A stretch of DNA of 64,000 nucleotides from positions 768,001 through 832,000 of the forward strand of contig OY771555.1 in the NCBI GenBank assembly GCA_963674785.1, read 5' to 3'. Positions 1 to 64,000 of the stretch are shown here, in pieces. Position 1 is the first letter of the stretch. Every line of letters begins with the position of its first letter. The translations under genes were made by a program, and so were the position numbers. The stretch is from Caldisericia bacterium. Lineage in GTDB: Bacteria > Caldisericota > Caldisericia > JAAYUI01. Under the pieces are notes generated by a model that did no database searches, was not told where the DNA came from, and was given only the letters and a program-made list of their open reading frames with translations.

Positions 1-3000
1 AAAGACTCGTCAGTGAGTACAATTACAATGGTGTTGATAATGTACCAATAAGATACGACAGATCTGGCTACATTAAGATCGACAGAAGAAATTCACAGTA
101 CTACGAAATCATGAATAATCAGGACTTCACAAATGTTGTGAGTCCAGGCTTCAGAGATGACTGGCATTCAGCACTTGGAGATCCACTTCCAACAAACAGA
201 TACCTTGAAAGATCAAGAGACCTTGTTTACAGAAGCACAACTCCAGCGATCTATCACAGCTATCCAGGCGTCTACAATAACTATGTTTATGCAATCGATG
301 AGATTATTCCAATCCAGCCTGGTAACATCGAAATCAAGGTTACCCTTGCTGATGGAACTGTAAAAATCTTCCAGGATTGCTGTACAAAACCAATCTCAGA
401 TGGAGTTGATGTACACGCACTCGGAATCACACTCGATAATGCCGATGTTGAAGAGCGCGGTGGAATCTTTGTTGATGACACAATCACTCTTGATGTAAGA
501 GTTACAGAAGACGAAAAACCAACAACTGGTGCAAGTGGATTCAACGAATGGGAATTCAGAGAGTGTAACGATGCATTAGTCTTTGCATGGCAGGATACAG
601 GATACTTCGATCCACAGCAGAGTGTATGGATCGGTGCAGGTGATGGTTGGGTAACCAATCCACCAAAGAACTCCAATGTTTACCAGCAGGGAACACAGTA
701 CTTGCCAGATGACGACTTCGATGGTGACGGTAAAGTATCATATGCCTCACACGAGACCGAAATCCTTGGTTCATATGATATCGCAACAAATACATGGACA
801 GGCGCATTTATCGATGCAAGAACCTTCCATAGAAATGATGGACTCTATAAACTTGAAGTAGCTCCAGACAGAGTCGGATTTGACTTTGGTGGATTCGGAC
901 CTACAGGTGATCCATTACCACCAGGTTACAGAGATCACGTAATCGGATTCGATGAAACACTTCCAGTTTGGATTGTTGCCTACAAGTATGGTGATGATAG
1001 TGGCGACAGATCATTCAGACCACTCTTTGATTCACTTCCAGATTCAGTTGGTTCAATGAGCCACGAGGTTTATCTTGCTGGAACAAGAGGATTTGAGGTA
1101 TTCCCACAGGAAGATCTCAACATGACCTACGGTCCAGAGCCACTTACAGCTGGTATGACTCCAGAGCTCCAGAATCCAGAAAGCCCACTTTACTTCACGT
1201 TCACCGATGATAGTGGAGAGCCAGTTGACTTTAGCAAAGGTGTCGAAGATGCTTGGGGCAATGCTGCCGTAATCGATAGAGATATCGCAATGCACTGTTT
1301 TGTCGACCCACATCTTGATAACGAGTACTACTACGGAATGGGTGCAAAACTTCCACAGTACTACTGGACAAGAACTGACCTTCACAACTTTGACGGTACA
1401 CCAATCTGTAACTCAATGATGTACTCACAGCCAAATGATCCGTTCACACCAATCACATTCGAGGTTGTAAGAGATTCGAACGGTGATCCAACTGGTAGAT
1501 ACAACTTCCTTGGATTCACTGCAAATGACCAGGGTGAGTTTGAAGTCTATGGTTACACACCAGATAGAAAGCACAGAGCAAAAGCAACCGTTAAGATTGT
1601 CCAGCCAAAAGTCAACTACATATTCGAAAACGAGAAGGGTGATACCTTTGAGCAGAATGATGATGCTGACTTCATGATGACAGCAAACGATGCACGTCTC
1701 TACAAGATCACAGCGAAGTGCTGGGATGGTCAGGGCGCACTCATTAAGGGTGTTGCAAAAGAAGTTTCAGTATGTTCAGGTTCAGGATCTGATACAGCAA
1801 GATTCACACCATATATCACAAGACCACAGAACTGGGACTTCCAGCTAGCCGACAATGATTATAACATGCTCACTTTCGGAACTGCTCAGTACGGATTCGG
1901 AACTGACCTTATCAGAGGACGTTACGACAAGCTCTTCCTCATCGATGAAGGAAATAGATACTATCCATTCCTTGGTATTGATATCACAAATGATGGTATC
2001 ATTGACCCAATGAACTCAATGAACTCAGAGATCTTTAGGTTCACTGCTATGAGACCATATATGCAGGCTTACTATATCCTCGCAGATACTTGGTATTACA
2101 CAAACTGGGCAGATCCATGGGTACATTTCAATACAACAAACACAAGATACGATGATTTCAGCTATGTAACTGAAGATTCATGGGATGTCATTCCATACAA
2201 TAACGCTGGTTGGGGATGGGGTTCTATCTACAACAACCCATACGAAGGTTCATACATCTTCGCAGACTTCGACCTTGACGGAACACTTACATTCGCAGAC
2301 TCACTTTCATTCAATGAAAATGGTGAAGTAAACTTCTACTTCTGGGCAGATGACATTACCAAGATCGGTGGATTGATTGGAAACAACAACCTCAGTAATG
2401 ACAGAGACTTCTCAGATGTTATCGGTTATCCAGGTTGGTATGGAAAATATGATCCTAACTACATGTACTACAGATATATTGCCAGAAAATCATACAGAGG
2501 ATTCTGGTATGGAACCATGGATCACACATTCAAACTTGACTGGGAAGCAATTCCAGACAGAAATGCATGCTCAGCCGCACCAAATGTGACACTCTATGAC
2601 CCAGAGACTGGCGAAGAAATGGATACCGGACTTCTTGAGGGTGAAGCTGATGAAAACCAGGAAGGTTTGATCCAGGAAGGTACTGATAAAGAGGTCATGA
2701 ACAGACTCTTTGGTCAGTTCGGATATATCGATAGATTGATTGATGAAGAAGAGTATGACTTCACATATGCAGTAAGAAATCATTTCGTTGTCAAAGTAAG
2801 CCCAGCAACCGAAGGTGACCTTGGTGTCTGTGGTTCTAGAGAAAGAAATGAATGGCTTGCCGAACAGGGTGAGGAAATGGAACAGGGATCCATCCTTACT
2901 CTTTCAGCCACCTCTCTCCTGTTTACAGGAAACAAGTATGAATCATCGATTAAGGGTAAACTCGGTGTTTCGGACGAGAGTGACACTGCTGAAACCATTA

Positions 3001-4361
3001 TGTACTGGACACCAACTGGAACTGGTAACAACGTTGCCACCTTGAGTCTTTCAAGGGAGTACAATTGGGGCATGAGAATGCACAGTAACGCTGATGTAAT
3101 AGGTTACGAATATGACTCACCTCTGTATATCGATGGCCTTGAATGGCTTGATGTTGTGACCGGTCTTGAAGTTACAGCGACACCATACAATGGAATTCTC
3201 AAGCTTGGTCAGCCAGACTCAGTTGTTGTAGTAGTAAAAGAAGCTTCAACAGAATATCTTGTTGAAGGTGCAAAAGTTACATTCAAATCAGAAGACGGTG
3301 AGATTGATCTTTCTGCAACAACAAATGCCATTGGTGAAGCACTCTTCCAGAATGTTACACCAACATCACAGTCAAAGATCATTATTGATGCAACTGCAGA
3401 AGGTTACACATCTGGTGACTCAGTACTCTATGTTGACCTCGACCTCACACCACCATCAATTGATGTTGATGACTTCGATTCAATCACAAATAGATCTTCA
3501 ATGACCCTTACAGGTACTGTTAGCAAGGGCGCAAAACTCGATGTTTCTAAGAAGGATGCAAAAGTCGGAGCAGATGGAAAATGGGAATCACAGGTAACAC
3601 TCACAGAAGGTGAAAACCTCATTACACTCCATGCTGTTGGTTCAAATGGTGTTGAGGCCGCAATGACAGTCATCATCAACCTTGATACAACAAAACCAAA
3701 CATCCTCCTCCCAACACAGGCTGATATTGATACCTTTGGTCTTATGGGTGACACCGATGAACTCTGGATTACAGGTAGAGTAACACCTGGCTCAAAGGTT
3801 GAAGTAACAGTTGACCAGGATGGAGACCAGAGAACAGTTCCAGTAACCGTTGCAAACGATACTTGGAAAACAGATTGGTTTGAAGTTAAAGCTGGTTCAG
3901 AGCTTACAGTAAGCGTCAAAGCAACTGATGCTGCCGGTAACGAGGGTTCCGAAATGGGAACCTACACAATCGTCAAGAAACTTGTTGTTGAGCTTGGACT
4001 CAGAAACAGCATTCCAGTAATCAACGGAAACCCAGGAAATGTAATCCAGCCACCAGAACTCGATGCACAGAACAACATCATGGTTCCAATCAAAGACCTT
4101 GAAGATCTCTTTGATGGTATGGCAGTGAACCCAGTGGGTAATGCTCTAACAGTTAGCTACAACGGACTTTCAGCTGAAGCAACTGTTGGAAGTACAAACT
4201 TTACAATCAATGGAAACTCTGCAACATTTGCAGCACCAATAATGACCGGAAGCAAGATTATGGTTCCAATTGCCTTCCTCCAGCAGGTACTTGAACTTTC
4301 AGGCGCAGATGTATCGGTAGATGTCTCCGGTACCACAATTACAATCACCATCATCGGCTGA
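1..4361 (+). CDS. Giant secreted S-layer/sheath-like protein, 5'-truncated by the window edge; paralog of 4553..13660; C-terminal Ig-like repeats and stalk (copper amine oxidase N-terminal-like) domain
   Basis: The frame of ORF 111..4361 is open back to base 3 (RLVSEYNYNGVDNVPIRYDRSGYIKI) and aligns with NHYNGTEYLPISYDYSGRIEI in the downstream paralog. Shared blocks include AIDEIIPI, QDCC, GDGWxTNPP, AYKYGDD and SHEVYLA. DxDxDG motifs are present and codon bias is strong. Confidence 0.85.
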   Translation, partial: RLVSEYNYNGVDNVPIRYDRSGYIKIDRRNSQYYEIMNNQDFTNVVSPGFRDDWHSALGDPLPTNRYLERSRDLVYRSTTPAIYHSYPGVYNNYVYAIDEIIPIQPGNIEIKVTLADGTVKIFQDCCTKPISDGVDVHALGITLDNADVEERGGIFVDDTITLDVRVTEDEKPTTGASGFNEWEFRECNDALVFAWQDTGYFDPQQSVWIGAGDGWVTNPPKNSNVYQQGTQYLPDDDFDGDGKVSYASHETEILGSYDIATNTWTGAFIDARTFHRNDGLYKLEVAPDRVGFDFGGFGPTGDPLPPGYRDHVIGFDETLPVWIVAYKYGDDSGDRSFRPLFDSLPDSVGSMSHEVYLAGTRGFEVFPQEDLNMTYGPEPLTAGMTPELQNPESPLYFTFTDDSGEPVDFSKGVEDAWGNAAVIDRDIAMHCFVDPHLDNEYYYGMGAKLPQYYWTRTDLHNFDGTPICNSMMYSQPNDPFTPITFEVVRDSNGDPTGRYNFLGFTANDQGEFEVYGYTPDRKHRAKATVKIVQPKVNYIFENEKGDTFEQNDDADFMMTANDARLYKITAKCWDGQGALIKGVAKEVSVCSGSGSDTARFTPYITRPQNWDFQLADNDYNMLTFGTAQYGFGTDLIRGRYDKLFLIDEGNRYYPFLGIDITNDGIIDPMNSMNSEIFRFTAMRPYMQAYYILADTWYYTNWADPWVHFNTTNTRYDDFSYVTEDSWDVIPYNNAGWGWGSIYNNPYEGSYIFADFDLDGTLTFADSLSFNENGEVNFYFWADDITKIGGLIGNNNLSNDRDFSDVIGYPGWYGKYDPNYMYYRYIARKSYRGFWYGTMDHTFKLDWEAIPDRNACSAAPNVTLYDPETGEEMDTGLLEGEADENQEGLIQEGTDKEVMNRLFGQFGYIDRLIDEEEYDFTYAVRNHFVVKVSPATEGDLGVCGSRERNEWLAEQGEEMEQGSILTLSATSLLFTGNKYESSIKGKLGVSDESDTAETIMYWTPTGTGNNVATLSLSREYNWGMRMHSNADVIGYEYDSPLYIDGLEWLDVVTGLEVTATPYNGILKLGQPDSVVVVVKEASTEYLVEGAKVTFKSEDGEIDLSATTNAIGEALFQNVTPTSQSKIIIDATAEGYTSGDSVLYVDLDLTPPSIDVDDFDSITNRSSMTLTGTVSKGAKLDVSKKDAKVGADGKWESQVTLTEGENLITLHAVGSNGVEAAMTVIINLDTTKPNILLPTQADIDTFGLMGDTDELWITGRVTPGSKVEVTVDQDGDQRTVPVTVANDTWKTDWFEVKAGSELTVSVKATDAAGNEGSEMGTYTIVKKLVVELGLRNSIPVINGNPGNVIQPPELDAQNNIMVPIKDLEDLFDGMAVNPVGNALTVSYNGLSAEATVGSTNFTINGNSATFAAPIMTGSKIMVPIAFLQQVLELSGADVSVDVSGTTITITIIG

Positions 4362-4387
4362 TTGTAGTAGATAGGATTGAAAATTAT

Positions 4388-4415
4388 CACTCTGACCCCA
4401 AATGGGGTCAGAGTG
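4388..4415 (+). terminator. Strong hairpin after the first giant gene (terminator or mRNA stabiliser)
   Basis: cactctgacccca-aa-tggggtcagagtg is a perfect inverted repeat 26 nt after the stop; there is no U-tract on the + strand. Confidence 0.6.
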
Positions 4416-4473
4416 CGAGAGAAAAAAAGATTGATTTATTTGATTATGAATTATGATTGGTTACGCGAAACTA

Positions 4474-4545
4474 GAAGGAACGTTAGATCGCGGTTTCGAT
4501 CACTCCCAGGGGGGAGAGTCGTGAACCTTCAATTAGGTGAAGGAG
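4474..4545 (+). promoter_or_regulatory. Putative structured 5' leader of the 3035-aa gene with alternative anti-SD pairing
   Basis: gaagg(4474)/ccttc(4526) encloses hairpins gatcg..cgatc and ctccc..gggag. ccttca can instead pair with tgaagg(4538-4543), which overlaps the SD AGGAG. Confidence 0.35.
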
Positions 4546-4552
4546 AGAGCAA

Positions 4553-7500
4553 ATGAGAAAAGTAATAACTACTCTGCTTAGTTTGGCACTAGTTATGGGG
4601 ATGCTCGTTAGTATTCCGTTACTAACTCCCAAGGACACAGAAGCAAAGAATGGTAACCAGCCTGCAACAATGGTTGCAAACAGGTTCCATCGTATCGGTT
4701 TTGACCGTTACGGACGTGAGTTGCCAGATGGAAAGCAGGTCCCATGGCAGAAGGTAGGAGAAATCTGGTGGGGAAGAGAAGGATTCCCAATGCCATTCGC
4801 ATTAAGAGCGGTTGACAATCCACCAAACTCCATTCCACTTCCGCCAGCCACAGCGTCATACGCAACAATCGCAACACCCGCAAGTGGCGACATTAACTCA
4901 CTTACTGGCAGACTTGATGATGAAGCCTTACCATCATCAATCGCCCAGATCCAGGACTTCGGTCTCTGGTCAGAAGTGTGGTTAACTGTTGATGTCACAA
5001 GTGGTGAAGATGCAGCCAGTGGAAATGGACTTACTACTTATAAACATCACTGGTATGTTATCCTCGATGAACACGGACAGCTTTGGTTTGATACCGATGG
5101 TCGATTCAACGACTGCCGTTATTATGGGTATGCAGACCCTTATGATGTGAATTATCAGCTTGACCCACATGATTACACACATGATAACTGCACAGATAAC
5201 CCAAGAGCACTTGTCGACCCAATCGTCTCAAACAACACACAGGGACCATACATTCTTGACCCAGACTACAATCCATTCTCAAACTCAGCTGCAAATGATC
5301 TTGGTTTCCAGTTCTATAGTCTCAGTTATGACCTTGCAAACCAGGCAGCTCCTGTTTATGAATCAAGGATTTATTTCTGGGATGCTGACAAGACCGGTTA
5401 CAACACAAAGAGACTCTGGAAACTCGGTTATGCTGATATGACAGATTACCTTGCAGAAAGAGCACTTGGACCAGCTGGTGCAGTTTGTTCTGGTATCGTC
5501 TACGAAGAAGGTCCAGATCCAGATACCCTCTCAGCACTTCAAGAAAATCTCTATAAGGGGTATGAAGACTGGGACGTTTCGCTCGGTCTTGAGAGATTCC
5601 CAGTAAACCCCAATGGCACCTTCATGGACACAGGCACAGTCCTTCATGCTGAGAACGTCACAGATGCTGCATCATATCCAGATTCTATGACATCCTTCAA
5701 CATGCAGACACCTGTTGCATACAACTTTGGTGAGTTTATCTACAGAAAAGCCGGTGCACAGTCCTATTACCCAATCCCTGCTGATGTTGCAACTGCACCT
5801 TGCTCATTTGTAGACGGCGGCGATGTCAGACTCTCAGATGTTGTTGTCACAAGAAATGGATATATCCAGACTTATCCAGAAGATACAGCAGTATTTGACG
5901 CTGGTGTTATAGCTGTTTGGGATCCAGGTGATGACTATGATGTAGGTACATCACTTTGGACATTTGCAAACCCAGCAACTTCACCAACTTTCACCGAATA
6001 TGAATACTACCATAACCAGAGAGTTGCCGGTGTTGTTAACCCAACCCCTCCAGTTGTAACCTCAAGCTATGACCCAGGTGAATTCATCTACAGAAAAGGC
6101 AATGGAAGCAGTGAAAGATTTGTTGAGGCCGGAGACTTCAGACTTACAAACGTCAGAGGTTGGCAGACAGATGACTTCATGCAGCATGATGCTGACAGAC
6201 CATACCTTATCTTTGATACTGATGGACTTACACGTGCTGGTATCATCGATGGTGACCTTCTTCTTATGGCTGAGGTTATCAATGGTGGTTGCCTTTCACC
6301 ATATTACAACATCGCAGTTCAGACAGATGCCTGGATTGGATGGCGTGATAATGGTATGTGGATGCCTGTCGATATTGGCTACACAGCAGCAGGAATCAGA
6401 TCACAGTTTGATACAACAATCAATCACTATAACAGAGTCCAGAAGAATGCAATGCTCTCATCAAAGAGCGAAGGCTTCTTTGTACCATCAACAGTTTTCC
6501 ATGATGTAAAACTTGAAGAGAGACAGTTTACTGGTTGGTCAATCTGGCTTGATGATGGTGTTGATAACAACATTGGTAGCTATAACTACCAGGCTCTTGC
6601 AAATCCAAATATGCCTGTCCGTGATACAATCGCTGCAGCATCACTCAACCTTTCAAACGATCTTGAAGACAAGTTCTTTGTTGAGCAGACCGTTGGTGGT
6701 GAGTCTCTTGAAAAATGGGACTTCGATTATGGTCGTGGATCAGCGATGGATGACTTTGGTGAGCTTGTTGCATTTACAGATTCCAAAGTAACAAGTGTGC
6801 CAACAGATGTTAACGCAGGTCCTCCATATATGTTCTTTGATGCCGGTGGCGAAGGAATTTTCGGCTGCAACGAGCATATCTACAGAGATATGGATAGATC
6901 CGGCGACATCACAGTTGGCGACCTTAGGCTTACAAATGTCACAACTTTCAGAAACCAGGGTACAGGAACAAACTCAGGTGCAATGATTGCTTATCCAGCA
7001 GGTTCAAAAGTTGGTGCCGGTGATCTCGATGTTGGTGAGATTCTCACTGCATTCCCTGCAGTTTCCGCTCCTGAAGTTTTCTGTTTCTATGATGTTGCAC
7101 ATCCAGCATCAGGTATCCCAAGAAACTACGAGTATGACCCAGGCGAAGACATCTATCTCCAGCCATCAGACGGTGCCGGAAGTTATATAACAGAAGTTGA
7201 TTATCGTTCAGTTCGTGCAACAGAAGTTGACATCCAGGGAAAAGTTTATCCTTGTGGTACACCTGTTTCTCTCTCGCAGGCACTTTATGTTGAAAACGAA
7301 GTCAACATGATTTCAATGGGACATAACGGTCTTTCTAACTTCATGGATATGGAAGTTATCCCTGGAGATATCCAGGTTAAGGTTGAAGTTGACCAGGAAT
7401 TCATGGTTGAGCAGACCTCACACGTTAAAGTTGAAGTTACACCTGCCCCAGACGATCCTGATGACAAATATCATGTTCTCCTTGAGAACGTTCCAAGATC

Positions 7501-10500
7501 GTCATTCAACAATATCGCAGAAACTGTAAGAACAATCGACATGGCACATCCAGAAGCTCACTTTGAAATTACACCATACAGAGGCTCATGTGACCTTACA
7601 GGTTTCGTGCAAGATAGAAAGATTTATGTCCACGTAATCAAAGAAGAGAGCGATCTTAACGCATATAGCGGTCTTCTCATGCTTCCACGTGACGGTGAAT
7701 ACTATGATCCGTTCTGGAAGACAGTTTATAGAGACCCAGAACACCGTGCCTATGCAAACTATGCAAGATACGTCTTTGATCCTGTGACGGATCCAAGATA
7801 TGAGCTTTATGGAGTTCACTACAGAGAACTTTCAAACTCATATGACTGTTATGGAAAATGGGAATCAACAATCCAGCCAGAAGACCTTGACATTACTGCA
7901 AACAGAAAATGTCTCACCGTTCTTGAGCAGAGATTCCCGAACCTTATTCTCACACTCACAAACCACGATAACGAGAATGACGTAAATGACCCTGCAGGTA
8001 TCAGGTTTGCAACACAGTCAATCGCTGACAGACCACATCGTGTTAACTACAACGCACGTGGTGCTGGTGTCAAGTTCCTCTTCACAGCAAACAACATTGA
8101 TTTCACAAAGAAATACATTGTCCAGGTTAATGATGATGATACATTCATCTGCTGGGAGTGGGATGACTATGAACCACTTAACATGCTCTCACCACTCGAT
8201 GTTCTTATGTTCAGAGACATTACTCCTGATCAGACTTGGGGCAACGTGCCTTACTCAGTACCAACATCATTTGGTACAAGCGTAACACCTGACCCACGTT
8301 ATGGTCGTGGAACTACAGGTCAGGCACCAAGACTTCCAGTTGATGCAGAACCAGAATCAGAAGCTGAGAAGTGCTCAGTGACTGATGTTGACTGTTCTGG
8401 AAAACAGGCTACATGTGACCTTTGCGGAATCGGTGGCGGAGAAGTCGAAGACTTTATCCCAACCGGTGCTATCACTCTTAATGACACATATGGCAACAGC
8501 TATATTGAGTTCATCATCCAGACCTTCGGTGTCCCAGCAATGGTTACCGATTATGGATACCTTTCAACAACTGATCCTGGTGGACAAATGGTTTGTGCAG
8601 TTCTTCCAAGAAATGCAAAAACACCTCTTCATATCAGAGTTACAGCAGAACAAACAATCTTCAACTTCAACAGTGTAGACGGACAGCTTTGGCCACCAAA
8701 TGGACCATCATTCCTCAACGACTACACCGGTGGTGTTGACTATTGCGGAACCATCAGCTTTGATATCACACCTCCAGATCCATACGTAAACTTTGCTGAG
8801 CTTACAATGGTTGACCACGCACTACAGTATTCACAGGCCAACTACACAGCTGGTTCAGATTCAGATGGATACCACACAAATCCAACCTCACCTCTTGGAG
8901 TACCTGCACCTCAGATTCAGATTCCATACAACCCAATTATCACAGACCTTACAGAAGAAGTCATCTGTTATCCTGGTGGACAGACACATCCATTTAGACT
9001 TGATGGACCAAATTCCAATAGAAGATCTGGTTGGAATGCATATCCAGCAATCAACAGTGAATATTACAATGGAACAAGCAAATCTCAGTTTGTAAAACTT
9101 GGAACAGAGTTCTTCCCACTTACAGACTACGGATTATTCTTCATCCTCAAAAACCAGCGTGGTGAGCATCTTTCATTTGCTCCAGTAAGTCACTGGATCC
9201 AGGATGAGAATGGTAACTATCCAACAAGATATGACCTTCAGCTTAAGAGAGTCCTCATTGAAGGACCATTCATGAGACCAAAATTCATGAATGCTGAAGA
9301 TACAAACTTCCTCCTCAACAACCATTATAACGGCACAGAATATCTTCCAATCTCATACGACTACAGTGGAAGAATTGAGATTTCAGAAGAAAATGCTGCT
9401 TCATTCATCGCAAATTCACTTAGCTATCATGGTGGAGATTTTGCAAACTGCACACAGCCATATATGACTGATTCTGACCCAGTTAGAAACCAGCTTGTTT
9501 ATCCAGATGATACAAACATCCCAGAGAACGACTATCTCAGACTTCTCGATCGCTCACTCGACTACACTGCAAACCACTTTGCAAACATCGGTGGTAGACC
9601 AGGTGGTGCAAATGATGTATTTGCAATCGATGAAATCATCCCAATCAACTATGGTAACATCTCAATTACCGTTGAGCTTCATGATGGAACAAGAAAGATT
9701 TATCAGGATTGCTGTGTCAAGCCTCCAGTAGATGGTATTGACGTACATGGTCTTGATATCAAGGGTGCACCATCAGAGATCAAGGTTGACCAGGATAACG
9801 TAGTTGAAATTGAACTCTTCGAGTACAACGATATTCAGGTAGTTAACGAATGTAATAATGCACTTGTATTCTGCTGGCAGGATAGAGGTATCAAGCAGAT
9901 CGGTGCAGACATGAGATTTGGTATCGGTGATGGTTGGATCACAAACCCACCAAGAAACAGCAACAAACAGAATCTTGGTTGGCAGTTCCTTCCTGCAGAT
10001 GACTTAAACGGTGACAGCAAGATTTCATTCAATGATTTCGAGACCGAAATCCTTGGAACATATGATATGGTTACCAACACATGGAGTGCAGGAATTATTG
10101 ATGCAAGAACCTACCAGAGAAATGATGGTCAGTATAAGTTTGAACTCACTCAGGACAACGGCTGTATCGTAGATGAAATCGGATTCGACTTCGGTGGCGG
10201 TGATGCATCTGGCGGAAGATTTACATTGCCAGATCATATCATTTCACAGAATGAAGAGCTTCCAATTTGGATCACAGCTTACAAGTATGGTGACGACAAT
10301 AACGATAGAAGCTTCCAGCCATACTATGAGATCCCACCAGAATCATTCTTCGGAAAAGCTGGCTTCTCACATGAAGTTTATCTTGCAGCGACTGCAGCAA
10401 TTACAGTTACTGGTGAAGATGACCTTGTTGTTGAAACAATTCCAACAGTACTTACTGCTGGTGTAACACCAGAGTATGTTGACCCAGATGAACCATTCAC

Positions 10501-13500
10501 ATTCCAGGTTTATCATGAAGATGGTTCAACCCCATTCGACTTTGTTGAAGAGGGTGTTCCAGATTACACCGGTGCATACAGAATCACAGATGATGAGTTT
10601 ATCGCAAACAACATCTTTGTAGACCCAAGACCAGACAACACATACTACAACGGTTACGATGCTGAGCTTCCACAGTACTACTGGCTCAGATTTGACCTTC
10701 AGAACTATGACCCAACATCACAGGGTCAGGGTTGCGATAACCATCATATCTTTGCCTCTGAAATTGAAGCAATCAATTTCATCAAGTATGACTTCACCAA
10801 ATCTGCAGAAGGTAAGTACTCATTCAGAGACTTTGTCGCAAACGATGAGGGTAGCTTCCCAGTTTATATCTACTCACCAGACAGAAAACATTATGCCGTT
10901 CATGATGTTAAAGTTAGACCTCCAAAGGTAGTCTATGAGGTAAGTAACGTCGACGGTGATGGTGCCGAATTTACCGTTCCATCGATTGATGGTGATGCAG
11001 ACTTCCTTCTTACTGCTGCAAATAACAATATGTATAAAGTAAGAGTTACATGTAAAACTTGGGATGGCGAAAAACTTCTCAAGGGTACTGCGAAGGGTGT
11101 AAGTGTTTGCTCAGGATCAGATCAAGATGTCGCAAGATTCACACCAGCATTTACAACCGGTATGTCATTTAACTCATCATATGGTGATCTCTACCTATTT
11201 GGAACAAGAGGCGATATTGTTACCTATGATCAACATCCATTAGATCTTGATGTTGCCTATAGAGCAAGAGTTAGACCACGTATTGGAATTGATACAAATG
11301 GTAATGGTGTTGTTGAGCCTTCAAATAATGAGTTCTTCCAGGCCGGATCGTTTGAGTATCCATTCTTCAATATCTACAGTTACACATCAGGCTCATATAG
11401 CAGATTCTACTTCAGAGAAGTAACTGTAAGTTGGGGTGCAGGCGGCCTTCCACCAGCTTTCTACTACAACACAACTAACCGTACTGACAAAGATATGTAT
11501 GATGGAAAATTGAAGTACAGCACAGGTTACTTCTGTGATATCGTCCCAAGAGATGATTATGAATGGCAGTGGGGACCTGGTGCGATCTATAACAGTTCTC
11601 ACCATGGTGGATATATCTTTGCTGATTTCAACGATGACGGTAACCTCTCTTATGCTGACTCACTCTCACTTGATGATAGAGGACAGACAGAGCTCTATAT
11701 CACAGCAGGTGATATCCAGAGATTTATCGGACTTGTTGGTGACAACCCATGGTCTAACACCAAGTGGGGCGATGTATATGGTGGTAACACACCATACCTT
11801 TCAGGAATCACTAACTTCTCTGGTTCAGATCTTACAGTTAACTTTAAGACTGATTCTTATGCTCCAAGAACAATGAAGAGAAGATATGGATTCAGACCAA
11901 CAGGTTCTTCAAATCCAAGCGCTTTCGTTCCAGCAAGAGACGGTGCGTTTGCACTTGACTGGGAAGCATGGCCAGCAAAAGATAACGCTCTTAAGATTGC
12001 TGCACCAAAAGTAGAAGTGTTCTCAGCTGAGACACATTCGATATTTGGATATGAAATCTTCGACTCAAACAATTTCGATATTGTTTATTCAAAAGATAAT
12101 CACGTCATGATGATCTTCACTCCTGCAGATAGAAGTAATGGTGGTTACGGTGGAATCTGTAGAGATGTCCCACTTATGCCTGGCGCAAAAGTAACCATGT
12201 CTCCACTTAACAGTGGTGGAGCTGCTCCAAACTACTCCTATGGTAGAACAGTCAGATTTAATCCAAGTGATGATATCCTTGAGAATTCACCTGACCTCAG
12301 CAACAACCATGACAAAGCTACACAGTGCATCTCACTCATCAGACCAACAGGTGTTGGAAGAAGTGTACTCTATATGTACTACACCCAGCAGAATAACAGA
12401 TTCATCTACCCATATGAGTACTTCATTTGGAGTGACCTTGATGGATATGCCATCTTCCCAGGATTCGATTCAGTGCGTGGACTTCAGGTTATTGCTGACA
12501 CTGAGTCACTTCTTACCGCTCAGACAACAGGAACCATCAACGTTAAGGTTGTTGAGTATGGAACAAACCATCCAGCTGCAGGAGCCGAGCTTACAATCGA
12601 GGGCGCCGGTGTTTCTATCCCAGCTAAATATTGTAACGATAAGGGTGAATCAACTGTGATTGTTACACCAACAGAAACTGGTGTAATCACGATTAAAGCA
12701 AGCTTGACAGACCATGTTGACGGAATTGGCAAGATTGTTGTTGGTGCAGATACTCAGCCTCCAACACTCACAATTGAGAAACCAACAAACTTCGAGACAA
12801 TCAATGACAAGAAGGTTGAGATTGAAGGAGCAACAAGACCAGGTTCAACACTTACAATCAATGGAAACAAGGTTGCTGTTGACCTTAATGGTGAATTCAA
12901 ATACTCCGCAGCTCTTGAAAATGAAGGTTCAAACACACTTGTTATTAAGTCTATGACACCATCCGGTGCAACAACAATCAGATACGTCACAGTCGTAAGA
13001 GACCTTACTGCTCCACAGCTTCTCATCAATGATGACACACAGATTGTTGCTGGCGCAACAACCTATACTCTTACAGGTAAGGTTGAGCCAGGCTCAACAG
13101 TCACTGTCAATGGTGAGGAAGCAACAGTAGTCTTTGATGTTTGGACAATCAAAGTAAACCTTGTTCCAGGTGAAAACACATTCAGAGTTGAAGCAATGGA
13201 TCCTGTTGGAAACGTTGAAACAAAAGAACACACAGTAACAAACTGGAATAAGGTCGAAATCGAGTTTGTTGTCGGAAACACAACAGCATATGTTGATGGA
13301 CAGCCAAAAAGTATGACAGTTGCCCCAACAACAACCAACGTTTCATCAACACTCATGGTTGATGCAAACTTCTTGTTCTCAGTACTTGGAGATTCAGCAA
13401 GTATCTCACCAGATGGAAATTCCTTCACAATCAAACTTGGTGATTCAACCGCAACATTCACAATCGGTTCAGACATACTTAATGTTGACGGAACTCCAAA

Positions 13501-13660
13501 GAACCTTGCAGAGGCTGTAACACGTGATCCTGCAACAAACCAGGTAATCATTCCTGTTGCAAACATCCTTCAGTATCTCAATGCTGAAACAGATGGAATC
13601 CTTGATATTGACTGGAATCCAGCAGCACAGAGAATGACAATTACAAGACTCTGGAAATAA
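4553..13660 (+). CDS. 3035-aa secreted S-layer/sheath-like protein with C-terminal Ig-like and stalk domains
   Basis: SD aggag; Sec signal peptide MRKVITTLLSLALVMGML; internal repeats (YDPGExIYR..VxxGDxRLTxV); DxDxDG Ca-binding-like motifs; stalk-type C-terminus (IEFVVGNTTAYVDG..LMVDANFL..IDWNPAAQRMTIT). Confidence 0.88.
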   Translation: MRKVITTLLSLALVMGMLVSIPLLTPKDTEAKNGNQPATMVANRFHRIGFDRYGRELPDGKQVPWQKVGEIWWGREGFPMPFALRAVDNPPNSIPLPPATASYATIATPASGDINSLTGRLDDEALPSSIAQIQDFGLWSEVWLTVDVTSGEDAASGNGLTTYKHHWYVILDEHGQLWFDTDGRFNDCRYYGYADPYDVNYQLDPHDYTHDNCTDNPRALVDPIVSNNTQGPYILDPDYNPFSNSAANDLGFQFYSLSYDLANQAAPVYESRIYFWDADKTGYNTKRLWKLGYADMTDYLAERALGPAGAVCSGIVYEEGPDPDTLSALQENLYKGYEDWDVSLGLERFPVNPNGTFMDTGTVLHAENVTDAASYPDSMTSFNMQTPVAYNFGEFIYRKAGAQSYYPIPADVATAPCSFVDGGDVRLSDVVVTRNGYIQTYPEDTAVFDAGVIAVWDPGDDYDVGTSLWTFANPATSPTFTEYEYYHNQRVAGVVNPTPPVVTSSYDPGEFIYRKGNGSSERFVEAGDFRLTNVRGWQTDDFMQHDADRPYLIFDTDGLTRAGIIDGDLLLMAEVINGGCLSPYYNIAVQTDAWIGWRDNGMWMPVDIGYTAAGIRSQFDTTINHYNRVQKNAMLSSKSEGFFVPSTVFHDVKLEERQFTGWSIWLDDGVDNNIGSYNYQALANPNMPVRDTIAAASLNLSNDLEDKFFVEQTVGGESLEKWDFDYGRGSAMDDFGELVAFTDSKVTSVPTDVNAGPPYMFFDAGGEGIFGCNEHIYRDMDRSGDITVGDLRLTNVTTFRNQGTGTNSGAMIAYPAGSKVGAGDLDVGEILTAFPAVSAPEVFCFYDVAHPASGIPRNYEYDPGEDIYLQPSDGAGSYITEVDYRSVRATEVDIQGKVYPCGTPVSLSQALYVENEVNMISMGHNGLSNFMDMEVIPGDIQVKVEVDQEFMVEQTSHVKVEVTPAPDDPDDKYHVLLENVPRSSFNNIAETVRTIDMAHPEAHFEITPYRGSCDLTGFVQDRKIYVHVIKEESDLNAYSGLLMLPRDGEYYDPFWKTVYRDPEHRAYANYARYVFDPVTDPRYELYGVHYRELSNSYDCYGKWESTIQPEDLDITANRKCLTVLEQRFPNLILTLTNHDNENDVNDPAGIRFATQSIADRPHRVNYNARGAGVKFLFTANNIDFTKKYIVQVNDDDTFICWEWDDYEPLNMLSPLDVLMFRDITPDQTWGNVPYSVPTSFGTSVTPDPRYGRGTTGQAPRLPVDAEPESEAEKCSVTDVDCSGKQATCDLCGIGGGEVEDFIPTGAITLNDTYGNSYIEFIIQTFGVPAMVTDYGYLSTTDPGGQMVCAVLPRNAKTPLHIRVTAEQTIFNFNSVDGQLWPPNGPSFLNDYTGGVDYCGTISFDITPPDPYVNFAELTMVDHALQYSQANYTAGSDSDGYHTNPTSPLGVPAPQIQIPYNPIITDLTEEVICYPGGQTHPFRLDGPNSNRRSGWNAYPAINSEYYNGTSKSQFVKLGTEFFPLTDYGLFFILKNQRGEHLSFAPVSHWIQDENGNYPTRYDLQLKRVLIEGPFMRPKFMNAEDTNFLLNNHYNGTEYLPISYDYSGRIEISEENAASFIANSLSYHGGDFANCTQPYMTDSDPVRNQLVYPDDTNIPENDYLRLLDRSLDYTANHFANIGGRPGGANDVFAIDEIIPINYGNISITVELHDGTRKIYQDCCVKPPVDGIDVHGLDIKGAPSEIKVDQDNVVEIELFEYNDIQVVNECNNALVFCWQDRGIKQIGADMRFGIGDGWITNPPRNSNKQNLGWQFLPADDLNGDSKISFNDFETEILGTYDMVTNTWSAGIIDARTYQRNDGQYKFELTQDNGCIVDEIGFDFGGGDASGGRFTLPDHIISQNEELPIWITAYKYGDDNNDRSFQPYYEIPPESFFGKAGFSHEVYLAATAAITVTGEDDLVVETIPTVLTAGVTPEYVDPDEPFTFQVYHEDGSTPFDFVEEGVPDYTGAYRITDDEFIANNIFVDPRPDNTYYNGYDAELPQYYWLRFDLQNYDPTSQGQGCDNHHIFASEIEAINFIKYDFTKSAEGKYSFRDFVANDEGSFPVYIYSPDRKHYAVHDVKVRPPKVVYEVSNVDGDGAEFTVPSIDGDADFLLTAANNNMYKVRVTCKTWDGEKLLKGTAKGVSVCSGSDQDVARFTPAFTTGMSFNSSYGDLYLFGTRGDIVTYDQHPLDLDVAYRARVRPRIGIDTNGNGVVEPSNNEFFQAGSFEYPFFNIYSYTSGSYSRFYFREVTVSWGAGGLPPAFYYNTTNRTDKDMYDGKLKYSTGYFCDIVPRDDYEWQWGPGAIYNSSHHGGYIFADFNDDGNLSYADSLSLDDRGQTELYITAGDIQRFIGLVGDNPWSNTKWGDVYGGNTPYLSGITNFSGSDLTVNFKTDSYAPRTMKRRYGFRPTGSSNPSAFVPARDGAFALDWEAWPAKDNALKIAAPKVEVFSAETHSIFGYEIFDSNNFDIVYSKDNHVMMIFTPADRSNGGYGGICRDVPLMPGAKVTMSPLNSGGAAPNYSYGRTVRFNPSDDILENSPDLSNNHDKATQCISLIRPTGVGRSVLYMYYTQQNNRFIYPYEYFIWSDLDGYAIFPGFDSVRGLQVIADTESLLTAQTTGTINVKVVEYGTNHPAAGAELTIEGAGVSIPAKYCNDKGESTVIVTPTETGVITIKASLTDHVDGIGKIVVGADTQPPTLTIEKPTNFETINDKKVEIEGATRPGSTLTINGNKVAVDLNGEFKYSAALENEGSNTLVIKSMTPSGATTIRYVTVVRDLTAPQLLINDDTQIVAGATTYTLTGKVEPGSTVTVNGEEATVVFDVWTIKVNLVPGENTFRVEAMDPVGNVETKEHTVTNWNKVEIEFVVGNTTAYVDGQPKSMTVAPTTTNVSSTLMVDANFLFSVLGDSASISPDGNSFTIKLGDSTATFTIGSDILNVDGTPKNLAEAVTRDPATNQVIIPVANILQYLNAETDGILDIDWNPAAQRMTITRLWK

Positions 13661-13692
13661 TCTTCCAACCTTGTAAGAATTACTCTTGAACT

Positions 13693-13728
13693 AAAAAAGC
13701 CCCGGAGAAATCCGGGGCTTTTTCTTTT
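13693..13728 (+). terminator. Rho-independent terminator
   Basis: aaaaaagccccgga-gaaa-tccggggctttttctttt. Confidence 0.9.
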
Positions 13729-13874
13729 GGATTTCACAAAACGTCCTCCGTTTGCTTTTAACTATAAATTAATCATATCCCCCTAAATATTGCAGAATTC
13801 TCATTTAAAATTTTAGAACCAGGTTGGGTTGTTTTTCGTTTCTGTTTATAGAAGAAAAAAATAAGGGGGTGTAT

Positions 13875-15581
13875 ATGAGAAGACGTTTTGTGACACTGAT
13901 GTTGGTGGTTTTGCTAGTATTATCTCTTTTCCCATCGATTTCTGTTTTTGCTGAGGAAAAAACCAAACTTGTTTTGAAAGTCGAACTTACAGAAAACTCG
14001 AGAATCCTCACATGGAATGAATATCCGGGTGCAGACTCGTACTATGCGTGTATGAGGCTGACCTACAATGTTGAGGGTGAAAAAAGCTACTTTATGCCGA
14101 TCCATGATTTTCCTCTCACTAAAACATCCATTGAAGATTTTGGAAAAATCACAGGAAGAAAAAAATTCACCTACAAAGTAAAAGCTCTTGATGCTGAGGG
14201 TAAGGTGATTGCTGAATCAAACATCGTAACAGTATATATCAAAAACCCCGACTGCCAGTACAAATACACATTTGAGATTGGAAAAAACAGCTATATCAAA
14301 AATGGTGTTGAGATTCTTTTCAAGCAAGGCAAGATTATTCTTGAAAACCACAGAATATATATGCCAATCAAGCTTCTGTTCGATGAAATGGAGTATGAAT
14401 TGACATTTGACTCCAAAGAAAAGAAATCTACTTTCAATCAAAACAATAAAAAGTTTGAATTTTGGCACTCAGGTGAAGACTTTTTTACATACAATGGTGA
14501 CACATACAAATTCGCAGAAAATGATTCTAGCGTGACTGTAAAGTTGATTGGTGGTGTTTTGTATATGCCCATGTTCCCTGTGGTCAGATTCATGGACGCA
14601 TATGATGTCAAACTCGATCCAATCAAAATGACTATAGATATGACCTTTGATTGCCCTGAGGAGTATTCACCTCTTGATGAGATGGTCACAAGGAAAGTCT
14701 CTCTGACATTAGACAAAGACATTATCATTGTTGACGGGCAGGATTATAAAGTGGGTTGTGGGCTGAGACTGTTTGGTGATTCAACCTATCTGCCTGTTGA
14801 GTTTTTGCTCAAAGGTTTTGGACTCAAGGCTGTTTGGGAAGATGAAAATAATCTTCATTTTTTCAAATGGAACTACAAAAATCCAAAAAAGAAATCAGCG
14901 AAGTTTGTCACAGTTGTTGTTGGTGACGACAAGATAGATGTTGGTGGCGAATCAAGAAAACTCCGAGCCCCATCAAAAATGGAGGATGGGATTCTATATG
15001 TTACCCTTGATTTCATGCAGATTTTTGAAGTGCAGACTGTTTGGGATAGCGCCAGCAAAACAATCAGTTTTGAGATGGATGTCCCGGCTGATGCCATAAA
15101 TGGGCTTCAGAACACTGAAACCGTAAAAAGGTCTGCTAAGTTTTTTCTGAAAGGGACGCAGCAGGGAGACGATGAGATAATGATGCTTGATGGATTGGAG
15201 TATGTTGGAAAACCACTGGTTATCTCAGGAGGATCTACCATGCTTCCAATAAAATATTTTGCCCAGGCTTTTGGTGGGGATTACGCCTGGAAACCTGAAA
15301 AAGATGAGATGGTCATAGAGATGAAAAAATCGGCTGGGAATGGTGAGTTTGTGGACATAAGAGCTGTGTTTCACACAGGGGAAAAGGAGTACGAAATTGA
15401 TGGTGAGGTTTTTGAAATGTTTGCCCCGGCAGAGATTATTGAGGGTGAGTTTTACATCCCGGCAAGACCTGTATTAGATCATTTTGAAGTAGAAGGTACT
15501 TGGAATGCCGATGAAAAATCGATGGCTTTCGAGTCAGAGGTTGAACTGGGTCGGAAGATAAAGCTTGAGAGAAATCATTAG
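13875..15581 (+). CDS. Secreted protein: FnIII-like N-domain plus about three stalk (copper amine oxidase N-terminal-like) domains
   Basis: ATG at 13875 after aagggggt; signal peptide ending VFA; repeated xYxPxxxxxxxFG..W motifs (TYLPVEFLLKGFG, TMLPIKYFAQAFGG, FYIPARPV). Confidence 0.8.
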   Translation: MRRRFVTLMLVVLLVLSLFPSISVFAEEKTKLVLKVELTENSRILTWNEYPGADSYYACMRLTYNVEGEKSYFMPIHDFPLTKTSIEDFGKITGRKKFTYKVKALDAEGKVIAESNIVTVYIKNPDCQYKYTFEIGKNSYIKNGVEILFKQGKIILENHRIYMPIKLLFDEMEYELTFDSKEKKSTFNQNNKKFEFWHSGEDFFTYNGDTYKFAENDSSVTVKLIGGVLYMPMFPVVRFMDAYDVKLDPIKMTIDMTFDCPEEYSPLDEMVTRKVSLTLDKDIIIVDGQDYKVGCGLRLFGDSTYLPVEFLLKGFGLKAVWEDENNLHFFKWNYKNPKKKSAKFVTVVVGDDKIDVGGESRKLRAPSKMEDGILYVTLDFMQIFEVQTVWDSASKTISFEMDVPADAINGLQNTETVKRSAKFFLKGTQQGDDEIMMLDGLEYVGKPLVISGGSTMLPIKYFAQAFGGDYAWKPEKDEMVIEMKKSAGNGEFVDIRAVFHTGEKEYEIDGEVFEMFAPAEIIEGEFYIPARPVLDHFEVEGTWNADEKSMAFESEVELGRKIKLERNH

Positions 15582-15585
15582 CGAG

Positions 15586-17304
15586 ATGAAAAATATGAAA
15601 AGGTTTATTATTTTTGCCTTAGTTGGAATACTAGTTGTCAGTTTGTTCGGTGTAAACTCAGCATGGGCGTCAGACAAGGGTTTCCAAGTCAATTGCGAGT
15701 TTGAAAACAATGAGGTAATTCTCACCTGGGAAGCAGTCGATGGTGCCTCTTATTATCATGTTTTTAGAGGAGTTTCTGAAAACACTGTTTCAGAAACTCC
15801 ATTAACAGACTTTCCTATAACCAAAACGAATTATTATGATTCCTGGATGTATCAGGATATAAAAACAGCAGTTTATGTTGTATGTGCATATGATTCAGAA
15901 ATGGTAATGGTTGCCAAAAGCTCTCCTTTGTATTTTGAAGAAGAATATGGAAAACACGTCAATATAAATATCACATTTAAACTTGGTGAATCAAAATATA
16001 TTGTAAATGGGATAGAAAAAGAGATGGATGGGGAAGTAAAGTCGTTTGGTGGAAAGGTTTACGTTCCATATAAAGTTTTACCAAATGAATTATCATGCGC
16101 TTCAAAATGGGTGTGGACAGAAGATAAAGAGCAGGAATTAATAATAACAAATCACACTGATTATTTTCATATGATTGTTGGCAGCAACATAGCAAAAATA
16201 AATGATGATGTGATTCAAATCGATGAAAATGATACAAGGGTTTACCCAAAAGAAATCGATGATATGCTGTATATTCCATTGAGATTTACGGTCACAATTC
16301 TTGATGCAAAAGAGATCAAGTTTTTGCCAGCAAATACAGAGATAAAACTTCTGTTTGATAAACCTGCAGATGATCGTGAAGGCTACTACGAAAGAAAAGT
16401 GAGAATCCGAAATGACCTTTCTGCAGTTGAGATTGATGATGCACCAACAAATAAAAAAGCTCAAATAATATCTAAAAATGGATCGTATTATCTACCAATT
16501 GAGGATATTCTTTTGGCGTTTGGGTTTGATACATCTTGGGAGTGTGATAAAAAACTCGTTTTCTACAAATGGAAATACAAAGACCCAAATAAATCTGTTG
16601 TTCAAGCTGGTTATTATATTGATGGTGAGGATTTCTTTGTGGTAGATGGAAGACAGGTTCAGATGTCTGACAGAGCATTTGTTCGTGAAGGTAAAATGTA
16701 TGTCGCACCAAATGGTTTTTATAAGATTGGTCCGATGACAAATATCCATTGGTCGGCAAGTGACGTGAGATTGTGGCTGTGGGTACCACGACAGTCGCAT
16801 GCCCTTACAGAACCAAAAAAACCTCACACCAGAGAGGTTTCGATGTGGGCAGTCACAGAGGACAGAAATCAGGATAAAGCCGGACAGATTGCAGTTGATG
16901 ATGTTCTTTACAAATCACCTTCGGAAATCATGAAACTTGATGGGATTACATGTATCCCTATTGGAACCGTTTTGAATGCCTTTGGTGCTGTGCTTTCCTG
17001 GGGTAATGATAAGAAAGTGTTATCAGTTGAATTGGATACGTTCTATTATGATGGTGAAGAAACAACTATAAATGCAAGATTTGAGGTTGGGAACAAGACT
17101 CTCAAAATCGATGGACAAGAGTTTGAAATGATAAAAGCCCCAGAGATTGTTAATGAGGAACTCTATGTTCCGATCAGAGTCCTTTCCGAAAGGTTTTCCG
17201 TTGAGACTTCAGTGAATTTGGCAAGTGAAAGCGTTATAGACAGAATTTATTGGCAACTTAGGGTTCCAATTGATTCACCAATTAACCTCGAAAAATTCGA
17301 GTAA
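15586..17304 (+). CDS. Secreted stalk-domain protein, paralog of 13875..15581
   Basis: Signal peptide ending AWA; shared motifs LTW..GAxxY, DFPxTKT and FxKWxYKxPxK; LYIPLRF and LYVPIRV stalk motifs. The start could also be 15595. Confidence 0.8.
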   Translation: MKNMKRFIIFALVGILVVSLFGVNSAWASDKGFQVNCEFENNEVILTWEAVDGASYYHVFRGVSENTVSETPLTDFPITKTNYYDSWMYQDIKTAVYVVCAYDSEMVMVAKSSPLYFEEEYGKHVNINITFKLGESKYIVNGIEKEMDGEVKSFGGKVYVPYKVLPNELSCASKWVWTEDKEQELIITNHTDYFHMIVGSNIAKINDDVIQIDENDTRVYPKEIDDMLYIPLRFTVTILDAKEIKFLPANTEIKLLFDKPADDREGYYERKVRIRNDLSAVEIDDAPTNKKAQIISKNGSYYLPIEDILLAFGFDTSWECDKKLVFYKWKYKDPNKSVVQAGYYIDGEDFFVVDGRQVQMSDRAFVREGKMYVAPNGFYKIGPMTNIHWSASDVRLWLWVPRQSHALTEPKKPHTREVSMWAVTEDRNQDKAGQIAVDDVLYKSPSEIMKLDGITCIPIGTVLNAFGAVLSWGNDKKVLSVELDTFYYDGEETTINARFEVGNKTLKIDGQEFEMIKAPEIVNEELYVPIRVLSERFSVETSVNLASESVIDRIYWQLRVPIDSPINLEKFE

Positions 17305-17333
17305 ACATAATTCATTTTGAAGTTTTAAGTCAC

Positions 17334-17365
17334 GGGGCAGAATCGGGAGACACTGCCCCTTTTTT
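17334..17365 (+). terminator. Rho-independent terminator
   Basis: ggggcag..ctgcccc followed by tttttt. Confidence 0.7.
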
Positions 17366-17425
17366 AATGGGGATTCTTTTGGGGTGGATTTTTGTTTTCG
17401 ACTCTGTTATAATGGGCGGGAGTTT

Positions 17426-19036
17426 ATGAAAAAGCTGACAATTGTGATTCTCAGTCTCGTTATTGTTGTGGTGGGTGCAGGTCTGAACCTGGTTTTTGCC
17501 ACGGACAATAATCCATCTGGAATCACGTACACATACAAAGGTGGGCAGTGGGAAAACCCCACTTCGTGGAACCCGGAGACTGGTGCAGGTGGTCCCGCTG
17601 AGGATGATAATGTTGTCATCCCAAAGGGAACAGTGGCTACAATGCCAAATTTCTGCTCTGTTGCGACGGTTTCACTTGAAGGAAATCTTGAAACAGATGG
17701 TGAGCTTCGAGTCAATTCGATGACCATTTTTGGTGATGGAAAGCTCACGGTTAAGGGCAAAATCCAGTCAACCGGAAAATTCACAAACAATGGACAGATG
17801 AATGTTTATCCAGCAGGAAAGCTCTATGTTCAGAAGTTTGAAAACACCGGTTATGTCAGTACTCGAGAAAATCTCATCATCACATCGATGGATGGGTTTA
17901 CAAACACTGGTTTTATAACATCTCAGGGGGATATTTTCTTGAGATGTCATGAGCTTGATAACTCTGGAAAAATCACAAGTGTGAAATCAGATGTCTCAAT
18001 CTTTTCAAACACTGAGATAATAAATAATGGCAGAATAAAAGCCGGAGACTCCGAAGGTACTGCAGGTGGTGGCAGTGTTTATGTCGCATGCTCCACATTC
18101 ACAGGTGGTGGTGAAGTAACAGCTGGAAACGGCAAAAACGGTAACCCGCCAAGGTCTGCTGGCAAAACATATATCGGCAAAACATTTGATAATGCCGAGT
18201 GGACGGCTGCCACTTCCGCAAAACCGACAGGGGTGGTTTCAGATCTTTCTATATGGAACATTCAGATCGCAAAAAACCCCGCAGTTGACGGTGTAGAATA
18301 CATTGCCAAAGAGAGTCTTCTTGTCATTGAAAAACCATCAAACGGAAGACCAATGCCTGGAAGAAATGGGTACTCGATAATCTGTAAAACCGGCGGAACA
18401 ACTATTAACACAACCCTCCATTGGAAGGGTGCAGAGGATATAAGAGCCACAGGAAGCACAAGCCTTGGCAGACTCGGTTCATCATATGAAAATATTTCTG
18501 CAGGTGGCAAGAAGACAATCAAAATTGTGATTCCACCAGCAAAATCCAGTGAGCGTGAACTCAAAAAAGTAAACATCAAATATACCGTCCCAGGCACAAC
18601 ATATACCGCCAGGTTGACACTCCATGTTTATTATCTTCCATGCCCGGTTATCACAGGTGTTGCTGGCATGAACTGCTGTACAATTGAAGAGGATGATGGA
18701 ACAATCCGCGACACGGAATTTCCTGTAACACCGATCATTTCTGGTGACAGGCTCATGGTTCCACTTCGCTTTGTTGTGGAATCCTGTGGTGGGGTTGTTA
18801 GTTGGGATGAGGGCGAAAGAACTGCTCGAATCGACCTTCCGGGTCGCACTGCAACATTTACCCCCAACATGGATAATTCAAATGTGAATGGTGTCACAGA
18901 GGGGCTTTATAAAAGTTCATTCATCAATAACAAGTCTGACAGAATGATGGTCTCTGGTCGCTCCCTTTGCGAGATCATGGGCGCTGATATCAGTTTTGAC
19001 GATGGGGTTTTTGAGATTACGTATCCTGGGAGTTAG
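17426..19036 (+). CDS. Secreted protein with G/N-rich beta-helix-like repeats and a C-terminal stalk domain
   Basis: MKKLTIVIL signal peptide; FxNxG repeats; PIISGDRLMVPLRFVVESCGGVVSWD stalk signature; upstream TGTTATAAT extended -10. Confidence 0.8.
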   Translation: MKKLTIVILSLVIVVVGAGLNLVFATDNNPSGITYTYKGGQWENPTSWNPETGAGGPAEDDNVVIPKGTVATMPNFCSVATVSLEGNLETDGELRVNSMTIFGDGKLTVKGKIQSTGKFTNNGQMNVYPAGKLYVQKFENTGYVSTRENLIITSMDGFTNTGFITSQGDIFLRCHELDNSGKITSVKSDVSIFSNTEIINNGRIKAGDSEGTAGGGSVYVACSTFTGGGEVTAGNGKNGNPPRSAGKTYIGKTFDNAEWTAATSAKPTGVVSDLSIWNIQIAKNPAVDGVEYIAKESLLVIEKPSNGRPMPGRNGYSIICKTGGTTINTTLHWKGAEDIRATGSTSLGRLGSSYENISAGGKKTIKIVIPPAKSSERELKKVNIKYTVPGTTYTARLTLHVYYLPCPVITGVAGMNCCTIEEDDGTIRDTEFPVTPIISGDRLMVPLRFVVESCGGVVSWDEGERTARIDLPGRTATFTPNMDNSNVNGVTEGLYKSSFINNKSDRMMVSGRSLCEIMGADISFDDGVFEITYPGS

Positions 19037-19072
19037 GTAAAACGATTCTTTGTCTTTTCTGATTCTGACCCT

Positions 19073-19185
19073 TGTCATGCCCAGTCTCACATTCATCATC
19101 TCTTTCTTCCCGCCATTTCTGCTTCACCTTCCTACGTCATTCCCAGCTCTTCCCAACGTCTTCCCCGTGTAGACGGGGAACCAGG
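19073..19185 (+). repeat. CGTC-tagged palindrome (REP/dRS3-like) with upstream degenerate half-copies; left flank of the GIY-YIG gene
   Basis: Full copy CGTC-TTCCCCGT-GTAG-ACGGGGAA-CCAGG at 19157-19185; half-copies at 19073, 19094, 19111 and 19135. Confidence 0.85.
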
Positions 19186-19261
19186 AAGCATCACCAAATG
19201 TGTATTTTATATTGACGCATTAATCCTCGATTTATGGTGAATTTGTGAGTACAGTATCTTT

Positions 19262-19552
19262 GTGAAGCAGCCTGCAGTCTACATTCTTGCCAGTAAGAAA
19301 AACGGAACTCTATACATTGGTGTGACAAGCAACCTGGTAAAAAGAGTTTGGGAACATAAAAATGATGTTGTCCCTGGTTTTTCCAAGCAATATAAAATTC
19401 ATACCCTGGTTTACTTCGAATTGTTTCCAAGTATGGAATCAGCGATTATAAGAGAGAAAAGACTGAAAAAATGGGAGAGAGCTTGGAAGATAAGGATTAT
19501 TGAAGAAAAGAATCCGAATTGGAATGATTTGTATGAACAGATTATTCGATAA
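19262..19552 (+). CDS. ssnA: Small GIY-YIG nuclease, SsnA-like (site-specific ssDNA nuclease family Ssn)
   Basis: 96 aa: QPAVYILAS..NGTLYIGVTSNLxxRxxEH..GF..Y..AIxREKxLKKWxRAWK..IEExNPxWxDL. This closely resembles Neisseria SsnA as I recall it, and the gene is flanked by ATTCCC-N8-GGGAAT-type repeats. Confidence 0.88.
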   Translation: MKQPAVYILASKKNGTLYIGVTSNLVKRVWEHKNDVVPGFSKQYKIHTLVYFELFPSMESAIIREKRLKKWERAWKIRIIEEKNPNWNDLYEQIIR

Positions 19553-19592
19553 GCTTAGTTACATCAATAATTTTTGATGTCGACGCAAACCT

Positions 19593-19750
19593 CCTGGATT
19601 CCCGCCTGCGCGGGAATGACGTAAGAACGTTATGGAGTAATGAAGAGTGGCATGTATTTTCAGTCAAGCTGGGTATGACAGAGGCTTAGGAAATGGATTC
19701 TACTCCGTCATTCCCAAATATGAGATCCCGGGTCTTCGCCCGGGATGACG
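19593..19750 (-). repeat. CGTC palindromes, right flank of the GIY-YIG gene (inverted relative to the left flank)
   Basis: The reverse complement of 19593-19621 is CGTC-ATTCCCGC-GCAG-GCGGGAAT-CCAGG. A second copy at 19722-19750 reads CGTC-ATCCCGGG-CGAAGA-CCCGGGAT, and a + strand half-copy lies at 19706. Confidence 0.9.
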
Positions 19751-19761
19751 GGGGAGATTAT

Positions 19762-20583
19762 CTACATCATCCTCTTTGAAACTCTATCAAACATCCTATC
19801 CGAAAGAATCCTTCTGGCGAAAACCGCGGGTTTTGCACCAAAACCAACAAGATACCTTGTTTTTGGGTGTTTTGCAGTCACAGCTTTTCCGATTGTTTTT
19901 GAGATGAGGGTTGGCTCAGAAAGTTTACTGCTGCTGTACATCTTTTTCATTGCCTCTGCTTGCTTGGTTGCGGTGGCTTCATATGCCCCACCCTTGCTGG
20001 TTTTGATGAGGTTGTCAGCTGCAATTTCGCCCCAGTCGGTTTTGATTGCACCAGGTTCAACAATGATGATATCGATTCCATGAGGGGCAAGCTCCATCCT
20101 CATGCAGTCGCTGAGGGCTTCCACTGCAAACTTTGTGGCGTGATACCACCCACCAAAAGGAGAGTGCATTTTCCCGCCCATAGATGTGATGTTTACAATT
20201 TTCCCGAAGTGTTTTTTTCTCATCCCCGGTAATACCAGTTGTGTCATTCTCGCAAGCCCAAAAACATTGACATCAAGCTGTCTTCTTGCCTCTTCAAGTG
20301 GGACATCCTCAACTGCCCCGTATGATCCATATCCGGCGTTGTTGATGAGAACATCGATGCTTTCTTCATCAGATAAAATTGTGTCAACACAGTTTTTCAT
20401 GGACTGTTCATCTGTGACATCAAGCTTTATGGTTTTGATTCCCTTGGTCTCGAGGTCTTTCATTTTTTCTACACGTCTTGCGGCACCGTACACCTTAAAC
20501 CCTCTGTCCATCAGTTCTAATGCTGTGTAATAACCGATCCCACTGCTTGCCCCTGTCACAAGTGCCACTTTTTTGTTTTCCAT
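19762..20583 (-). CDS. SDR family oxidoreductase
   Basis: TGASSGIG, NNAG and YHATK motifs. Confidence 0.93.
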   Translation of the reverse strand: MENKKVALVTGASSGIGYYTALELMDRGFKVYGAARRVEKMKDLETKGIKTIKLDVTDEQSMKNCVDTILSDEESIDVLINNAGYGSYGAVEDVPLEEARRQLDVNVFGLARMTQLVLPGMRKKHFGKIVNITSMGGKMHSPFGGWYHATKFAVEALSDCMRMELAPHGIDIIIVEPGAIKTDWGEIAADNLIKTSKGGAYEATATKQAEAMKKMYSSSKLSEPTLISKTIGKAVTAKHPKTRYLVGFGAKPAVFARRILSDRMFDRVSKRMM

Positions 20584-20878
20584 GAATAAACTCTCCTTTG
20601 TCCCTTTACTGTAAAATACTAATATAAAAAACCCAGAATAGGATTAACATCCCTCATTTAGGGTTGAGTTTTTTCAAGCTCTAAAACTAGTTATCAAAAA
20701 TCAACCAAATAATGCCCATTTGTGAAATATGTTAATTTATGATATAGTCTCCGGGTATGGTGAGTTTAGTAGATTTTTCAGGTGACAATGTGTGAAAGGC
20801 AAGACTTCGTAATCTGAGTCTTTTGGTGCAGGCTGATTTTAAAAAGTGTAACCAATAAAATGCAACAGGAAACGATTC

Positions 20879-23800
20879 GTGATAATAGATTCTCGATTTG
20901 AAATAATCAGAAAACTTGGTCAGGGTGGAATGGCTGAAGTCTATCTTGCAAACGATATTAACGATGGCTCTGATGTTGCTCTTAAGATGACGACGCCAAA
21001 ATCAGAGGCACTGAAAAACCGATTTATTCGGGAGATTAAGATACTGGCAGAGGTTAACCATGAGAATATTGTAAGGTTGATCTCGAGTGGAAGTTTTAAT
21101 AATAACCTCTGGTACGCAATGGAGTATATTGAGGGCAAACAGTTCACTGACTGGTTTTTTAGTTCGGGGAACATTGATTATATCCAAATCGCAAAAATCG
21201 TTTCAAAGATAGCCTCTGCACTCGATATTATTCACAATATTGGAATCATCCATCGCGATTTGAAACCGGAGAATATTCTTGTCCGAAATAATATCCCTAT
21301 CGTTGTGGATTTTGGTGTTGCACACATAAAGAATAATGACCAGATTACAAAGCTGACCAGAGCGGGTTCCATGGTTGGTACGGTACAATATATGTCTCCC
21401 GAGCAGGTCACGGGAAGCAACATTGATGGCCGGTCGGACTTGTATTCACTTGGTGTGATAATGTATCAGATTTTGACAGGGGAGCATCCATCTGAGGCTG
21501 ATGAGCTTCCGAGGCTTATCATGAGGATTCTTCAAGAAAGACCCATAAGACCAACCGCTATTAATCCCGATATTCCAAAAGACCTTGAACAGATTGTGAT
21601 GAAGCTCCTTGAGAAAAATCCAGATATAAGGTTCAAATCAGCAAAAGAACTAGAATTCGCACTTCTGCAGTTTGCAGGCGGAATGGGGGTTGAAAAATCT
21701 GACCATCAATCTCCATTGAGAAGTGTCGCAAAAGCCGAGATTCCACTGATTGGAAGAAGTCGAGAGTTAAACTCTTTTTCGCTCTTGTTGCATGCGGCAA
21801 GAGCAGGGCAGGGACAGGTCGCCCTCGTCTTGGGTGAAAAGGGGTTCGGGAAAACCAGACTTGTTGAAGAATTTAAGCTTGTCGCATTATCCGAGCTTTC
21901 GAAATTTTTGACGTGTTCTAAACAACCTGAAGGCAGTTCGAGGCCTGCAATATCAGCGATTCTTGATAGACTTGCTGATTATGATTTTTCCTGTGATCAT
22001 GACCTTATCAGGAAACATCCACACATGATACGAAGTCTGTCTCCAAAACTAGCAGATGTTTTGGGGATTGAAAAAGATCCTCCAAATATCCAGGATAGAA
22101 ATGACGTTCCTTTTGTCATCTCTGAGCTACTTGCATCTGCGTTCCCAGAGATTCCATCAATTTTTGCATTTGAGGATGGGCTTGATGAGTTGTCGCTTTC
22201 TGTTGCATTTGAGCTTGCAAGAAAAACTACCGATAAAAAGGTTATTGTTTGTCTCATCTCAAAAGAAAAAACTGAGTTGGAGCCATGGACAGAACTTCCG
22301 AACTATACTGAGATTCAGTTAAAACCATTCACGGAAAACCAAGTGGAAGAGCTTGCAAACCATGTTTTAGGTCGAAAGCCTTCTGATTCAGAATTGTTAA
22401 GGGTAAAAAACACTTCAAAGGGAAGCCCATATCTTGCGATTCAGATTCTTTCAGCGATAAAAAATGAGAGCAAAACAATTTCCACCGCTTCAATCCCGGT
22501 TGATATCGAATCAGTTTACAAAGCGAATCTGGAAAAACTCGAAGCAAATTCGAGTGGTCTTTTGCATATTTTGTCTTTGATCTCTAGGCCAATCCCTTTA
22601 TCCTTGCTCAAACCATTATCAAGGCTTTCAGGAAATGAATTCCAAGACGCATACGAAGTGCTTGATGGATTTGACTTGATAACCGAGAAAAACAGTGGAA
22701 GAGGTCTTGAGATTCAGTTAGCTACTGAAACCTTGAAAGATATTATTCTTCCAACAATTGAAGGGCAGTACTTAAAAAAACTCCATCTAATGATTGCAAG
22801 TACTCTCGATATTTTTTATTCTGGAACCAAGAACCCAGATGTTTTGGCGAGTATTGGAAGACATTATTATGATGCAGGAGATATTGAAAATTCTGCGAAA
22901 TACATTGTAAAGTCGGACACAATGCTTCGAGAGCTTGGATACGGTACAAATGTATTGGGAGTAGCGGAATTATTTAGTGATAAACTAGATGAGATTAGAA
23001 ATATAGATACTTTGGCAGATGTCTTAATTAGGATTATCACAATACTCTCAACGGAATCAAAGCTAGAAGATACAGAAAGAATCATTCATAAGTTTGAAGA
23101 GCTTGAACAAAAACGTAGTTTTAGTGAACAACAGTTAGTATTGATTTTCTTTGAAATATCTGAGGCATACAGAAGGTTTTGGTTGATTCCTAAATCAGTA
23201 GAGTATCAAAGAAAGATTGAACCACTTCAGGAATTCACAGATGATGATTCGAAGAGGAAGATCATTTCTGTAAAGATGGAGATTGCCATAGATCAGGGTG
23301 ATATTGAAAAACTTGGAACTCATATTGAAGAATTTCAGGATTTACTCAAAAGGACAAAGGCAGATGAAAATAGCCTGATAATGTTCCATCAGTTTAAGGC
23401 AATTTATCATGTAGAAACGGGTGATGGGGATGGAGCGATTGGTGAGTTTTTGAAAGCTCTCGATATTGCTCGCGAGATCAATAAGAAACACAGTGAGATG
23501 GGTATCCTTAGTAACATTGGATATGCATATGCCGTGGTTGGAGAACCTGAAAAAAGTGTAGAATATCAGAAGCAAGCCTTAGAGCTTGCGAAAGAACAAA
23601 AAGATGAAAGCCAGCAAATACATATTCTGCGGAATGTTAATGGCACATATGTAAGTATGGGTGATGTATCACAGATTAGGCAATCACTAGCCATGTTCCG
23701 GGAGTTATTAGAAAAAAGATCATTTTCAGATCACAATCTAGCATGGATTAAACCACATCTTTTTGTGAAGTGTCTCGAGGGGGAATGCGATGGGATTGAG

Positions 23801-24484
23801 GGTCTTCTTGAGGATTACAAGACGAAGGCTCTTGAACTAAATCAATCATCGTGGCTCAGGCAACTTTATATGCACGAAATGTTTTTCTTGTTCCACAGCA
23901 AAAAGCTAAAAAAAGCCAAGATTTTTGGTGAACAAATAAAGTACCTGCTTTCAACTCTAAAAGATGATCCGGTAGATGCTGATATTTTCGATGTAAACCA
24001 TTATCTGATTGTTTTGAGCATTGAACTTGATGAGAACATTGCTGAGGCGAACAAACTACTTTCGGAAAGCAGAGAGCTTGCGAAGAAAAATAGTTGGCCG
24101 GTACGATCATTTATTCTAAAATATCTGAATGCACATATACACTATGCAAAATCGTGTGTAAAACCATTGTTCGGATCTAAAAAAACCTTTGATTCGAATT
24201 CGTGGAGGATTGCATATCTGGATATTTTGGATGTCTTTGAAAAAACTAAAGCTAGGGAATTTGTTTTAAGTACTATTCCTACTGATTCGGTGTTCCTCTT
24301 TGCAAAGCTCATTGTTCTTAGAATGAATCACGATAAAAAGATGGATAAAGTCGAACGGAGACAGATATTTGAACAAGCTGTAAAACAGATAGAATGGCTT
24401 CTGGAAAGATATAGAAAGTATAATTTTAAATATAGGCAGTCCGAGATAATTGACCTGAATAATGAGCTGATAAGGCTTATGTAG
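20879..24484 (+). CDS. Hanks-type Ser/Thr protein kinase fused to a P-loop (STAND/AAA_16-like) ATPase and TPR-like repeats
   Basis: LGQGGMAEVY, VALK, HRDLKPEN, DFG and YMSPEQ; LIGRSRE and Walker A GEKGFGKT; helical TPR-like C-terminus. Confidence 0.9.
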   Translation: MIIDSRFEIIRKLGQGGMAEVYLANDINDGSDVALKMTTPKSEALKNRFIREIKILAEVNHENIVRLISSGSFNNNLWYAMEYIEGKQFTDWFFSSGNIDYIQIAKIVSKIASALDIIHNIGIIHRDLKPENILVRNNIPIVVDFGVAHIKNNDQITKLTRAGSMVGTVQYMSPEQVTGSNIDGRSDLYSLGVIMYQILTGEHPSEADELPRLIMRILQERPIRPTAINPDIPKDLEQIVMKLLEKNPDIRFKSAKELEFALLQFAGGMGVEKSDHQSPLRSVAKAEIPLIGRSRELNSFSLLLHAARAGQGQVALVLGEKGFGKTRLVEEFKLVALSELSKFLTCSKQPEGSSRPAISAILDRLADYDFSCDHDLIRKHPHMIRSLSPKLADVLGIEKDPPNIQDRNDVPFVISELLASAFPEIPSIFAFEDGLDELSLSVAFELARKTTDKKVIVCLISKEKTELEPWTELPNYTEIQLKPFTENQVEELANHVLGRKPSDSELLRVKNTSKGSPYLAIQILSAIKNESKTISTASIPVDIESVYKANLEKLEANSSGLLHILSLISRPIPLSLLKPLSRLSGNEFQDAYEVLDGFDLITEKNSGRGLEIQLATETLKDIILPTIEGQYLKKLHLMIASTLDIFYSGTKNPDVLASIGRHYYDAGDIENSAKYIVKSDTMLRELGYGTNVLGVAELFSDKLDEIRNIDTLADVLIRIITILSTESKLEDTERIIHKFEELEQKRSFSEQQLVLIFFEISEAYRRFWLIPKSVEYQRKIEPLQEFTDDDSKRKIISVKMEIAIDQGDIEKLGTHIEEFQDLLKRTKADENSLIMFHQFKAIYHVETGDGDGAIGEFLKALDIAREINKKHSEMGILSNIGYAYAVVGEPEKSVEYQKQALELAKEQKDESQQIHILRNVNGTYVSMGDVSQIRQSLAMFRELLEKRSFSDHNLAWIKPHLFVKCLEGECDGIEGLLEDYKTKALELNQSSWLRQLYMHEMFFLFHSKKLKKAKIFGEQIKYLLSTLKDDPVDADIFDVNHYLIVLSIELDENIAEANKLLSESRELAKKNSWPVRSFILKYLNAHIHYAKSCVKPLFGSKKTFDSNSWRIAYLDILDVFEKTKAREFVLSTIPTDSVFLFAKLIVLRMNHDKKMDKVERRQIFEQAVKQIEWLLERYRKYNFKYRQSEIIDLNNELIRLM

Positions 24485-24784
24485 GTTTAAGAGTCTCTCT
24501 GTTTCGAGGTTATTATCTTTTTTTGTGATAATACACATATGTTAAATCTGATTGCTTTCATAAAGTGTGTTAAATAGTCAATTCTGCTTCTTTCATCATC
24601 ACAATTAGCCATGTTTCTATGATTATTCCACCGGTTTAAGCAACACAAAAAAAGAACAAACTAGGACTTGAAATTGAAAATTGAAATCATAGACTATCGG
24701 CTTGCCCGGTTGAATCTTTTGAAAACACAATTTTGGGGATAGTTCGGGTACCATTGTAGTGTCTATCCCCCTTCCTTTTGTTCA

Positions 24785-25819
24785 TTAACAGATCAGATTA
24801 TAGATCGATTTGTAGTCTCGCTCCATGCTTTTGAGAACCTTGATGTCTGTAAAGGTGCTGATCTCCTTAACAACAAGCGGAGAGCTTGAACATAACCCTG
24901 AAATAGCGTCTGGAACAAGCCCAAACCTACTTTTAAGAATCTCAATTCCACCACTTACACCTGCTGCGTCACTTGCACAAAAAATCAGTTTGTGAATTCT
25001 CTTTTGAATATCAGGGTGTGATAAAAGCATAGCAGTTTCACGTTGAAGGATTCCATCAGCGAATTCAAAGACAAGATATTTTTTTGGATTGTTCCCATAT
25101 TTTTTGTCCACACTGTTGAAGATATTGAGAAGATCATCCATCTCCAGCATGTAGGTTGATGGATATCCAAAATAAGTAAAATCAGCGATGTGCTGGGCAC
25201 CACAATCCTGCATCAAAAGAATATCTTTCAGGCTTGCAGTCCCTGTTATTTTTGCTGCTCTTACGGTTTTGTCCATAGAGGCTATCGCATAACAACAGGC
25301 TGCTGCAGTGTAGCTTTTTCCTGAGTTCATAGATGTTCCAACACAAAGAATCAGCTTCGACCTGTTGGATGTTTTTGTTTTTTCCTTTGGTTTTATGAGT
25401 ACATGATGGCGGGTGTTTATTGGGTTTCCCTCAACATCACAGATATATCCAAGAACCTTGATCTGTGTTGGAGTAGCGATCAAATCGTTTTGATGTGAAA
25501 CTTTGCCCACCACTCCGCCTCGTGCTAAAAGGTCAACAACATCAAGATCCTCCTCTGGCACAAAACCCTCATAGTGGTCTGTTGCGTATCTGTTTCCGTA
25601 CACAAAGACTGCTCTTGTTCGGTCATGAATCATGTGGATTCGTGCGGAGATGCTCTCAAGTGATACGTGAAAACCGAGACTTGCAATTTCACCATAAATC
25701 AGGTCTCCGACCTGTGGGACTCGGTCTGGAATCTTTATATAGTTTTTGACTAGCTTCCTCGGAACAGAACAAGCAGCGCTTGGGATAATGCAACTTTGCC
25801 TTATCTTCTTTATCATCAT
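24785..25819 (-). CDS. DUF1611-like P-loop protein
   Basis: GNRYA, VGTSMNSGKS, KITGTA, DF..FGYPSTY and EFADGILQRET; start placed at the ATG after aggaagg. Confidence 0.7.
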   Translation of the reverse strand: MMIKKIRQSCIIPSAACSVPRKLVKNYIKIPDRVPQVGDLIYGEIASLGFHVSLESISARIHMIHDRTRAVFVYGNRYATDHYEGFVPEEDLDVVDLLARGGVVGKVSHQNDLIATPTQIKVLGYICDVEGNPINTRHHVLIKPKEKTKTSNRSKLILCVGTSMNSGKSYTAAACCYAIASMDKTVRAAKITGTASLKDILLMQDCGAQHIADFTYFGYPSTYMLEMDDLLNIFNSVDKKYGNNPKKYLVFEFADGILQRETAMLLSHPDIQKRIHKLIFCASDAAGVSGGIEILKSRFGLVPDAISGLCSSSPLVVKEISTFTDIKVLKSMERDYKSIYNLIC

Positions 25820-25966
25820 TTCACGACCTTCCTGTCTGGGCCACAAAACGCAAAAATTAGTGATGCAATGATATGTAAAGTTGCCTGTTTGTCAATTGCC
25901 ATTTTTTGCAAAAAAACTGCTTTGAATGTATAATTTAAAAAGACAAAAAAAGACAGGTGGTGCTTC

Positions 25967-27601
25967 ATGAAAGTATCGATGAAAATGATTTTTGTGCTTA
26001 TCCTAAGTTTCATTTTATTATTGTCGGTGACATCATTTTTGGGATGTGGTGAAGAGAAAAAACCAGAACCTGAAAAAACTACAGAAGTTATTGATGAAAA
26101 AAATGAAGAAACAAAATCACCTGTAGAGACTGATGAAACGGTAACAGACGAAACTTCTGACTCTGTGGAAGAAGTTGTCTTAGTGCCTGATGAGGTGACC
26201 TCTGGATCATCACCAGATATTGATGTTTTCTGGTTCGACACAGGCACACGAGAGATTGATATAAGCCTTTATCCATGGGAGAAAACGATATTTCCGATCA
26301 CTCTCATAAATAATTCTGATGACGATGTCGCCCTGGATTTTGACTGTGACAATCTCTGGGTATTTTATAATGGAGTTTCCAGCCTTTTTAATGATCCTCT
26401 TATTTTTACACCAGACTTTGAAAACACAATCAATCTGCCGATAAGCTTTTCGATGCAGTCAGATCCATACGGCACCGGCACAGAAACAGTTGAGATTTTG
26501 ATTTCAAGTTCTGAAAACTCTGAGCCGATTGTTTTATCAGCAAACCTTACCGCAAAAAATACAGACCATATTCCGCTTGCAAGAGAAATCTGGAACATTG
26601 AAATTGACGCGGGTGAGGGAGGGATTTATCAGACTTTCGCAGATAATGAAAACCTTATTGTGGTTTTAGATACCGTAAGGGAAAACATGATTCCCGAGGA
26701 ATATATCTGTTTTGATGCTGAAACTGGCATCCAGAAATGGAAACTCGAAAGAGTTGATGATACTGAAGGTTTTTACGGAGACGAATCCTACGCCTACAAA
26801 GCCTTTTACAAACCAGAAGAAGAAAAGCTCATTGTTTTTGAAAGCACCAAGATAATCTGCATAAACACTGGCAGCGGAGAGATGCTTTGGGAAACTGAAA
26901 ACACCATCAATCATAATCTATTTGAAACAGAGATGTTTGGTAGTGTTGCTGTTATTTCGGATATTAGCTTTGATGAGCAGATGAACATGACAAAAGAACC
27001 GGGGCTGATTCTTGAATTCAACCTCGAAACCGGAGAGTACTGGGCGACAGAAGATGTTCCAGAGGGTTATATCTTTGATGAAAAAAATGATGTGATGCTT
27101 AATTGGTCTGATGAAAATCAAGATAATCTGGTGATGAATGAAGACTATCTCTCTGTGAATTATGATGGAGTAGACGGACTCAGTTTTGGTTTCCTGGGTA
27201 GGTACATGATTCTTGATGACAAACTATACCAGACTGCAGCAACCTTTGAGATGGGGGATTTCTATTATCATACATCATTTGTCTGTTACGATAGGTTTTC
27301 TGGTGATGAACTCTACTTCTGGGATTTTGGTGCGGCAGCCCCTCACATGCAGCAGTATCAGATATATTATCCCTGCACAACAACACTCTGGTCATTTGGT
27401 GACCGACACCACGTGTTTTGCGGAAACTATATTATGAGCGCGGGGACAGGAGAACTTGAATATCTGCTTGACAGGAGGGAGTACCCAAATCAGCTGAGTG
27501 CCTCTGTTTATGCTGATTCAGTTTATAGCTGGGAACAAGCCGATGGTCAGGAATATGGTCTTGGTGGGATACTTATCCTGCGGAAGTTTGGTTTGGAGTA
27601 A
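25967..27601 (+). CDS. Lipoprotein with acidic linker and PQQ-like beta-propeller repeats
   Basis: Lipobox FLGC; repeats CFDAETGIQKW, CINTGSGEMLW and CYDRFSGDELY. Confidence 0.75.
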   Translation: MKVSMKMIFVLILSFILLLSVTSFLGCGEEKKPEPEKTTEVIDEKNEETKSPVETDETVTDETSDSVEEVVLVPDEVTSGSSPDIDVFWFDTGTREIDISLYPWEKTIFPITLINNSDDDVALDFDCDNLWVFYNGVSSLFNDPLIFTPDFENTINLPISFSMQSDPYGTGTETVEILISSSENSEPIVLSANLTAKNTDHIPLAREIWNIEIDAGEGGIYQTFADNENLIVVLDTVRENMIPEEYICFDAETGIQKWKLERVDDTEGFYGDESYAYKAFYKPEEEKLIVFESTKIICINTGSGEMLWETENTINHNLFETEMFGSVAVISDISFDEQMNMTKEPGLILEFNLETGEYWATEDVPEGYIFDEKNDVMLNWSDENQDNLVMNEDYLSVNYDGVDGLSFGFLGRYMILDDKLYQTAATFEMGDFYYHTSFVCYDRFSGDELYFWDFGAAAPHMQQYQIYYPCTTTLWSFGDRHHVFCGNYIMSAGTGELEYLLDRREYPNQLSASVYADSVYSWEQADGQEYGLGGILILRKFGLE

Positions 27602-27629
27602 GGACATCCCATCAAATAACTGATTTGCT

Positions 27630-29141
27630 TTATTGTTCGGGTGCTGGGTTTGCCTCAGTTTCTTCCTTGTATGGAGTTCCATCAGCACAAACCCACTGTT
27701 TGCCGTTCCATTTGATGTATAAAATCTCACCATCAAGGGGGAATTTGTAACTTTTTGTCCACATGAGGTGAAGATTATTGTTGTTATCAAGAGACATTGA
27801 GAGATGACCGGAAAAATCATCTTTTTTAGTTAAGTACTGTCTACCAAACCATCTGTTCCATCTTTCTTTATTATGGTTTTCCCAATACTCACCATTCCAT
27901 TTTATGTATGTGAGCACATCATCGACTTCATCATACCACACTACATGAGGGTTATGGTTTGAATCTAGTACAGCTACTAAATCATCCAGGTTGCAACAAT
28001 CAAGCCTTTTTTCTGTGAATACTTTTTCATTGTTCTCGGTCTCTTCGTAATACCAAAAATCATATTCCTGATTTTCCCATTTATTATCAACATATTTCGA
28101 ATGAAACACACCATCACTATATTCAGAATAAAAGAGATTTGGCACGTTGTTTTCATCAAAAAGTAATGAGTAAGAGGTTGCCCTTACCGGAAATCCTTCT
28201 TCACCCAAAATAAATTTGTCCATATATTCAAAAGGTAACTTTGTCGAATCATATGGTGACCCATCCATTAACTTCCAGTTCTCACCATCAAAACTTACGA
28301 TTACTGGACTGTTGTTCCTTCTTCCATAGGTCTTATTATCATGCCAAAAATCTTCTGTCCATGAGACATATGGGATACCATTTCTGTCAAAATCTATTTT
28401 TGGGTCTGATACATTGTAGTAAAATGACTCATCAGCTATAAACGAGTTTATAGCTGCATTGTTTGTTTGTGAGTCATATATTTCACCATTTGCATTGACC
28501 CAGTTTTGGCCGTCCCAATGAATATATTTAATCCCATCAATTTCTATCTTCCCGAGACGGTCATTGTGCCAAACAATGTGTGGGGAATCATCCTCATCAA
28601 GGGTAAATGAAATGTCTAGGGATTCCGACTCAAATGTGTAGCTTGTCATCCTGGCATTTGATGAATCATCAGCCATGATTTCACCCGCTGCTGTTACCCA
28701 ATTCTCTCCGTCCCATTTTGTATAATAAATATTTTGCACATCTCGGAATGGGGCTCCTCCCTCTTTTGTATCTTGGTCACGCTCTGCTGTCCAGATGATG
28801 TGGGGATTGTCTTTTGAATCAATTTTTATTTTTGGATAGAGTTCCCACAAATCGCTCTTTGTCATAAAACCAATGTTTTGACCTCTTTTTTTGATGGGTT
28901 CATAGATTTCTCCAGATGCTGTTAGACATGTGTTGTCCACAATCTTTACGTATACAATCTGTCCATCTTCACTCCACACAAGGTGAGGGATACCTTTTGA
29001 ATCGGTGTCCATCGAGTTACCATATGATCTCAGCAGACCACTACTTATGACACCAGGATTCAATTTGGAGCTCTGGTTGAAACATGAAGCGGATGAAACC
29101 ATCACTAAAAGCACAACAAAAATTCCCAAGATTTTTCTCAT
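27630..29141 (-). CDS. Lipoprotein with DxxxxPHxxW / YxxWxGxxW beta-propeller repeats
   Basis: Lipobox SASC; about seven repeats such as DSKGIPHLVW and YTKWDGENW. Confidence 0.78.
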   Translation of the reverse strand: MRKILGIFVVLLVMVSSASCFNQSSKLNPGVISSGLLRSYGNSMDTDSKGIPHLVWSEDGQIVYVKIVDNTCLTASGEIYEPIKKRGQNIGFMTKSDLWELYPKIKIDSKDNPHIIWTAERDQDTKEGGAPFRDVQNIYYTKWDGENWVTAAGEIMADDSSNARMTSYTFESESLDISFTLDEDDSPHIVWHNDRLGKIEIDGIKYIHWDGQNWVNANGEIYDSQTNNAAINSFIADESFYYNVSDPKIDFDRNGIPYVSWTEDFWHDNKTYGRRNNSPVIVSFDGENWKLMDGSPYDSTKLPFEYMDKFILGEEGFPVRATSYSLLFDENNVPNLFYSEYSDGVFHSKYVDNKWENQEYDFWYYEETENNEKVFTEKRLDCCNLDDLVAVLDSNHNPHVVWYDEVDDVLTYIKWNGEYWENHNKERWNRWFGRQYLTKKDDFSGHLSMSLDNNNNLHLMWTKSYKFPLDGEILYIKWNGKQWVCADGTPYKEETEANPAPEQ

Positions 29142-29147
29142 AAATTA

Positions 29148-29176
29148 AGTTTATTATTTTGTGTATAACTAGTCAA
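29148..29176 (-). promoter_or_regulatory. Sigma70-type promoter with predicted leaderless transcript
   Basis: Minus strand TTGACT-N17-TAAACT-N6-ATG(29141); no SD. Confidence 0.65.
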
Positions 29177-29220
29177 TTTCAAAAACATGAGACTTGTTTC
29201 TATCTTGTAAAATCTAGCTC

Positions 29221-29264
29221 TTGACATAATATTCCACTAGTGTTATATTCCAATTATGGAATAT
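29221..29264 (+). promoter_or_regulatory. Sigma70 promoter overlapped by two palindromic operator boxes (probable PadR autoregulation)
   Basis: TTGACA-N17-TATATT with extended TG, 6 nt before ATG 29256. Boxes ATATTCCA-N4-TGTTATAT (29229) and ATATTCCA-N4-TGGAATAT (29245). Confidence 0.75.
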
Positions 29265-29795
29265 AAGCTCACAAGTGTCGAGATGGTTCTTCTGGTTCTG
29301 GTTCATGAAAACCCAGGGATAAACGGCTATACAATAAACAAATATGTCAAAGAGCGTGGGTTTTCAGCATGGGCAGGGGTGAAGCAATCCTCTATCTACA
29401 ACGGTCTCAAAAAGGTTGAAGAACGAGGGTTTGTCACATCAAAAGAGGACATTTCAAAAACCACCAAAGGCCCAAAAGGTAATGTTTTCACCCTCACAAA
29501 AAGTGGTGAAGAAGCTCTTTCTGAAACGGTCAAGATTGGACTATCAAAAACTCGAGAAAACAATCCGCTTTTCAATCTCGCACTTTCAGGATTAGATATC
29601 CTAACAAAAGATGAGACAATCGATTGTCTTTCAAAAAGGGTGAAATTCCTAGAATCAGAGGCTCAAAGGCTGAGAGGAAAGATAAACTCTGATATTTTGA
29701 GGGTCAGGCTTCTCTTCGACAGAGTAATAAGTGCAATAGAGTCAGAGAAAATATGGAGCCAAAAGGCAATAAAGCAAATCAAGGAGGAATCATGA
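29256..29795 (+). CDS. PadR family transcriptional regulator
   Basis: NGYTI..SSIYNGLKKVEERGFV..FTLTKSGEEAL. Confidence 0.88.
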   Translation: MEYKLTSVEMVLLVLVHENPGINGYTINKYVKERGFSAWAGVKQSSIYNGLKKVEERGFVTSKEDISKTTKGPKGNVFTLTKSGEEALSETVKIGLSKTRENNPLFNLALSGLDILTKDETIDCLSKRVKFLESEAQRLRGKINSDILRVRLLFDRVISAIESEKIWSQKAIKQIKEES

Positions 29796-30769
29796 TAATA
29801 AAAGACTTTAAACCGTTTTCAGGTGTTCACTGCGAGTCAACTGCAACTGGAAATCTACTTCAACATATCGGAATTGAAATCTCTGAGCCGATGATTTTTG
29901 GACTGATGGAGGGTATCGGATATGGATATTTCAGCTTTAAAACCATGCCATTTCCATTTATTGGTGGACGGATCAAGCAGTTTGAAACAACAGAAAACCT
30001 GTGCCGAAATCTCAACCTTGAGCTTGACACCAAAGAAACATCATCTGTCAAAAAAGCATGGGCAAATGTGGAATCAGAGATTTCTGCTGGCAATCCTGTG
30101 GGGCTTCAACTTGATATGTATCATCTGGATTATTTTCCCGAAAAGTTCCATTTTGCTGGACATTTTGTAGCGATGTTTGGGTTTGACAGCACTCATGCCT
30201 ATCTGGTGGATACAAACAGGGGAGACATGAAAACAAGTCTTGAAAGTCTTGAACTTGCAAGAAATGAAAAAGGGGCGATGGCTGCCAAAAACAGAAGCTA
30301 CACGATCAAGAAAATCGGTGAGACGAACGACATCAGTAGTGTGATAATCACAGCAATTAAAAGAAATGCCGAAGTTTTTTTGAATCCACCAATCAAAAAC
30401 CTTGGGTACAAGGGAATTAGCAAAACTGCAAAGGAACTACCAAAATATTTTGATAATAACCCAGACACAAGAGGAATGAACTTCCAAATCATGGGGTCAC
30501 TCATGGAGGACGCTGGAACCGGTGGCTCGATTTTTAGGAATCTTTACAGAGACTTCCTCAAAGAATCTGCAGAATTACTTTCTAATGACAGGCTCGGGGG
30601 AGCATCAGAAGAATATGCAGAAATTGCAAAGAAATGGAAGGAAGTATCTGATCATCTTGTTGAGACAGGAAAAACAGATAATAGAAAACATCTTGAGGAT
30701 GCTTGTGGAATTCTTGAGGAGTTGTCAGGGCTTGAGAGAGAAAACATGGAGAAATTGTTGGAACTATAA
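29792..30769 (+). CDS. BtrH N-terminal domain / DUF4872 protein (papain-like fold)
   Basis: GVHCES, SEPMIFG, DMYHLDY, HFAGH and GTGGSIFRNLY; ATGA overlap with padR; SD aaggagg. Confidence 0.82.
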   Translation: MIIKDFKPFSGVHCESTATGNLLQHIGIEISEPMIFGLMEGIGYGYFSFKTMPFPFIGGRIKQFETTENLCRNLNLELDTKETSSVKKAWANVESEISAGNPVGLQLDMYHLDYFPEKFHFAGHFVAMFGFDSTHAYLVDTNRGDMKTSLESLELARNEKGAMAAKNRSYTIKKIGETNDISSVIITAIKRNAEVFLNPPIKNLGYKGISKTAKELPKYFDNNPDTRGMNFQIMGSLMEDAGTGGSIFRNLYRDFLKESAELLSNDRLGGASEEYAEIAKKWKEVSDHLVETGKTDNRKHLEDACGILEELSGLERENMEKLLEL

Positions 30770-30840
30770 TCGATAAGTAAACATTTACAAAAGCCAGAAC
30801 AAATTGTATATTTAGTCCCATAATCCATCGGGAGGAAAAT

Positions 30841-31355
30841 ATAAAGCTACTTGATATTGGGCAGGTACAGGAAATCTGATTTGAAAACTGCAAACTCAAA
30901 AAAACATAGAATTTTGGGCAGTTGAGCCATCAAAAGGGATGCGAGAAAAACTGATTGAGAAATGTGGTGATATTAGGGTTATAAGCGGAATGCTTCCAGA
31001 ATTACCGGAGGTTCCCGAAAAGTTTGGTGTCATTGTCTCAACATACGACATTCACCACGTGAAGCATGAAAACACTGAACATATGGTCGATAACATCTGT
31101 AAACATGCAGATGAAAATTGTCTGGTGATATTTGCTGATGTGATGTTTGAATCAAAGGAAGAATATCAGAATCATGTCGCTGATCTTAAAAGAAAAAACA
31201 TCACAGAGAGGGCTTATGACCTCGAGGATGAGTATTTTCAATACGTTGATGTTTTGAGTGATGTCTTCAAAAAACATGGGTATATTGTGAAAGATGGGAG
31301 ACAGAATTTCTATACACACATTTTCAAAGCCAAGAAGCAAGACAATTCTAAGTAA
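30841..31355 (+). pseudogene. Class I SAM-dependent methyltransferase pseudogene (frameshifted N-terminus)
   Basis: Motif I KLLDIG(A)GTGNL is split by a 1-bp loss at ~30860. A second shift precedes FWAVEPSKGM. The intact 3' part has IVSTYDIHH, ADVMF and LEDEYF. Confidence 0.75.
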
Positions 31356-31380
31356 TCCTGTAAATTTAATCAGAACTATC

Positions 31381-31408
31381 TTGTAAATACCGTTTACAAC
31401 TTTATTGT
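31381..31408 (+). promoter_or_regulatory. Promoter with palindromic operator upstream of the MerR-iscS-iscU operon
   Basis: TTGTAAA-taccg-TTTACAA palindrome; TTGTAA-N16-TATTGT-N7-ATG; no SD. Confidence 0.5.
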
Positions 31409-31415
31409 ATATCAT

Positions 31416-31727
31416 ATGGATAACAAAGACAAACCAGTGATGCCCGTAAGTGTCGCAGCCGAGATGATCGGCGTGTGTGACAGGACATTGCGTCTTTGGG
31501 AAAAACATGGATTAATCACACCTGAGCGTAACCCCGAAAATGATCGCAGAATGTACTCATTCTCCGATATTGAAAAGCTCAAATACATTAAACATCTGCT
31601 TGATACTGAAGGATTGAATATCAACGGTGTGAAGAAATTCTTGCGTTTTTTTGATAACTGTGTTTCAAAGGGATGCACAAAACTCGAAAAATGCGAGAAA
31701 TATATGTCCTGCGAGGAGGAAGAATAA
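31416..31727 (+). CDS. MerR-family (HspR-like) regulator with a C-terminal CX4CX5CX5C cluster
   Basis: VSVAAEMIGV..RTLRLWEKHGLITPER..RRMYSxxD..GLNINGVK; TAATG overlap with iscS. Confidence 0.85.
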   Translation: MDNKDKPVMPVSVAAEMIGVCDRTLRLWEKHGLITPERNPENDRRMYSFSDIEKLKYIKHLLDTEGLNINGVKKFLRFFDNCVSKGCTKLEKCEKYMSCEEEE

Positions 31728-32899
31728 TGGACACAATCTACCTTGACCACAACGCGACAACCCCGGTTGACCCAAAAGTTGTGGAGAAAATGATACCATA
31801 TTTTACAGGAGAGTTTGGAAATCCGTCTTCTGCCCACAAAAAGGGATACGAAGCATCAAAAGCAATTGAGATTGCAAGGGCAGAATTTGCAAAACTCATC
31901 GGTGCAGACCCTTCTGAGATAATCTTTACATCAGGTGGAACAGAGGCTGACAATATCGCAATTCGTGGGGTTTATTTCAAACTTGCACCTGAAAAAAACC
32001 ATATCATCACAACAAAAATCGAGCACCCCGCAGTTTTGCAGACTGTGCAGTATCTTGAAAAGCATCACGGTGCAGAGGTAACATACCTTGATGTTGACAC
32101 CGGCGGCAGAATAAATCTTGATGACCTTATCAGTTCCATCACAGAAAAAACCGCACTTGTCACAATTATGACAGCAAACAATGAAGTCGGCACAATCCAG
32201 CCTATAGAAGAGATTGGAAAAATCTGTGCTGAAAAAGGTGTTTTATTTCATACTGATGCTGTTCAGGCTGCAGGCAAGATGCCATTTGATGTGAATAAAC
32301 TTGGAATCTCACTTGCTGCCTTTTCTGCCCACAAGTTCTATGGACCAAAGGGTGTTGGTGCTCTTTACATCAAAAAAGGTGTCAGGCTTGACCCACAAAC
32401 TACTGGCGGAGGTCAGGAGAAAAAATTCAGACCAGGAACCCTCAACACTCCAGGAATTGTTGGAATGGGCGAAGCAGCAAGGCTTGCCAGAGAAAACCTT
32501 GATTCTCACACAGAACACGTGAAGGGTCTAAGGGACTATTTTGTCAGTAGATTAAAAGAAGAGATTCCACACCTTGTTTTTCATGGAGACCCTAAACATC
32601 AGCTTCCACAGGTTGCAAGTGTTGGATTTTCATTTGTCGAAGGTGAAAGCACTTTGATGTTCCTTGATATGGATGGAAATATCCAGGCATCATCAGGCTC
32701 GGCTTGCTCTGCCGGTGACCTTCACGCATCACATGTTTTGCTTGCAATGGGTGTAAGCCACGCATCAGCAAATGGAACAATCAGATTTTCATTTGGAAAA
32801 GATAACACAAAAGAACAAGTGGATAAGGTTATGGAGGTGCTTCCTCCAATAATAACCAGACTCAGAAAAATGTCGCCACTTGCCCCAAAGGAGGAATAA
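31727..32899 (+). CDS. iscS: Cysteine desulfurase (IscS/NifS)
   Basis: YLDHNATT, FTSGGTEADN, HTDAVQ, SAHKFYGPKG and catalytic SSGSAC. Confidence 0.95.
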   Translation: MDTIYLDHNATTPVDPKVVEKMIPYFTGEFGNPSSAHKKGYEASKAIEIARAEFAKLIGADPSEIIFTSGGTEADNIAIRGVYFKLAPEKNHIITTKIEHPAVLQTVQYLEKHHGAEVTYLDVDTGGRINLDDLISSITEKTALVTIMTANNEVGTIQPIEEIGKICAEKGVLFHTDAVQAAGKMPFDVNKLGISLAAFSAHKFYGPKGVGALYIKKGVRLDPQTTGGGQEKKFRPGTLNTPGIVGMGEAARLARENLDSHTEHVKGLRDYFVSRLKEEIPHLVFHGDPKHQLPQVASVGFSFVEGESTLMFLDMDGNIQASSGSACSAGDLHASHVLLAMGVSHASANGTIRFSFGKDNTKEQVDKVMEVLPPIITRLRKMSPLAPKEE

Positions 32900-32901
32900 T
32901 T

Positions 32902-33324
32902 ATGCCACAATACTCAGAAACGGTAATGGATCACTTTAGAAACCCAAGAAATGTTGGGGAGATTGAAAATGCAGATGGAAAAGGAATGATTGGCAATGCC
33001 GTCTGTGGTGACCAGATGCTCTTCAACATAAAAGTCGATGAAAAGGGAATCATAACTGATGTAAAATATAAGACATTCGGTTGTGGTGCAGCAATTGCTG
33101 TATCATCCATGATTTCAGAGATGGCCATCGGAAAACACATTGATGAGGCGCTTGATATCACTACAAAACAGGTTGCAGAAGAGCTTGGTGGGCTTCCAGC
33201 AAACAAAATGCACTGCTCAAACCTTGGAAGTGCAGCACTTGCAAGAGCAATCAATGACTACAAAAAGAAAAATGGACTTCCTTATGAAGAGGTAGCAGAC
33301 CCGGAGGAAGAACACGAACACTAA
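32902..33324 (+). CDS. iscU: Fe-S cluster scaffold protein IscU/NifU-N
   Basis: YSETVMDHFRNPRNVG, CGD, KTFGCGAAIA and LPANKMHCS. Confidence 0.95.
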   Translation: MPQYSETVMDHFRNPRNVGEIENADGKGMIGNAVCGDQMLFNIKVDEKGIITDVKYKTFGCGAAIAVSSMISEMAIGKHIDEALDITTKQVAEELGGLPANKMHCSNLGSAALARAINDYKKKNGLPYEEVADPEEEHEH

Positions 33325-33332
33325 AACACTCA

Positions 33333-33440
33333 CGTCATTCCCGCGCCCCTCTACATCATTCCCGTGCCCCTCTACGTCATTCCCGGCTTGACCGGGAATC
33401 CCCTTCCCACGTCATCCCGCACTTGATGCGGGATCCAGGG
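33333..33440 (+). repeat. CGTC palindrome array: two 21-bp half-copies and two full copies
   Basis: Tags at 33333, 33354, 33375 (ATTCCCGG-CTTGA-CCGGGAAT) and 33410 (ATCCCGCA-CTTGA-TGCGGGAT-CCAGG). Confidence 0.9.
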
Positions 33441-33557
33441 TTGCTTCTGTTTCCTGACTTACTTAAAGATTAACTCTTGATACTGGGCGAGCAACGTCTC
33501 CAGACTTAAAAATTAGGCCTAAAAATCTTAGCAGTTTTTAATATAGAAATTTTTTAT

Positions 33558-33591
33558 AACCCACAGGGTTCTCTCATCCTGTGGGTTTTTT
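33558..33591 (+). terminator. Rho-independent terminator
   Basis: aacccacagg..cctgtgggtt followed by a T-run. Confidence 0.7.
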
Positions 33592-33656
33592 GGTGGACTC
33601 TTCTTATAAAAACTTCATGTTTTGTTATTTTTAATTTCTAGCATACAATATCATTA

Positions 33657-33917
33657 ATGAATGGCATCGACAGAAAATTCTGGCTAGCGTTTAAAAATGA
33701 AGAAAAAGACAAATCATTTATGCATCTTCACCTAACGCGAAAGAACGGAAAACTAAGATTTTGTGTGGGAGAAGCTACATTATTGATATGGTTTTTTGGT
33801 GCGCTGCTAGCAATTATCATATAACTTTTGGTTTATATCAATGACAACATGAACCAGATGATTGAGCGACTACATAATGAGGTGATAAATAGTGTTGATA
33901 ACAATAACGGGATTTAA
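33657..33917 (+). pseudogene. Small single-pass membrane protein ORF (~86 codons) interrupted by an in-frame TAA
   Basis: The hydrophobic stretch LLIWFFGALLAIII*LLVYI continues across TAA 33822-33824; TACAAT lies 7 nt before the ATG. Confidence 0.45.
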
Positions 33918-33961
33918 TAACCAAAAACTTTTTATGGGTGTCTAATATTTAAAGGAGAGAA

Positions 33962-35395
33962 ATGAGAAATAGATTAACGACATTATCTGTTTTGGTAGTT
34001 ACGAGTTTGGTTTTATATTTTGCTTTATCGGGATTTATATGTGAAATTCCATTTAACCCGCAGGAGGCAAATGCAGGGATTACTTCCTGCACCATAAGTA
34101 TCAAAAACCTCGATATGAAAATGGACTCTTTTGGGTTTCCACATATTTGTTACCTTGATAAGGCTGATAATGACAAAATTGGTATTTTTTATCTCAAATG
34201 GAATGGAAGGAATTGGAAAACTCTTACTGGGAAGAATCTAACGGATTTAGAAAATCTTGAGCCTATACAAACATTTACAGATATAAGATTCCTCAATTTT
34301 GACTTAGACACTGCAAACAAGCCTCATTTCGCCTGGTTTGATGGTGATAGATCTATAATATATTCAAAATGGGTCAAGAATGAGCTATCAAGTGACCCAG
34401 CAAATTCTATAGATATTTCAGTCAAAAATCCTGATGGGGAGGCCAGAGAGTTAAGAGAATTGTCATTTTCTCTTGATAATCACGGGATTCCTTATATTGC
34501 TTGGGTTGAATCAACTGCAATTGATAACATCTTTCTTCTAAAAAAAGTTAATCGCTCATGGATTGGTTATGAGGGAAGCACACCAAAGAACTTGTTGCCA
34601 TTATTTGTGAGGGAAAACCTTTGGGAGGAGAGGGATTTTAGAATCTCAGACATTGAGATTCATTTTGATTGTCTCAATCATCTTTTTCTCTTCTATTTGG
34701 ATGATCACATCCCAGCATACATTAAGATTTTTGGTGACGAACTGTTTTTTCCGATTCAATTCCTAAGTAGAAATACTGACTATGAGTACGAAGATGAGGT
34801 TATCTCAAGAGATTCAAAACTTGCATGTGCAATCAATCAAGTTGGAAACCCACATGTAATGTATGAAGCACAGACAAGGTATGAACCGACATTGTTCAAT
34901 ATGATGATTTTAATTGTGGATAATGGAAAAGATTTTATAAGCCCAAACCCGAGTGACCCCATTTTGCAAGAAAATGAAAACCAGATAATGAACACTTTCT
35001 ACACCACAAAATTCAAAGATGGTGAGGTTTTTGAGGATGAGATCGCCAAAATATCAGATATTGCTACTGATAATCATGGAACTACTCACATTGTTTGGAG
35101 TAAAAGGGGTTTGGATTCTGGTAGAATTCCTGAGATTGGATATGCAAAAACAAAGGGGGAGCAAGTGGTTTGTTTTGATGGAAGCAAATGGGACTCAAAG
35201 AAGGTTAACATTTCAAAATCAAAAACAACAATCTCTATAAACCCAAAGATAGAACTTGATAAGGCTGGATATCCAAACATATGTTGGATTGAAAAACCAA
35301 AAAATGCGAGACTTAGTTCGAGTGAAAAATACAGAAGCACCTTATGCTTCATGAGATGGAATGGCAAGGGTTGGGTTGTCCTTTCAGGAAAATAG
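33962..35395 (+). CDS. Secreted DxxGxPHxxW beta-propeller repeat protein
   Basis: SD aaggag; N-terminal hydrophobic segment; repeats DSFGFPHICY, DNHGIPYIAW and YLKWNGRNW. Confidence 0.78.
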   Translation: MRNRLTTLSVLVVTSLVLYFALSGFICEIPFNPQEANAGITSCTISIKNLDMKMDSFGFPHICYLDKADNDKIGIFYLKWNGRNWKTLTGKNLTDLENLEPIQTFTDIRFLNFDLDTANKPHFAWFDGDRSIIYSKWVKNELSSDPANSIDISVKNPDGEARELRELSFSLDNHGIPYIAWVESTAIDNIFLLKKVNRSWIGYEGSTPKNLLPLFVRENLWEERDFRISDIEIHFDCLNHLFLFYLDDHIPAYIKIFGDELFFPIQFLSRNTDYEYEDEVISRDSKLACAINQVGNPHVMYEAQTRYEPTLFNMMILIVDNGKDFISPNPSDPILQENENQIMNTFYTTKFKDGEVFEDEIAKISDIATDNHGTTHIVWSKRGLDSGRIPEIGYAKTKGEQVVCFDGSKWDSKKVNISKSKTTISINPKIELDKAGYPNICWIEKPKNARLSSSEKYRSTLCFMRWNGKGWVVLSGK

Positions 35396-35450
35396 CAATC
35401 CAACTCATTGAAAACATCCAAAAACAATATAGAATAACTCTGGTGAAAAA

Positions 35451-37040
35451 ATGGGGAAAATAAAAAGAATAACTATATTGGTGATTGTTTTTGTAGTATT
35501 AGTCATGCCGATTTCTTTGAGGGAAGACAGTTTTGCAATGAAGATGGCGAAATTGACACCAGGCAATGCAAACATCACACACAACAAACTCAACCAGGGA
35601 GAGTATTCATTTGCACTTGACAGCAAAGGTTTCCCACATGTTGTCTGGATAAATGGGATTCCTGAAAACATGGAAGAATACCTGACTGTAAGATACATCA
35701 GGTGGGATGGAGAAAACTGGGTTTGTATTGATGGCAGCCCATATGTCCCCGGTATCTCTGAGGAAAATGACAGGTCAATTGTAAATAATATTGAGAAAAA
35801 CTGTATTGACCCACAGATAGTTATTGATGCGGATGATAATCCACATCTGACTTGGGCTGAGCCTTGTAAAAACCTGGAACTGGAAACTTATACGTGGAAT
35901 ATTATCTATGTAAAGGGGTTTGGCAACCAATGGGTTTGTATGGATGGAAGTATCTTTGACCCCGATGATATGACAACTGATAATCCATCTGTTGTAAGTG
36001 TCCATAATGAAATAGCCTTTGAACCCAGATTAAAAATTGATAATGAAGGTAACCCACATATCCTATGGAAAAGTTATGGAGATTTTGATAAAGAATACAC
36101 ACATTTCCCTGTCGGTTTGATGTATGTTAAACAAAAGAAATCGAGATGGGTTACAGTAAATGGAGAAGAATACAAAAGCCCAAATGTTGTCGCTGGAAAT
36201 CCTGCTGTTGTCTGTGTTGGATTGTATTCGTCATATTGGCTTGATGTTGACCACCATTTTTGTCTGGATAGCAAAAACAGACCACATATCTGCTGGGATA
36301 ACGGGTTGCCACAAAAGGAATGTAAGGATGGATACTGCTATTATACCTGGGTTCCAGATGTGTTTTATTCACACTGGGATGGAAAAGATTGGGTTGATGC
36401 TGGAGGCATCAAATATGATAAAAGCAGTACTGAAAGGGGGAACGTGAGCAAGAATGATACCCCTTCATGTAGCCCGTTCGTAACACTTGATGAAGATGAT
36501 AACGCCCATCTTGTTTGGTATGATTATGTTTCTGAGGGCAGAATAGTTATTGCTTATGCGAAATGGAACGGGAAAAAATGGGTAACCACAATCAATACAA
36601 AATTCAGTGGGAATAACCTTTTTGATGGAAGTCCATCTGTAATTGACAAAACAAAATATTCAAAAAAACCTAGTCTATGCATCGATTCTACAAATAATCC
36701 TGTGGTTTCATGGGTTGGAAAAAACGAAGAAGAATCATATGAGGATTTTTATCTGATCAGATGGAATGGAAAAAAATGGGAAGATATCAACAGAGAAATA
36801 TATGAAAAAAATGATTTAACATCAGATCCATCAAACATCAGCAGAAGTTACAACATTCAACTTGAGACAAATTTCTGTCTCGATCAAAGTGATAATCCTC
36901 ATTGCCTCTGGCTCGAGGGTGCTTCTTCCAAGTCTAGTAGTTGCTATGGGATTTACGGGGATCTCTACTACATCCGCTGGGATGGAGAGAATTGGGTGAA
37001 TGCGTCTGGAGATGTTTATGAGCCGGTGGTTGAGGAATAG
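35451..37040 (+). CDS. Secreted DxxxxPHxxW beta-propeller repeat protein, paralog of 27630..29141
   Basis: Signal peptide; seven repeats such as DSKGFPHVVW..YIRWDGENWVCIDG. Confidence 0.8.
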   Translation: MGKIKRITILVIVFVVLVMPISLREDSFAMKMAKLTPGNANITHNKLNQGEYSFALDSKGFPHVVWINGIPENMEEYLTVRYIRWDGENWVCIDGSPYVPGISEENDRSIVNNIEKNCIDPQIVIDADDNPHLTWAEPCKNLELETYTWNIIYVKGFGNQWVCMDGSIFDPDDMTTDNPSVVSVHNEIAFEPRLKIDNEGNPHILWKSYGDFDKEYTHFPVGLMYVKQKKSRWVTVNGEEYKSPNVVAGNPAVVCVGLYSSYWLDVDHHFCLDSKNRPHICWDNGLPQKECKDGYCYYTWVPDVFYSHWDGKDWVDAGGIKYDKSSTERGNVSKNDTPSCSPFVTLDEDDNAHLVWYDYVSEGRIVIAYAKWNGKKWVTTINTKFSGNNLFDGSPSVIDKTKYSKKPSLCIDSTNNPVVSWVGKNEEESYEDFYLIRWNGKKWEDINREIYEKNDLTSDPSNISRSYNIQLETNFCLDQSDNPHCLWLEGASSKSSSCYGIYGDLYYIRWDGENWVNASGDVYEPVVEE

Positions 37041-37058
37041 AGAAGCTTATATCTTTCC

Positions 37059-37230
37059 CGTCACACCGCACCCTCTCTCCGTCACCCCGGGCGAAGACCC
37101 GGGGTCTAGGGTATAAAAGATCGTATTTGTTTTTGTCTGGTGAAGTAGTCCCTCTCTCAGTAAAAATTATTGAATAAATAATTCATACATCAAGAGTAAC
37201 CCTGGATTTCGGGTCAAGCCCGGAATGACA
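37059..37230 (+). mobile_element. ~150-bp MITE/REPIN-like element (copy 1, 37080-37230) plus a half-copy at 37059
   Basis: Inverted CGTC palindromes at both ends; interior similar to 39142-39291 and to the reverse complement of 61745-61893. Confidence 0.75.
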
Positions 37231-37320
37231 AAGGGTGTGGGATTGCATTCCTGTAAAACTTTTTTGAAACAAAACCCCCATCTCTTCTGTAATACTAGCA
37301 TACCATTTACTGGAGGAGAG

Positions 37321-38621
37321 ATGAGAAACAAACTGGGGATTACTCTTGTGCTTGTTTTATGTGTTGTGGCTGGGTTTTTTGTGGGGTGTGATATCGAAGA
37401 AACATCCCAAGTAAAAGATGTGAAAATGATTGTGGCTAAGTTCAATCGAGTTGGTTACGACAGATATGGAAGACCGCTTTCGGGAGATAATACTAACACG
37501 ATTAATGGTGTATTAGCCAATGATGAGATAAACAAATATGATAAATCCACGACAAAGGATGGTCACTATCCAATAGCAATTATTGACGAAAACGGAAACA
37601 TCTATTTTGTTGATGAAAAGGACACAACAACTTTTTGGGGAAAGGTCGAAGACACCTTTTTATACAGAAAATTCAAAGAAAAATCTTTTTGGGGAGAGGG
37701 TGTTGTAAGGATAAACACCTTAGATAAACCATGGATCAAGAATGGTCGATATATCCAAGGAGTATTTCATCACAAAATTGTAGATTCAGTTGAAAACTCC
37801 GAGTGGATAGAGGTTGAAAATCCAAATAATGAGTTAATATTCGTATTTATGAACCGGAAGAAAACTCGACAGATGAGGAGCAAGAAGGTGGAATCTTCTT
37901 CCCTTGGCAAAAGGATGGAGAAGAAATCTGGGGAAGAGCAGATGGGGAAGAGTCTTCAAAAATTGAACTCAAAGATGGCATATTCTTCCCTTGGCAGAAT
38001 GATGGCGAATCCTTGTGGCATGAGGAGGGTGATGACAAGAAATCCTCAAAGATTGAAAAATATATCGCAACAAGGTTCGCACCAGTCGGATATAGTTCGA
38101 GTGACATGGAACAATATCCAGATAAAGAAAGGACATTTGAAGCGGGAGGGACATATACGGGTTTTGGTCGAAGTGTTTCTGTTCCTCCTTATAATTTGAT
38201 TTTTAGAGATAAAAACTTCAACCATATCATAAAGAACTCCAAAGGTGATGTTTTCTGGACTGAACCAAAACAAGTACACATATCACCTGAGGAAGAGCTC
38301 TATTGGGTGACCTTTGAAATTGATAGAAACAAAAGAGACCACGTCACAGAAATTCATTCATTTCAAAATGTTGATAAGCAGTTAGAATTTTTTATTGCTG
38401 GTATCAGATGTATCATCTACCCAAGAGATTCGTATGGAGAGAAAGAACATCCACCTTTTATTACAGAAATAAGCAAAGAAACTGCAAATGAATGTAACTT
38501 TGCCTCAATCAATATTGAATATATTGAATCATTTGAGATCGATGGGGGCACTATTAAATTTAAGGAGTGTTTCTCAACTGGTGACATGACACCATTTCCA
38601 TCCTTTTATAAGGTTGATTAG
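37321..38621 (+). pseudogene. Lipoprotein related to the N-terminal domain of the giant surface protein; frameshift near 37833
   Basis: SD ggagg; lipobox FVGC; KFNRVGYDRYGRPL. A second frame opens at 37833 (VNIRIYEPEE..FPWQKDGEEIWGR) and runs into ORF 38013..38621. A sequencing error is possible. Confidence 0.7.
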
Positions 38622-38629
38622 AGATTGCT

Positions 38630-39013
38630 ATGAAGTGGTATAAAAATAGACAAAACATTTTGCTTTTGCTGGTTGCTTTGATTCTTCTTACCTCTGGATT
38701 ATTTACAGCTCATGAAAATCAAGATAATGATGATGCAGTTTTTGTCACTGTGAGATGGGCGCAAAACGGTAAAATCTGGAATGGAGACCAGATATTATAT
38801 CCTGATCCACGGGGCGATCCGTGGTCCCAGGAGAATAAATCAGGTGTAAAGCCTGTGGAACCGATTATTTTTGAGGAAACAGATCACAAAGTTGAGATAA
38901 ATGGAGTAATGTTTTCATTTTGGGAGGATGAGAATGGCTATATGTGGTTCAGAAAAGCAAGCCAAATGTACCCGACTCACGAACACCAGGATTCCAAATC
39001 AAGCCCGGAATAA
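38630..39013 (+). CDS. Small exported protein related to the giant-protein N-domain; stop codon lies inside a CGTC repeat
   Basis: Hydrophobic N-terminus; VRWAQNGKIWNG and EDENGYMWF; TAA 39011-13 falls within the repeat at 38986-39015. Confidence 0.6.
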   Translation: MKWYKNRQNILLLLVALILLTSGLFTAHENQDNDDAVFVTVRWAQNGKIWNGDQILYPDPRGDPWSQENKSGVKPVEPIIFEETDHKVEINGVMFSFWEDENGYMWFRKASQMYPTHEHQDSKSSPE

Positions 39014-39370
39014 CGGGTTTAAAAACCCTCCCTGACAGGGAGGGATGGTGACGAAGTCACCAGGGAGGGTTAAAAGATTTTCTGAGAACCAGGTCTTTCC
39101 TGTTCCCCGCACACTCTCTCTGTCGCCCCACACCCTCCCTCCGTCACCCCGGGCGAAGACCCGGGGTCTAGGGCACAAAAAAGCGTATTTGTTTTTGTCT
39201 GGTAAAATGATTTGACCAACATCAATAATTGCTGAATAAAAATTCATACATCAAAAGCAACCCTGGATTCCCGATCAAGTCGGGAATGACGAGGGATGGG
39301 ATTCCGGGTCACACTTCGGCACGTAGGTAAACTCAGTGTAAACCGAGCTCAGTGACCGCCCGGAATGATG
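38986..39370. repeat. Composite repeat cluster: CGTC copy, 60-bp CCCTCCCT double-hairpin element, 150-bp element (copy 2, 39142-39291), and a CGTC copy with a 46-bp loop insertion
   Basis: Read directly from the sequence; the module order is mirrored in inverted orientation at 61708-62010. Confidence 0.85.
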
Positions 39371-39432
39371 GATCGGGAGTTTAACATGATATTATCGTGT
39401 GGATAAATGGGGTGGAAAAATGTCGCAATTCT

Positions 39433-40431
39433 TTACGTATTCACCTCAGTTGGATAATATCTCATTTCAGCGTATGTGTGTTTGAAACCCATTCTCTCAT
39501 AGAGCCTTTTTGCGGGGTTGTTTTCCTCAACATGCAAGTAAACATCACCCTTTGTTATCTCAAGGGCATGATTCATTATTTGTTGTCCGATGCCTGCACC
39601 TCTCTCTGAACTATCAACACCAATAAAAAGAAGGCAATAACCGGGGATGTAGTTTTTCATTCCAGTTGCAAGCATGACAAGTGCACCAACAATCTGCCCA
39701 TCATTTTTAGCTAAGATTATGAACCCACCCTTGTCAGGTTTTCCAGTTAATGAATCCTTGATTCCCTGTTTGGTATAATCAGTCGAATCATCAAATGGTT
39801 CCATGTGTTCACAAAGAAATTTTGCAAGCTCATCAGAAGAGATATGTTTTTCGAGTTGAGAAAGTGATTCCACCTTAACAAGCTCAATATCAGTTTTCTC
39901 TGGTCTTAAAACCCTGTTTATGTCTGTTTCTGGTGTTGGTTCGGGTTCCGTGATATCACCGGTTGCAATGATTGGAGCAGCCCTAATATCCTCTGCTTCA
40001 ATCAAATTGTTCATCCGTTGAAATGAAGCCAAAATCATATTTTTTTGCCATTCATCAACGCTTTTTAGTTCTTCAAGCAAAATGTTTTGTAAAAGTGCAG
40101 GGTTGTTAGAAAGAATCTCATATCCAGCCTCTGCCAGTGAAACGATTCTGTCAGATTCAAGCTCTGACCCTTCCTCTATTTTTAAGATATCAATCCGGAC
40201 TAATCTGTCTATAATTTCTCTGACAACCTTTTTCGAAAGATCAAGCCGATTGCCGATAACTGATTCCTTCAAGGTTTCTTCATTTTTCAGCTCTTGCAAT
40301 ACAACAAGCTGAGCAACAGTTACTCCGTGCTTTTCTGCCAGTTTTGTTGAGTGTTTATCAACTGCCCGAATGAATCTTCGGATCTCAATTAATAAATCTG
40401 TTTCCTGGTCGTCGATGGATTCAATGCTCAT
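39433..40431 (-). CDS. MarR-type HTH fused to a GNAT N-acetyltransferase
   Basis: IRRFIRAVDKHSTKL..GVTVAQLVVL (MarR/EctR-like); IGVDSSERGAGIG and LHVEENNPAKRLYERMGF (GNAT). Confidence 0.85.
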   Translation of the reverse strand: MSIESIDDQETDLLIEIRRFIRAVDKHSTKLAEKHGVTVAQLVVLQELKNEETLKESVIGNRLDLSKKVVREIIDRLVRIDILKIEEGSELESDRIVSLAEAGYEILSNNPALLQNILLEELKSVDEWQKNMILASFQRMNNLIEAEDIRAAPIIATGDITEPEPTPETDINRVLRPEKTDIELVKVESLSQLEKHISSDELAKFLCEHMEPFDDSTDYTKQGIKDSLTGKPDKGGFIILAKNDGQIVGALVMLATGMKNYIPGYCLLFIGVDSSERGAGIGQQIMNHALEITKGDVYLHVEENNPAKRLYERMGFKHTYAEMRYYPTEVNT

Positions 40432-40547
40432 AGTAAGTCCCCCTAACTACGGGATCACATTGTAACACATTAAAAACACTGTTTATTAAACTATCTTAAA
40501 TTCAATATTTTTTGGGGTTGTGGGTCTTGCCAGCACCATTCTCCCAT

Positions 40548-40755
40548 CATCATTCCCAGTTCCTCCCCGTCATCCGGTCTTTCCTCCCTTGTTATTCCCA
40601 GCTTGACCGGGAATCTCTATCCCTCGTCATCCCAGGGATTGCTGAGTGTGCCGAAGTATGATTGGACGTCTCCCTCCCCCGTCATTCCTGCCTTTACCTC
40701 CCCGTCATTTCCGTCTCCTTCCCCCCGTCATTCCGCACTTGATGCGGAATCCAGG
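40548..40755 (+). repeat. CGTC palindrome array, left flank of gene 40840
   Basis: Tags at 40548, 40568, 40590, 40625, 40680, 40703 and 40726; the innermost copy is full (ATTCCGCA-CTTGA-TGCGGAAT-CCAGG). Confidence 0.88.
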
Positions 40756-40839
40756 GTTTATAAATGTCGCATTAGACAATGGGTGGGGTTTGTTATAGAA
40801 TGGTTGCTTGAGAGTTTGGAGTATAAATAAGGAGGAATG

Positions 40840-41430
40840 ATGGAGAATCATGATGAAAAGGTAGAAAAAACTTTACCAAAGCTAGATCTAGGTACTGATA
40901 TATTTGAAGCCTTTACCTCTTTACCCAATCTTATTGCTGTTGGAAAAAAAGCTTTTGATATTGGTACAAAAGTAAAAGAATGGCGAGAATATAGAAATAT
41001 CCAAGGATTGTTGTCGCAAACAACAATCGCTTCGGAGAGAGCAAAAACTTGTTTTAAGGAAAAACTCAAAGATCCAAAGTTTGTCGAAAAAACAATGTGT
41101 AGGCTTTTAGTGATTGTTAAGGGTTTTGACCAAGACGAAAAATCGATTTTTTGTGGAAAGGTATTTATTCACTATCTTGAGGAAAAGATAAACATTGATG
41201 ATTTTTGGGAAATTATTTATGCACTTGAAAAATGTTACTTTGATGATCTGAGATTGTTGAATGAAAACACAAATGAAAAATTCCAACCTGATTGGGAAAA
41301 ATTTAATAGACAAAATCAACAAGTATATTCAAGGCTTGTCGGTGCTGGAATTTTTGGTGTGAATGTATACGATGGATCAATGTCTAGAATAGGCTCTAGA
41401 ATAATTCACATTATGAGAGACGTTCTATAG
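40840..41430 (+). CDS. Hypothetical AT-rich protein, repeat-flanked cargo
   Basis: 196-197-aa ORF with SD aaggagg and promoter TAGACA-N17-TAGAAT inside the cassette; the start may be 40837. Confidence 0.75.
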   Translation: MENHDEKVEKTLPKLDLGTDIFEAFTSLPNLIAVGKKAFDIGTKVKEWREYRNIQGLLSQTTIASERAKTCFKEKLKDPKFVEKTMCRLLVIVKGFDQDEKSIFCGKVFIHYLEEKINIDDFWEIIYALEKCYFDDLRLLNENTNEKFQPDWEKFNRQNQQVYSRLVGAGIFGVNVYDGSMSRIGSRIIHIMRDVL

Positions 41431-41447
41431 CCTTTCATCTCCAAACT

Positions 41448-41521
41448 CCTGGATTCCCGATCAAGTCGGGAATGACAAGATGGAGAGTGTGAGGAATGCG
41501 TAAAGAAGAGTAGGAATGATC
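41448..41521 (-). repeat. CGTC palindrome and two degenerate half-copies, right flank of gene 40840
   Basis: cctggattcccgatcaagtcgggaatgaca, then ggaatgcg and ggaatgatc at +23 and +21 bp. Confidence 0.85.
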
Positions 41522-41579
41522 GTGGGAGATACCCAGGAGGACAAGACATGACTGAGGAGTGCTACGCAAGCTGGAGTAG

Positions 41580-42017
41580 TTACCTCAACTCCGGAATCTC
41601 CTGCGGCAGATTAATCTTTACAAACCTTCCCTTGCTCTTTGCAACCAGATTTTCGCCATCATCAAGATCAACAATCTCTGCTTCAGTTTCAATAACCCTG
41701 CCACGTTCAGAAACAATTTTTCCTGTGATTTTGATATTTCTGCCAACCCTTAAAGGTGCTACAAATCTGACAGTCATCTCGGCTGTCACAACAGTTGCAT
41801 CTCGGTGTCTGAAGATTGCGTGAGACATAGCCTCATCAAGCATTGTTGAGACTATCCCACCGTGGATGATGTCATCCCACCCCTGGTGTTTTTTTTCTGT
41901 GACAAAGAGTGCCTCAACAGAATCATCAAGCGTTGCAAACCTTAGGTGAAGTCCGTCTTTGTTTTGCTCACCACATGCAAAACAGTTTGAGTCAGTTCCA
42001 GTATAATTTTTATCCAT
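41580..42017 (-). CDS. PaaI-family hotdog-fold thioesterase
   Basis: CFACGxxNxxGL and HQGW..IHGGIVSTMLDEAM. Confidence 0.9.
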   Translation of the reverse strand: MDKNYTGTDSNCFACGEQNKDGLHLRFATLDDSVEALFVTEKKHQGWDDIIHGGIVSTMLDEAMSHAIFRHRDATVVTAEMTVRFVAPLRVGRNIKITGKIVSERGRVIETEAEIVDLDDGENLVAKSKGRFVKINLPQEIPELR

Positions 42018-42018
42018 T

Positions 42019-42435
42019 TTATTTGTTCTTTATCTGAAGGCCAATGTGTACAACATGAATGCACTCATCTGTCACAAGGTCGATTCCGGCTTCTTTGATC
42101 TCCCTCTCAACCTCTTCATTATGAATCTCAAGCTGAAGCCAAACACATTTTGGTTTTACAGCCAAAGTTTCAGGCAGGATTTCGGGCAAGAAAGCTGATG
42201 CACGGAAGACATCTAAAATGTCAATTTTCTCAGGCACATCACTTATGCTTGCAACGATTTCTTGTCCGCCAATCTCCTTACCGGCATACATCTTGTTGAC
42301 TGGATAAACTGTATATCCCTTTTCAATAAGGTGTTTCGTGATTATATGGCTTGTGCGCTCTGGGTTTGTGGATGCACCATAAACGGCGATCACCTTTGCG
42401 TCTGTCAAAATTCTTCTTAAGTCTTCTTTTTCCAT
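42019..42435 (-). CDS. CoA-binding protein (YccU-like)
   Basis: IAVYGASTNPERTS, VYPVN, DILDVFR and VWLQL. Confidence 0.9.
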   Translation of the reverse strand: MEKEDLRRILTDAKVIAVYGASTNPERTSHIITKHLIEKGYTVYPVNKMYAGKEIGGQEIVASISDVPEKIDILDVFRASAFLPEILPETLAVKPKCVWLQLEIHNEEVEREIKEAGIDLVTDECIHVVHIGLQIKNK

Positions 42436-42533
42436 GATGTCCTATGTAATACCCTTCTTTAGGAAAATTTCAAGCAACTTTGATAGGAAGTTCCTTGAAA
42501 AACATTTCAACATCTGTAATTTCATGTGATGAA

Positions 42534-44366
42534 ATGAAACTCGAAGAACTGAAATCGCCTGCGCAGTTGAAGGAAATAACAAATGGGAAACTTGACTCGC
42601 TGGCAAAAGAGATAAGACAAAAAATAATTAAGACAGTTGCAGAAACCGGTGGTCATCTTGCAAGCAACCTCGGCATCACAGAATTAACAATAGCACTTCA
42701 CAAGGTTTATGATTCACCGGCCGATAAGTTCATATTTGATGTTGGACATCAATGTTATCCACACAAACTTCTGACCGGAAGATATGAGATGTTTGATACT
42801 CTCAGGAAAACCGGTGGGATGTCAGGATACCCACATCCATCAGAGTCTCCCCATGACCACTACCATACAGGACACGCCTCAACCGCACTCTCGCTTGCAG
42901 CAGGCGAGGTCTTGGGTAGGAAGCTTAAGGGTAAAAATCACCATGTTGTTGGTATTGTTGGTGATGGCAGTTTGACTGGAGGCGAGAGCTTTGAAGCTCT
43001 CAATCATCTTGGTTCACTTGGCGAAAATGTGCTTGTGATTCTCAATGATAATCAGATGTCGATTTCACCTTCTGTTGGTGCATTGTCGCTTCTGACAAAT
43101 AAATTCAGGGCGTCACTGACATATCGAGCTGTCAGCAGAAATATTGGCAATTTCCTCTCAAAATTGGGCGGATTTGGTGAGTGGGTTGTTGGAGTCGGAA
43201 TCAGAATAAAATCTGCTCTCAAGCGAATCCTTATGAAAAACCAATATTTTGAGCAACTTGGTTTCAGATATTATGGGCCGATTGATGGTCACAACATTGG
43301 TCTGATGGTCGCCTTCCTAAAAAGAATAAAAAAAATGAAGGGGCCAATTCTTCTTCATATCATCACAAAAAAAGGCAAAGGTTACAAATACGCTGAGGAT
43401 GGTCCAACAGAGTTCCATGGCACACCTCCATTTGAAAAAGGCAATGGTCACAAAGCAAAAAGCTCAAGAAGCTATTCAAAAGTTTTTGGCGAATCACTGG
43501 CTGCTCTTATGGAAAAAGATGACAGGATTGTTGCGATTTCATCAGCCATGGTTGAGGGAACTGGACTATCTATTCCTAAATCAAAATTCCCAAAAAGAGT
43601 AATAGATGTTGGAATAGCCGAACCCCACTCTGTCTCGCTTGCCTGTGGACTTGCAAGCGCCGGCATGAAACCGGTTGTTGCACTCTATAGCACGTTTCTC
43701 CAGCGATCATTTGACCAGATTATTCATGACGTGTCGCTCATGAAACAGCCTGTTGTTTTTGCAATTGATAGGGCGGGTGTTGTGCCAGCTGATGGCCCAA
43801 CACATCAGGGAATCTTTGACCTATCGTATCTTTCGATGATTCCAGACATGACCATCATGGCACCATCAACAAGCTCTGAGCTCGATGAGATGTTGAAACT
43901 CGCATTTTCACTTGGAAGCCCCGTAGCAATCCGCTATCCAAAAGACAAATCCAATGAGGCAGATGAACCTGCAGAAGTCAGACTCTTTAAAGCAAAAAAA
44001 GAGCGAAGTGGTGAAAACGTTTTGGTTTGCTACATCGGTGCTGTCAGCCTGCAGGTGCATGCAGCAGCGTTACTTCTTTCACAAATCGGAATCGAGTGCG
44101 AGGTTTTAAATCTCAGATTTGCAAAACCGATTGACTGGGAATCCGTGAAAAATTCAGCCGAAGGGAAAAAGCTTGTGATCACCGTTGAAGATGGCATCAT
44201 CAGCGGCGGAGTTGGCGAAAAAATCAAAGCAGAACTAACAGACACAAAGGTCGTAAACATAGGTGTTAATGACGAAATCCCTCCTGTTGGCACACGAGCT
44301 GAGCTTCTTGCAAGATATAACCTTGATTCCGCTGGGATTGCTAAGGTTATTCAGGAGAATGTTTAG
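42534..44366 (+). CDS. dxs: 1-deoxy-D-xylulose-5-phosphate synthase
   Basis: GGHLASNLG, FDVGHQCYPHK, GDGSLTGG..LNDNQMSIS, DVGIAE, YSTFLQR and DGPTHQG; start placed at MKLEELK. Confidence 0.96.
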   Translation: MKLEELKSPAQLKEITNGKLDSLAKEIRQKIIKTVAETGGHLASNLGITELTIALHKVYDSPADKFIFDVGHQCYPHKLLTGRYEMFDTLRKTGGMSGYPHPSESPHDHYHTGHASTALSLAAGEVLGRKLKGKNHHVVGIVGDGSLTGGESFEALNHLGSLGENVLVILNDNQMSISPSVGALSLLTNKFRASLTYRAVSRNIGNFLSKLGGFGEWVVGVGIRIKSALKRILMKNQYFEQLGFRYYGPIDGHNIGLMVAFLKRIKKMKGPILLHIITKKGKGYKYAEDGPTEFHGTPPFEKGNGHKAKSSRSYSKVFGESLAALMEKDDRIVAISSAMVEGTGLSIPKSKFPKRVIDVGIAEPHSVSLACGLASAGMKPVVALYSTFLQRSFDQIIHDVSLMKQPVVFAIDRAGVVPADGPTHQGIFDLSYLSMIPDMTIMAPSTSSELDEMLKLAFSLGSPVAIRYPKDKSNEADEPAEVRLFKAKKERSGENVLVCYIGAVSLQVHAAALLLSQIGIECEVLNLRFAKPIDWESVKNSAEGKKLVITVEDGIISGGVGEKIKAELTDTKVVNIGVNDEIPPVGTRAELLARYNLDSAGIAKVIQENV

Positions 44367-44376
44367 AGAACATCCC

Positions 44377-44490
44377 CGTCATGCCAGACGGTTCCTGGGC
44401 CTGTCGAAGGTCGAAGCATGACCGGGCATTCTCTCTCCCCGTCATTCCAGACGGGTGCTGAGCTTGTCGAAGCATGACCCGGAATCCAGG
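44377..44490 (+). repeat. Two CGTC palindromes, each with a GGT..CTGAGC..GTCGAAG insert in the loop
   Basis: Inserts at 44390-44418 and 44453-44474 replace the first T of the CTTGA loop. Confidence 0.8.
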
Positions 44491-44662
44491 TCTTGATAAT
44501 GAGATGCAAATAATACTCTAATCCACACAGCTTTTGAACATGTTGTTCGGGCTTAAATCTATTAATTCAAAGTTTATAAAAACTTAGAATTTGACGTTCT
44601 GAGCTGTTCTTATATCATTTTGACAGAGGTATACCCAACTATAAGGGGGGTAGAAAAAGAAT

Positions 44663-45217
44663 ATGAAGAAATATCGAATAAATATGTTTTTCATCGTATT
44701 AATTGCAGTTATCTGTTTGTCATCTGGGCTAATTTCATGTAGGCAGAAATCATATCAAGAGGTTAACGACATTGATTATGATGTAAGTATTCTTATTCCA
44801 GATGGAATGACTGAGGAAGAGTGGATGGATTCAACTTTGTTTGTTGAGTATGAAATTCCTTATACGGGTCAAAACTATTACTCAGAATCAAAGGGCGAAG
44901 CGATAAGCACAACCGAATATTTGTTTGTACACAAAGTGCTTAAATACACAGGAAAAGAACTCAAAGAAACAATTAAACAGTATGATTATCTTTCAAAGCT
45001 AATATTTAAATGGCAATGCCAGTTTGATGTATTAAACGACAAAGTACTCTCATACTGTAGCCACGAATATATTGACCAATGGGTTGAATACTTTTTTTCA
45101 GAAATCAGAAAAGTTGCCACAGATTTTGATATCACTAGCTTTGAAGATCTTGAATTATCAATTCGATATTCATATTTTGATGTTCCACCAATGGATTCAG
45201 ATTTTTGGAGAAAATAA
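44663..45217 (+). CDS. Hypothetical lipoprotein, repeat-flanked cargo
   Basis: Signal peptide with lipobox-like LISC; AT-rich. Confidence 0.7.
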   Translation: MKKYRINMFFIVLIAVICLSSGLISCRQKSYQEVNDIDYDVSILIPDGMTEEEWMDSTLFVEYEIPYTGQNYYSESKGEAISTTEYLFVHKVLKYTGKELKETIKQYDYLSKLIFKWQCQFDVLNDKVLSYCSHEYIDQWVEYFFSEIRKVATDFDITSFEDLELSIRYSYFDVPPMDSDFWRK

Positions 45218-45966
45218 GAAAACCAATCTACCCCTGGCAGGTGTTGAACAAACGCAAAAGGGAGCGGCTCTGGACAGCCCTATCATATGAGATAACATCA
45301 GAGAAGATATTATTTTTTAGGGAAGAGCTGCAGAGAAAAACAGCAGAGTTCATAGGCTCAAGCAAAGACTGCCTCATGGAGAATCTTGAGCGTGAGATGC
45401 TCCGTACTCATTGGCACAGAACACTCGAGATTCTTGAGTTTGTACTTACTTCTGAACCCAGAATCGACCCAGAGATTTTTAATAAAATCCTTGAGGAAGA
45501 GGATTCACACTTCAGGTTTTATCCGCAAGAGGGGATTTTCAGGGAGCTCAAAAATACATATGATGATGGGAAAATCGAGGCAGCTCTAAGTGAGACAAAA
45601 CACAAGCTTCCTGAGATTCATGATAGAATAATTACATCATTGAAGCTATACGCTGACCGAAAAAACCCAGACAGGAAAGCAGCGATCATCACAGCATTTT
45701 CTGCGGTTGAGGACATGCTTGATAAAGTCACTGGAAAGAAACCCACAAGAGCCCAAATTGAAGAGGTCTACAGTAGCATTGTCCCTGGTGATGGTGATTT
45801 GAGGAAAGTGTCACTTCTGACTCTGCTTGAGCATGTGGAGCGGGAACGTGGAATCCACAAATGCTACCGTCAAAAGAAACTCAGCAAATCAAAGCTTTAC
45901 ACATTTTCATTTATTTCTGCTTGTTGTAGGGTAATTTCTGATTTGATTGAGAGTTTAGATTCCTAG
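45205..45966 (+). CDS. AbiJ-NTD4-like / HEPN-associated protein (putative defence), repeat-flanked cargo
   Basis: The pattern RERLW..WHRTLEILEF..FNKILEEEDSHFRF..IEAAL..LYADRKNPD..AFSAVE matches my recollection of this family. The TTG start is uncertain, and the stop lies inside the flanking repeat. Confidence 0.55.
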   Translation: MEKIRKPIYPWQVLNKRKRERLWTALSYEITSEKILFFREELQRKTAEFIGSSKDCLMENLEREMLRTHWHRTLEILEFVLTSEPRIDPEIFNKILEEEDSHFRFYPQEGIFRELKNTYDDGKIEAALSETKHKLPEIHDRIITSLKLYADRKNPDRKAAIITAFSAVEDMLDKVTGKKPTRAQIEEVYSSIVPGDGDLRKVSLLTLLEHVERERGIHKCYRQKKLSKSKLYTFSFISACCRVISDLIESLDS

Positions 45967-46075
45967 ATCCCGCATCAAGTGCGGGATGACGGGGTGGGAG
46001 TGCGGGATGACGGGGTGGGAGTGCGGGATGACGGGGTGGGAGTGCGGGATGACGAAGGAGTAGATGAGAATGACG
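45962..46075 (-). repeat. CGTC palindrome followed by 21-bp tandem half-copies
   Basis: agtgcgggatgacggggtggg x3 (45978-46040) plus a partial copy; GACG ends at 45991, 46012, 46033, 46054 and 46075. Confidence 0.92.
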
Positions 46076-46094
46076 AGAAAAATCCCCAGTTAAT

Positions 46095-46380
46095 CTAAAA
46101 TCTCACAAACCTCAACCTAATCGCATTTAAAACAACCATGATGGATGAAAGTGCCATAGCACCAGATGCAATCATTGGATTCAAAAGAATGCCCTGAGGA
46201 TAAAGGATTCCTGCTGCAACAGGAATGGTCAAAACATTATAAAAGAACGCCCAGAAAAGGCTCCATTTGACATTCCTGTTTGTGGCTTTTGCGATTTTCA
46301 TCGCATCAATGACAAGGGATAAATCCTCTCTCATCAAAGTGATTGAAGAGGCATCAAGAGCAAGCCCTGTTCCGCCAGAT
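46095..46380 (-). pseudogene. Duplicated 3' fragment of copA
   Basis: 286-bp direct repeat of 47037-47322 with about 12 mismatches by hand alignment. Confidence 0.92.
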
Positions 46381-46637
46381 TACATATTCAATAATCCAGT
46401 TATGTATTCTAGATTAAATGAATCTTCTTTTAACTTATTTTACATAACATGCTTTCATATACATATATGGTTTTAGAGTCATAATTTTGTATAACTTAAC
46501 TATTAATTACTCTTTTGACTATAACTCATAAAATTAACATCAAGTTATTATAATATAATCTTATGTTAATTCAATTTTAGTTTTAATTACTGCCCTAATA
46601 ACCACAATTTGAGCACTTAAACAAAGGAGGCTTTTGG

Positions 46638-47042
46638 ATGAGAGAAAACATTGGCGGAGTAAACTTGTCACTTTCAAGTAGAATACTAATTTCGATTATG
46701 TTGTTGATTTTTATTTCCACAATTTTCATTATTGGGTATATGCAAAACTGGTTTGTGGGATCAATTAGTTTGTGGAACACTCTCTGGCCAGGGTTATTGT
46801 TTGTTTGTGGCCTTGGGTTGGTGTTTCTCTTCGCAGATTACCATGAAAGTGTTCAAATTCGAATAACAGGATTGTTTTGTATAGTCATAAGCATATTCAG
46901 GACTCTATTTAACTTTGGATCAGTTAATAGCTCTGTTTGGTTTTGGGTTTGGGTTATCTCAGTAGGTATTATTGCTATTTCACTCGTTTTCGTTCGATTT
47001 AAGAACTTAGATTTAAAGCTTGATTTTGAGCACGATCTATAG
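46638..47042 (+). CDS. Small four-TM membrane protein
   Basis: SD aaggagg; four hydrophobic segments; LWP motif. Confidence 0.72.
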   Translation: MRENIGGVNLSLSSRILISIMLLIFISTIFIIGYMQNWFVGSISLWNTLWPGLLFVCGLGLVFLFADYHESVQIRITGLFCIVISIFRTLFNFGSVNSSVWFWVWVISVGIIAISLVFVRFKNLDLKLDFEHDL

Positions 47043-49313
47043 TCTCACAAACCTCAACCTAATCGCATTTAAAACAACCATTATGGATGAAAGTGCCATC
47101 GCACCGGATGCAATCATTGGATTCAAAAGAATTCCCTGAGGGTATAAAATTCCTGCTGCAACAGGAATGGTCAAAACATTATAAAAGAACGCCCAGAAAA
47201 GGCTCCATTTGACATTCCTGTTTGTGGCTTTTGCGATTTTCATCGCATCAATGACAAGGGATAAATCCTCTCTCATCAAAGTGATTGAAGAGGCATCAAG
47301 AGCAAGCCCAGTTCCCCCAGATGGAGCAATCGAAACATCAGCTGTGGCAAGTGCAGGGGCATCATTTACACCATCACCCATCATTGCTGTTTTGCTATCT
47401 TCTGAAAGCTTTTTTAATACATCAAGCTTTTCATCGGGCAGTACCTGTGAATAAACTTGTTTTATTCCAAGTTTTTCTGCAACCGACTCACAGACCTCTT
47501 TTCTGTCACCAGAAAGAAGCACCGGGTGGATTCCAGCCTCTTTGATGAAATCGATAAGCTCTTTTGCACCATCCCTGATTTTATCAAGCAAACCAAAACC
47601 ACCCAAAATCTCAGAATCAGAAATCACATAAAAAACCGCCTCATCTTCATCAAACCCACCAGCTAGCGAAAGTGGAATGTCAAGCCCCAATTTTTGGAGT
47701 AAACGTGGGCCACCAACATGGATGGTTTTCCCATCAACATTTGCCTTTACACCAAGCCCAGGAAGAGCTTCAAAATTTTGGGCTGGAAGAGGATTTATGC
47801 TTTTTTCATTTGAGTATTTTCTGATAGCCTCTGCAAGTGAATGCTCAGAGCCGGTTTCAGCAGATACTGCAAGTTGAACCATCTCTTTTTTTGTACCTGA
47901 AACCACAAGAACACTGTTTACTTCAGGTCTTCCAACTGTCAGTGTTCCAGTTTTATCAAACACGAAATTCTTCACTGAAAGAAGTGTCTCAAAGGCAACC
48001 GCATCCTTTATCAAGATTCCTTTTCTTGATGCAATACCGAGTGCAACAGAAAGTGCCGTCGGAGTTGCAAGTCCAAGCGCACATGGGCATGAAATAACAA
48101 GCACAGAGATCGATGTCAAAACTGCAAGGTGAGGATTTCCAAGCAACCACCAGATATTGAAAGTGGCGATAGCCACTGTAAAAACTGATGGGACAAATAT
48201 TGCCGCAATCTTATCAACCATCTCCTGGATTTTTGGTTTTGAAGACAATGCGGAAGAAACCATCTCAACAACCCTCGAAACAACAGTTTCAGAGCCAGTT
48301 TTTTCACATCGCACTCTGATTGTCCCAAAACCGGTTGTTGCACCTGCAAAAACCTTGTCCCCTGCTTTTACTGGTACAGGAATAGATTCCCCAGTGATGC
48401 TTGCATTGTTTATCTCTGTCTCACCCGAGATCACCACACCATCTGCTGGGATTCTTTCAGCAGCTCTTACAATAACTTCATTTCCGGTTTTAAGTTCGGA
48501 AGGATTTATGTCATTTATCAGTTCACCAACTGCAATGTGTGCGACCTCAGGAAGTAGACTTGCGACATCAAAAACATCTTTCATTGCAGTTAGTTCTGAT
48601 TTTAGTCTGATGTAATGACCAAGGGATACGAGCATCACGATCATTACTGCACCTTCGATGTAGAGGATTCCACCCGTTACATTTGGATTTAGAAGTGACA
48701 CTAGAGAAAAGGAGATTGAGGCGGCCACACCAAGCGATACGAGTGTGCTCATGTTTGTTTGTCTGTTTATTGCCTGCTTTACCGTTTCTATAAAGAAATG
48801 TCTGCCAGGAACAGCAACAACAAAAACCGCCAAACCAAACAATACCCAATTGACCCAATCTGGGAATGGAATAACAAACATCTGATACATCGAAAGAAAA
48901 ATCACGAGAATTGAGGGGATTACGCCCATGAGCAGATTTTTCCCAGTTTGCCTAAAATCTCTTATTTTCAGCTCTCTTGCGGCATTCAGGATATTTTCTC
49001 CTGAAGCTACTTTTCTTGGTTTATATCCTGCTTTTTCAATTGCTTTTGAAATCTCACCAATGCTGACTTTTTTTGCATCATATTCTAGTTTTGCCGTGCC
49101 CGATATGTAGGAGACCGAAACATTTTTCACGCCGGGAAGATTTTCTAAAACTCGAGTAACACTACCTGAGCAACCACTACACATCATTCCTTCAACAGAA
49201 AGTCTGATTTCTTGGTTATTGCTAGTCGAATCAATTGCATACTTTGTTTTTCCTGGTCTGAAAAAAACCCAGATAAAAATCACTATAAAAACACTAAAAA
49301 AAACTAGATACAT
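47037..49313 (-). CDS. copA: Cu(+)-translocating P1B-type ATPase
   Basis: GMMCSGC HMA domain, TGES, CPCALGLATP, DKTGTLT, GDGVNDAPA, YN and MALSS; start placed at MYLVFF after aggggg. Confidence 0.9.
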   Translation of the reverse strand: MYLVFFSVFIVIFIWVFFRPGKTKYAIDSTSNNQEIRLSVEGMMCSGCSGSVTRVLENLPGVKNVSVSYISGTAKLEYDAKKVSIGEISKAIEKAGYKPRKVASGENILNAARELKIRDFRQTGKNLLMGVIPSILVIFLSMYQMFVIPFPDWVNWVLFGLAVFVVAVPGRHFFIETVKQAINRQTNMSTLVSLGVAASISFSLVSLLNPNVTGGILYIEGAVMIVMLVSLGHYIRLKSELTAMKDVFDVASLLPEVAHIAVGELINDINPSELKTGNEVIVRAAERIPADGVVISGETEINNASITGESIPVPVKAGDKVFAGATTGFGTIRVRCEKTGSETVVSRVVEMVSSALSSKPKIQEMVDKIAAIFVPSVFTVAIATFNIWWLLGNPHLAVLTSISVLVISCPCALGLATPTALSVALGIASRKGILIKDAVAFETLLSVKNFVFDKTGTLTVGRPEVNSVLVVSGTKKEMVQLAVSAETGSEHSLAEAIRKYSNEKSINPLPAQNFEALPGLGVKANVDGKTIHVGGPRLLQKLGLDIPLSLAGGFDEDEAVFYVISDSEILGGFGLLDKIRDGAKELIDFIKEAGIHPVLLSGDRKEVCESVAEKLGIKQVYSQVLPDEKLDVLKKLSEDSKTAMMGDGVNDAPALATADVSIAPSGGTGLALDASSITLMREDLSLVIDAMKIAKATNRNVKWSLFWAFFYNVLTIPVAAGILYPQGILLNPMIASGAMALSSIMVVLNAIRLRFVRL

Positions 49314-49366
49314 CCAGCAACCCCCTGCTTGACGAATCATCAATCTCGATATAGAATTAACCTGTT

Positions 49367-52300
49367 ATGAGATCCAGAGTTAACATTGTATTGGTTTGCT
49401 TGCTTATTGCAAGCATGCTGTTCGTTCCGACTACCAGTGAAGCCGTTTCCTTGTGGAGTGAAGTTGGACTTTATGACTACGGTCCGGGTAATTATATATT
49501 TGGAAATCCTGGCTTTTCGGCATCACCCGACCTTTTCTATTATGAGAATGATTCGACTATTCAATCCGGATGGATTGACACATATGACGATGGGTTATTC
49601 TTACCGGCATATGCCAGATTTAACGGATATTCATGGAGAAACTCTGACTACGAGGACACCTACGCTGTAAATGCTGCTCCCCCTTCGATAACTGAATACG
49701 TTGCTGGATCTGGAGTCGTAACATATGATGCAGGCTCGGTAACTCAGGTAAAAATCGCCCCAAAAAGAGATACATACGGTGGTGGGCTAGAGCCTCACCC
49801 GATTATGATATGTGGCTGGATATTCCAAACATCAAAATTCACAGGGACAGAGCTGTACTACTGTGACTTAAATGAATCTTCAAGTTTAAGAGTGTGGAAA
49901 CCTGTTTCTTTCACAAAGAATCATAAAAAAGATTTTGATGTTTGTTTTGATGATGGATATATTTTCCTTACCTGGCTCGAATGGGATAGCACTTCCAGAT
50001 GCTACCAGGTAATGGTCTCAAGATACTCTTATGAACTTGGCAGATGGATGCCTTTACAAAATGATCCTCAACCAATTCATGATTTGATTCTTCGAGAAAG
50101 AGCAACACAGGTAACCACGTCAATTGGATCAAAATACACCCCAAAAGTTCAAAGTGTCAAAGGACCTTCAGGATTTCAAGAAATACCTATCATTTGTTGG
50201 GATGAAGACGACGAGATACTTATGGGTAAATGGGATCCAACAACCAACCCCAATCCATCTCCTCATATAAAAGGTTGGGTTGATCTCGAAGGTGAAGAAA
50301 ATAGAACCACAAACGTTTCAAACACGCCAAACAGAGGTTCTCATGAGCCGGATTTCGCACTTGATCCAAATAACAACAATTATCCAGTAGCCGTCTGGAG
50401 TGAGTGCAACAACTTCGGAAAATATGATGCAGTTGGGTCAAAGTGGGACGGTGCAGCTTGGAAGGTTTTGGAAAACATTCCAAATCCTGGTCACACGGTT
50501 ATTGGAGAGACAGTAACAATTGGTGATGCCGGAATCCCAAGAATCGCTCTTCTTGATGACAGCTCACCCGTAATTACCTGGCAACATTATTATGGAGATA
50601 CCAAAAGGTCTTTCATTACCATCAAAGACGGTAATGATTTCTACGGGATTGACGGAAACCCTGGTTATTCTGAGATAAACCCTGCCCAGACAAGTGCATT
50701 TGACGTAACCCCATATGTAATCTCAAATGGAACTGAGGACGATGAGATTGCTATAAATGGAATAACGTACCCGAAATCGAGGTTTTTTGGAAGCCAACAG
50801 ACAAATATATTTTATCAAAAAATAACAAAAGAGCCTGCCCCAGATGATATTGAATATGAAGTAAGAATTGTGACTCCGGGCAGAGAAACAGGCTGGAATG
50901 AGGGATGGTTCCCAATAACAAAGCTTACGGATGATCCTGAGTTTGTAGAGTACAAAATCACCCTTAGAAACCTTCATGAAAATCAACAGAATAGATTTTT
51001 CTATATGCACTTCAATTCGATTGTAAGGTTTTTGAGTTTCAATGTTAATGAGGTATCCTTCTCGAGTGTACCTCATCCTCTAATTGGTCCTAACTATCCA
51101 ATAATCGGATCTAAGCTCAATTCGTATGAATCATCCTATGTTTATTTGGAACATAACCCAACTCCGGTTACAGCTCCAAGTTATCCATATGAATCCTATA
51201 GAAGACCAATGAAATGGTTTCAACTCTTTCACGGAAATGATTATACAAAGATCGATGAGATAACTTTCATTTTGAAAGTCGAGTACCCAAATTCATTCTC
51301 TTGCCCTTATTTGCTCATGGCACCTGGTGATAAAAACTTTATGCCAATGGATGACCCACAATTCTACTATACGCATATGTACACAAAAGAATTTTCAGAT
51401 TATGCATCACCTCCATGCCCTTATCCAAACGGTTATGACAGTACTCAATTCCACAACTTTGTTGGATTCAATACACCTTACAAATACAACAACCTTGTTG
51501 TCGTTCCCGACTACAACGATCTCAATGCATGCAAACCAGCTGAGGCTTTTACTGTGACACTGCTTTCTCCTTGGGGCGATAATGTCGATTTCCTTTATGA
51601 CCTTTATATTGAAAACAGGCAAGAGCTCTCCGGAATCAATCTATGGTTTAAAAACCCCTCTGGGGAGAGTAGAAGCGGAAGGGTTGTTACATTGTTGTAT
51701 GCAATTGCCGACTGCTCCGCACCTGCAAATTGGTTTACACCTAGAGTTAAAGCTCGGTTTACAAGAAAAGACGATCAGAGGGTTATTCAATACGACACAA
51801 AAGATATTGAGATTCTGGTAAGAAGACCGCATCTTTACGGTAGCAAAACCGCAAACACATCGATGGCCGCTGTTGGCGATGTTGTTAATTACACTATAAC
51901 GGTTGGGAATGACGGAGCCGGCTCTGCCTATGATGTTGAAATTACAGACATCATGCCTCATGATCTAGAATTTTTAAATAGTAGTATTGCTGGGAAAAAA
52001 AACGGAAATAATGTCAGTTTTGTTTTTGAAGAAATTGGTCCAGGTGAAGAATACAAAATCAAGATCGCTTGTAGAATCAGAACTGACGCACACATCAAAT
52101 CTGGAGATGTCATCACAAATACTGCGAGAATATCTGGACTAGAAAAAGACCTTTCAACAAACATGGGCATTACAGTGCGTGGGACGGTACCAGGATGCGA
52201 AATGCCTCAGGTTGAAATGGTTATCGACAAACATAAACTTGGTGAATCAATCAAGGCTGGTGAAGAGTTTGATTGCAAGATGCTTATTCACAGGGGATGC

Positions 52301-52492
52301 AATCCATTTGATGTTATCATTTTCTGGGATGATAATGGAAACTCTGACAGATTTGAAATCGGTGAGTCCATGGAGCACAATTTCACTCACACCTATGATG
52401 AACCTGGAGAGTATCTCGTAAGAGTATCTGTTGCAGACGAGTACGGGAAAATGGTGAATCTTTATAAGCACATTCACGTAAAGAGCAAATAA
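49367..52492 (+). CDS. Secreted protein: propeller-like repeats, DUF11-like domain and PKD-like domain
   Basis: Signal peptide ending SEA; KTAN..VGDVVNYTITVGNDG..VEITDIMP (DUF11); WDD..HTYDEPGEYLVRVSV (PKD); promoter TTGACG-N17-TAGAAT. Confidence 0.8.
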   Translation: MRSRVNIVLVCLLIASMLFVPTTSEAVSLWSEVGLYDYGPGNYIFGNPGFSASPDLFYYENDSTIQSGWIDTYDDGLFLPAYARFNGYSWRNSDYEDTYAVNAAPPSITEYVAGSGVVTYDAGSVTQVKIAPKRDTYGGGLEPHPIMICGWIFQTSKFTGTELYYCDLNESSSLRVWKPVSFTKNHKKDFDVCFDDGYIFLTWLEWDSTSRCYQVMVSRYSYELGRWMPLQNDPQPIHDLILRERATQVTTSIGSKYTPKVQSVKGPSGFQEIPIICWDEDDEILMGKWDPTTNPNPSPHIKGWVDLEGEENRTTNVSNTPNRGSHEPDFALDPNNNNYPVAVWSECNNFGKYDAVGSKWDGAAWKVLENIPNPGHTVIGETVTIGDAGIPRIALLDDSSPVITWQHYYGDTKRSFITIKDGNDFYGIDGNPGYSEINPAQTSAFDVTPYVISNGTEDDEIAINGITYPKSRFFGSQQTNIFYQKITKEPAPDDIEYEVRIVTPGRETGWNEGWFPITKLTDDPEFVEYKITLRNLHENQQNRFFYMHFNSIVRFLSFNVNEVSFSSVPHPLIGPNYPIIGSKLNSYESSYVYLEHNPTPVTAPSYPYESYRRPMKWFQLFHGNDYTKIDEITFILKVEYPNSFSCPYLLMAPGDKNFMPMDDPQFYYTHMYTKEFSDYASPPCPYPNGYDSTQFHNFVGFNTPYKYNNLVVVPDYNDLNACKPAEAFTVTLLSPWGDNVDFLYDLYIENRQELSGINLWFKNPSGESRSGRVVTLLYAIADCSAPANWFTPRVKARFTRKDDQRVIQYDTKDIEILVRRPHLYGSKTANTSMAAVGDVVNYTITVGNDGAGSAYDVEITDIMPHDLEFLNSSIAGKKNGNNVSFVFEEIGPGEEYKIKIACRIRTDAHIKSGDVITNTARISGLEKDLSTNMGITVRGTVPGCEMPQVEMVIDKHKLGESIKAGEEFDCKMLIHRGCNPFDVIIFWDDNGNSDRFEIGESMEHNFTHTYDEPGEYLVRVSVADEYGKMVNLYKHIHVKSK

Positions 52493-52524
52493 AAACTACT
52501 CTGGTAGTTTATCTCATAACAAAC

Positions 52525-52555
52525 AAAAACCCCCGAGGATTAATCGGGGGTTTTT
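52525..52555. terminator. Bidirectional Rho-independent terminator
   Basis: aaaaacccccga..tcgggggttttt between convergent genes. Confidence 0.85.
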
Positions 52556-52584
52556 GTTATATACATGCAATTGGGCTGAACTGT

Positions 52585-53802
52585 CTACTCAGTCATCTCT
52601 TCCTGTGTCATCGGTCTTCCGCCTATATCGAACCTTTTGATAAGACCCGCAACTGAGACCACAAAGATTTTGTCATTCAAAATTGCAGGGCTGCTGACAA
52701 ACAGATGCTCCTCTCTTGCCTCTTTTAGACCAAACCTATTATGCCAAACCCACTGTCCATTTGAGGTTGAGCCAACATAAAACCTTCCATCACCAGCCCC
52801 AAAATAGACATAGTCATTCCCAATCAAAACTGGTGCTTTAATCGGGAATGTTACGCCAAGCGACCACAAAAATGAAAGCCCATTTACACTGTCTGTAAGA
52901 GCAATCACGTTGCCATGCTCTGTTGTTGTACAGATAATGTTCATGTAAACTGAGGCTCCAGTTATCAGCTTTGCACCATATTCTGTTGAATCAACAATCT
53001 CACCCGATGGAGTTGGTGCATTGTATGAGTAACTCTCGAGAACATCTCCGTTTTTATCATCGATTTTGTAAAGATTTCCATCAACCGCAAAAATACTGCT
53101 CCTCTGACAAGAAACGGGGGCAATTAAATCATCTTTCAAATACAGACTCCAGGCTTCAACCAAATCATAATCATTGAATGCTATCAGCTGCTTTCCGGCA
53201 ACAAGATACAGATATTTCTGCAGGGTTGGTGCCTGTGTGAAAGTATGCTTATCATAGTCCTTGTGGAAAACCTGACCGCCTTTTGATTCTTCCAGGCAGT
53301 AAAGATCGTGTTCAGTTACAAACCAAAGTTTTCCACCATCATTGAGCGGATATCCGACAACCTCTCCCTCGAGCTCAGATTCCCAAATTGAATTACCATC
53401 TGAGATATTCAAAGCCAACATTTTGTTATCAACACCCAGGTAAACCATGTTTGCACCAATGATTGGCTGTGAAATATTGTTACCCAGTTTTTTGCTCCAA
53501 ACAACCTCGCCAGTTTCTGTTGAAAGGCAGTATATATTACCGTTGTCATCTGGAATCACCAAAGCACCACCGGCAACAACAGGAGAAAAACTTGTTTTGT
53601 TGGGGAGAGTTTTTTCCCAAGTGACAGCAAATGAGGGACTCGGTGAAAAGGGTGAAGTACCACTGTTGTAGATTGAGCCGAGAGGATATTTCCAAGTAGC
53701 ATTACCATCCTCAGTGTTGATTACAACTTTTCCCGCTCCACACCCGGAAATCAAAGTTACAAATAGCAAAATGGCAAGACAAGATGATAAATGTTTTCTC
53801 AT
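52585..53802 (-). CDS. PQQ-like beta-propeller lipoprotein (BamB-like fold)
   Basis: Lipobox ISGC; repeats IYCLSTETGEVVW and ALNISDGNSIW. Confidence 0.82.
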   Translation of the reverse strand: MRKHLSSCLAILLFVTLISGCGAGKVVINTEDGNATWKYPLGSIYNSGTSPFSPSPSFAVTWEKTLPNKTSFSPVVAGGALVIPDDNGNIYCLSTETGEVVWSKKLGNNISQPIIGANMVYLGVDNKMLALNISDGNSIWESELEGEVVGYPLNDGGKLWFVTEHDLYCLEESKGGQVFHKDYDKHTFTQAPTLQKYLYLVAGKQLIAFNDYDLVEAWSLYLKDDLIAPVSCQRSSIFAVDGNLYKIDDKNGDVLESYSYNAPTPSGEIVDSTEYGAKLITGASVYMNIICTTTEHGNVIALTDSVNGLSFLWSLGVTFPIKAPVLIGNDYVYFGAGDGRFYVGSTSNGQWVWHNRFGLKEAREEHLFVSSPAILNDKIFVVSVAGLIKRFDIGGRPMTQEEMTE

Positions 53803-53870
53803 ATACGACTCTACTCCTGATTATAGTTTCGAAAACAGTATAGGCAAAAACAGAAAATTGTTCCAGAAAT

Positions 53871-54959
53871 CTACTTTTCTGATGTGATCCTGTCAACAGA
53901 AGTACCCAGGTACTCAACATCAGAAACGGTATTTAAAAAGCCAAGACCAACCCTGATTACTCCCTCTGGATGAAGTTTGATCGCTTTACAAGCGCCCGGG
54001 TTTCCAAACATCCCATGTCCAACAACAATCCCAAACCGCTCTTCAAGCATTCCTGCAATTGTGTTTGGCATATGTTTGTTGACGGTAAAACTCAGAATCG
54101 AGGAAGAGGAAGAGCCTGGAGGGGTTATGATTTCAACCCTTCTGCACATCTCAAGCACACCCTGCAAAACAGTTCCGAGACCTTTGATATGGTTTTTTAT
54201 TCGCTCAGGGTTTTCAGCCAAAACAAAGTCTACCCCCGCTGCAACAGACACTATGCCAAGAATGTTTTCTGAGGAATAAAAATCCATCAGATCAAGGTTT
54301 TTAAACTTGTTCTTCAGGCTTGGATTGATGTAAAGCCCAGCAATTCCACCCACTCCATAAAGATGTTTGTGAGTTGAGAAATAAGCAATGTCTACGCCAA
54401 GCTCAGTAATATCTATAGGCATTGAACCAATTGAATCAGAAAGATCACAAACAATAACGGTTTTCTTCTCTTTACAATGAGCAGCAATTCTGGATATTGG
54501 AAGTCTTATTCCAGTGATTGAGTTAACATGTGAGATAGCTAAAAGCTTCACATCATTAACTCTTGCAAGCTGGGGAACTTTCAAACTGAATCTTTTATCC
54601 ACAGGGATCTTTACGATATCAACCCCTCTGCCGGATGTAATATTTATGAGGTTTGAGTTGGCAAGTTCATCACCAGATGAAACAACCATCCTGTCACCCG
54701 CAGCTAAAAATTCTCCAATAATCTTGTCTTGGATGAATGAAACATTCGGAGCAAAATAAATATCATCAGGATGAACTGAAAGGAGCTTTGCAAGACCATT
54801 TCTGGCATCACTGATTTTAGATGAGGTTATCTTGGTAAAACTGTTTGATTCACCTGTAGTTTTGATAACTCCTGTGTCCTTCATGTATCCAGACACAGCT
54901 GCCTGAACCGATGGCACCTTTGGAAAAGTTGATGAGTTATTGTTTAGATATACCGGCAT
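53871..54959 (-). CDS. Aminotransferase class V (cysteine-desulfurase-like), degenerate
   Basis: YLNNNSSTFPK, SHVNSITG, FSTHKHLYG and IRVGLGFLNT; the catalytic RxGxHC is replaced by GHGMFG. Confidence 0.75.
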   Translation of the reverse strand: MPVYLNNNSSTFPKVPSVQAAVSGYMKDTGVIKTTGESNSFTKITSSKISDARNGLAKLLSVHPDDIYFAPNVSFIQDKIIGEFLAAGDRMVVSSGDELANSNLINITSGRGVDIVKIPVDKRFSLKVPQLARVNDVKLLAISHVNSITGIRLPISRIAAHCKEKKTVIVCDLSDSIGSMPIDITELGVDIAYFSTHKHLYGVGGIAGLYINPSLKNKFKNLDLMDFYSSENILGIVSVAAGVDFVLAENPERIKNHIKGLGTVLQGVLEMCRRVEIITPPGSSSSSILSFTVNKHMPNTIAGMLEERFGIVVGHGMFGNPGACKAIKLHPEGVIRVGLGFLNTVSDVEYLGTSVDRITSEK

Positions 54960-55484
54960 CTACCTAATCACCATACTCACAATAAACATTACCATCGAAG
55001 CGGAAAGACCAAGAACTACAAGGGTGTTTGTGACTGATTGGACGATATGTGTTTGAATCACAGCATCTGGAAAAGTTCGAGGTAAAAGAGTGAGCAATCT
55101 CTTTGAATCATCATATTCTCTAGAATCGATGACACCACCACTTGGGAATTTTATCTGAAATCTCGCTTCTTTATCTGTACCAAATCTCATGATGTTGATT
55201 TCAGTCGGAGTATCAATCTTTTTCCCGTCAATGAATAATTCACCATTATCAGAGTCGATTTCAATTCCTCTATGCTCAGTATCCGATTTTATTTTCGGTA
55301 AGAGATAAAACGCACAGATAATCAGCGTTCCTACACCAATATAGGTCGGAAACATCGTGCCGGGTTTAAAGATTGAAAAGAGTAAATTTGATAGTGTTGT
55401 TATCAACAAAAAGACAGTTCCTGCAAGAAAAACGGGCTCAATAATTGCCACACTCGACCTGATGTACTGAAATCTCTTTTTCAT
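54960..55484 (-). CDS. Hypothetical membrane protein
   Basis: Three hydrophobic segments; abuts the next gene; promoter TTGAAG-N17-TAGATT. Confidence 0.7.
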   Translation of the reverse strand: MKKRFQYIRSSVAIIEPVFLAGTVFLLITTLSNLLFSIFKPGTMFPTYIGVGTLIICAFYLLPKIKSDTEHRGIEIDSDNGELFIDGKKIDTPTEINIMRFGTDKEARFQIKFPSGGVIDSREYDDSKRLLTLLPRTFPDAVIQTHIVQSVTNTLVVLGLSASMVMFIVSMVIR

Positions 55485-55560
55485 GTGGATGTTAATCTAG
55501 CATAATAAATGAAAATCTTCAACTATTGAAAGTTCGGCAGATGACACTATTATGTTCCAA

Positions 55561-58500
55561 GTGTCTATTGAGTCAGTGACAATAAAAGGGTTTAAAACCT
55601 TTGCAAAATCTGTAAAATTCAAACTCTCGGATCGATTGACGGGTGTTGTTGGGCCAAACGGTTCTGGAAAAAGCAACCTTGTTGATGCAATCAGATGGGG
55701 TATTGGTGAAAAAGCCCTAAACCTTCTGCGTGTAGGTAAACCTTCGGATATTATCTACGCTGGGATTGCTGAAAGAAAGCCCCTTTCAATGGCAGAAGTC
55801 TCAATAAGGTTGGACAACAAAAGTGGTCTTTATCCAATTGAAGCAGATGAGGTTTTGATAACCCGTCGAATCTTCAAGGACGGCGAAACCGAATTTGTAA
55901 TAAACGACAAGTCATGCAGACTCAAGGATATAGGTGATCTCTTCCGAGGGACAGGTCTTGGAAAACAAACCTATTCGGTTGTCGGGCAGGGTGAGGTTGA
56001 CCTCGTTCTTTCTGCAACTCCAGGTGAAAGACTTCGAACAATGGAGGAGCTTGCAGGTGTTGATATTCTGCGTGGCACAAAAAGAAGCGTCGAGAGAAAG
56101 CTTGAAAATGCTGGTGTTGAAATGGGTAGAATCAGTGCCAGTCTTTCTGAACAAAAGCATAACTACGAGAGGCTTCGTGTTCAAAGTGAGGTTCTCTCAA
56201 AATACAAAACAATCAGCGATAGGGTAACTCATCTCAAACTTCAGCTTTTGCTCATTGAAATAAAAGAAATCAACATAGAGCTTGAGTCACTGACATCTAG
56301 ATACAAAATTATCGGTATCAAACAGAAGGAAAGTGACGATGAGCTTGAAAGTCTCGAGACAAGTTCCGAAATAAAGACACAGATTGCAAAACTTGACGAG
56401 GAACGCGAGAAGGTTGTCGAAGAGCGTGAAGCCGCACTTGTTGTCAAAACCAGAAAACAATCTGAACTCGAACATAAACGTGAGAGAATAAAATATCTTG
56501 TGGATCAAATCCAAAAACAAATCCTTGAGCTTGAGTCAGGAAAAAAGGACATAATCTCAAAAGAGAATTCGATAAAGAAACTTACAGAAGAGATTGATGT
56601 TGCAAAAAACGAGGTTGAAAGACTCAAGGCTGAACGTGAAAAAATTGAAAAACCAAAAATCGATGAGGGTGATGACAGGAAACAGAGAAATGAAATCACC
56701 GGAAGACTCGACCAGAACAAGAAAAATGCAAATAAGATTCGAGGGGACATCTCGTCGTGTGAATCGGTTCTAACTGTAACTCGGGAAAGAATCAGACAGA
56801 CAACCGCGGCAATTGCCGAACTCGAAAACATCACATACGAAGAAATCAAAGACGAAAATACCGAAGAGAATATCAGAAAAATCAATGATGAGATAAGAAA
56901 ACTGAATGAATCACAAGCAGAACTTTCGGATAAAAAAGATAAAATAGGTGAAAAGATAGCACACCTAAACGCTGAGATAAAATCCACAGAAAAACAGCTT
57001 GCAAAAAACAAAAAATTACTCGACAGTCTCTCTTTCCTCCCATCGAAAACCGGAAAACCTGTGTTGCCATCGGAACTTGATCTTAGCGAATTCAGCGATG
57101 AGGAAAAGACGTTTATCAAAAACAATCTGGATTGGATAGTCGCAGGAGATGATGCCCCAGAAATCATGGCAAACATCCCTGAAAACTCTGGTGTAACCGT
57201 TGTTCTTGGTGTGCCTACTTTTAAACTCACAGAAAACATCAAGTCAGCTCTTACAAATTCACAGAGTGTCCAACTCACAAAAGATGGATTCATAGTGATT
57301 GAAGGAAAATATATCCTTCAGAAATCGGCTGGGATAAGCGAGATTTCAATAGAAACCGAGATTTCTGAAAATACAAAAACAATTGCCGACCATAAGTTGG
57401 AAACTGGAAAACTTGAATCTGAGATTTCTACAATTGTTTCTGAAATTGAAAAAACAAAACAGGAAGTTGTTGGAAAAAACCAAGAAAAATCTGAACTCGT
57501 AAGAATTCAAACTGAGATAAAAACTAAAAAAGAACAACAAGAAAGACTTAAGGAAAAGAATAAGCTTGAGCTTGAGAGGAAGAAATCTGGACTCTCAGAC
57601 TTCAAAAAAACTGAGGATGAAAAAACTGATGAACTCTCAGAGCTTCAAAAAAACCTTGCAAAGGCTGTCTCTTCAATCCGAGAGGTAGGAGATGAGCTTT
57701 CCGACTTCGATTCAAAACGCCTGAGTCGTGAAAAGGAAAGAGCTGAGTTTGAAAGGGTTTACGCTGCTGCAACCCGAGAGGTTGATGTAGCTGCAAATAC
57801 ACTCAAAGAAACAGAGCAAAATCTTGAGCGAACAAAGAAAGAGTTAACCGAACAAACACAGTATCTGGCAGACCTTGAGAGTAGCTCAAAGAGCATGGAG
57901 AAGGAATCCAAGCTTCTGACAGAAAACATCATCGAAACAGAGCGTGAGTTGAACACTGCAAACATGACAATTGTCAGAACTGAACGACTCGAAAAAGAAT
58001 CAATTGAAAAAAGGGAAGCACTCAAAGCAGACGATCTGGAACGTGAAAACAAGATAAAAACAGTACGCGCAAGAATCGGAAGATATTCTGCTGAAAAACA
58101 TAAAATCGAACTGAAACAGGTTGAATTCAGAACCAAAAGAGACCGCCTTGTAACTGACATCAGTGAACTTGGGGGGGACCCAGATGCCAGAATCGAAGAG
58201 GTGGATGTTGACGAGATGAAGGCTGAACTCTCCAGCAAAACCAGACAGCTTGCTGAATACGGTGCAGTCAACATGAAAGCTGAAGAGGAGGCAAAATCAG
58301 CCTCTGAAAGGCTTCACTTTATCGAAGGTCAACTCAATGACCTTGCACAGACTGAGGCAAACCTTCGCACATCACTTGCGGAGCTTGAAGCAAAAATCAA
58401 AGAGAATTTCGAGACGATCTACCGCTCAGTTGAAAAGGAATTCAGGAGATTGGCAGATGTTCTTTTCCCTGGAGCAATTGGAAACTTGAAACGTGTTAAG

Positions 58501-58878
58501 GATGAAAACGATGAAACCATCGGTGTTCAGGTTGAGTTCATGTTGCCGGGAAGACGTATGAAAAGCCTTCACGCACTTTCTGGTGGCGAAAAAACACTTG
58601 GAGCATTGGCCCTTCTTTTTGCATTCTTCAGAACAAAAAGCTCTCCATTTTGTGTGCTTGATGAGGTTGATGCAGCACTCGATGACAACAATATTGAGAG
58701 ATTTACAAGACTGCTTCGAACAGAAGCCAAAGATACACAATTTGTCGTAATCACACACAACAAGGAAACAATGAGATGGTGCGACACTTTATATGGAATC
58801 ACCATGGATGCAACAGGAACCTCAATGGTGGTTGGAGTACAACTTGATGAGAAAGATAAACAGACAGCAACTGATTGA
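55561..58878 (+). CDS. smc: Chromosome segregation protein SMC (short hinge)
   Basis: GFKTF, GPNGSGKSN, VGQG, LSGGE, LDEVDAALD and ITH, with long coiled coils. GTG 55561 is preferred over ATG 55552. Confidence 0.93.
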   Translation: MSIESVTIKGFKTFAKSVKFKLSDRLTGVVGPNGSGKSNLVDAIRWGIGEKALNLLRVGKPSDIIYAGIAERKPLSMAEVSIRLDNKSGLYPIEADEVLITRRIFKDGETEFVINDKSCRLKDIGDLFRGTGLGKQTYSVVGQGEVDLVLSATPGERLRTMEELAGVDILRGTKRSVERKLENAGVEMGRISASLSEQKHNYERLRVQSEVLSKYKTISDRVTHLKLQLLLIEIKEINIELESLTSRYKIIGIKQKESDDELESLETSSEIKTQIAKLDEEREKVVEEREAALVVKTRKQSELEHKRERIKYLVDQIQKQILELESGKKDIISKENSIKKLTEEIDVAKNEVERLKAEREKIEKPKIDEGDDRKQRNEITGRLDQNKKNANKIRGDISSCESVLTVTRERIRQTTAAIAELENITYEEIKDENTEENIRKINDEIRKLNESQAELSDKKDKIGEKIAHLNAEIKSTEKQLAKNKKLLDSLSFLPSKTGKPVLPSELDLSEFSDEEKTFIKNNLDWIVAGDDAPEIMANIPENSGVTVVLGVPTFKLTENIKSALTNSQSVQLTKDGFIVIEGKYILQKSAGISEISIETEISENTKTIADHKLETGKLESEISTIVSEIEKTKQEVVGKNQEKSELVRIQTEIKTKKEQQERLKEKNKLELERKKSGLSDFKKTEDEKTDELSELQKNLAKAVSSIREVGDELSDFDSKRLSREKERAEFERVYAAATREVDVAANTLKETEQNLERTKKELTEQTQYLADLESSSKSMEKESKLLTENIIETERELNTANMTIVRTERLEKESIEKREALKADDLERENKIKTVRARIGRYSAEKHKIELKQVEFRTKRDRLVTDISELGGDPDARIEEVDVDEMKAELSSKTRQLAEYGAVNMKAEEEAKSASERLHFIEGQLNDLAQTEANLRTSLAELEAKIKENFETIYRSVEKEFRRLADVLFPGAIGNLKRVKDENDETIGVQVEFMLPGRRMKSLHALSGGEKTLGALALLFAFFRTKSSPFCVLDEVDAALDDNNIERFTRLLRTEAKDTQFVVITHNKETMRWCDTLYGITMDATGTSMVVGVQLDEKDKQTATD

Positions 58879-59674
58879 TGAGATAGCAAAACTCTGCATC
58901 AAAGCAAATAGAGAGTTGCCAGATCATCAAATCGAATTACTAAAAAAAGCAAGAGAAAATGAAGAAACAGAACTTCATAGAGAGCTTCTGGGTCAGGTTC
59001 TTGAAAATGCTGAGCTTGCAAGAAACACAGAACTCCCAATCTGCCAGGATTGCGGGATGGCTGTTGTAATTCTCAAAGTTGGCCGTGAATGCTTCCTGGA
59101 TTTTGATATTGATCAGGTCATTAATGTTGGTGTAGCAAAAGGTTATACCGAAGGTTACCTTCGAGCTTCAATGCTTTTTTCTCCTTTGGATAGAAGAAAC
59201 ACTGAAAACAATACAAAAGCAATCATTCATACTGAACTTGTTGCTGGTGATAAGGTTGAAGTTATTGTTTGCCCAAAGGGTGGCGGTTCTGAAAACGCTA
59301 GTCGTGTAAAGATGCTCACACCCGCAGATGGCCGACAGGGAATAGTTGATTTTGTTGTTGATGCTGTCAAAAACAAAGGTGCATCCGCTTGTCCTCCGCT
59401 GACACTTGGTGTTGGAATTGGTGGAACAATTGAGCATGTGGCAAGACTAGCAAAATTCGCACTTCTTGAAGAAAAACCAAGTGATGAGTTCGCCGATCTC
59501 GAAGCAGAAATCACAGAAAAATGTAACCAGTTAGGAATTGGCGTTGGTGGATTTGGTGGCAAATCAACAGTACTTGCTACTCACGTTTTGAGTCACAGTT
59601 GTCATATTGCGACCCTTCCTGTTGCTGTCAACATTCAATGTCATGCTGCACGCCACGCGAGGGGGATTATATGA
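58847..59674 (+). CDS. Fe-S hydro-lyase (class I fumarate hydratase/tartrate dehydratase) alpha subunit
   Basis: PICQDCG, KGGGSEN, ACPP..GVGIGG, HIATLPVAVNIQCHAARH. Confidence 0.92.
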   Translation: MRKINRQQLIDEIAKLCIKANRELPDHQIELLKKARENEETELHRELLGQVLENAELARNTELPICQDCGMAVVILKVGRECFLDFDIDQVINVGVAKGYTEGYLRASMLFSPLDRRNTENNTKAIIHTELVAGDKVEVIVCPKGGGSENASRVKMLTPADGRQGIVDFVVDAVKNKGASACPPLTLGVGIGGTIEHVARLAKFALLEEKPSDEFADLEAEITEKCNQLGIGVGGFGGKSTVLATHVLSHSCHIATLPVAVNIQCHAARHARGII

Positions 59675-60177
59675 AGACAATCAAACTGACAACCCCAATA
59701 AACAGAGAAGATTTCAAAAAAATGGAGAAGGGTGACCTTGTTCTTATAACCGGTGAGATATATACCGCAAGAGATACAGCCCACAAAATAATCACATGTG
59801 ATGGAAATGTCCCATTTGACTTGAATGATAAAATCATCTATTACGCAGGCCCTGCCCCTGCTCCTCCCGGTAGACCAATCGGTTCAATAGGACCCACAAC
59901 ATCAAGCAGGATGGATGTTTATACCGAAAGAATGCTTCAACTTGGGGTTGCCATAAAAATTGGCAAAGGCCCTCGAAGCCCCGAAACCGAAAAGGTTTTT
60001 AAGGATAACAATGCAATCTATCTTTCAGCACTTGGTGGAGCTGGCGCACTGCTTGCGACAAAGGTAAAAAAAGCTGAGCTGGTCGCATTCCCGCACCTTG
60101 GCCCAGAGGCAATCTACAGGCTTGAGGTCGAGGACTTTCCTGCGATTGTGGTGGTTGATACAACTCCATCATGCTGA
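59671..60177 (+). CDS. Fe-S hydro-lyase (class I fumarate hydratase) beta subunit
   Basis: TARDTAH, GPTTSSRMD, IGKG and LGPEAI; ATGA overlap with the alpha subunit. Confidence 0.92.
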   Translation: MKTIKLTTPINREDFKKMEKGDLVLITGEIYTARDTAHKIITCDGNVPFDLNDKIIYYAGPAPAPPGRPIGSIGPTTSSRMDVYTERMLQLGVAIKIGKGPRSPETEKVFKDNNAIYLSALGGAGALLATKVKKAELVAFPHLGPEAIYRLEVEDFPAIVVVDTTPSC

Positions 60178-60221
60178 ACTGAGATTGTTCCCAATTTTGC
60201 GATAGCAAAAATTCGGAAGAA

Positions 60222-60251
60222 TGTCATTCCAGACTTGATCGGGAATCCAGG
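60222..60251 (+). repeat. CGTC-type palindrome, left flank of gene 60345
   Basis: tgtc-attccaga-cttga-tcgggaat-ccagg. Confidence 0.85.
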
Positions 60252-60344
60252 ATTACTTTTGGTTAATACGTTTGAATTCGACAAGACAATTTGTTTGATG
60301 TAAAATAAACCCCGCTATTAAGAAATCATTGGTTGGAGTGAAAA

Positions 60345-61610
60345 ATGAGAAAAAACAAAATCTTCTTGAAAACCATAGTAATACTTTTCGCTATTACCAT
60401 GTTTGCATCCTGTGTACATACAGAATCTCTAAAAGTTGTGAAGGTATCTGATTCAAAAATTGATGGAGATTTTGTCGGATATTTTTCAGGAAATCTCGGG
60501 AAAGACGTTAGATTTCCTGTGTTTGCTGATAAAAACATCCTCAGAATTCAAAGTGACATTGACCCAACCCAAACAAAGAAAGAAATTGAATTTGATGGAA
60601 AGATTCTGAGCTTCTGTAACCAAATATTCCTGGATTATTATGATGAGAATTCAAAAGATGCGTTTTGTGTAGTAATAGAACATGAAAATGGAAATGAAAT
60701 CATTGGATACAAATTACCAACTTCAGATTCTGATCATATTTCAGATGAAATATTTGGACATGAAAAAGCTGAAAAAGTAAGAGAGCTTGAGGAATACAAC
60801 AACATCGAAATCTCATTTAGAATTAAAAATACAAGAATCGCAAATATCATCTATATTGATTCTGAAAACAGAGAGATTGTTGGCTCTGACCAAAATAGTA
60901 AAAGCTTGATAACAAGAAAAATAGACTTCACCGAAATAGCTGACAGTATCAGTTTTAGGAGTGTATTTTTTGACCCATTAGGTGTAACAAAGGATTACAT
61001 TATTGGTCTTGAAGAAGAAACATACTATATAATCGACAAAATTAAGAAAACCATTATTGATAAGGTTTCTGTCGAGAAATTGAATGAAGCGAACAATATT
61101 TCAAAATTTCATGGGAAAATAGAACCTTATTTTCTCAACCATAAAGTTTTTGAAAATGTCCTTTTTCAAATTGGTGACTCCATGTTCCTGTTCCTTGATG
61201 ATTATGGTTATGGACAATCCGATCTTTCCAAAAAAACCTACAAAAATAGATTAAATAACTCATCTCAAACTCCAGTTATTTCAACATCAAAAGGCATTTT
61301 TCTAACATCCAATGATCTTAAAGAAAGCAAAAAATTAGCTGCAGGCTCGAACTATAACCATATTTCTTCATACTCCAATCTTCCTCTTTCAGAAACCACT
61401 ACCGATGTTTTCGAATCATATGATGACAAAAAAGACAAAACACAAATACTATTGATAATTAATCAAAATGACCACATTTTGAAAAAAACTACAATTAAAA
61501 AATCAAAGCTTATTGAGGGAAATATTCAAGATTCATTTTTTGTGGCTAGTTATCTCCCATACAAACTATATTTGGAAACAAGTGAAGGTTTGTACTATAT
61601 TGATTTGTGA
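60345..61610 (+). CDS. Hypothetical AT-rich lipoprotein, repeat-flanked cargo
   Basis: SD ggag; lipobox FASC; 421-aa ORF. Confidence 0.75.
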   Translation: MRKNKIFLKTIVILFAITMFASCVHTESLKVVKVSDSKIDGDFVGYFSGNLGKDVRFPVFADKNILRIQSDIDPTQTKKEIEFDGKILSFCNQIFLDYYDENSKDAFCVVIEHENGNEIIGYKLPTSDSDHISDEIFGHEKAEKVRELEEYNNIEISFRIKNTRIANIIYIDSENREIVGSDQNSKSLITRKIDFTEIADSISFRSVFFDPLGVTKDYIIGLEEETYYIIDKIKKTIIDKVSVEKLNEANNISKFHGKIEPYFLNHKVFENVLFQIGDSMFLFLDDYGYGQSDLSKKTYKNRLNNSSQTPVISTSKGIFLTSNDLKESKKLAAGSNYNHISSYSNLPLSETTTDVFESYDDKKDKTQILLIINQNDHILKKTTIKKSKLIEGNIQDSFFVASYLPYKLYLETSEGLYYIDL

Positions 61611-61663
61611 GACTCTAGGGATTGAACCTTTATCTCATGCTTCCTTCGGTGCGAGCCACTTCC

Positions 61664-62072
61664 GATCCCGCATCAAGTGGGGGATGATGGATCGGGCATC
61701 TAAATCTCGTCATTCCGGGCTTGACCCGGAATCCCATCCCCCCTCGTCATTCCCGACTTGATCGGGAATCCAGGATTGCTTTTGATTCATGAAATATTTT
61801 GTGGGGAATTTGTTGATGATGGTCAAACAATTTCACCATACAAATTGGTTACACTTTCTTATGCCCTGGTTTCCAGCGTTCGCTGGAAAGACGTGGGAAG
61901 GTACTGAAAAGACGTAAAGAAGAGATGGAAATACTTTAACCCTCCCTGGCGACTTCGTCACCATCCCTCCCTGAAAGGGAGGGCTTTTAAACCCATCATT
62001 CTTGGCTACTCTCCCACTTCATGCCAAGCGGTTACTGAGCCCATCGAAGCGTGATGCGAAACGGGAATGACA
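61664..62072. repeat. Composite repeat cluster: CGTC copies (61664-, 61708+), 149-bp element (copy 3, 61745-61893), 60-bp double-hairpin element (61935-61994), and a degenerate copy with loop insert (62017)
   Basis: Read directly from the sequence; inverted homolog of 38986-39370. Confidence 0.85.
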
Positions 62073-62191
62073 GTGGTGTTTTGAAATTTTACCCCCTTTG
62101 TGTTAAACTCGTTAAAGTCGATTGTGAACCGTGAAGAAAAATTATAAGTATTGTTTTTGAAGTTCGCATTCACCTTCGACTACGAGACATC

Positions 62192-62773
62192 ATGGACAGA
62201 GCCACAGAAAAGAAAGTAATTATTCGAGCAAAGAAGGGGGATGCTGAAGCCTTCGAGCAGCTTTACAGTGCATTCAGGCTAGAGCTTTACCGCTCAGCAC
62301 TCTTGATCATGAGGCATCCGGCGGATGCCGAGGATGCGGTAGCAGAGGCGTTTATAAAGACCTTCAGGTCAATTGACCGCTTCGATACTAAGTATCCAAT
62401 GAGACCTTGGATTCACAGAATCCTTCGGAACGAGTGCAACAACATCTTCAAGAAAAGAAGAGCAGGAACGGTAAAACTTGACGATTTTGCAACCGATTGG
62501 AAGGACATCATGTCCGACAAGGATGCAAAGGAATCATCCCAGATCGTAATCGAATCTGATGAGGACAAGAGGATGGTTGAACTCATCGACACTCTCTCTG
62601 ACACTCACCGAGAGGTTCTCATTCTTCACTACTTCGATAATCTCGATCTCACACAGATTTCTGAAGTCCTTGGTATTCCAGTTGGCACCGTAAAATCACG
62701 CCTGTTTCACGCGAGAAAACAACTTTCAAGAGCCATTGAAGGGGATGAACAGATTACAAAGAGTACGGAATAG
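62192..62773 (+). CDS. ECF sigma-70 factor
   Basis: AKKGDAEAFEQLY, DAEDAVAEAF, WIHRILRN and GIPVGTVKSRLFHAR; upstream TTGAAA-N17-TAAACT. Confidence 0.93.
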   Translation: MDRATEKKVIIRAKKGDAEAFEQLYSAFRLELYRSALLIMRHPADAEDAVAEAFIKTFRSIDRFDTKYPMRPWIHRILRNECNNIFKKRRAGTVKLDDFATDWKDIMSDKDAKESSQIVIESDEDKRMVELIDTLSDTHREVLILHYFDNLDLTQISEVLGIPVGTVKSRLFHARKQLSRAIEGDEQITKSTE

Positions 62774-62776
62774 AAA

Positions 62777-64000
62777 ATGAAACACTTAACAGACGAGAAA
62801 ATTTTAGAGCTAGCCAGCAAAAAGAAACTCAGCTTCACAGATAGACTGAGATATGGTCTGCATCTTGCCACATGCAAAATTTGCCGAAAAAAACTATCAC
62901 AGGAGAGAAATTTTGCAAAGGACGCGGGTCTTAAACTAAGGAAAATCACATCACATGCACATCCATCAAAGAACATGGATAACCGCGTGTATGCAGCAAT
63001 CAGTCAGATTGCAACTCAGGCTGTAGTCAAGGCTCCCATCATGGCAAGATGGGTGACCTCATTAATTCTCGTTGTTGTTATGATAAGTTCGTCATATGGT
63101 ATTTTCTTTTATGCACCACTTGTAGGTGCTGCACATGAAACCCCCGCAGAGGCATATGTTTCATCAAGACTCATGCCAGTAATGGCAAGCACAGACGAGG
63201 TCATTCCTGAACCAGGACATTACCTTAAGAGCGAAGCTTTCCTGAATGTCTGGTGCGACAGACTCATGGTCTGTGCATCAGAATATACCCGCATGGTTTA
63301 TCTTGAGGGAAACAATATCAGTGATGTTTTCAAGGCAAGCATCCTTGGTCACGAGGCAGGAGTCTCAACAGAATCCGTTCTTTCTCTTCTCAGGTCTGGA
63401 AAAACCTGGGGACAGATTCTCTCAGAACTCGACATATCATTTACAAGCCAACTTTCGATTCACAAAAAGATTGCCGATGAGATTGCAGCTACCACGAAGG
63501 AGATTGGTGAGAAGGCAACACTTGAAGTCACAGCCTACAAACATGAAGATGGACATATCTCATCACCTGTCCCAATCCCAGAGGAAGTTGCAGAAAAACT
63601 TCAAGTTGGAGAATCAAAGGTTGAAGTAACAGATGATGGATTCACAACCGGAAAGATTGAACCAAATCCAACTCCATCACTCTATACCGGTGTTGTAACA
63701 AAGATTGCTGCCGGTAACTCAGCATTCACTCTCAAGACCGCCGATGATGCCTTTACTGTGAGAATCACATACAAAACTGAAATGCTCAGATATAATGACT
63801 ATTTTGTTCCAAGTCAGCTTATGGTTGGACACATCTGCACTATTGATGGGGAATGGGTCGATGGTGAACTCATTGCGAAATTCCTCGATGCAAAAGAACC
63901 CATAAGAGAGACTGAAGCCTTTGGAACAGTTCTTGATTTTGATGAAGAAACAATTACCGTTGCTGGGTTTGGTTCAGCACTTTATGTTGGAAATGATTCA
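62777..64000 (+). CDS. Zinc-finger (ZAS) anti-sigma factor with a TM helix and a large extracytoplasmic DUF5666-like region; 3'-truncated
   Basis: Not in the ORF track. My translation from ATG 62777 gives MKHLTDE..HLATCKIC (HxxxCxxC) and TM WVTSLILVVVMISSSYGIFFY, open to the window end. Confidence 0.85.
   Translation, partial: MKHLTDEKILELASKKKLSFTDRLRYGLHLATCKICRKKLSQERNFAKDAGLKLRKITSHAHPSKNMDNRVYAAISQIATQAVVKAPIMARWVTSLILVVVMISSSYGIFFYAPLVGAAHETPAEAYVSSRLMPVMASTDEVIPEPGHYLKSEAFLNVWCDRLMVCASEYTRMVYLEGNNISDVFKASILGHEAGVSTESVLSLLRSGKTWGQILSELDISFTSQLSIHKKIADEIAATTKEIGEKATLEVTAYKHEDGHISSPVPIPEEVAEKLQVGESKVEVTDDGFTTGKIEPNPTPSLYTGVVTKIAAGNSAFTLKTADDAFTVRITYKTEMLRYNDYFVPSQLMVGHICTIDGEWVDGELIAKFLDAKEPIRETEAFGTVLDFDEETITVAGFGSALYVGNDS

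Follow-up and report, generated by a model that had tools for sequence, protein, structure and literature searches.

The window analysed in this study, the whole stretch of 64,000 nucleotides from a Caldisericia bacterium (genome G000 in the comparisons below), carries at 40548-41521 a gene of low GC content enclosed by two inverted hairpins, next to the 3' end of a thioesterase gene. The features of this focal bracket are as follows.

40548-40720, plus strand: array of partial outer-arm copies lying 5' of the focal bracket, with a degenerate hairpin at 40591-40615
40727-40755, plus strand: left hairpin of the NTS/SRM type with a CCAGG end; fold -9.5 kcal/mol, z -3.9
40762-40780, plus strand: 19-mer holding the TAGACA of a promoter-like site; 2 mismatch-free occurrences in the genome
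40837-41430, plus strand: 197-aa cargo gene, GC 0.32, no family match
41448-41476, minus strand: right hairpin, followed by half copies to 41521 and then by the 3' end of the thioesterase gene

The two hairpin arms (29 nt, 86% complementary) are separated by 692 nt, and each is flanked on its outer side by partial outer-arm copies (40548-40720 and 41477-41521). The original prediction had placed at 40726-41477 a pair of full palindromes with half copies outside and a 197-aa orphan gene between them, and this architecture was recovered. The promoter-like site upstream of the ORF matches 10 of 12 positions, though the number of such sites was not above chance. No match to the 197-aa protein was found in Pfam, NCBIfam or PADLOC, and searching a protein collection returned only the protein itself; among the sister genomes, G001 encodes a homologue at 24% identity and G002 gave a weak match. 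The G001 gene has no repeats nearby and directly follows a homologue of a Type ISP restriction gene. The second exact site of the focal 19-mer in G000 lies upstream of the Type ISP gene (genome position 296757), and in G003 the Type ISP gene is located at the thioesterase 3' end. Judging from the sequences, the 197-aa gene most probably represents an accessory gene that stayed behind next to the thioesterase gene when the neighbouring Type ISP gene was moved away, and we do not think that it was captured as a cassette unit.

The hairpin family and its nuclease gene

A nuclease gene was predicted to occupy the same type of slot, and indeed a GIY-YIG ORF was found between oppositely oriented hairpins, with half copies upstream of the left one (approximately 19070-19150).

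19158-19185, plus strand: left hairpin, variant GTCTTCCCCG-TGTA-GACGGGGAA-CCAGG; DNA fold -8.5 kcal/mol, z -2.9
19262-19552, plus strand: ssnA-like gene for a 96-aa single-domain GIY-YIG protein, a predicted nuclease (PF01541)
19593-19620, minus strand: right hairpin, an exact match to the published NTS consensus CGTCATTCCCGCGMAVGCGGGAATCYRG

PF01541 was the sole Pfam domain of the 96-aa protein (residues 5-77, E 2e-15; score 57.3 bits, cut-off 22.6), its NCBIfam matches were sub-threshold only, and no solved structure matched it by sequence. Y7, Y18 and E65 were invariant in 14 aligned homologues and, by their position, probably correspond to the catalytic Y6, Y17 and E64 of the Neisseria enzyme. 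Ssn, a family of site-specific ssDNA nucleases for which CDD family cd10448 serves as the criterion, was described in 2025 (Chenal et al., Nat Commun 16:2388, PMC11893778). According to that report, the Ssn enzyme is a single-domain GIY-YIG protein of approximately 94-95 aa whose gene lies between inverted hairpins, an architecture equated there with that of insertion sequences. SsnA, the small GIY-YIG nuclease of the system, recognises the NTS/SRM hairpins in single-stranded form; it binds DNA and not RNA, and its cleavage is restricted to ssDNA and falls a few nucleotides 5' of the hairpin. The sole in vivo effect demonstrated in the report is a lowered integration of NTS-bearing DNA in Neisseria (PMC11893778). 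Our locus resembles this system in that the flanking hairpins are inverted and oriented, carry a CGTC head and a C-Y-R-G tail, and enclose a gene for a single-domain GIY-YIG protein of approximately 95 aa; the tens of copies that cluster around genes including those for membrane proteins, and the co-occurrence of gene and repeat across genomes, are also shared (PMC11893778). The host is different, the phylum name Caldisericota being absent from the main text of PMC11893778. This genome also departs from the published system in its mostly CTTGA loops and variable inner stems, its many double-hairpin elements of approximately 170 nt, its arrays of outer-arm half copies and the candidate defence genes among the cargo. 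On sequence grounds, we identify the repeats as NTS/SRM hairpins and the 96-aa protein as a homologue of SsnA and a predicted nuclease.

The genome contains three copies of ssnA, one of them frameshifted, and the inverted hairpin-ssnA-hairpin layout is repeated at the copy at genome position 302680 and at the G001 copy. Close ssnA matches were present in G000, G003 and G001 and none in G002; likewise, hairpins were present in three of the four genomes of the genus (G000, G003 and G001), G002 being without them. Among the 41 genomes searched, the strict hairpin pattern had 42 copies in G000, 125 in G003, 7 in G001 and 1 in G039, and none in the remaining 37; the reversed-pattern control gave none. 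ssnA-like genes also occur in G015, G021 and G029, where this exact hairpin pattern was absent.

A loose pattern, GTCATTCC-N11-GGAATC with at most 2 mismatches, matched 12 times in the window, against a mean of 0.56 and a maximum of 3 in 100 shuffles. The NTS consensus was matched exactly at two genomic sites, including the one next to ssnA (reversed control, 0), and the remaining hairpin copies kept the CGTCAT head and the CCAGG or CTAGG tail around a CTTGA loop, most genome copies combining this loop with a variable inner stem. The dRS3-type pattern ATTCCC-N8-GGGAAT gave 8 exact matches and none in the control. Stem pairing is maintained via compensatory changes: stem pairs 6-22, 9-19, 10-18 and 11-17 each occur as at least two Watson-Crick pair types and are paired in at least 20 of 22 distinct copies. 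Most hairpins are intergenic (61/69). Forty of 88 belong to inward pairs spaced by under 250 nt, with a related spacer of approximately 95 nt between them, and the elements of approximately 170 nt that are built from paired hairpins are common in the genome and also intergenic. Within 150 nt of the hairpins, 26 half copies oriented like the hairpin were counted on the 5' side and 10 on the 3' side, and 22 of the 88 hairpins have at least one half copy upstream.

A lone small nuclease gene between inverted hairpins, together with intergenic repeats scattered singly or as inverted doublets, recalls the REP/REPIN-RAYT systems, but in place of a Y1 (HUH) transposase the enzyme here is of the GIY-YIG type. 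A REP/RAYT reading was ruled out, as no PF01797 (Y1 transposase) match was found in the genome and the control search was positive in 6 of 14 genomes. An IS110-type partner was ruled out by the lack of a Transposase_20 match in the genome. We found no publication joining GIY-YIG with repetitive extragenic palindromic sequences, and the literature on GIY-YIG and miniature inverted-repeat elements, by titles and the opening of abstracts, included none on a bacterial repeat element.

Hairpin brackets in the window and their orientation relative to genes

Further hairpins border or enclose genes elsewhere in the window.

33376-33439, plus strand: two tandem hairpins directly 3' of the iscU stop codon, pointing into AT-rich propeller-protein genes (33962-37040)
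37081-37229, both strands: double-hairpin element of approximately 170 nt, copy 1 (plus hairpin, approximately 95 nt, minus hairpin)
39143-39290, both strands: second copy of the double-hairpin element, in direct orientation to copy 1 (spacing 2,062 nt)
44379-44490, plus strand: two long-loop hairpin variants directly 3' of the dxs stop codon
44663-45966, plus strand: cargo genes for a 184-aa lipoprotein and a 253-aa protein, the latter a PADLOC PDC-S32 match (E 9.8e-18)
45962-46082, minus strand: right hairpin (45962-45990), then 4-5 tandem 21-nt half copies (array at 45978-46082)
60223-60251, plus strand: hairpin directly 3' of the fumarase beta stop codon
60345-61610, plus strand: cargo gene for a 421-aa lipoprotein, GC 0.31
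61664-61892, both strands: degenerate hairpin 61664-61690 (minus), hairpin 61709-61733 (plus) and double-hairpin element 61746-61892

The two double-hairpin copies flank ORFs at 37225-39013. Three more units had been predicted, and the one at 44440-45991 was found complete at 44441-45990, with a long-loop hairpin, the 184-aa and 253-aa ORFs, a minus-strand hairpin and a half-copy array. At 60222-61689, the left hairpin and the lipoprotein gene were as predicted, but the right palindrome is degenerate and has no CCAGG tail, and the unit at 33410-37230 holds only loosely, its right end being one end of a double-hairpin element.

The cargo of the brackets consists of lipoproteins, candidate defence genes and orphans. 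It was expected to be AT-rich, and the interiors of seven brackets had a mean GC of 0.338 compared with 0.391 for the genome, four of the seven falling within the lowest 3.2% of GC among random stretches of equal length. The housekeeping neighbours named in the original prediction (iscU, dxs, fumarase beta and thioesterase) were confirmed by Pfam.

Repeat orientation, which the original prediction took to be ordered with respect to such genes, was non-random. Genes on the CCAGG side had a mean GC of 0.359 (31 gene sides) against 0.400 on the other side (67 gene sides; Mann-Whitney p = 2.6e-5), and among hairpins outside double elements the AT-richer gene lay on the hairpin 3' side in 21 of 36 regions (Wilcoxon p = 0.026). 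In 24 of these 36 regions the hairpin 5' side adjoins a gene 3' end in sense orientation, and gene 5' ends adjoin hairpins in 12. The hairpins are mostly placed just 3' of the stop codons of conserved genes, with the CCAGG side toward AT-rich lipoprotein, candidate defence or orphan genes. This signal is visible only relative to gene type and not in pair geometry: consecutive gene-enclosing pairs had no inward-facing excess (4 inward, 6 outward, 7 tandem).

Sense hairpins that abut gene 3' ends would suit a role at the RNA level, terminating or 3'-stabilising the transcripts of the conserved genes that precede them. We give this reading next to no credence. No terminator-like site was called in 40400-41650, T runs directly 3' of the hairpin stems are absent, a third of the regions have hairpins at gene 5' ends instead, and the DNA preference published for the enzyme (PMC11893778) speaks against an RNA target.

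Turnover of gene content at repeat-bearing junctions

Hairpins coincided with variable slots and synteny breaks. None of 8 hairpin-bearing junctions was conserved in the sister genomes, compared with 11 of 11 hairpin-free junctions (Fisher p = 1.3e-5), a value that overstates the case because the loci were picked for carrying repeats, not blind, and were compared in 2-4 relatives only. G002 and G003 have in common the gene order SMC-fumA-fumB / thioesterase-CoA-dxs / MerR-iscS-iscU, and G009 and G004 the stretch from thioesterase to iscU. In G000 the three blocks are reordered, with hairpin clusters at each break.

In relatives, the slots beside dxs, thioesterase, pyrG and typA either contain other cargo or are empty. 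For example, the dxs slot contains the lipoprotein and PDC-S32 genes in G000 and an unrelated gene for a 141-aa lipoprotein between two direct double-hairpin elements in G003, and it is empty in G002 (approximately 94 nt) and G004 (approximately 147 nt). The peptidase/pyrG slot holds a DUF4917 gene between hairpins in G000, a hairpin with a 386-aa gene and a lipoprotein gene in G003, and the lipoprotein gene alone in G002. A double-hairpin element is located at the typA 3' end in G000, G003 and G001, and the downstream content differs in all three. The SMC/fumA junction is uninterrupted in G000 and G002 and contains a hairpin, a 682-aa gene and an element in G003. The comparison that the original prediction had called for, i.e., of gene order at dxs, iscU, fumarase and thioesterase in relatives, revealed empty sites or different cargo. 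The best sister-genome relatives of five cargo proteins tested were 22-42% identical, and the flanking genes were 65-84% identical between G000 and G003. One of these relatives, a PDC-S32-like gene in G003 (26% identical to that in the window), occupies an inward-facing bracket of its own. The sister genomes are distant (dxs 65-77% identical), so filled and empty sites are not alignable base by base.

The repeats could have taken no part in this turnover, being selfish elements that settled passively in the long AT-rich dispensable DNA around acquired genes. Their largely intergenic position agrees with this, and the copy numbers of 42, 125, 7 and 0 across the sister genomes fit an expanding selfish repeat. 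Furthermore, ssnA is closer to Planctomycetota homologues (72-78% identical) than to copies within the genus (65-71%), pointing to horizontal spread of the element, and the Type ISP gene of G003 lies in a variable slot with no hairpin detected inside it or at its ends. However, we regard passive accumulation as unlikely. It would leave unexplained why hairpins are oriented with the 5' side at conserved gene ends and the 3' side at AT-rich genes, why direct repeats flank inserts at three places, and why hairpins are found at both new junctions of each block rearrangement; moreover, three species have retained the element at the typA 3' end despite changes in the DNA that follows it.

The published Neisseria model would assign the hairpins a protective function: SsnA would cut the incoming strand outside the cargo, the homology arm would be lost, and the bracketed genes would be shielded from transformation. 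By the sequence and the cleavage position as published, inward geometry does put the cut on either strand beyond the cargo, surface lipoproteins are among the cargo as in Neisseria, and homologues of comEC and dprA were found in the genome, although their presence does not establish competence, since they also occurred in 10-11 of 14 control genomes. This model seems to us a doubtful account of the present genome, where the bracketed slots are the most variable and not the most stable, and donor DNA without a cassette would also be free of hairpins and escape cutting.

Hairpins as proposed recombination substrates

The Neisseria literature offers a second precedent, the NIME arrays, which consist of dRS3 repeats flanking RS elements and at which array-flanked genes were proposed to be exchanged or inserted (Bentley et al., 2007, PMC1797815). 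As in those arrays, hairpin repeats with spacers of 50-150 nt are found here beside surface-protein genes, the flanked genes are more divergent, and the arrays stay syntenic while their content changes (PMC1797815). The arrays described here are short, however, and our evidence is cross-species synteny and not allele exchange between strains as in PMC1797815. With fair though incomplete confidence, we consider that the Ssn hairpins act as borders and homologous-recombination substrates of fast-turnover accessory slots, as proposed for the dRS3/NIME arrays. The sequences show which system this is, the orientation bias and the tie to variable slots and synteny breaks; how recombination proceeds, and whether the nuclease takes any part in it, is what we infer. 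Dispersed hairpins would serve ordinary homologous recombination as portable homology. Circular DNA could then insert by a single crossover at a resident repeat, leaving direct repeats around the insert, and ectopic exchange from repeat to repeat could move whole gene blocks. Nicks made by SsnA in ssDNA beside the hairpins may stimulate such insertion and exchange events, and its cutting of incoming transforming strands may modulate them.

A direct-repeat-flanked insert is the signature of a single crossover, and such inserts were found at three places, namely 37081-39290 in the window, the dxs slot of G003 and a 288-nt ATPase duplication at 46093-47322. Three observations run against hairpins as recombination substrates: inward pairs were not enriched, the Type ISP slot of G003 varies without hairpins, and the effect of SsnA in Neisseria is less integration and not the promotion of recombination (PMC11893778). 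The proposal that the ssDNA nuclease possibly initiates exchange was borne out only in part, the repeats being tied to an ssDNA-cutting enzyme but the published SsnA lowering integration (PMC11893778). A stronger version, in which the SsnA-hairpin system would be a nuclease-driven platform for cassette exchange, with nicks repaired from another hairpin-bounded locus and the contents copied or swapped within or between genomes, strikes us as very unlikely.

We also weighed whether SsnA moves or copies a hairpin pair with its contents as one unit, like a passenger-carrying insertion sequence. ssnA itself lies in such a bracket at three genomic places, AAACTCCTGG forms the right inner flank both of the focal bracket and of the ssnA unit at genome position 303 kb, two species have brackets whose cargo is unrelated or distantly related, and the published architecture equals that of insertion sequences (PMC11893778). 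Nevertheless, true mobile cassettes appear highly improbable here. At a threshold of 60% identity, no cargo gene recurs in the genome; only ssnA and the duplicated ATPase fragment do. In 20 aligned G003 elements, similarity begins and ends exactly at GTCATTCC and GGAATGAC, and no target duplications, direct repeats or copy-specific inverted flanks were seen outside these sharp ends. Three cargo proteins had no close relatives in the contigs searched (the DUF4917 protein and the 421-aa lipoprotein in genome contigs, the PDC-S32-like protein in metagenome contigs), and repeats are absent near the G001 homologue of the 197-aa gene. To our knowledge, no transposition activity is known for single-domain GIY-YIG proteins. 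G000 contained no multi-copy transposase-like ORF and no parent insertion sequence. Mobile insertion cassettes and MITE-flanked composites carry non-transposase genes between inverted ends or direct miniature-element copies; the brackets differ from them in showing no target duplications, parent insertion sequence or sign of unit movement.

The comparison with integrons extends to the outcome alone, i.e., different small genes at one chromosomal place. Integron attC sites, which delimit promoterless cassettes, share a single orientation, and the inverted repeat pairs described here do not. No integrase was present among the 41 window ORFs scanned (a set without the 3035-aa ORF), the cargo genes appear to have upstream regions of their own, and the only PF00589 tyrosine recombinase of the whole genome lies at 1,885,391, approximately 1.08 Mb from the focal bracket; an integrase partner was ruled out on account of this distance, and the likeness breaks down at the features that define integrons. 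As no target duplications, cargo second copies or nearby integrase were found, unit-wise mobility of cassettes is not supported; of the exchangeable cassettes or hotspots first suggested, the variable slots are supported and the cassette that moves as a unit is not.

Five public runs were found, none recorded as RNA, and four were compared with 31500-49500. All were contigs, which broke at the repeats, and the joints listed for them measure 19-67 nt on their short sides and resemble cross-matching among repeat copies. A contig from the probable source sample spans 39323-46007 without differences.

As systems, the brackets resemble the Neisseria proposal and are not a new gene-capture machine. 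A new mechanism is not established by this case. Its value is comparative: it adds a case for Ssn hairpins outside Neisseria, from a distant lineage, and NIME arrays were stated to be unseen outside that genus (PMC1797815). If a cassette-exchange platform were true, it would mean gene shuffling without a recombinase or transposase. The coincidence of hairpins with synteny breaks and variable slots agrees with the Neisseria proposal that arrays promote the exchange of flanked genes, and the slots at dxs, thioesterase, pyrG and typA are concrete places for population-level tests of that proposal.

The hairpin repeat and its nuclease

The hairpin repeats in the window have the form CG-TCATTCC-N4-CTTGA-N4-GGAAT-CCAGG, with the CCAGG tail on the 3' side. 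A loose pattern was matched 12 times in the window, whereas 100 shuffled sequences averaged 0.56 matches and never gave more than 3. A structure-based scan of the source genome (G000) detected 73 hairpins against 2 in the reversed control. Stem pairs showed compensated variation across 22 distinct copies, and DNA folding of four hairpins gave -8.3 to -9.5 kcal/mol (z -2.9 to -3.9). The strict pattern was present in 125 copies in G003 and 7 in G001, both sister genomes of the same genus, 42 in G000 and 1 in a further compared genome (G039), with zero copies in the remaining 37 of the 41 genomes searched. In G000, 82 of the 88 catalogued hairpins were located at 0.3-1.1 Mb and the remaining two thirds of the chromosome were almost without them; the cumulative GC-skew minimum (~0.67 Mb), a putative replication origin, falls inside this hairpin-rich region.

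An all-against-all comparison of G000 ORFs revealed that the sole multi-copy gene adjoining the repeats was a 95-96-aa ORF at three sites. Its copy in the window is the nuclease gene of the original prediction and lies between hairpins like the cargo genes:

19158-19185, +, hairpin
19262-19552, ssnA-like ORF, single-domain GIY-YIG (PF01541, E 2e-15)
19593-19620, -, hairpin

The third copy (genome 732742-733021, outside the window) has a frameshift after residue 74 and still has hairpins on both sides. Residues Y7, Y18 and E65 were invariant across 14 homologues. SsnA was described as a 94-aa GIY-YIG enzyme which binds its target, the oriented NTS hairpin (CGTCATTCCCGCGMAVGCGGGAATCYRG), in ssDNA only and cuts a few nt upstream; ssnA homologues of many phyla were bordered by NTS-like repeats (SRM), and NTS copies clustered around genes (Chenal et al., 2025, PMC11893778). 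The enzyme-repeat system itself is thus already published. The exact NTS consensus occurred at hairpin 19593-19620 and in one further G000 copy, with none in the reversed control.

Close ssnA matches were present in G000, G003 and G001, and none was found in the third sister genome, G002. In a public protein collection, Planctomycetota metagenome bins carried homologues 72-78% identical to the window SsnA, whereas its identity to the sister-genome copies was only 65-71%, which suggests horizontal spread of ssnA between phyla. Neither a Y1 transposase nor an IS110-type gene was found in G000, and its only tyrosine recombinase gene was distant.

Bracketed units and hairpin orientation

The focal unit, predicted at 40726-41477, was found with its hairpins and orphan ORF, and partial copies of the outer arm lay outside both hairpins:

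40727-40755, +, left hairpin
40837-41430, cargo ORF, 197 aa
41448-41476, -, right hairpin

The arms were 29 nt each, 86% complementary and spaced by 692 nt. The recurrence proposed at 44440-45991 was recovered as a unit built on the same plan (44441-45990); that at 60222-61689 followed the plan in 60223-61690, except that its right end was degenerate. The unit regarded as looser (33410-37230) was indeed looser (33411-37229). As had been noticed, iscU, dxs, fumarase beta and thioesterase genes adjoin the units, and the cargo is AT-rich: the interiors of seven such brackets in G000 had a mean GC of 0.338 versus 0.391 genome-wide, and four of the seven fell in the bottom 3.2% of equal-length random stretches.

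Consecutive hairpin pairs enclosing genes were inward in 4 cases, outward in 6 and tandem in 7, so inward pairs were not in excess. Random orientation would have spoken against the original prediction, but orientation was related to gene type: with gene calls from our own greedy ORF map, mean gene GC was 0.359 on the CCAGG-facing side (31 gene sides) versus 0.400 on the opposite side (67 gene sides; Mann-Whitney p = 2.6e-5). Of 36 regions with hairpins outside the double-hairpin elements, 21 had their AT-richer gene on the 3' side (Wilcoxon p = 0.026), and in 24 the 5' side adjoined the 3' end of a gene. A conserved block is therefore followed by a hairpin pointing away from it, then by the accessory genes, a hairpin of the opposite direction and a further conserved block.

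Of the 88 catalogued hairpins, 40 belonged to inward pairs with a spacing below 250 nt. These pairs form double-hairpin elements of ~170 nt with two unlike ends and a related ~95-nt core; 20 such elements aligned from G003 shared exactly the extent from GTCATTCC to GGAATGAC, and no direct repeats were seen outside them. Same-orientation half copies of the outer arm favoured the 5' side of hairpins (26, against 10 at the 3' side), and the 5' side is where SsnA cuts (PMC11893778); that they are repair scars is speculation. At window 45978-46082, four to five tandem 21-nt units (outer arm plus C-rich spacer) lie outside a full hairpin. Long-loop variants with a conserved ~25-nt insert (GCTGAGC..GTCGAAGCATGA) between the arms occurred at window 44379-44490 and at genome 311422, 379473, 676150 and 678281. 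A second repeat family in G000 (core CCCTCCCTG-N-CAGGGAGGG plus GGTGACGAAGTCACC) frequently adjoins the Ssn hairpins and was also seen next to several elements elsewhere in G000; two copies lie at window 39002-39080 and 61929-62007 (arms of 79 nt, 87% complementary).

Slot content in relatives, cargo and a possible origin of the focal gene

The block order SMC-fumA-fumB / thioesterase-CoA-dxs / MerR-iscS-iscU was common to G002 and G003, and its thioesterase-to-iscU stretch also to G009 and G004 of the same family. In G000 the three blocks were reordered with orientations retained, and each break carried a hairpin cluster. The slots were empty or differently filled in these relatives, which are distant, as exchangeable cassettes had been expected to be:

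Content of slots in G000 and relatives
dxs 3' slot: G000, bracketed lipoprotein + PDC-S32-like gene; G003, unrelated 141-aa lipoprotein flanked by two direct double-hairpin elements; G002 and G004, empty (~94 and ~147 nt)
Thioesterase 3' slot: G000, 197-aa gene; G003, Type ISP restriction gene; G002, 434 nt
Peptidase/pyrG slot: G000, hairpins-DUF4917-hairpins; G003, hairpin + 386-aa gene + lipoprotein; G002, G003's lipoprotein alone
typA 3' end: double element in G000, G003 and G001, content beyond different in each; not found in G002
SMC/fumA junction: G003, hairpin + 682-aa gene + element; G000 and G002, no interruption

Junctions were conserved in 0 of 8 hairpin-bearing and 11 of 11 hairpin-free cases (Fisher p = 1.3e-5), a figure that is indicative only because loci were picked for carrying repeats.

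Several cargo genes are candidate defence genes. The 253-aa protein in the window matched the PADLOC candidate family PDC-S32 (E 9.8e-18), two genes in brackets, one at 503 kb and the other at 513 kb, encode DUF4917/PDC-S21 proteins with a mutual identity of just 24%, and the gene at 296.8 kb encodes a Type ISP restriction-modification enzyme. For several others, the translation itself shows a lipoprotein-type signal sequence at the start. The 386-aa gene (G003 record L067, 6750-7910) is hairpin-adjacent and has an N-terminal FIYRG stretch that we take to be reminiscent of FRG-domain proteins. Cargo proteins were 22-42% identical to sister-genome relatives, versus 65-84% for flanking genes in G003; the G003 relative of the PDC-S32-like gene sits inside its own inward bracket and that of the DUF4917 gene is bordered by a hairpin on one side.

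Among the candidates scored from a large protein collection, the 197-aa protein matched only itself. Six-frame searches gave a G001 frame 24% identical with one internal stop, a weak match in G002 and no match in G003. The G001 frame lies directly 3' of a Type ISP gene homologue, with no hairpins within 10 kb. Furthermore, an exact 19-mer just inside the focal left hairpin occurred only twice in G000, upstream of the 197-aa and Type ISP genes, and the latter now lies between two direct hairpins. We consider the chances roughly balanced that the 197-aa gene once followed the Type ISP gene as its partner in the thioesterase slot, from which the large gene would later have been relocated to 296.8 kb by repeat-mediated recombination.

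Probable recombination at the repeats and relation to known systems

Three inserts were bounded by direct repeats, the arrangement left when a circle recombines with a resident copy by one crossover:

Window 37081-39290, flanked by two double-hairpin elements
G003 dxs slot
Window 46093-47322, 654-nt AT-rich insert between 288-nt copies, 96% identical

The last looks like single-crossover insertion of a circle bearing the end of the ATPase gene. Its 288-nt duplication is the 3' end of a P-type ATPase gene, and the insert encodes a 134-aa membrane-protein ORF (46638-47042). Hairpins and double-hairpin elements probably serve as portable homology, and SsnA may make such events more frequent by cutting exposed single strands. 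Integration of NTS-bearing transforming DNA was reduced by SsnA (PMC11893778), and the repeats could instead insulate bracketed genes, SsnA restricting incoming NTS-bearing strands. With the inward geometry, cutting would strip one homology arm from either incoming strand, which fits such a role; G000 has comEC and dprA, which are no proof of competence. We regard insulation as improbable and prefer recombination at portable homology.

In Neisseria, the repeats of NIME arrays were proposed to promote exchange of flanked genes, and these arrays were stated as not seen outside that genus (Bentley et al., 2007, PMC1797815). In literature searches, GIY-YIG and repetitive extragenic palindromic were not found together, and titles and abstract starts retrieved with GIY-YIG and miniature inverted-repeat were never about a bacterial repeat element. 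From 2025 on, searches for SsnA, NTS and GIY-YIG gave nothing beyond Chenal et al., whose supplementary genome lists may include this lineage. The present case adds useful comparative detail to a known enzyme-repeat system.
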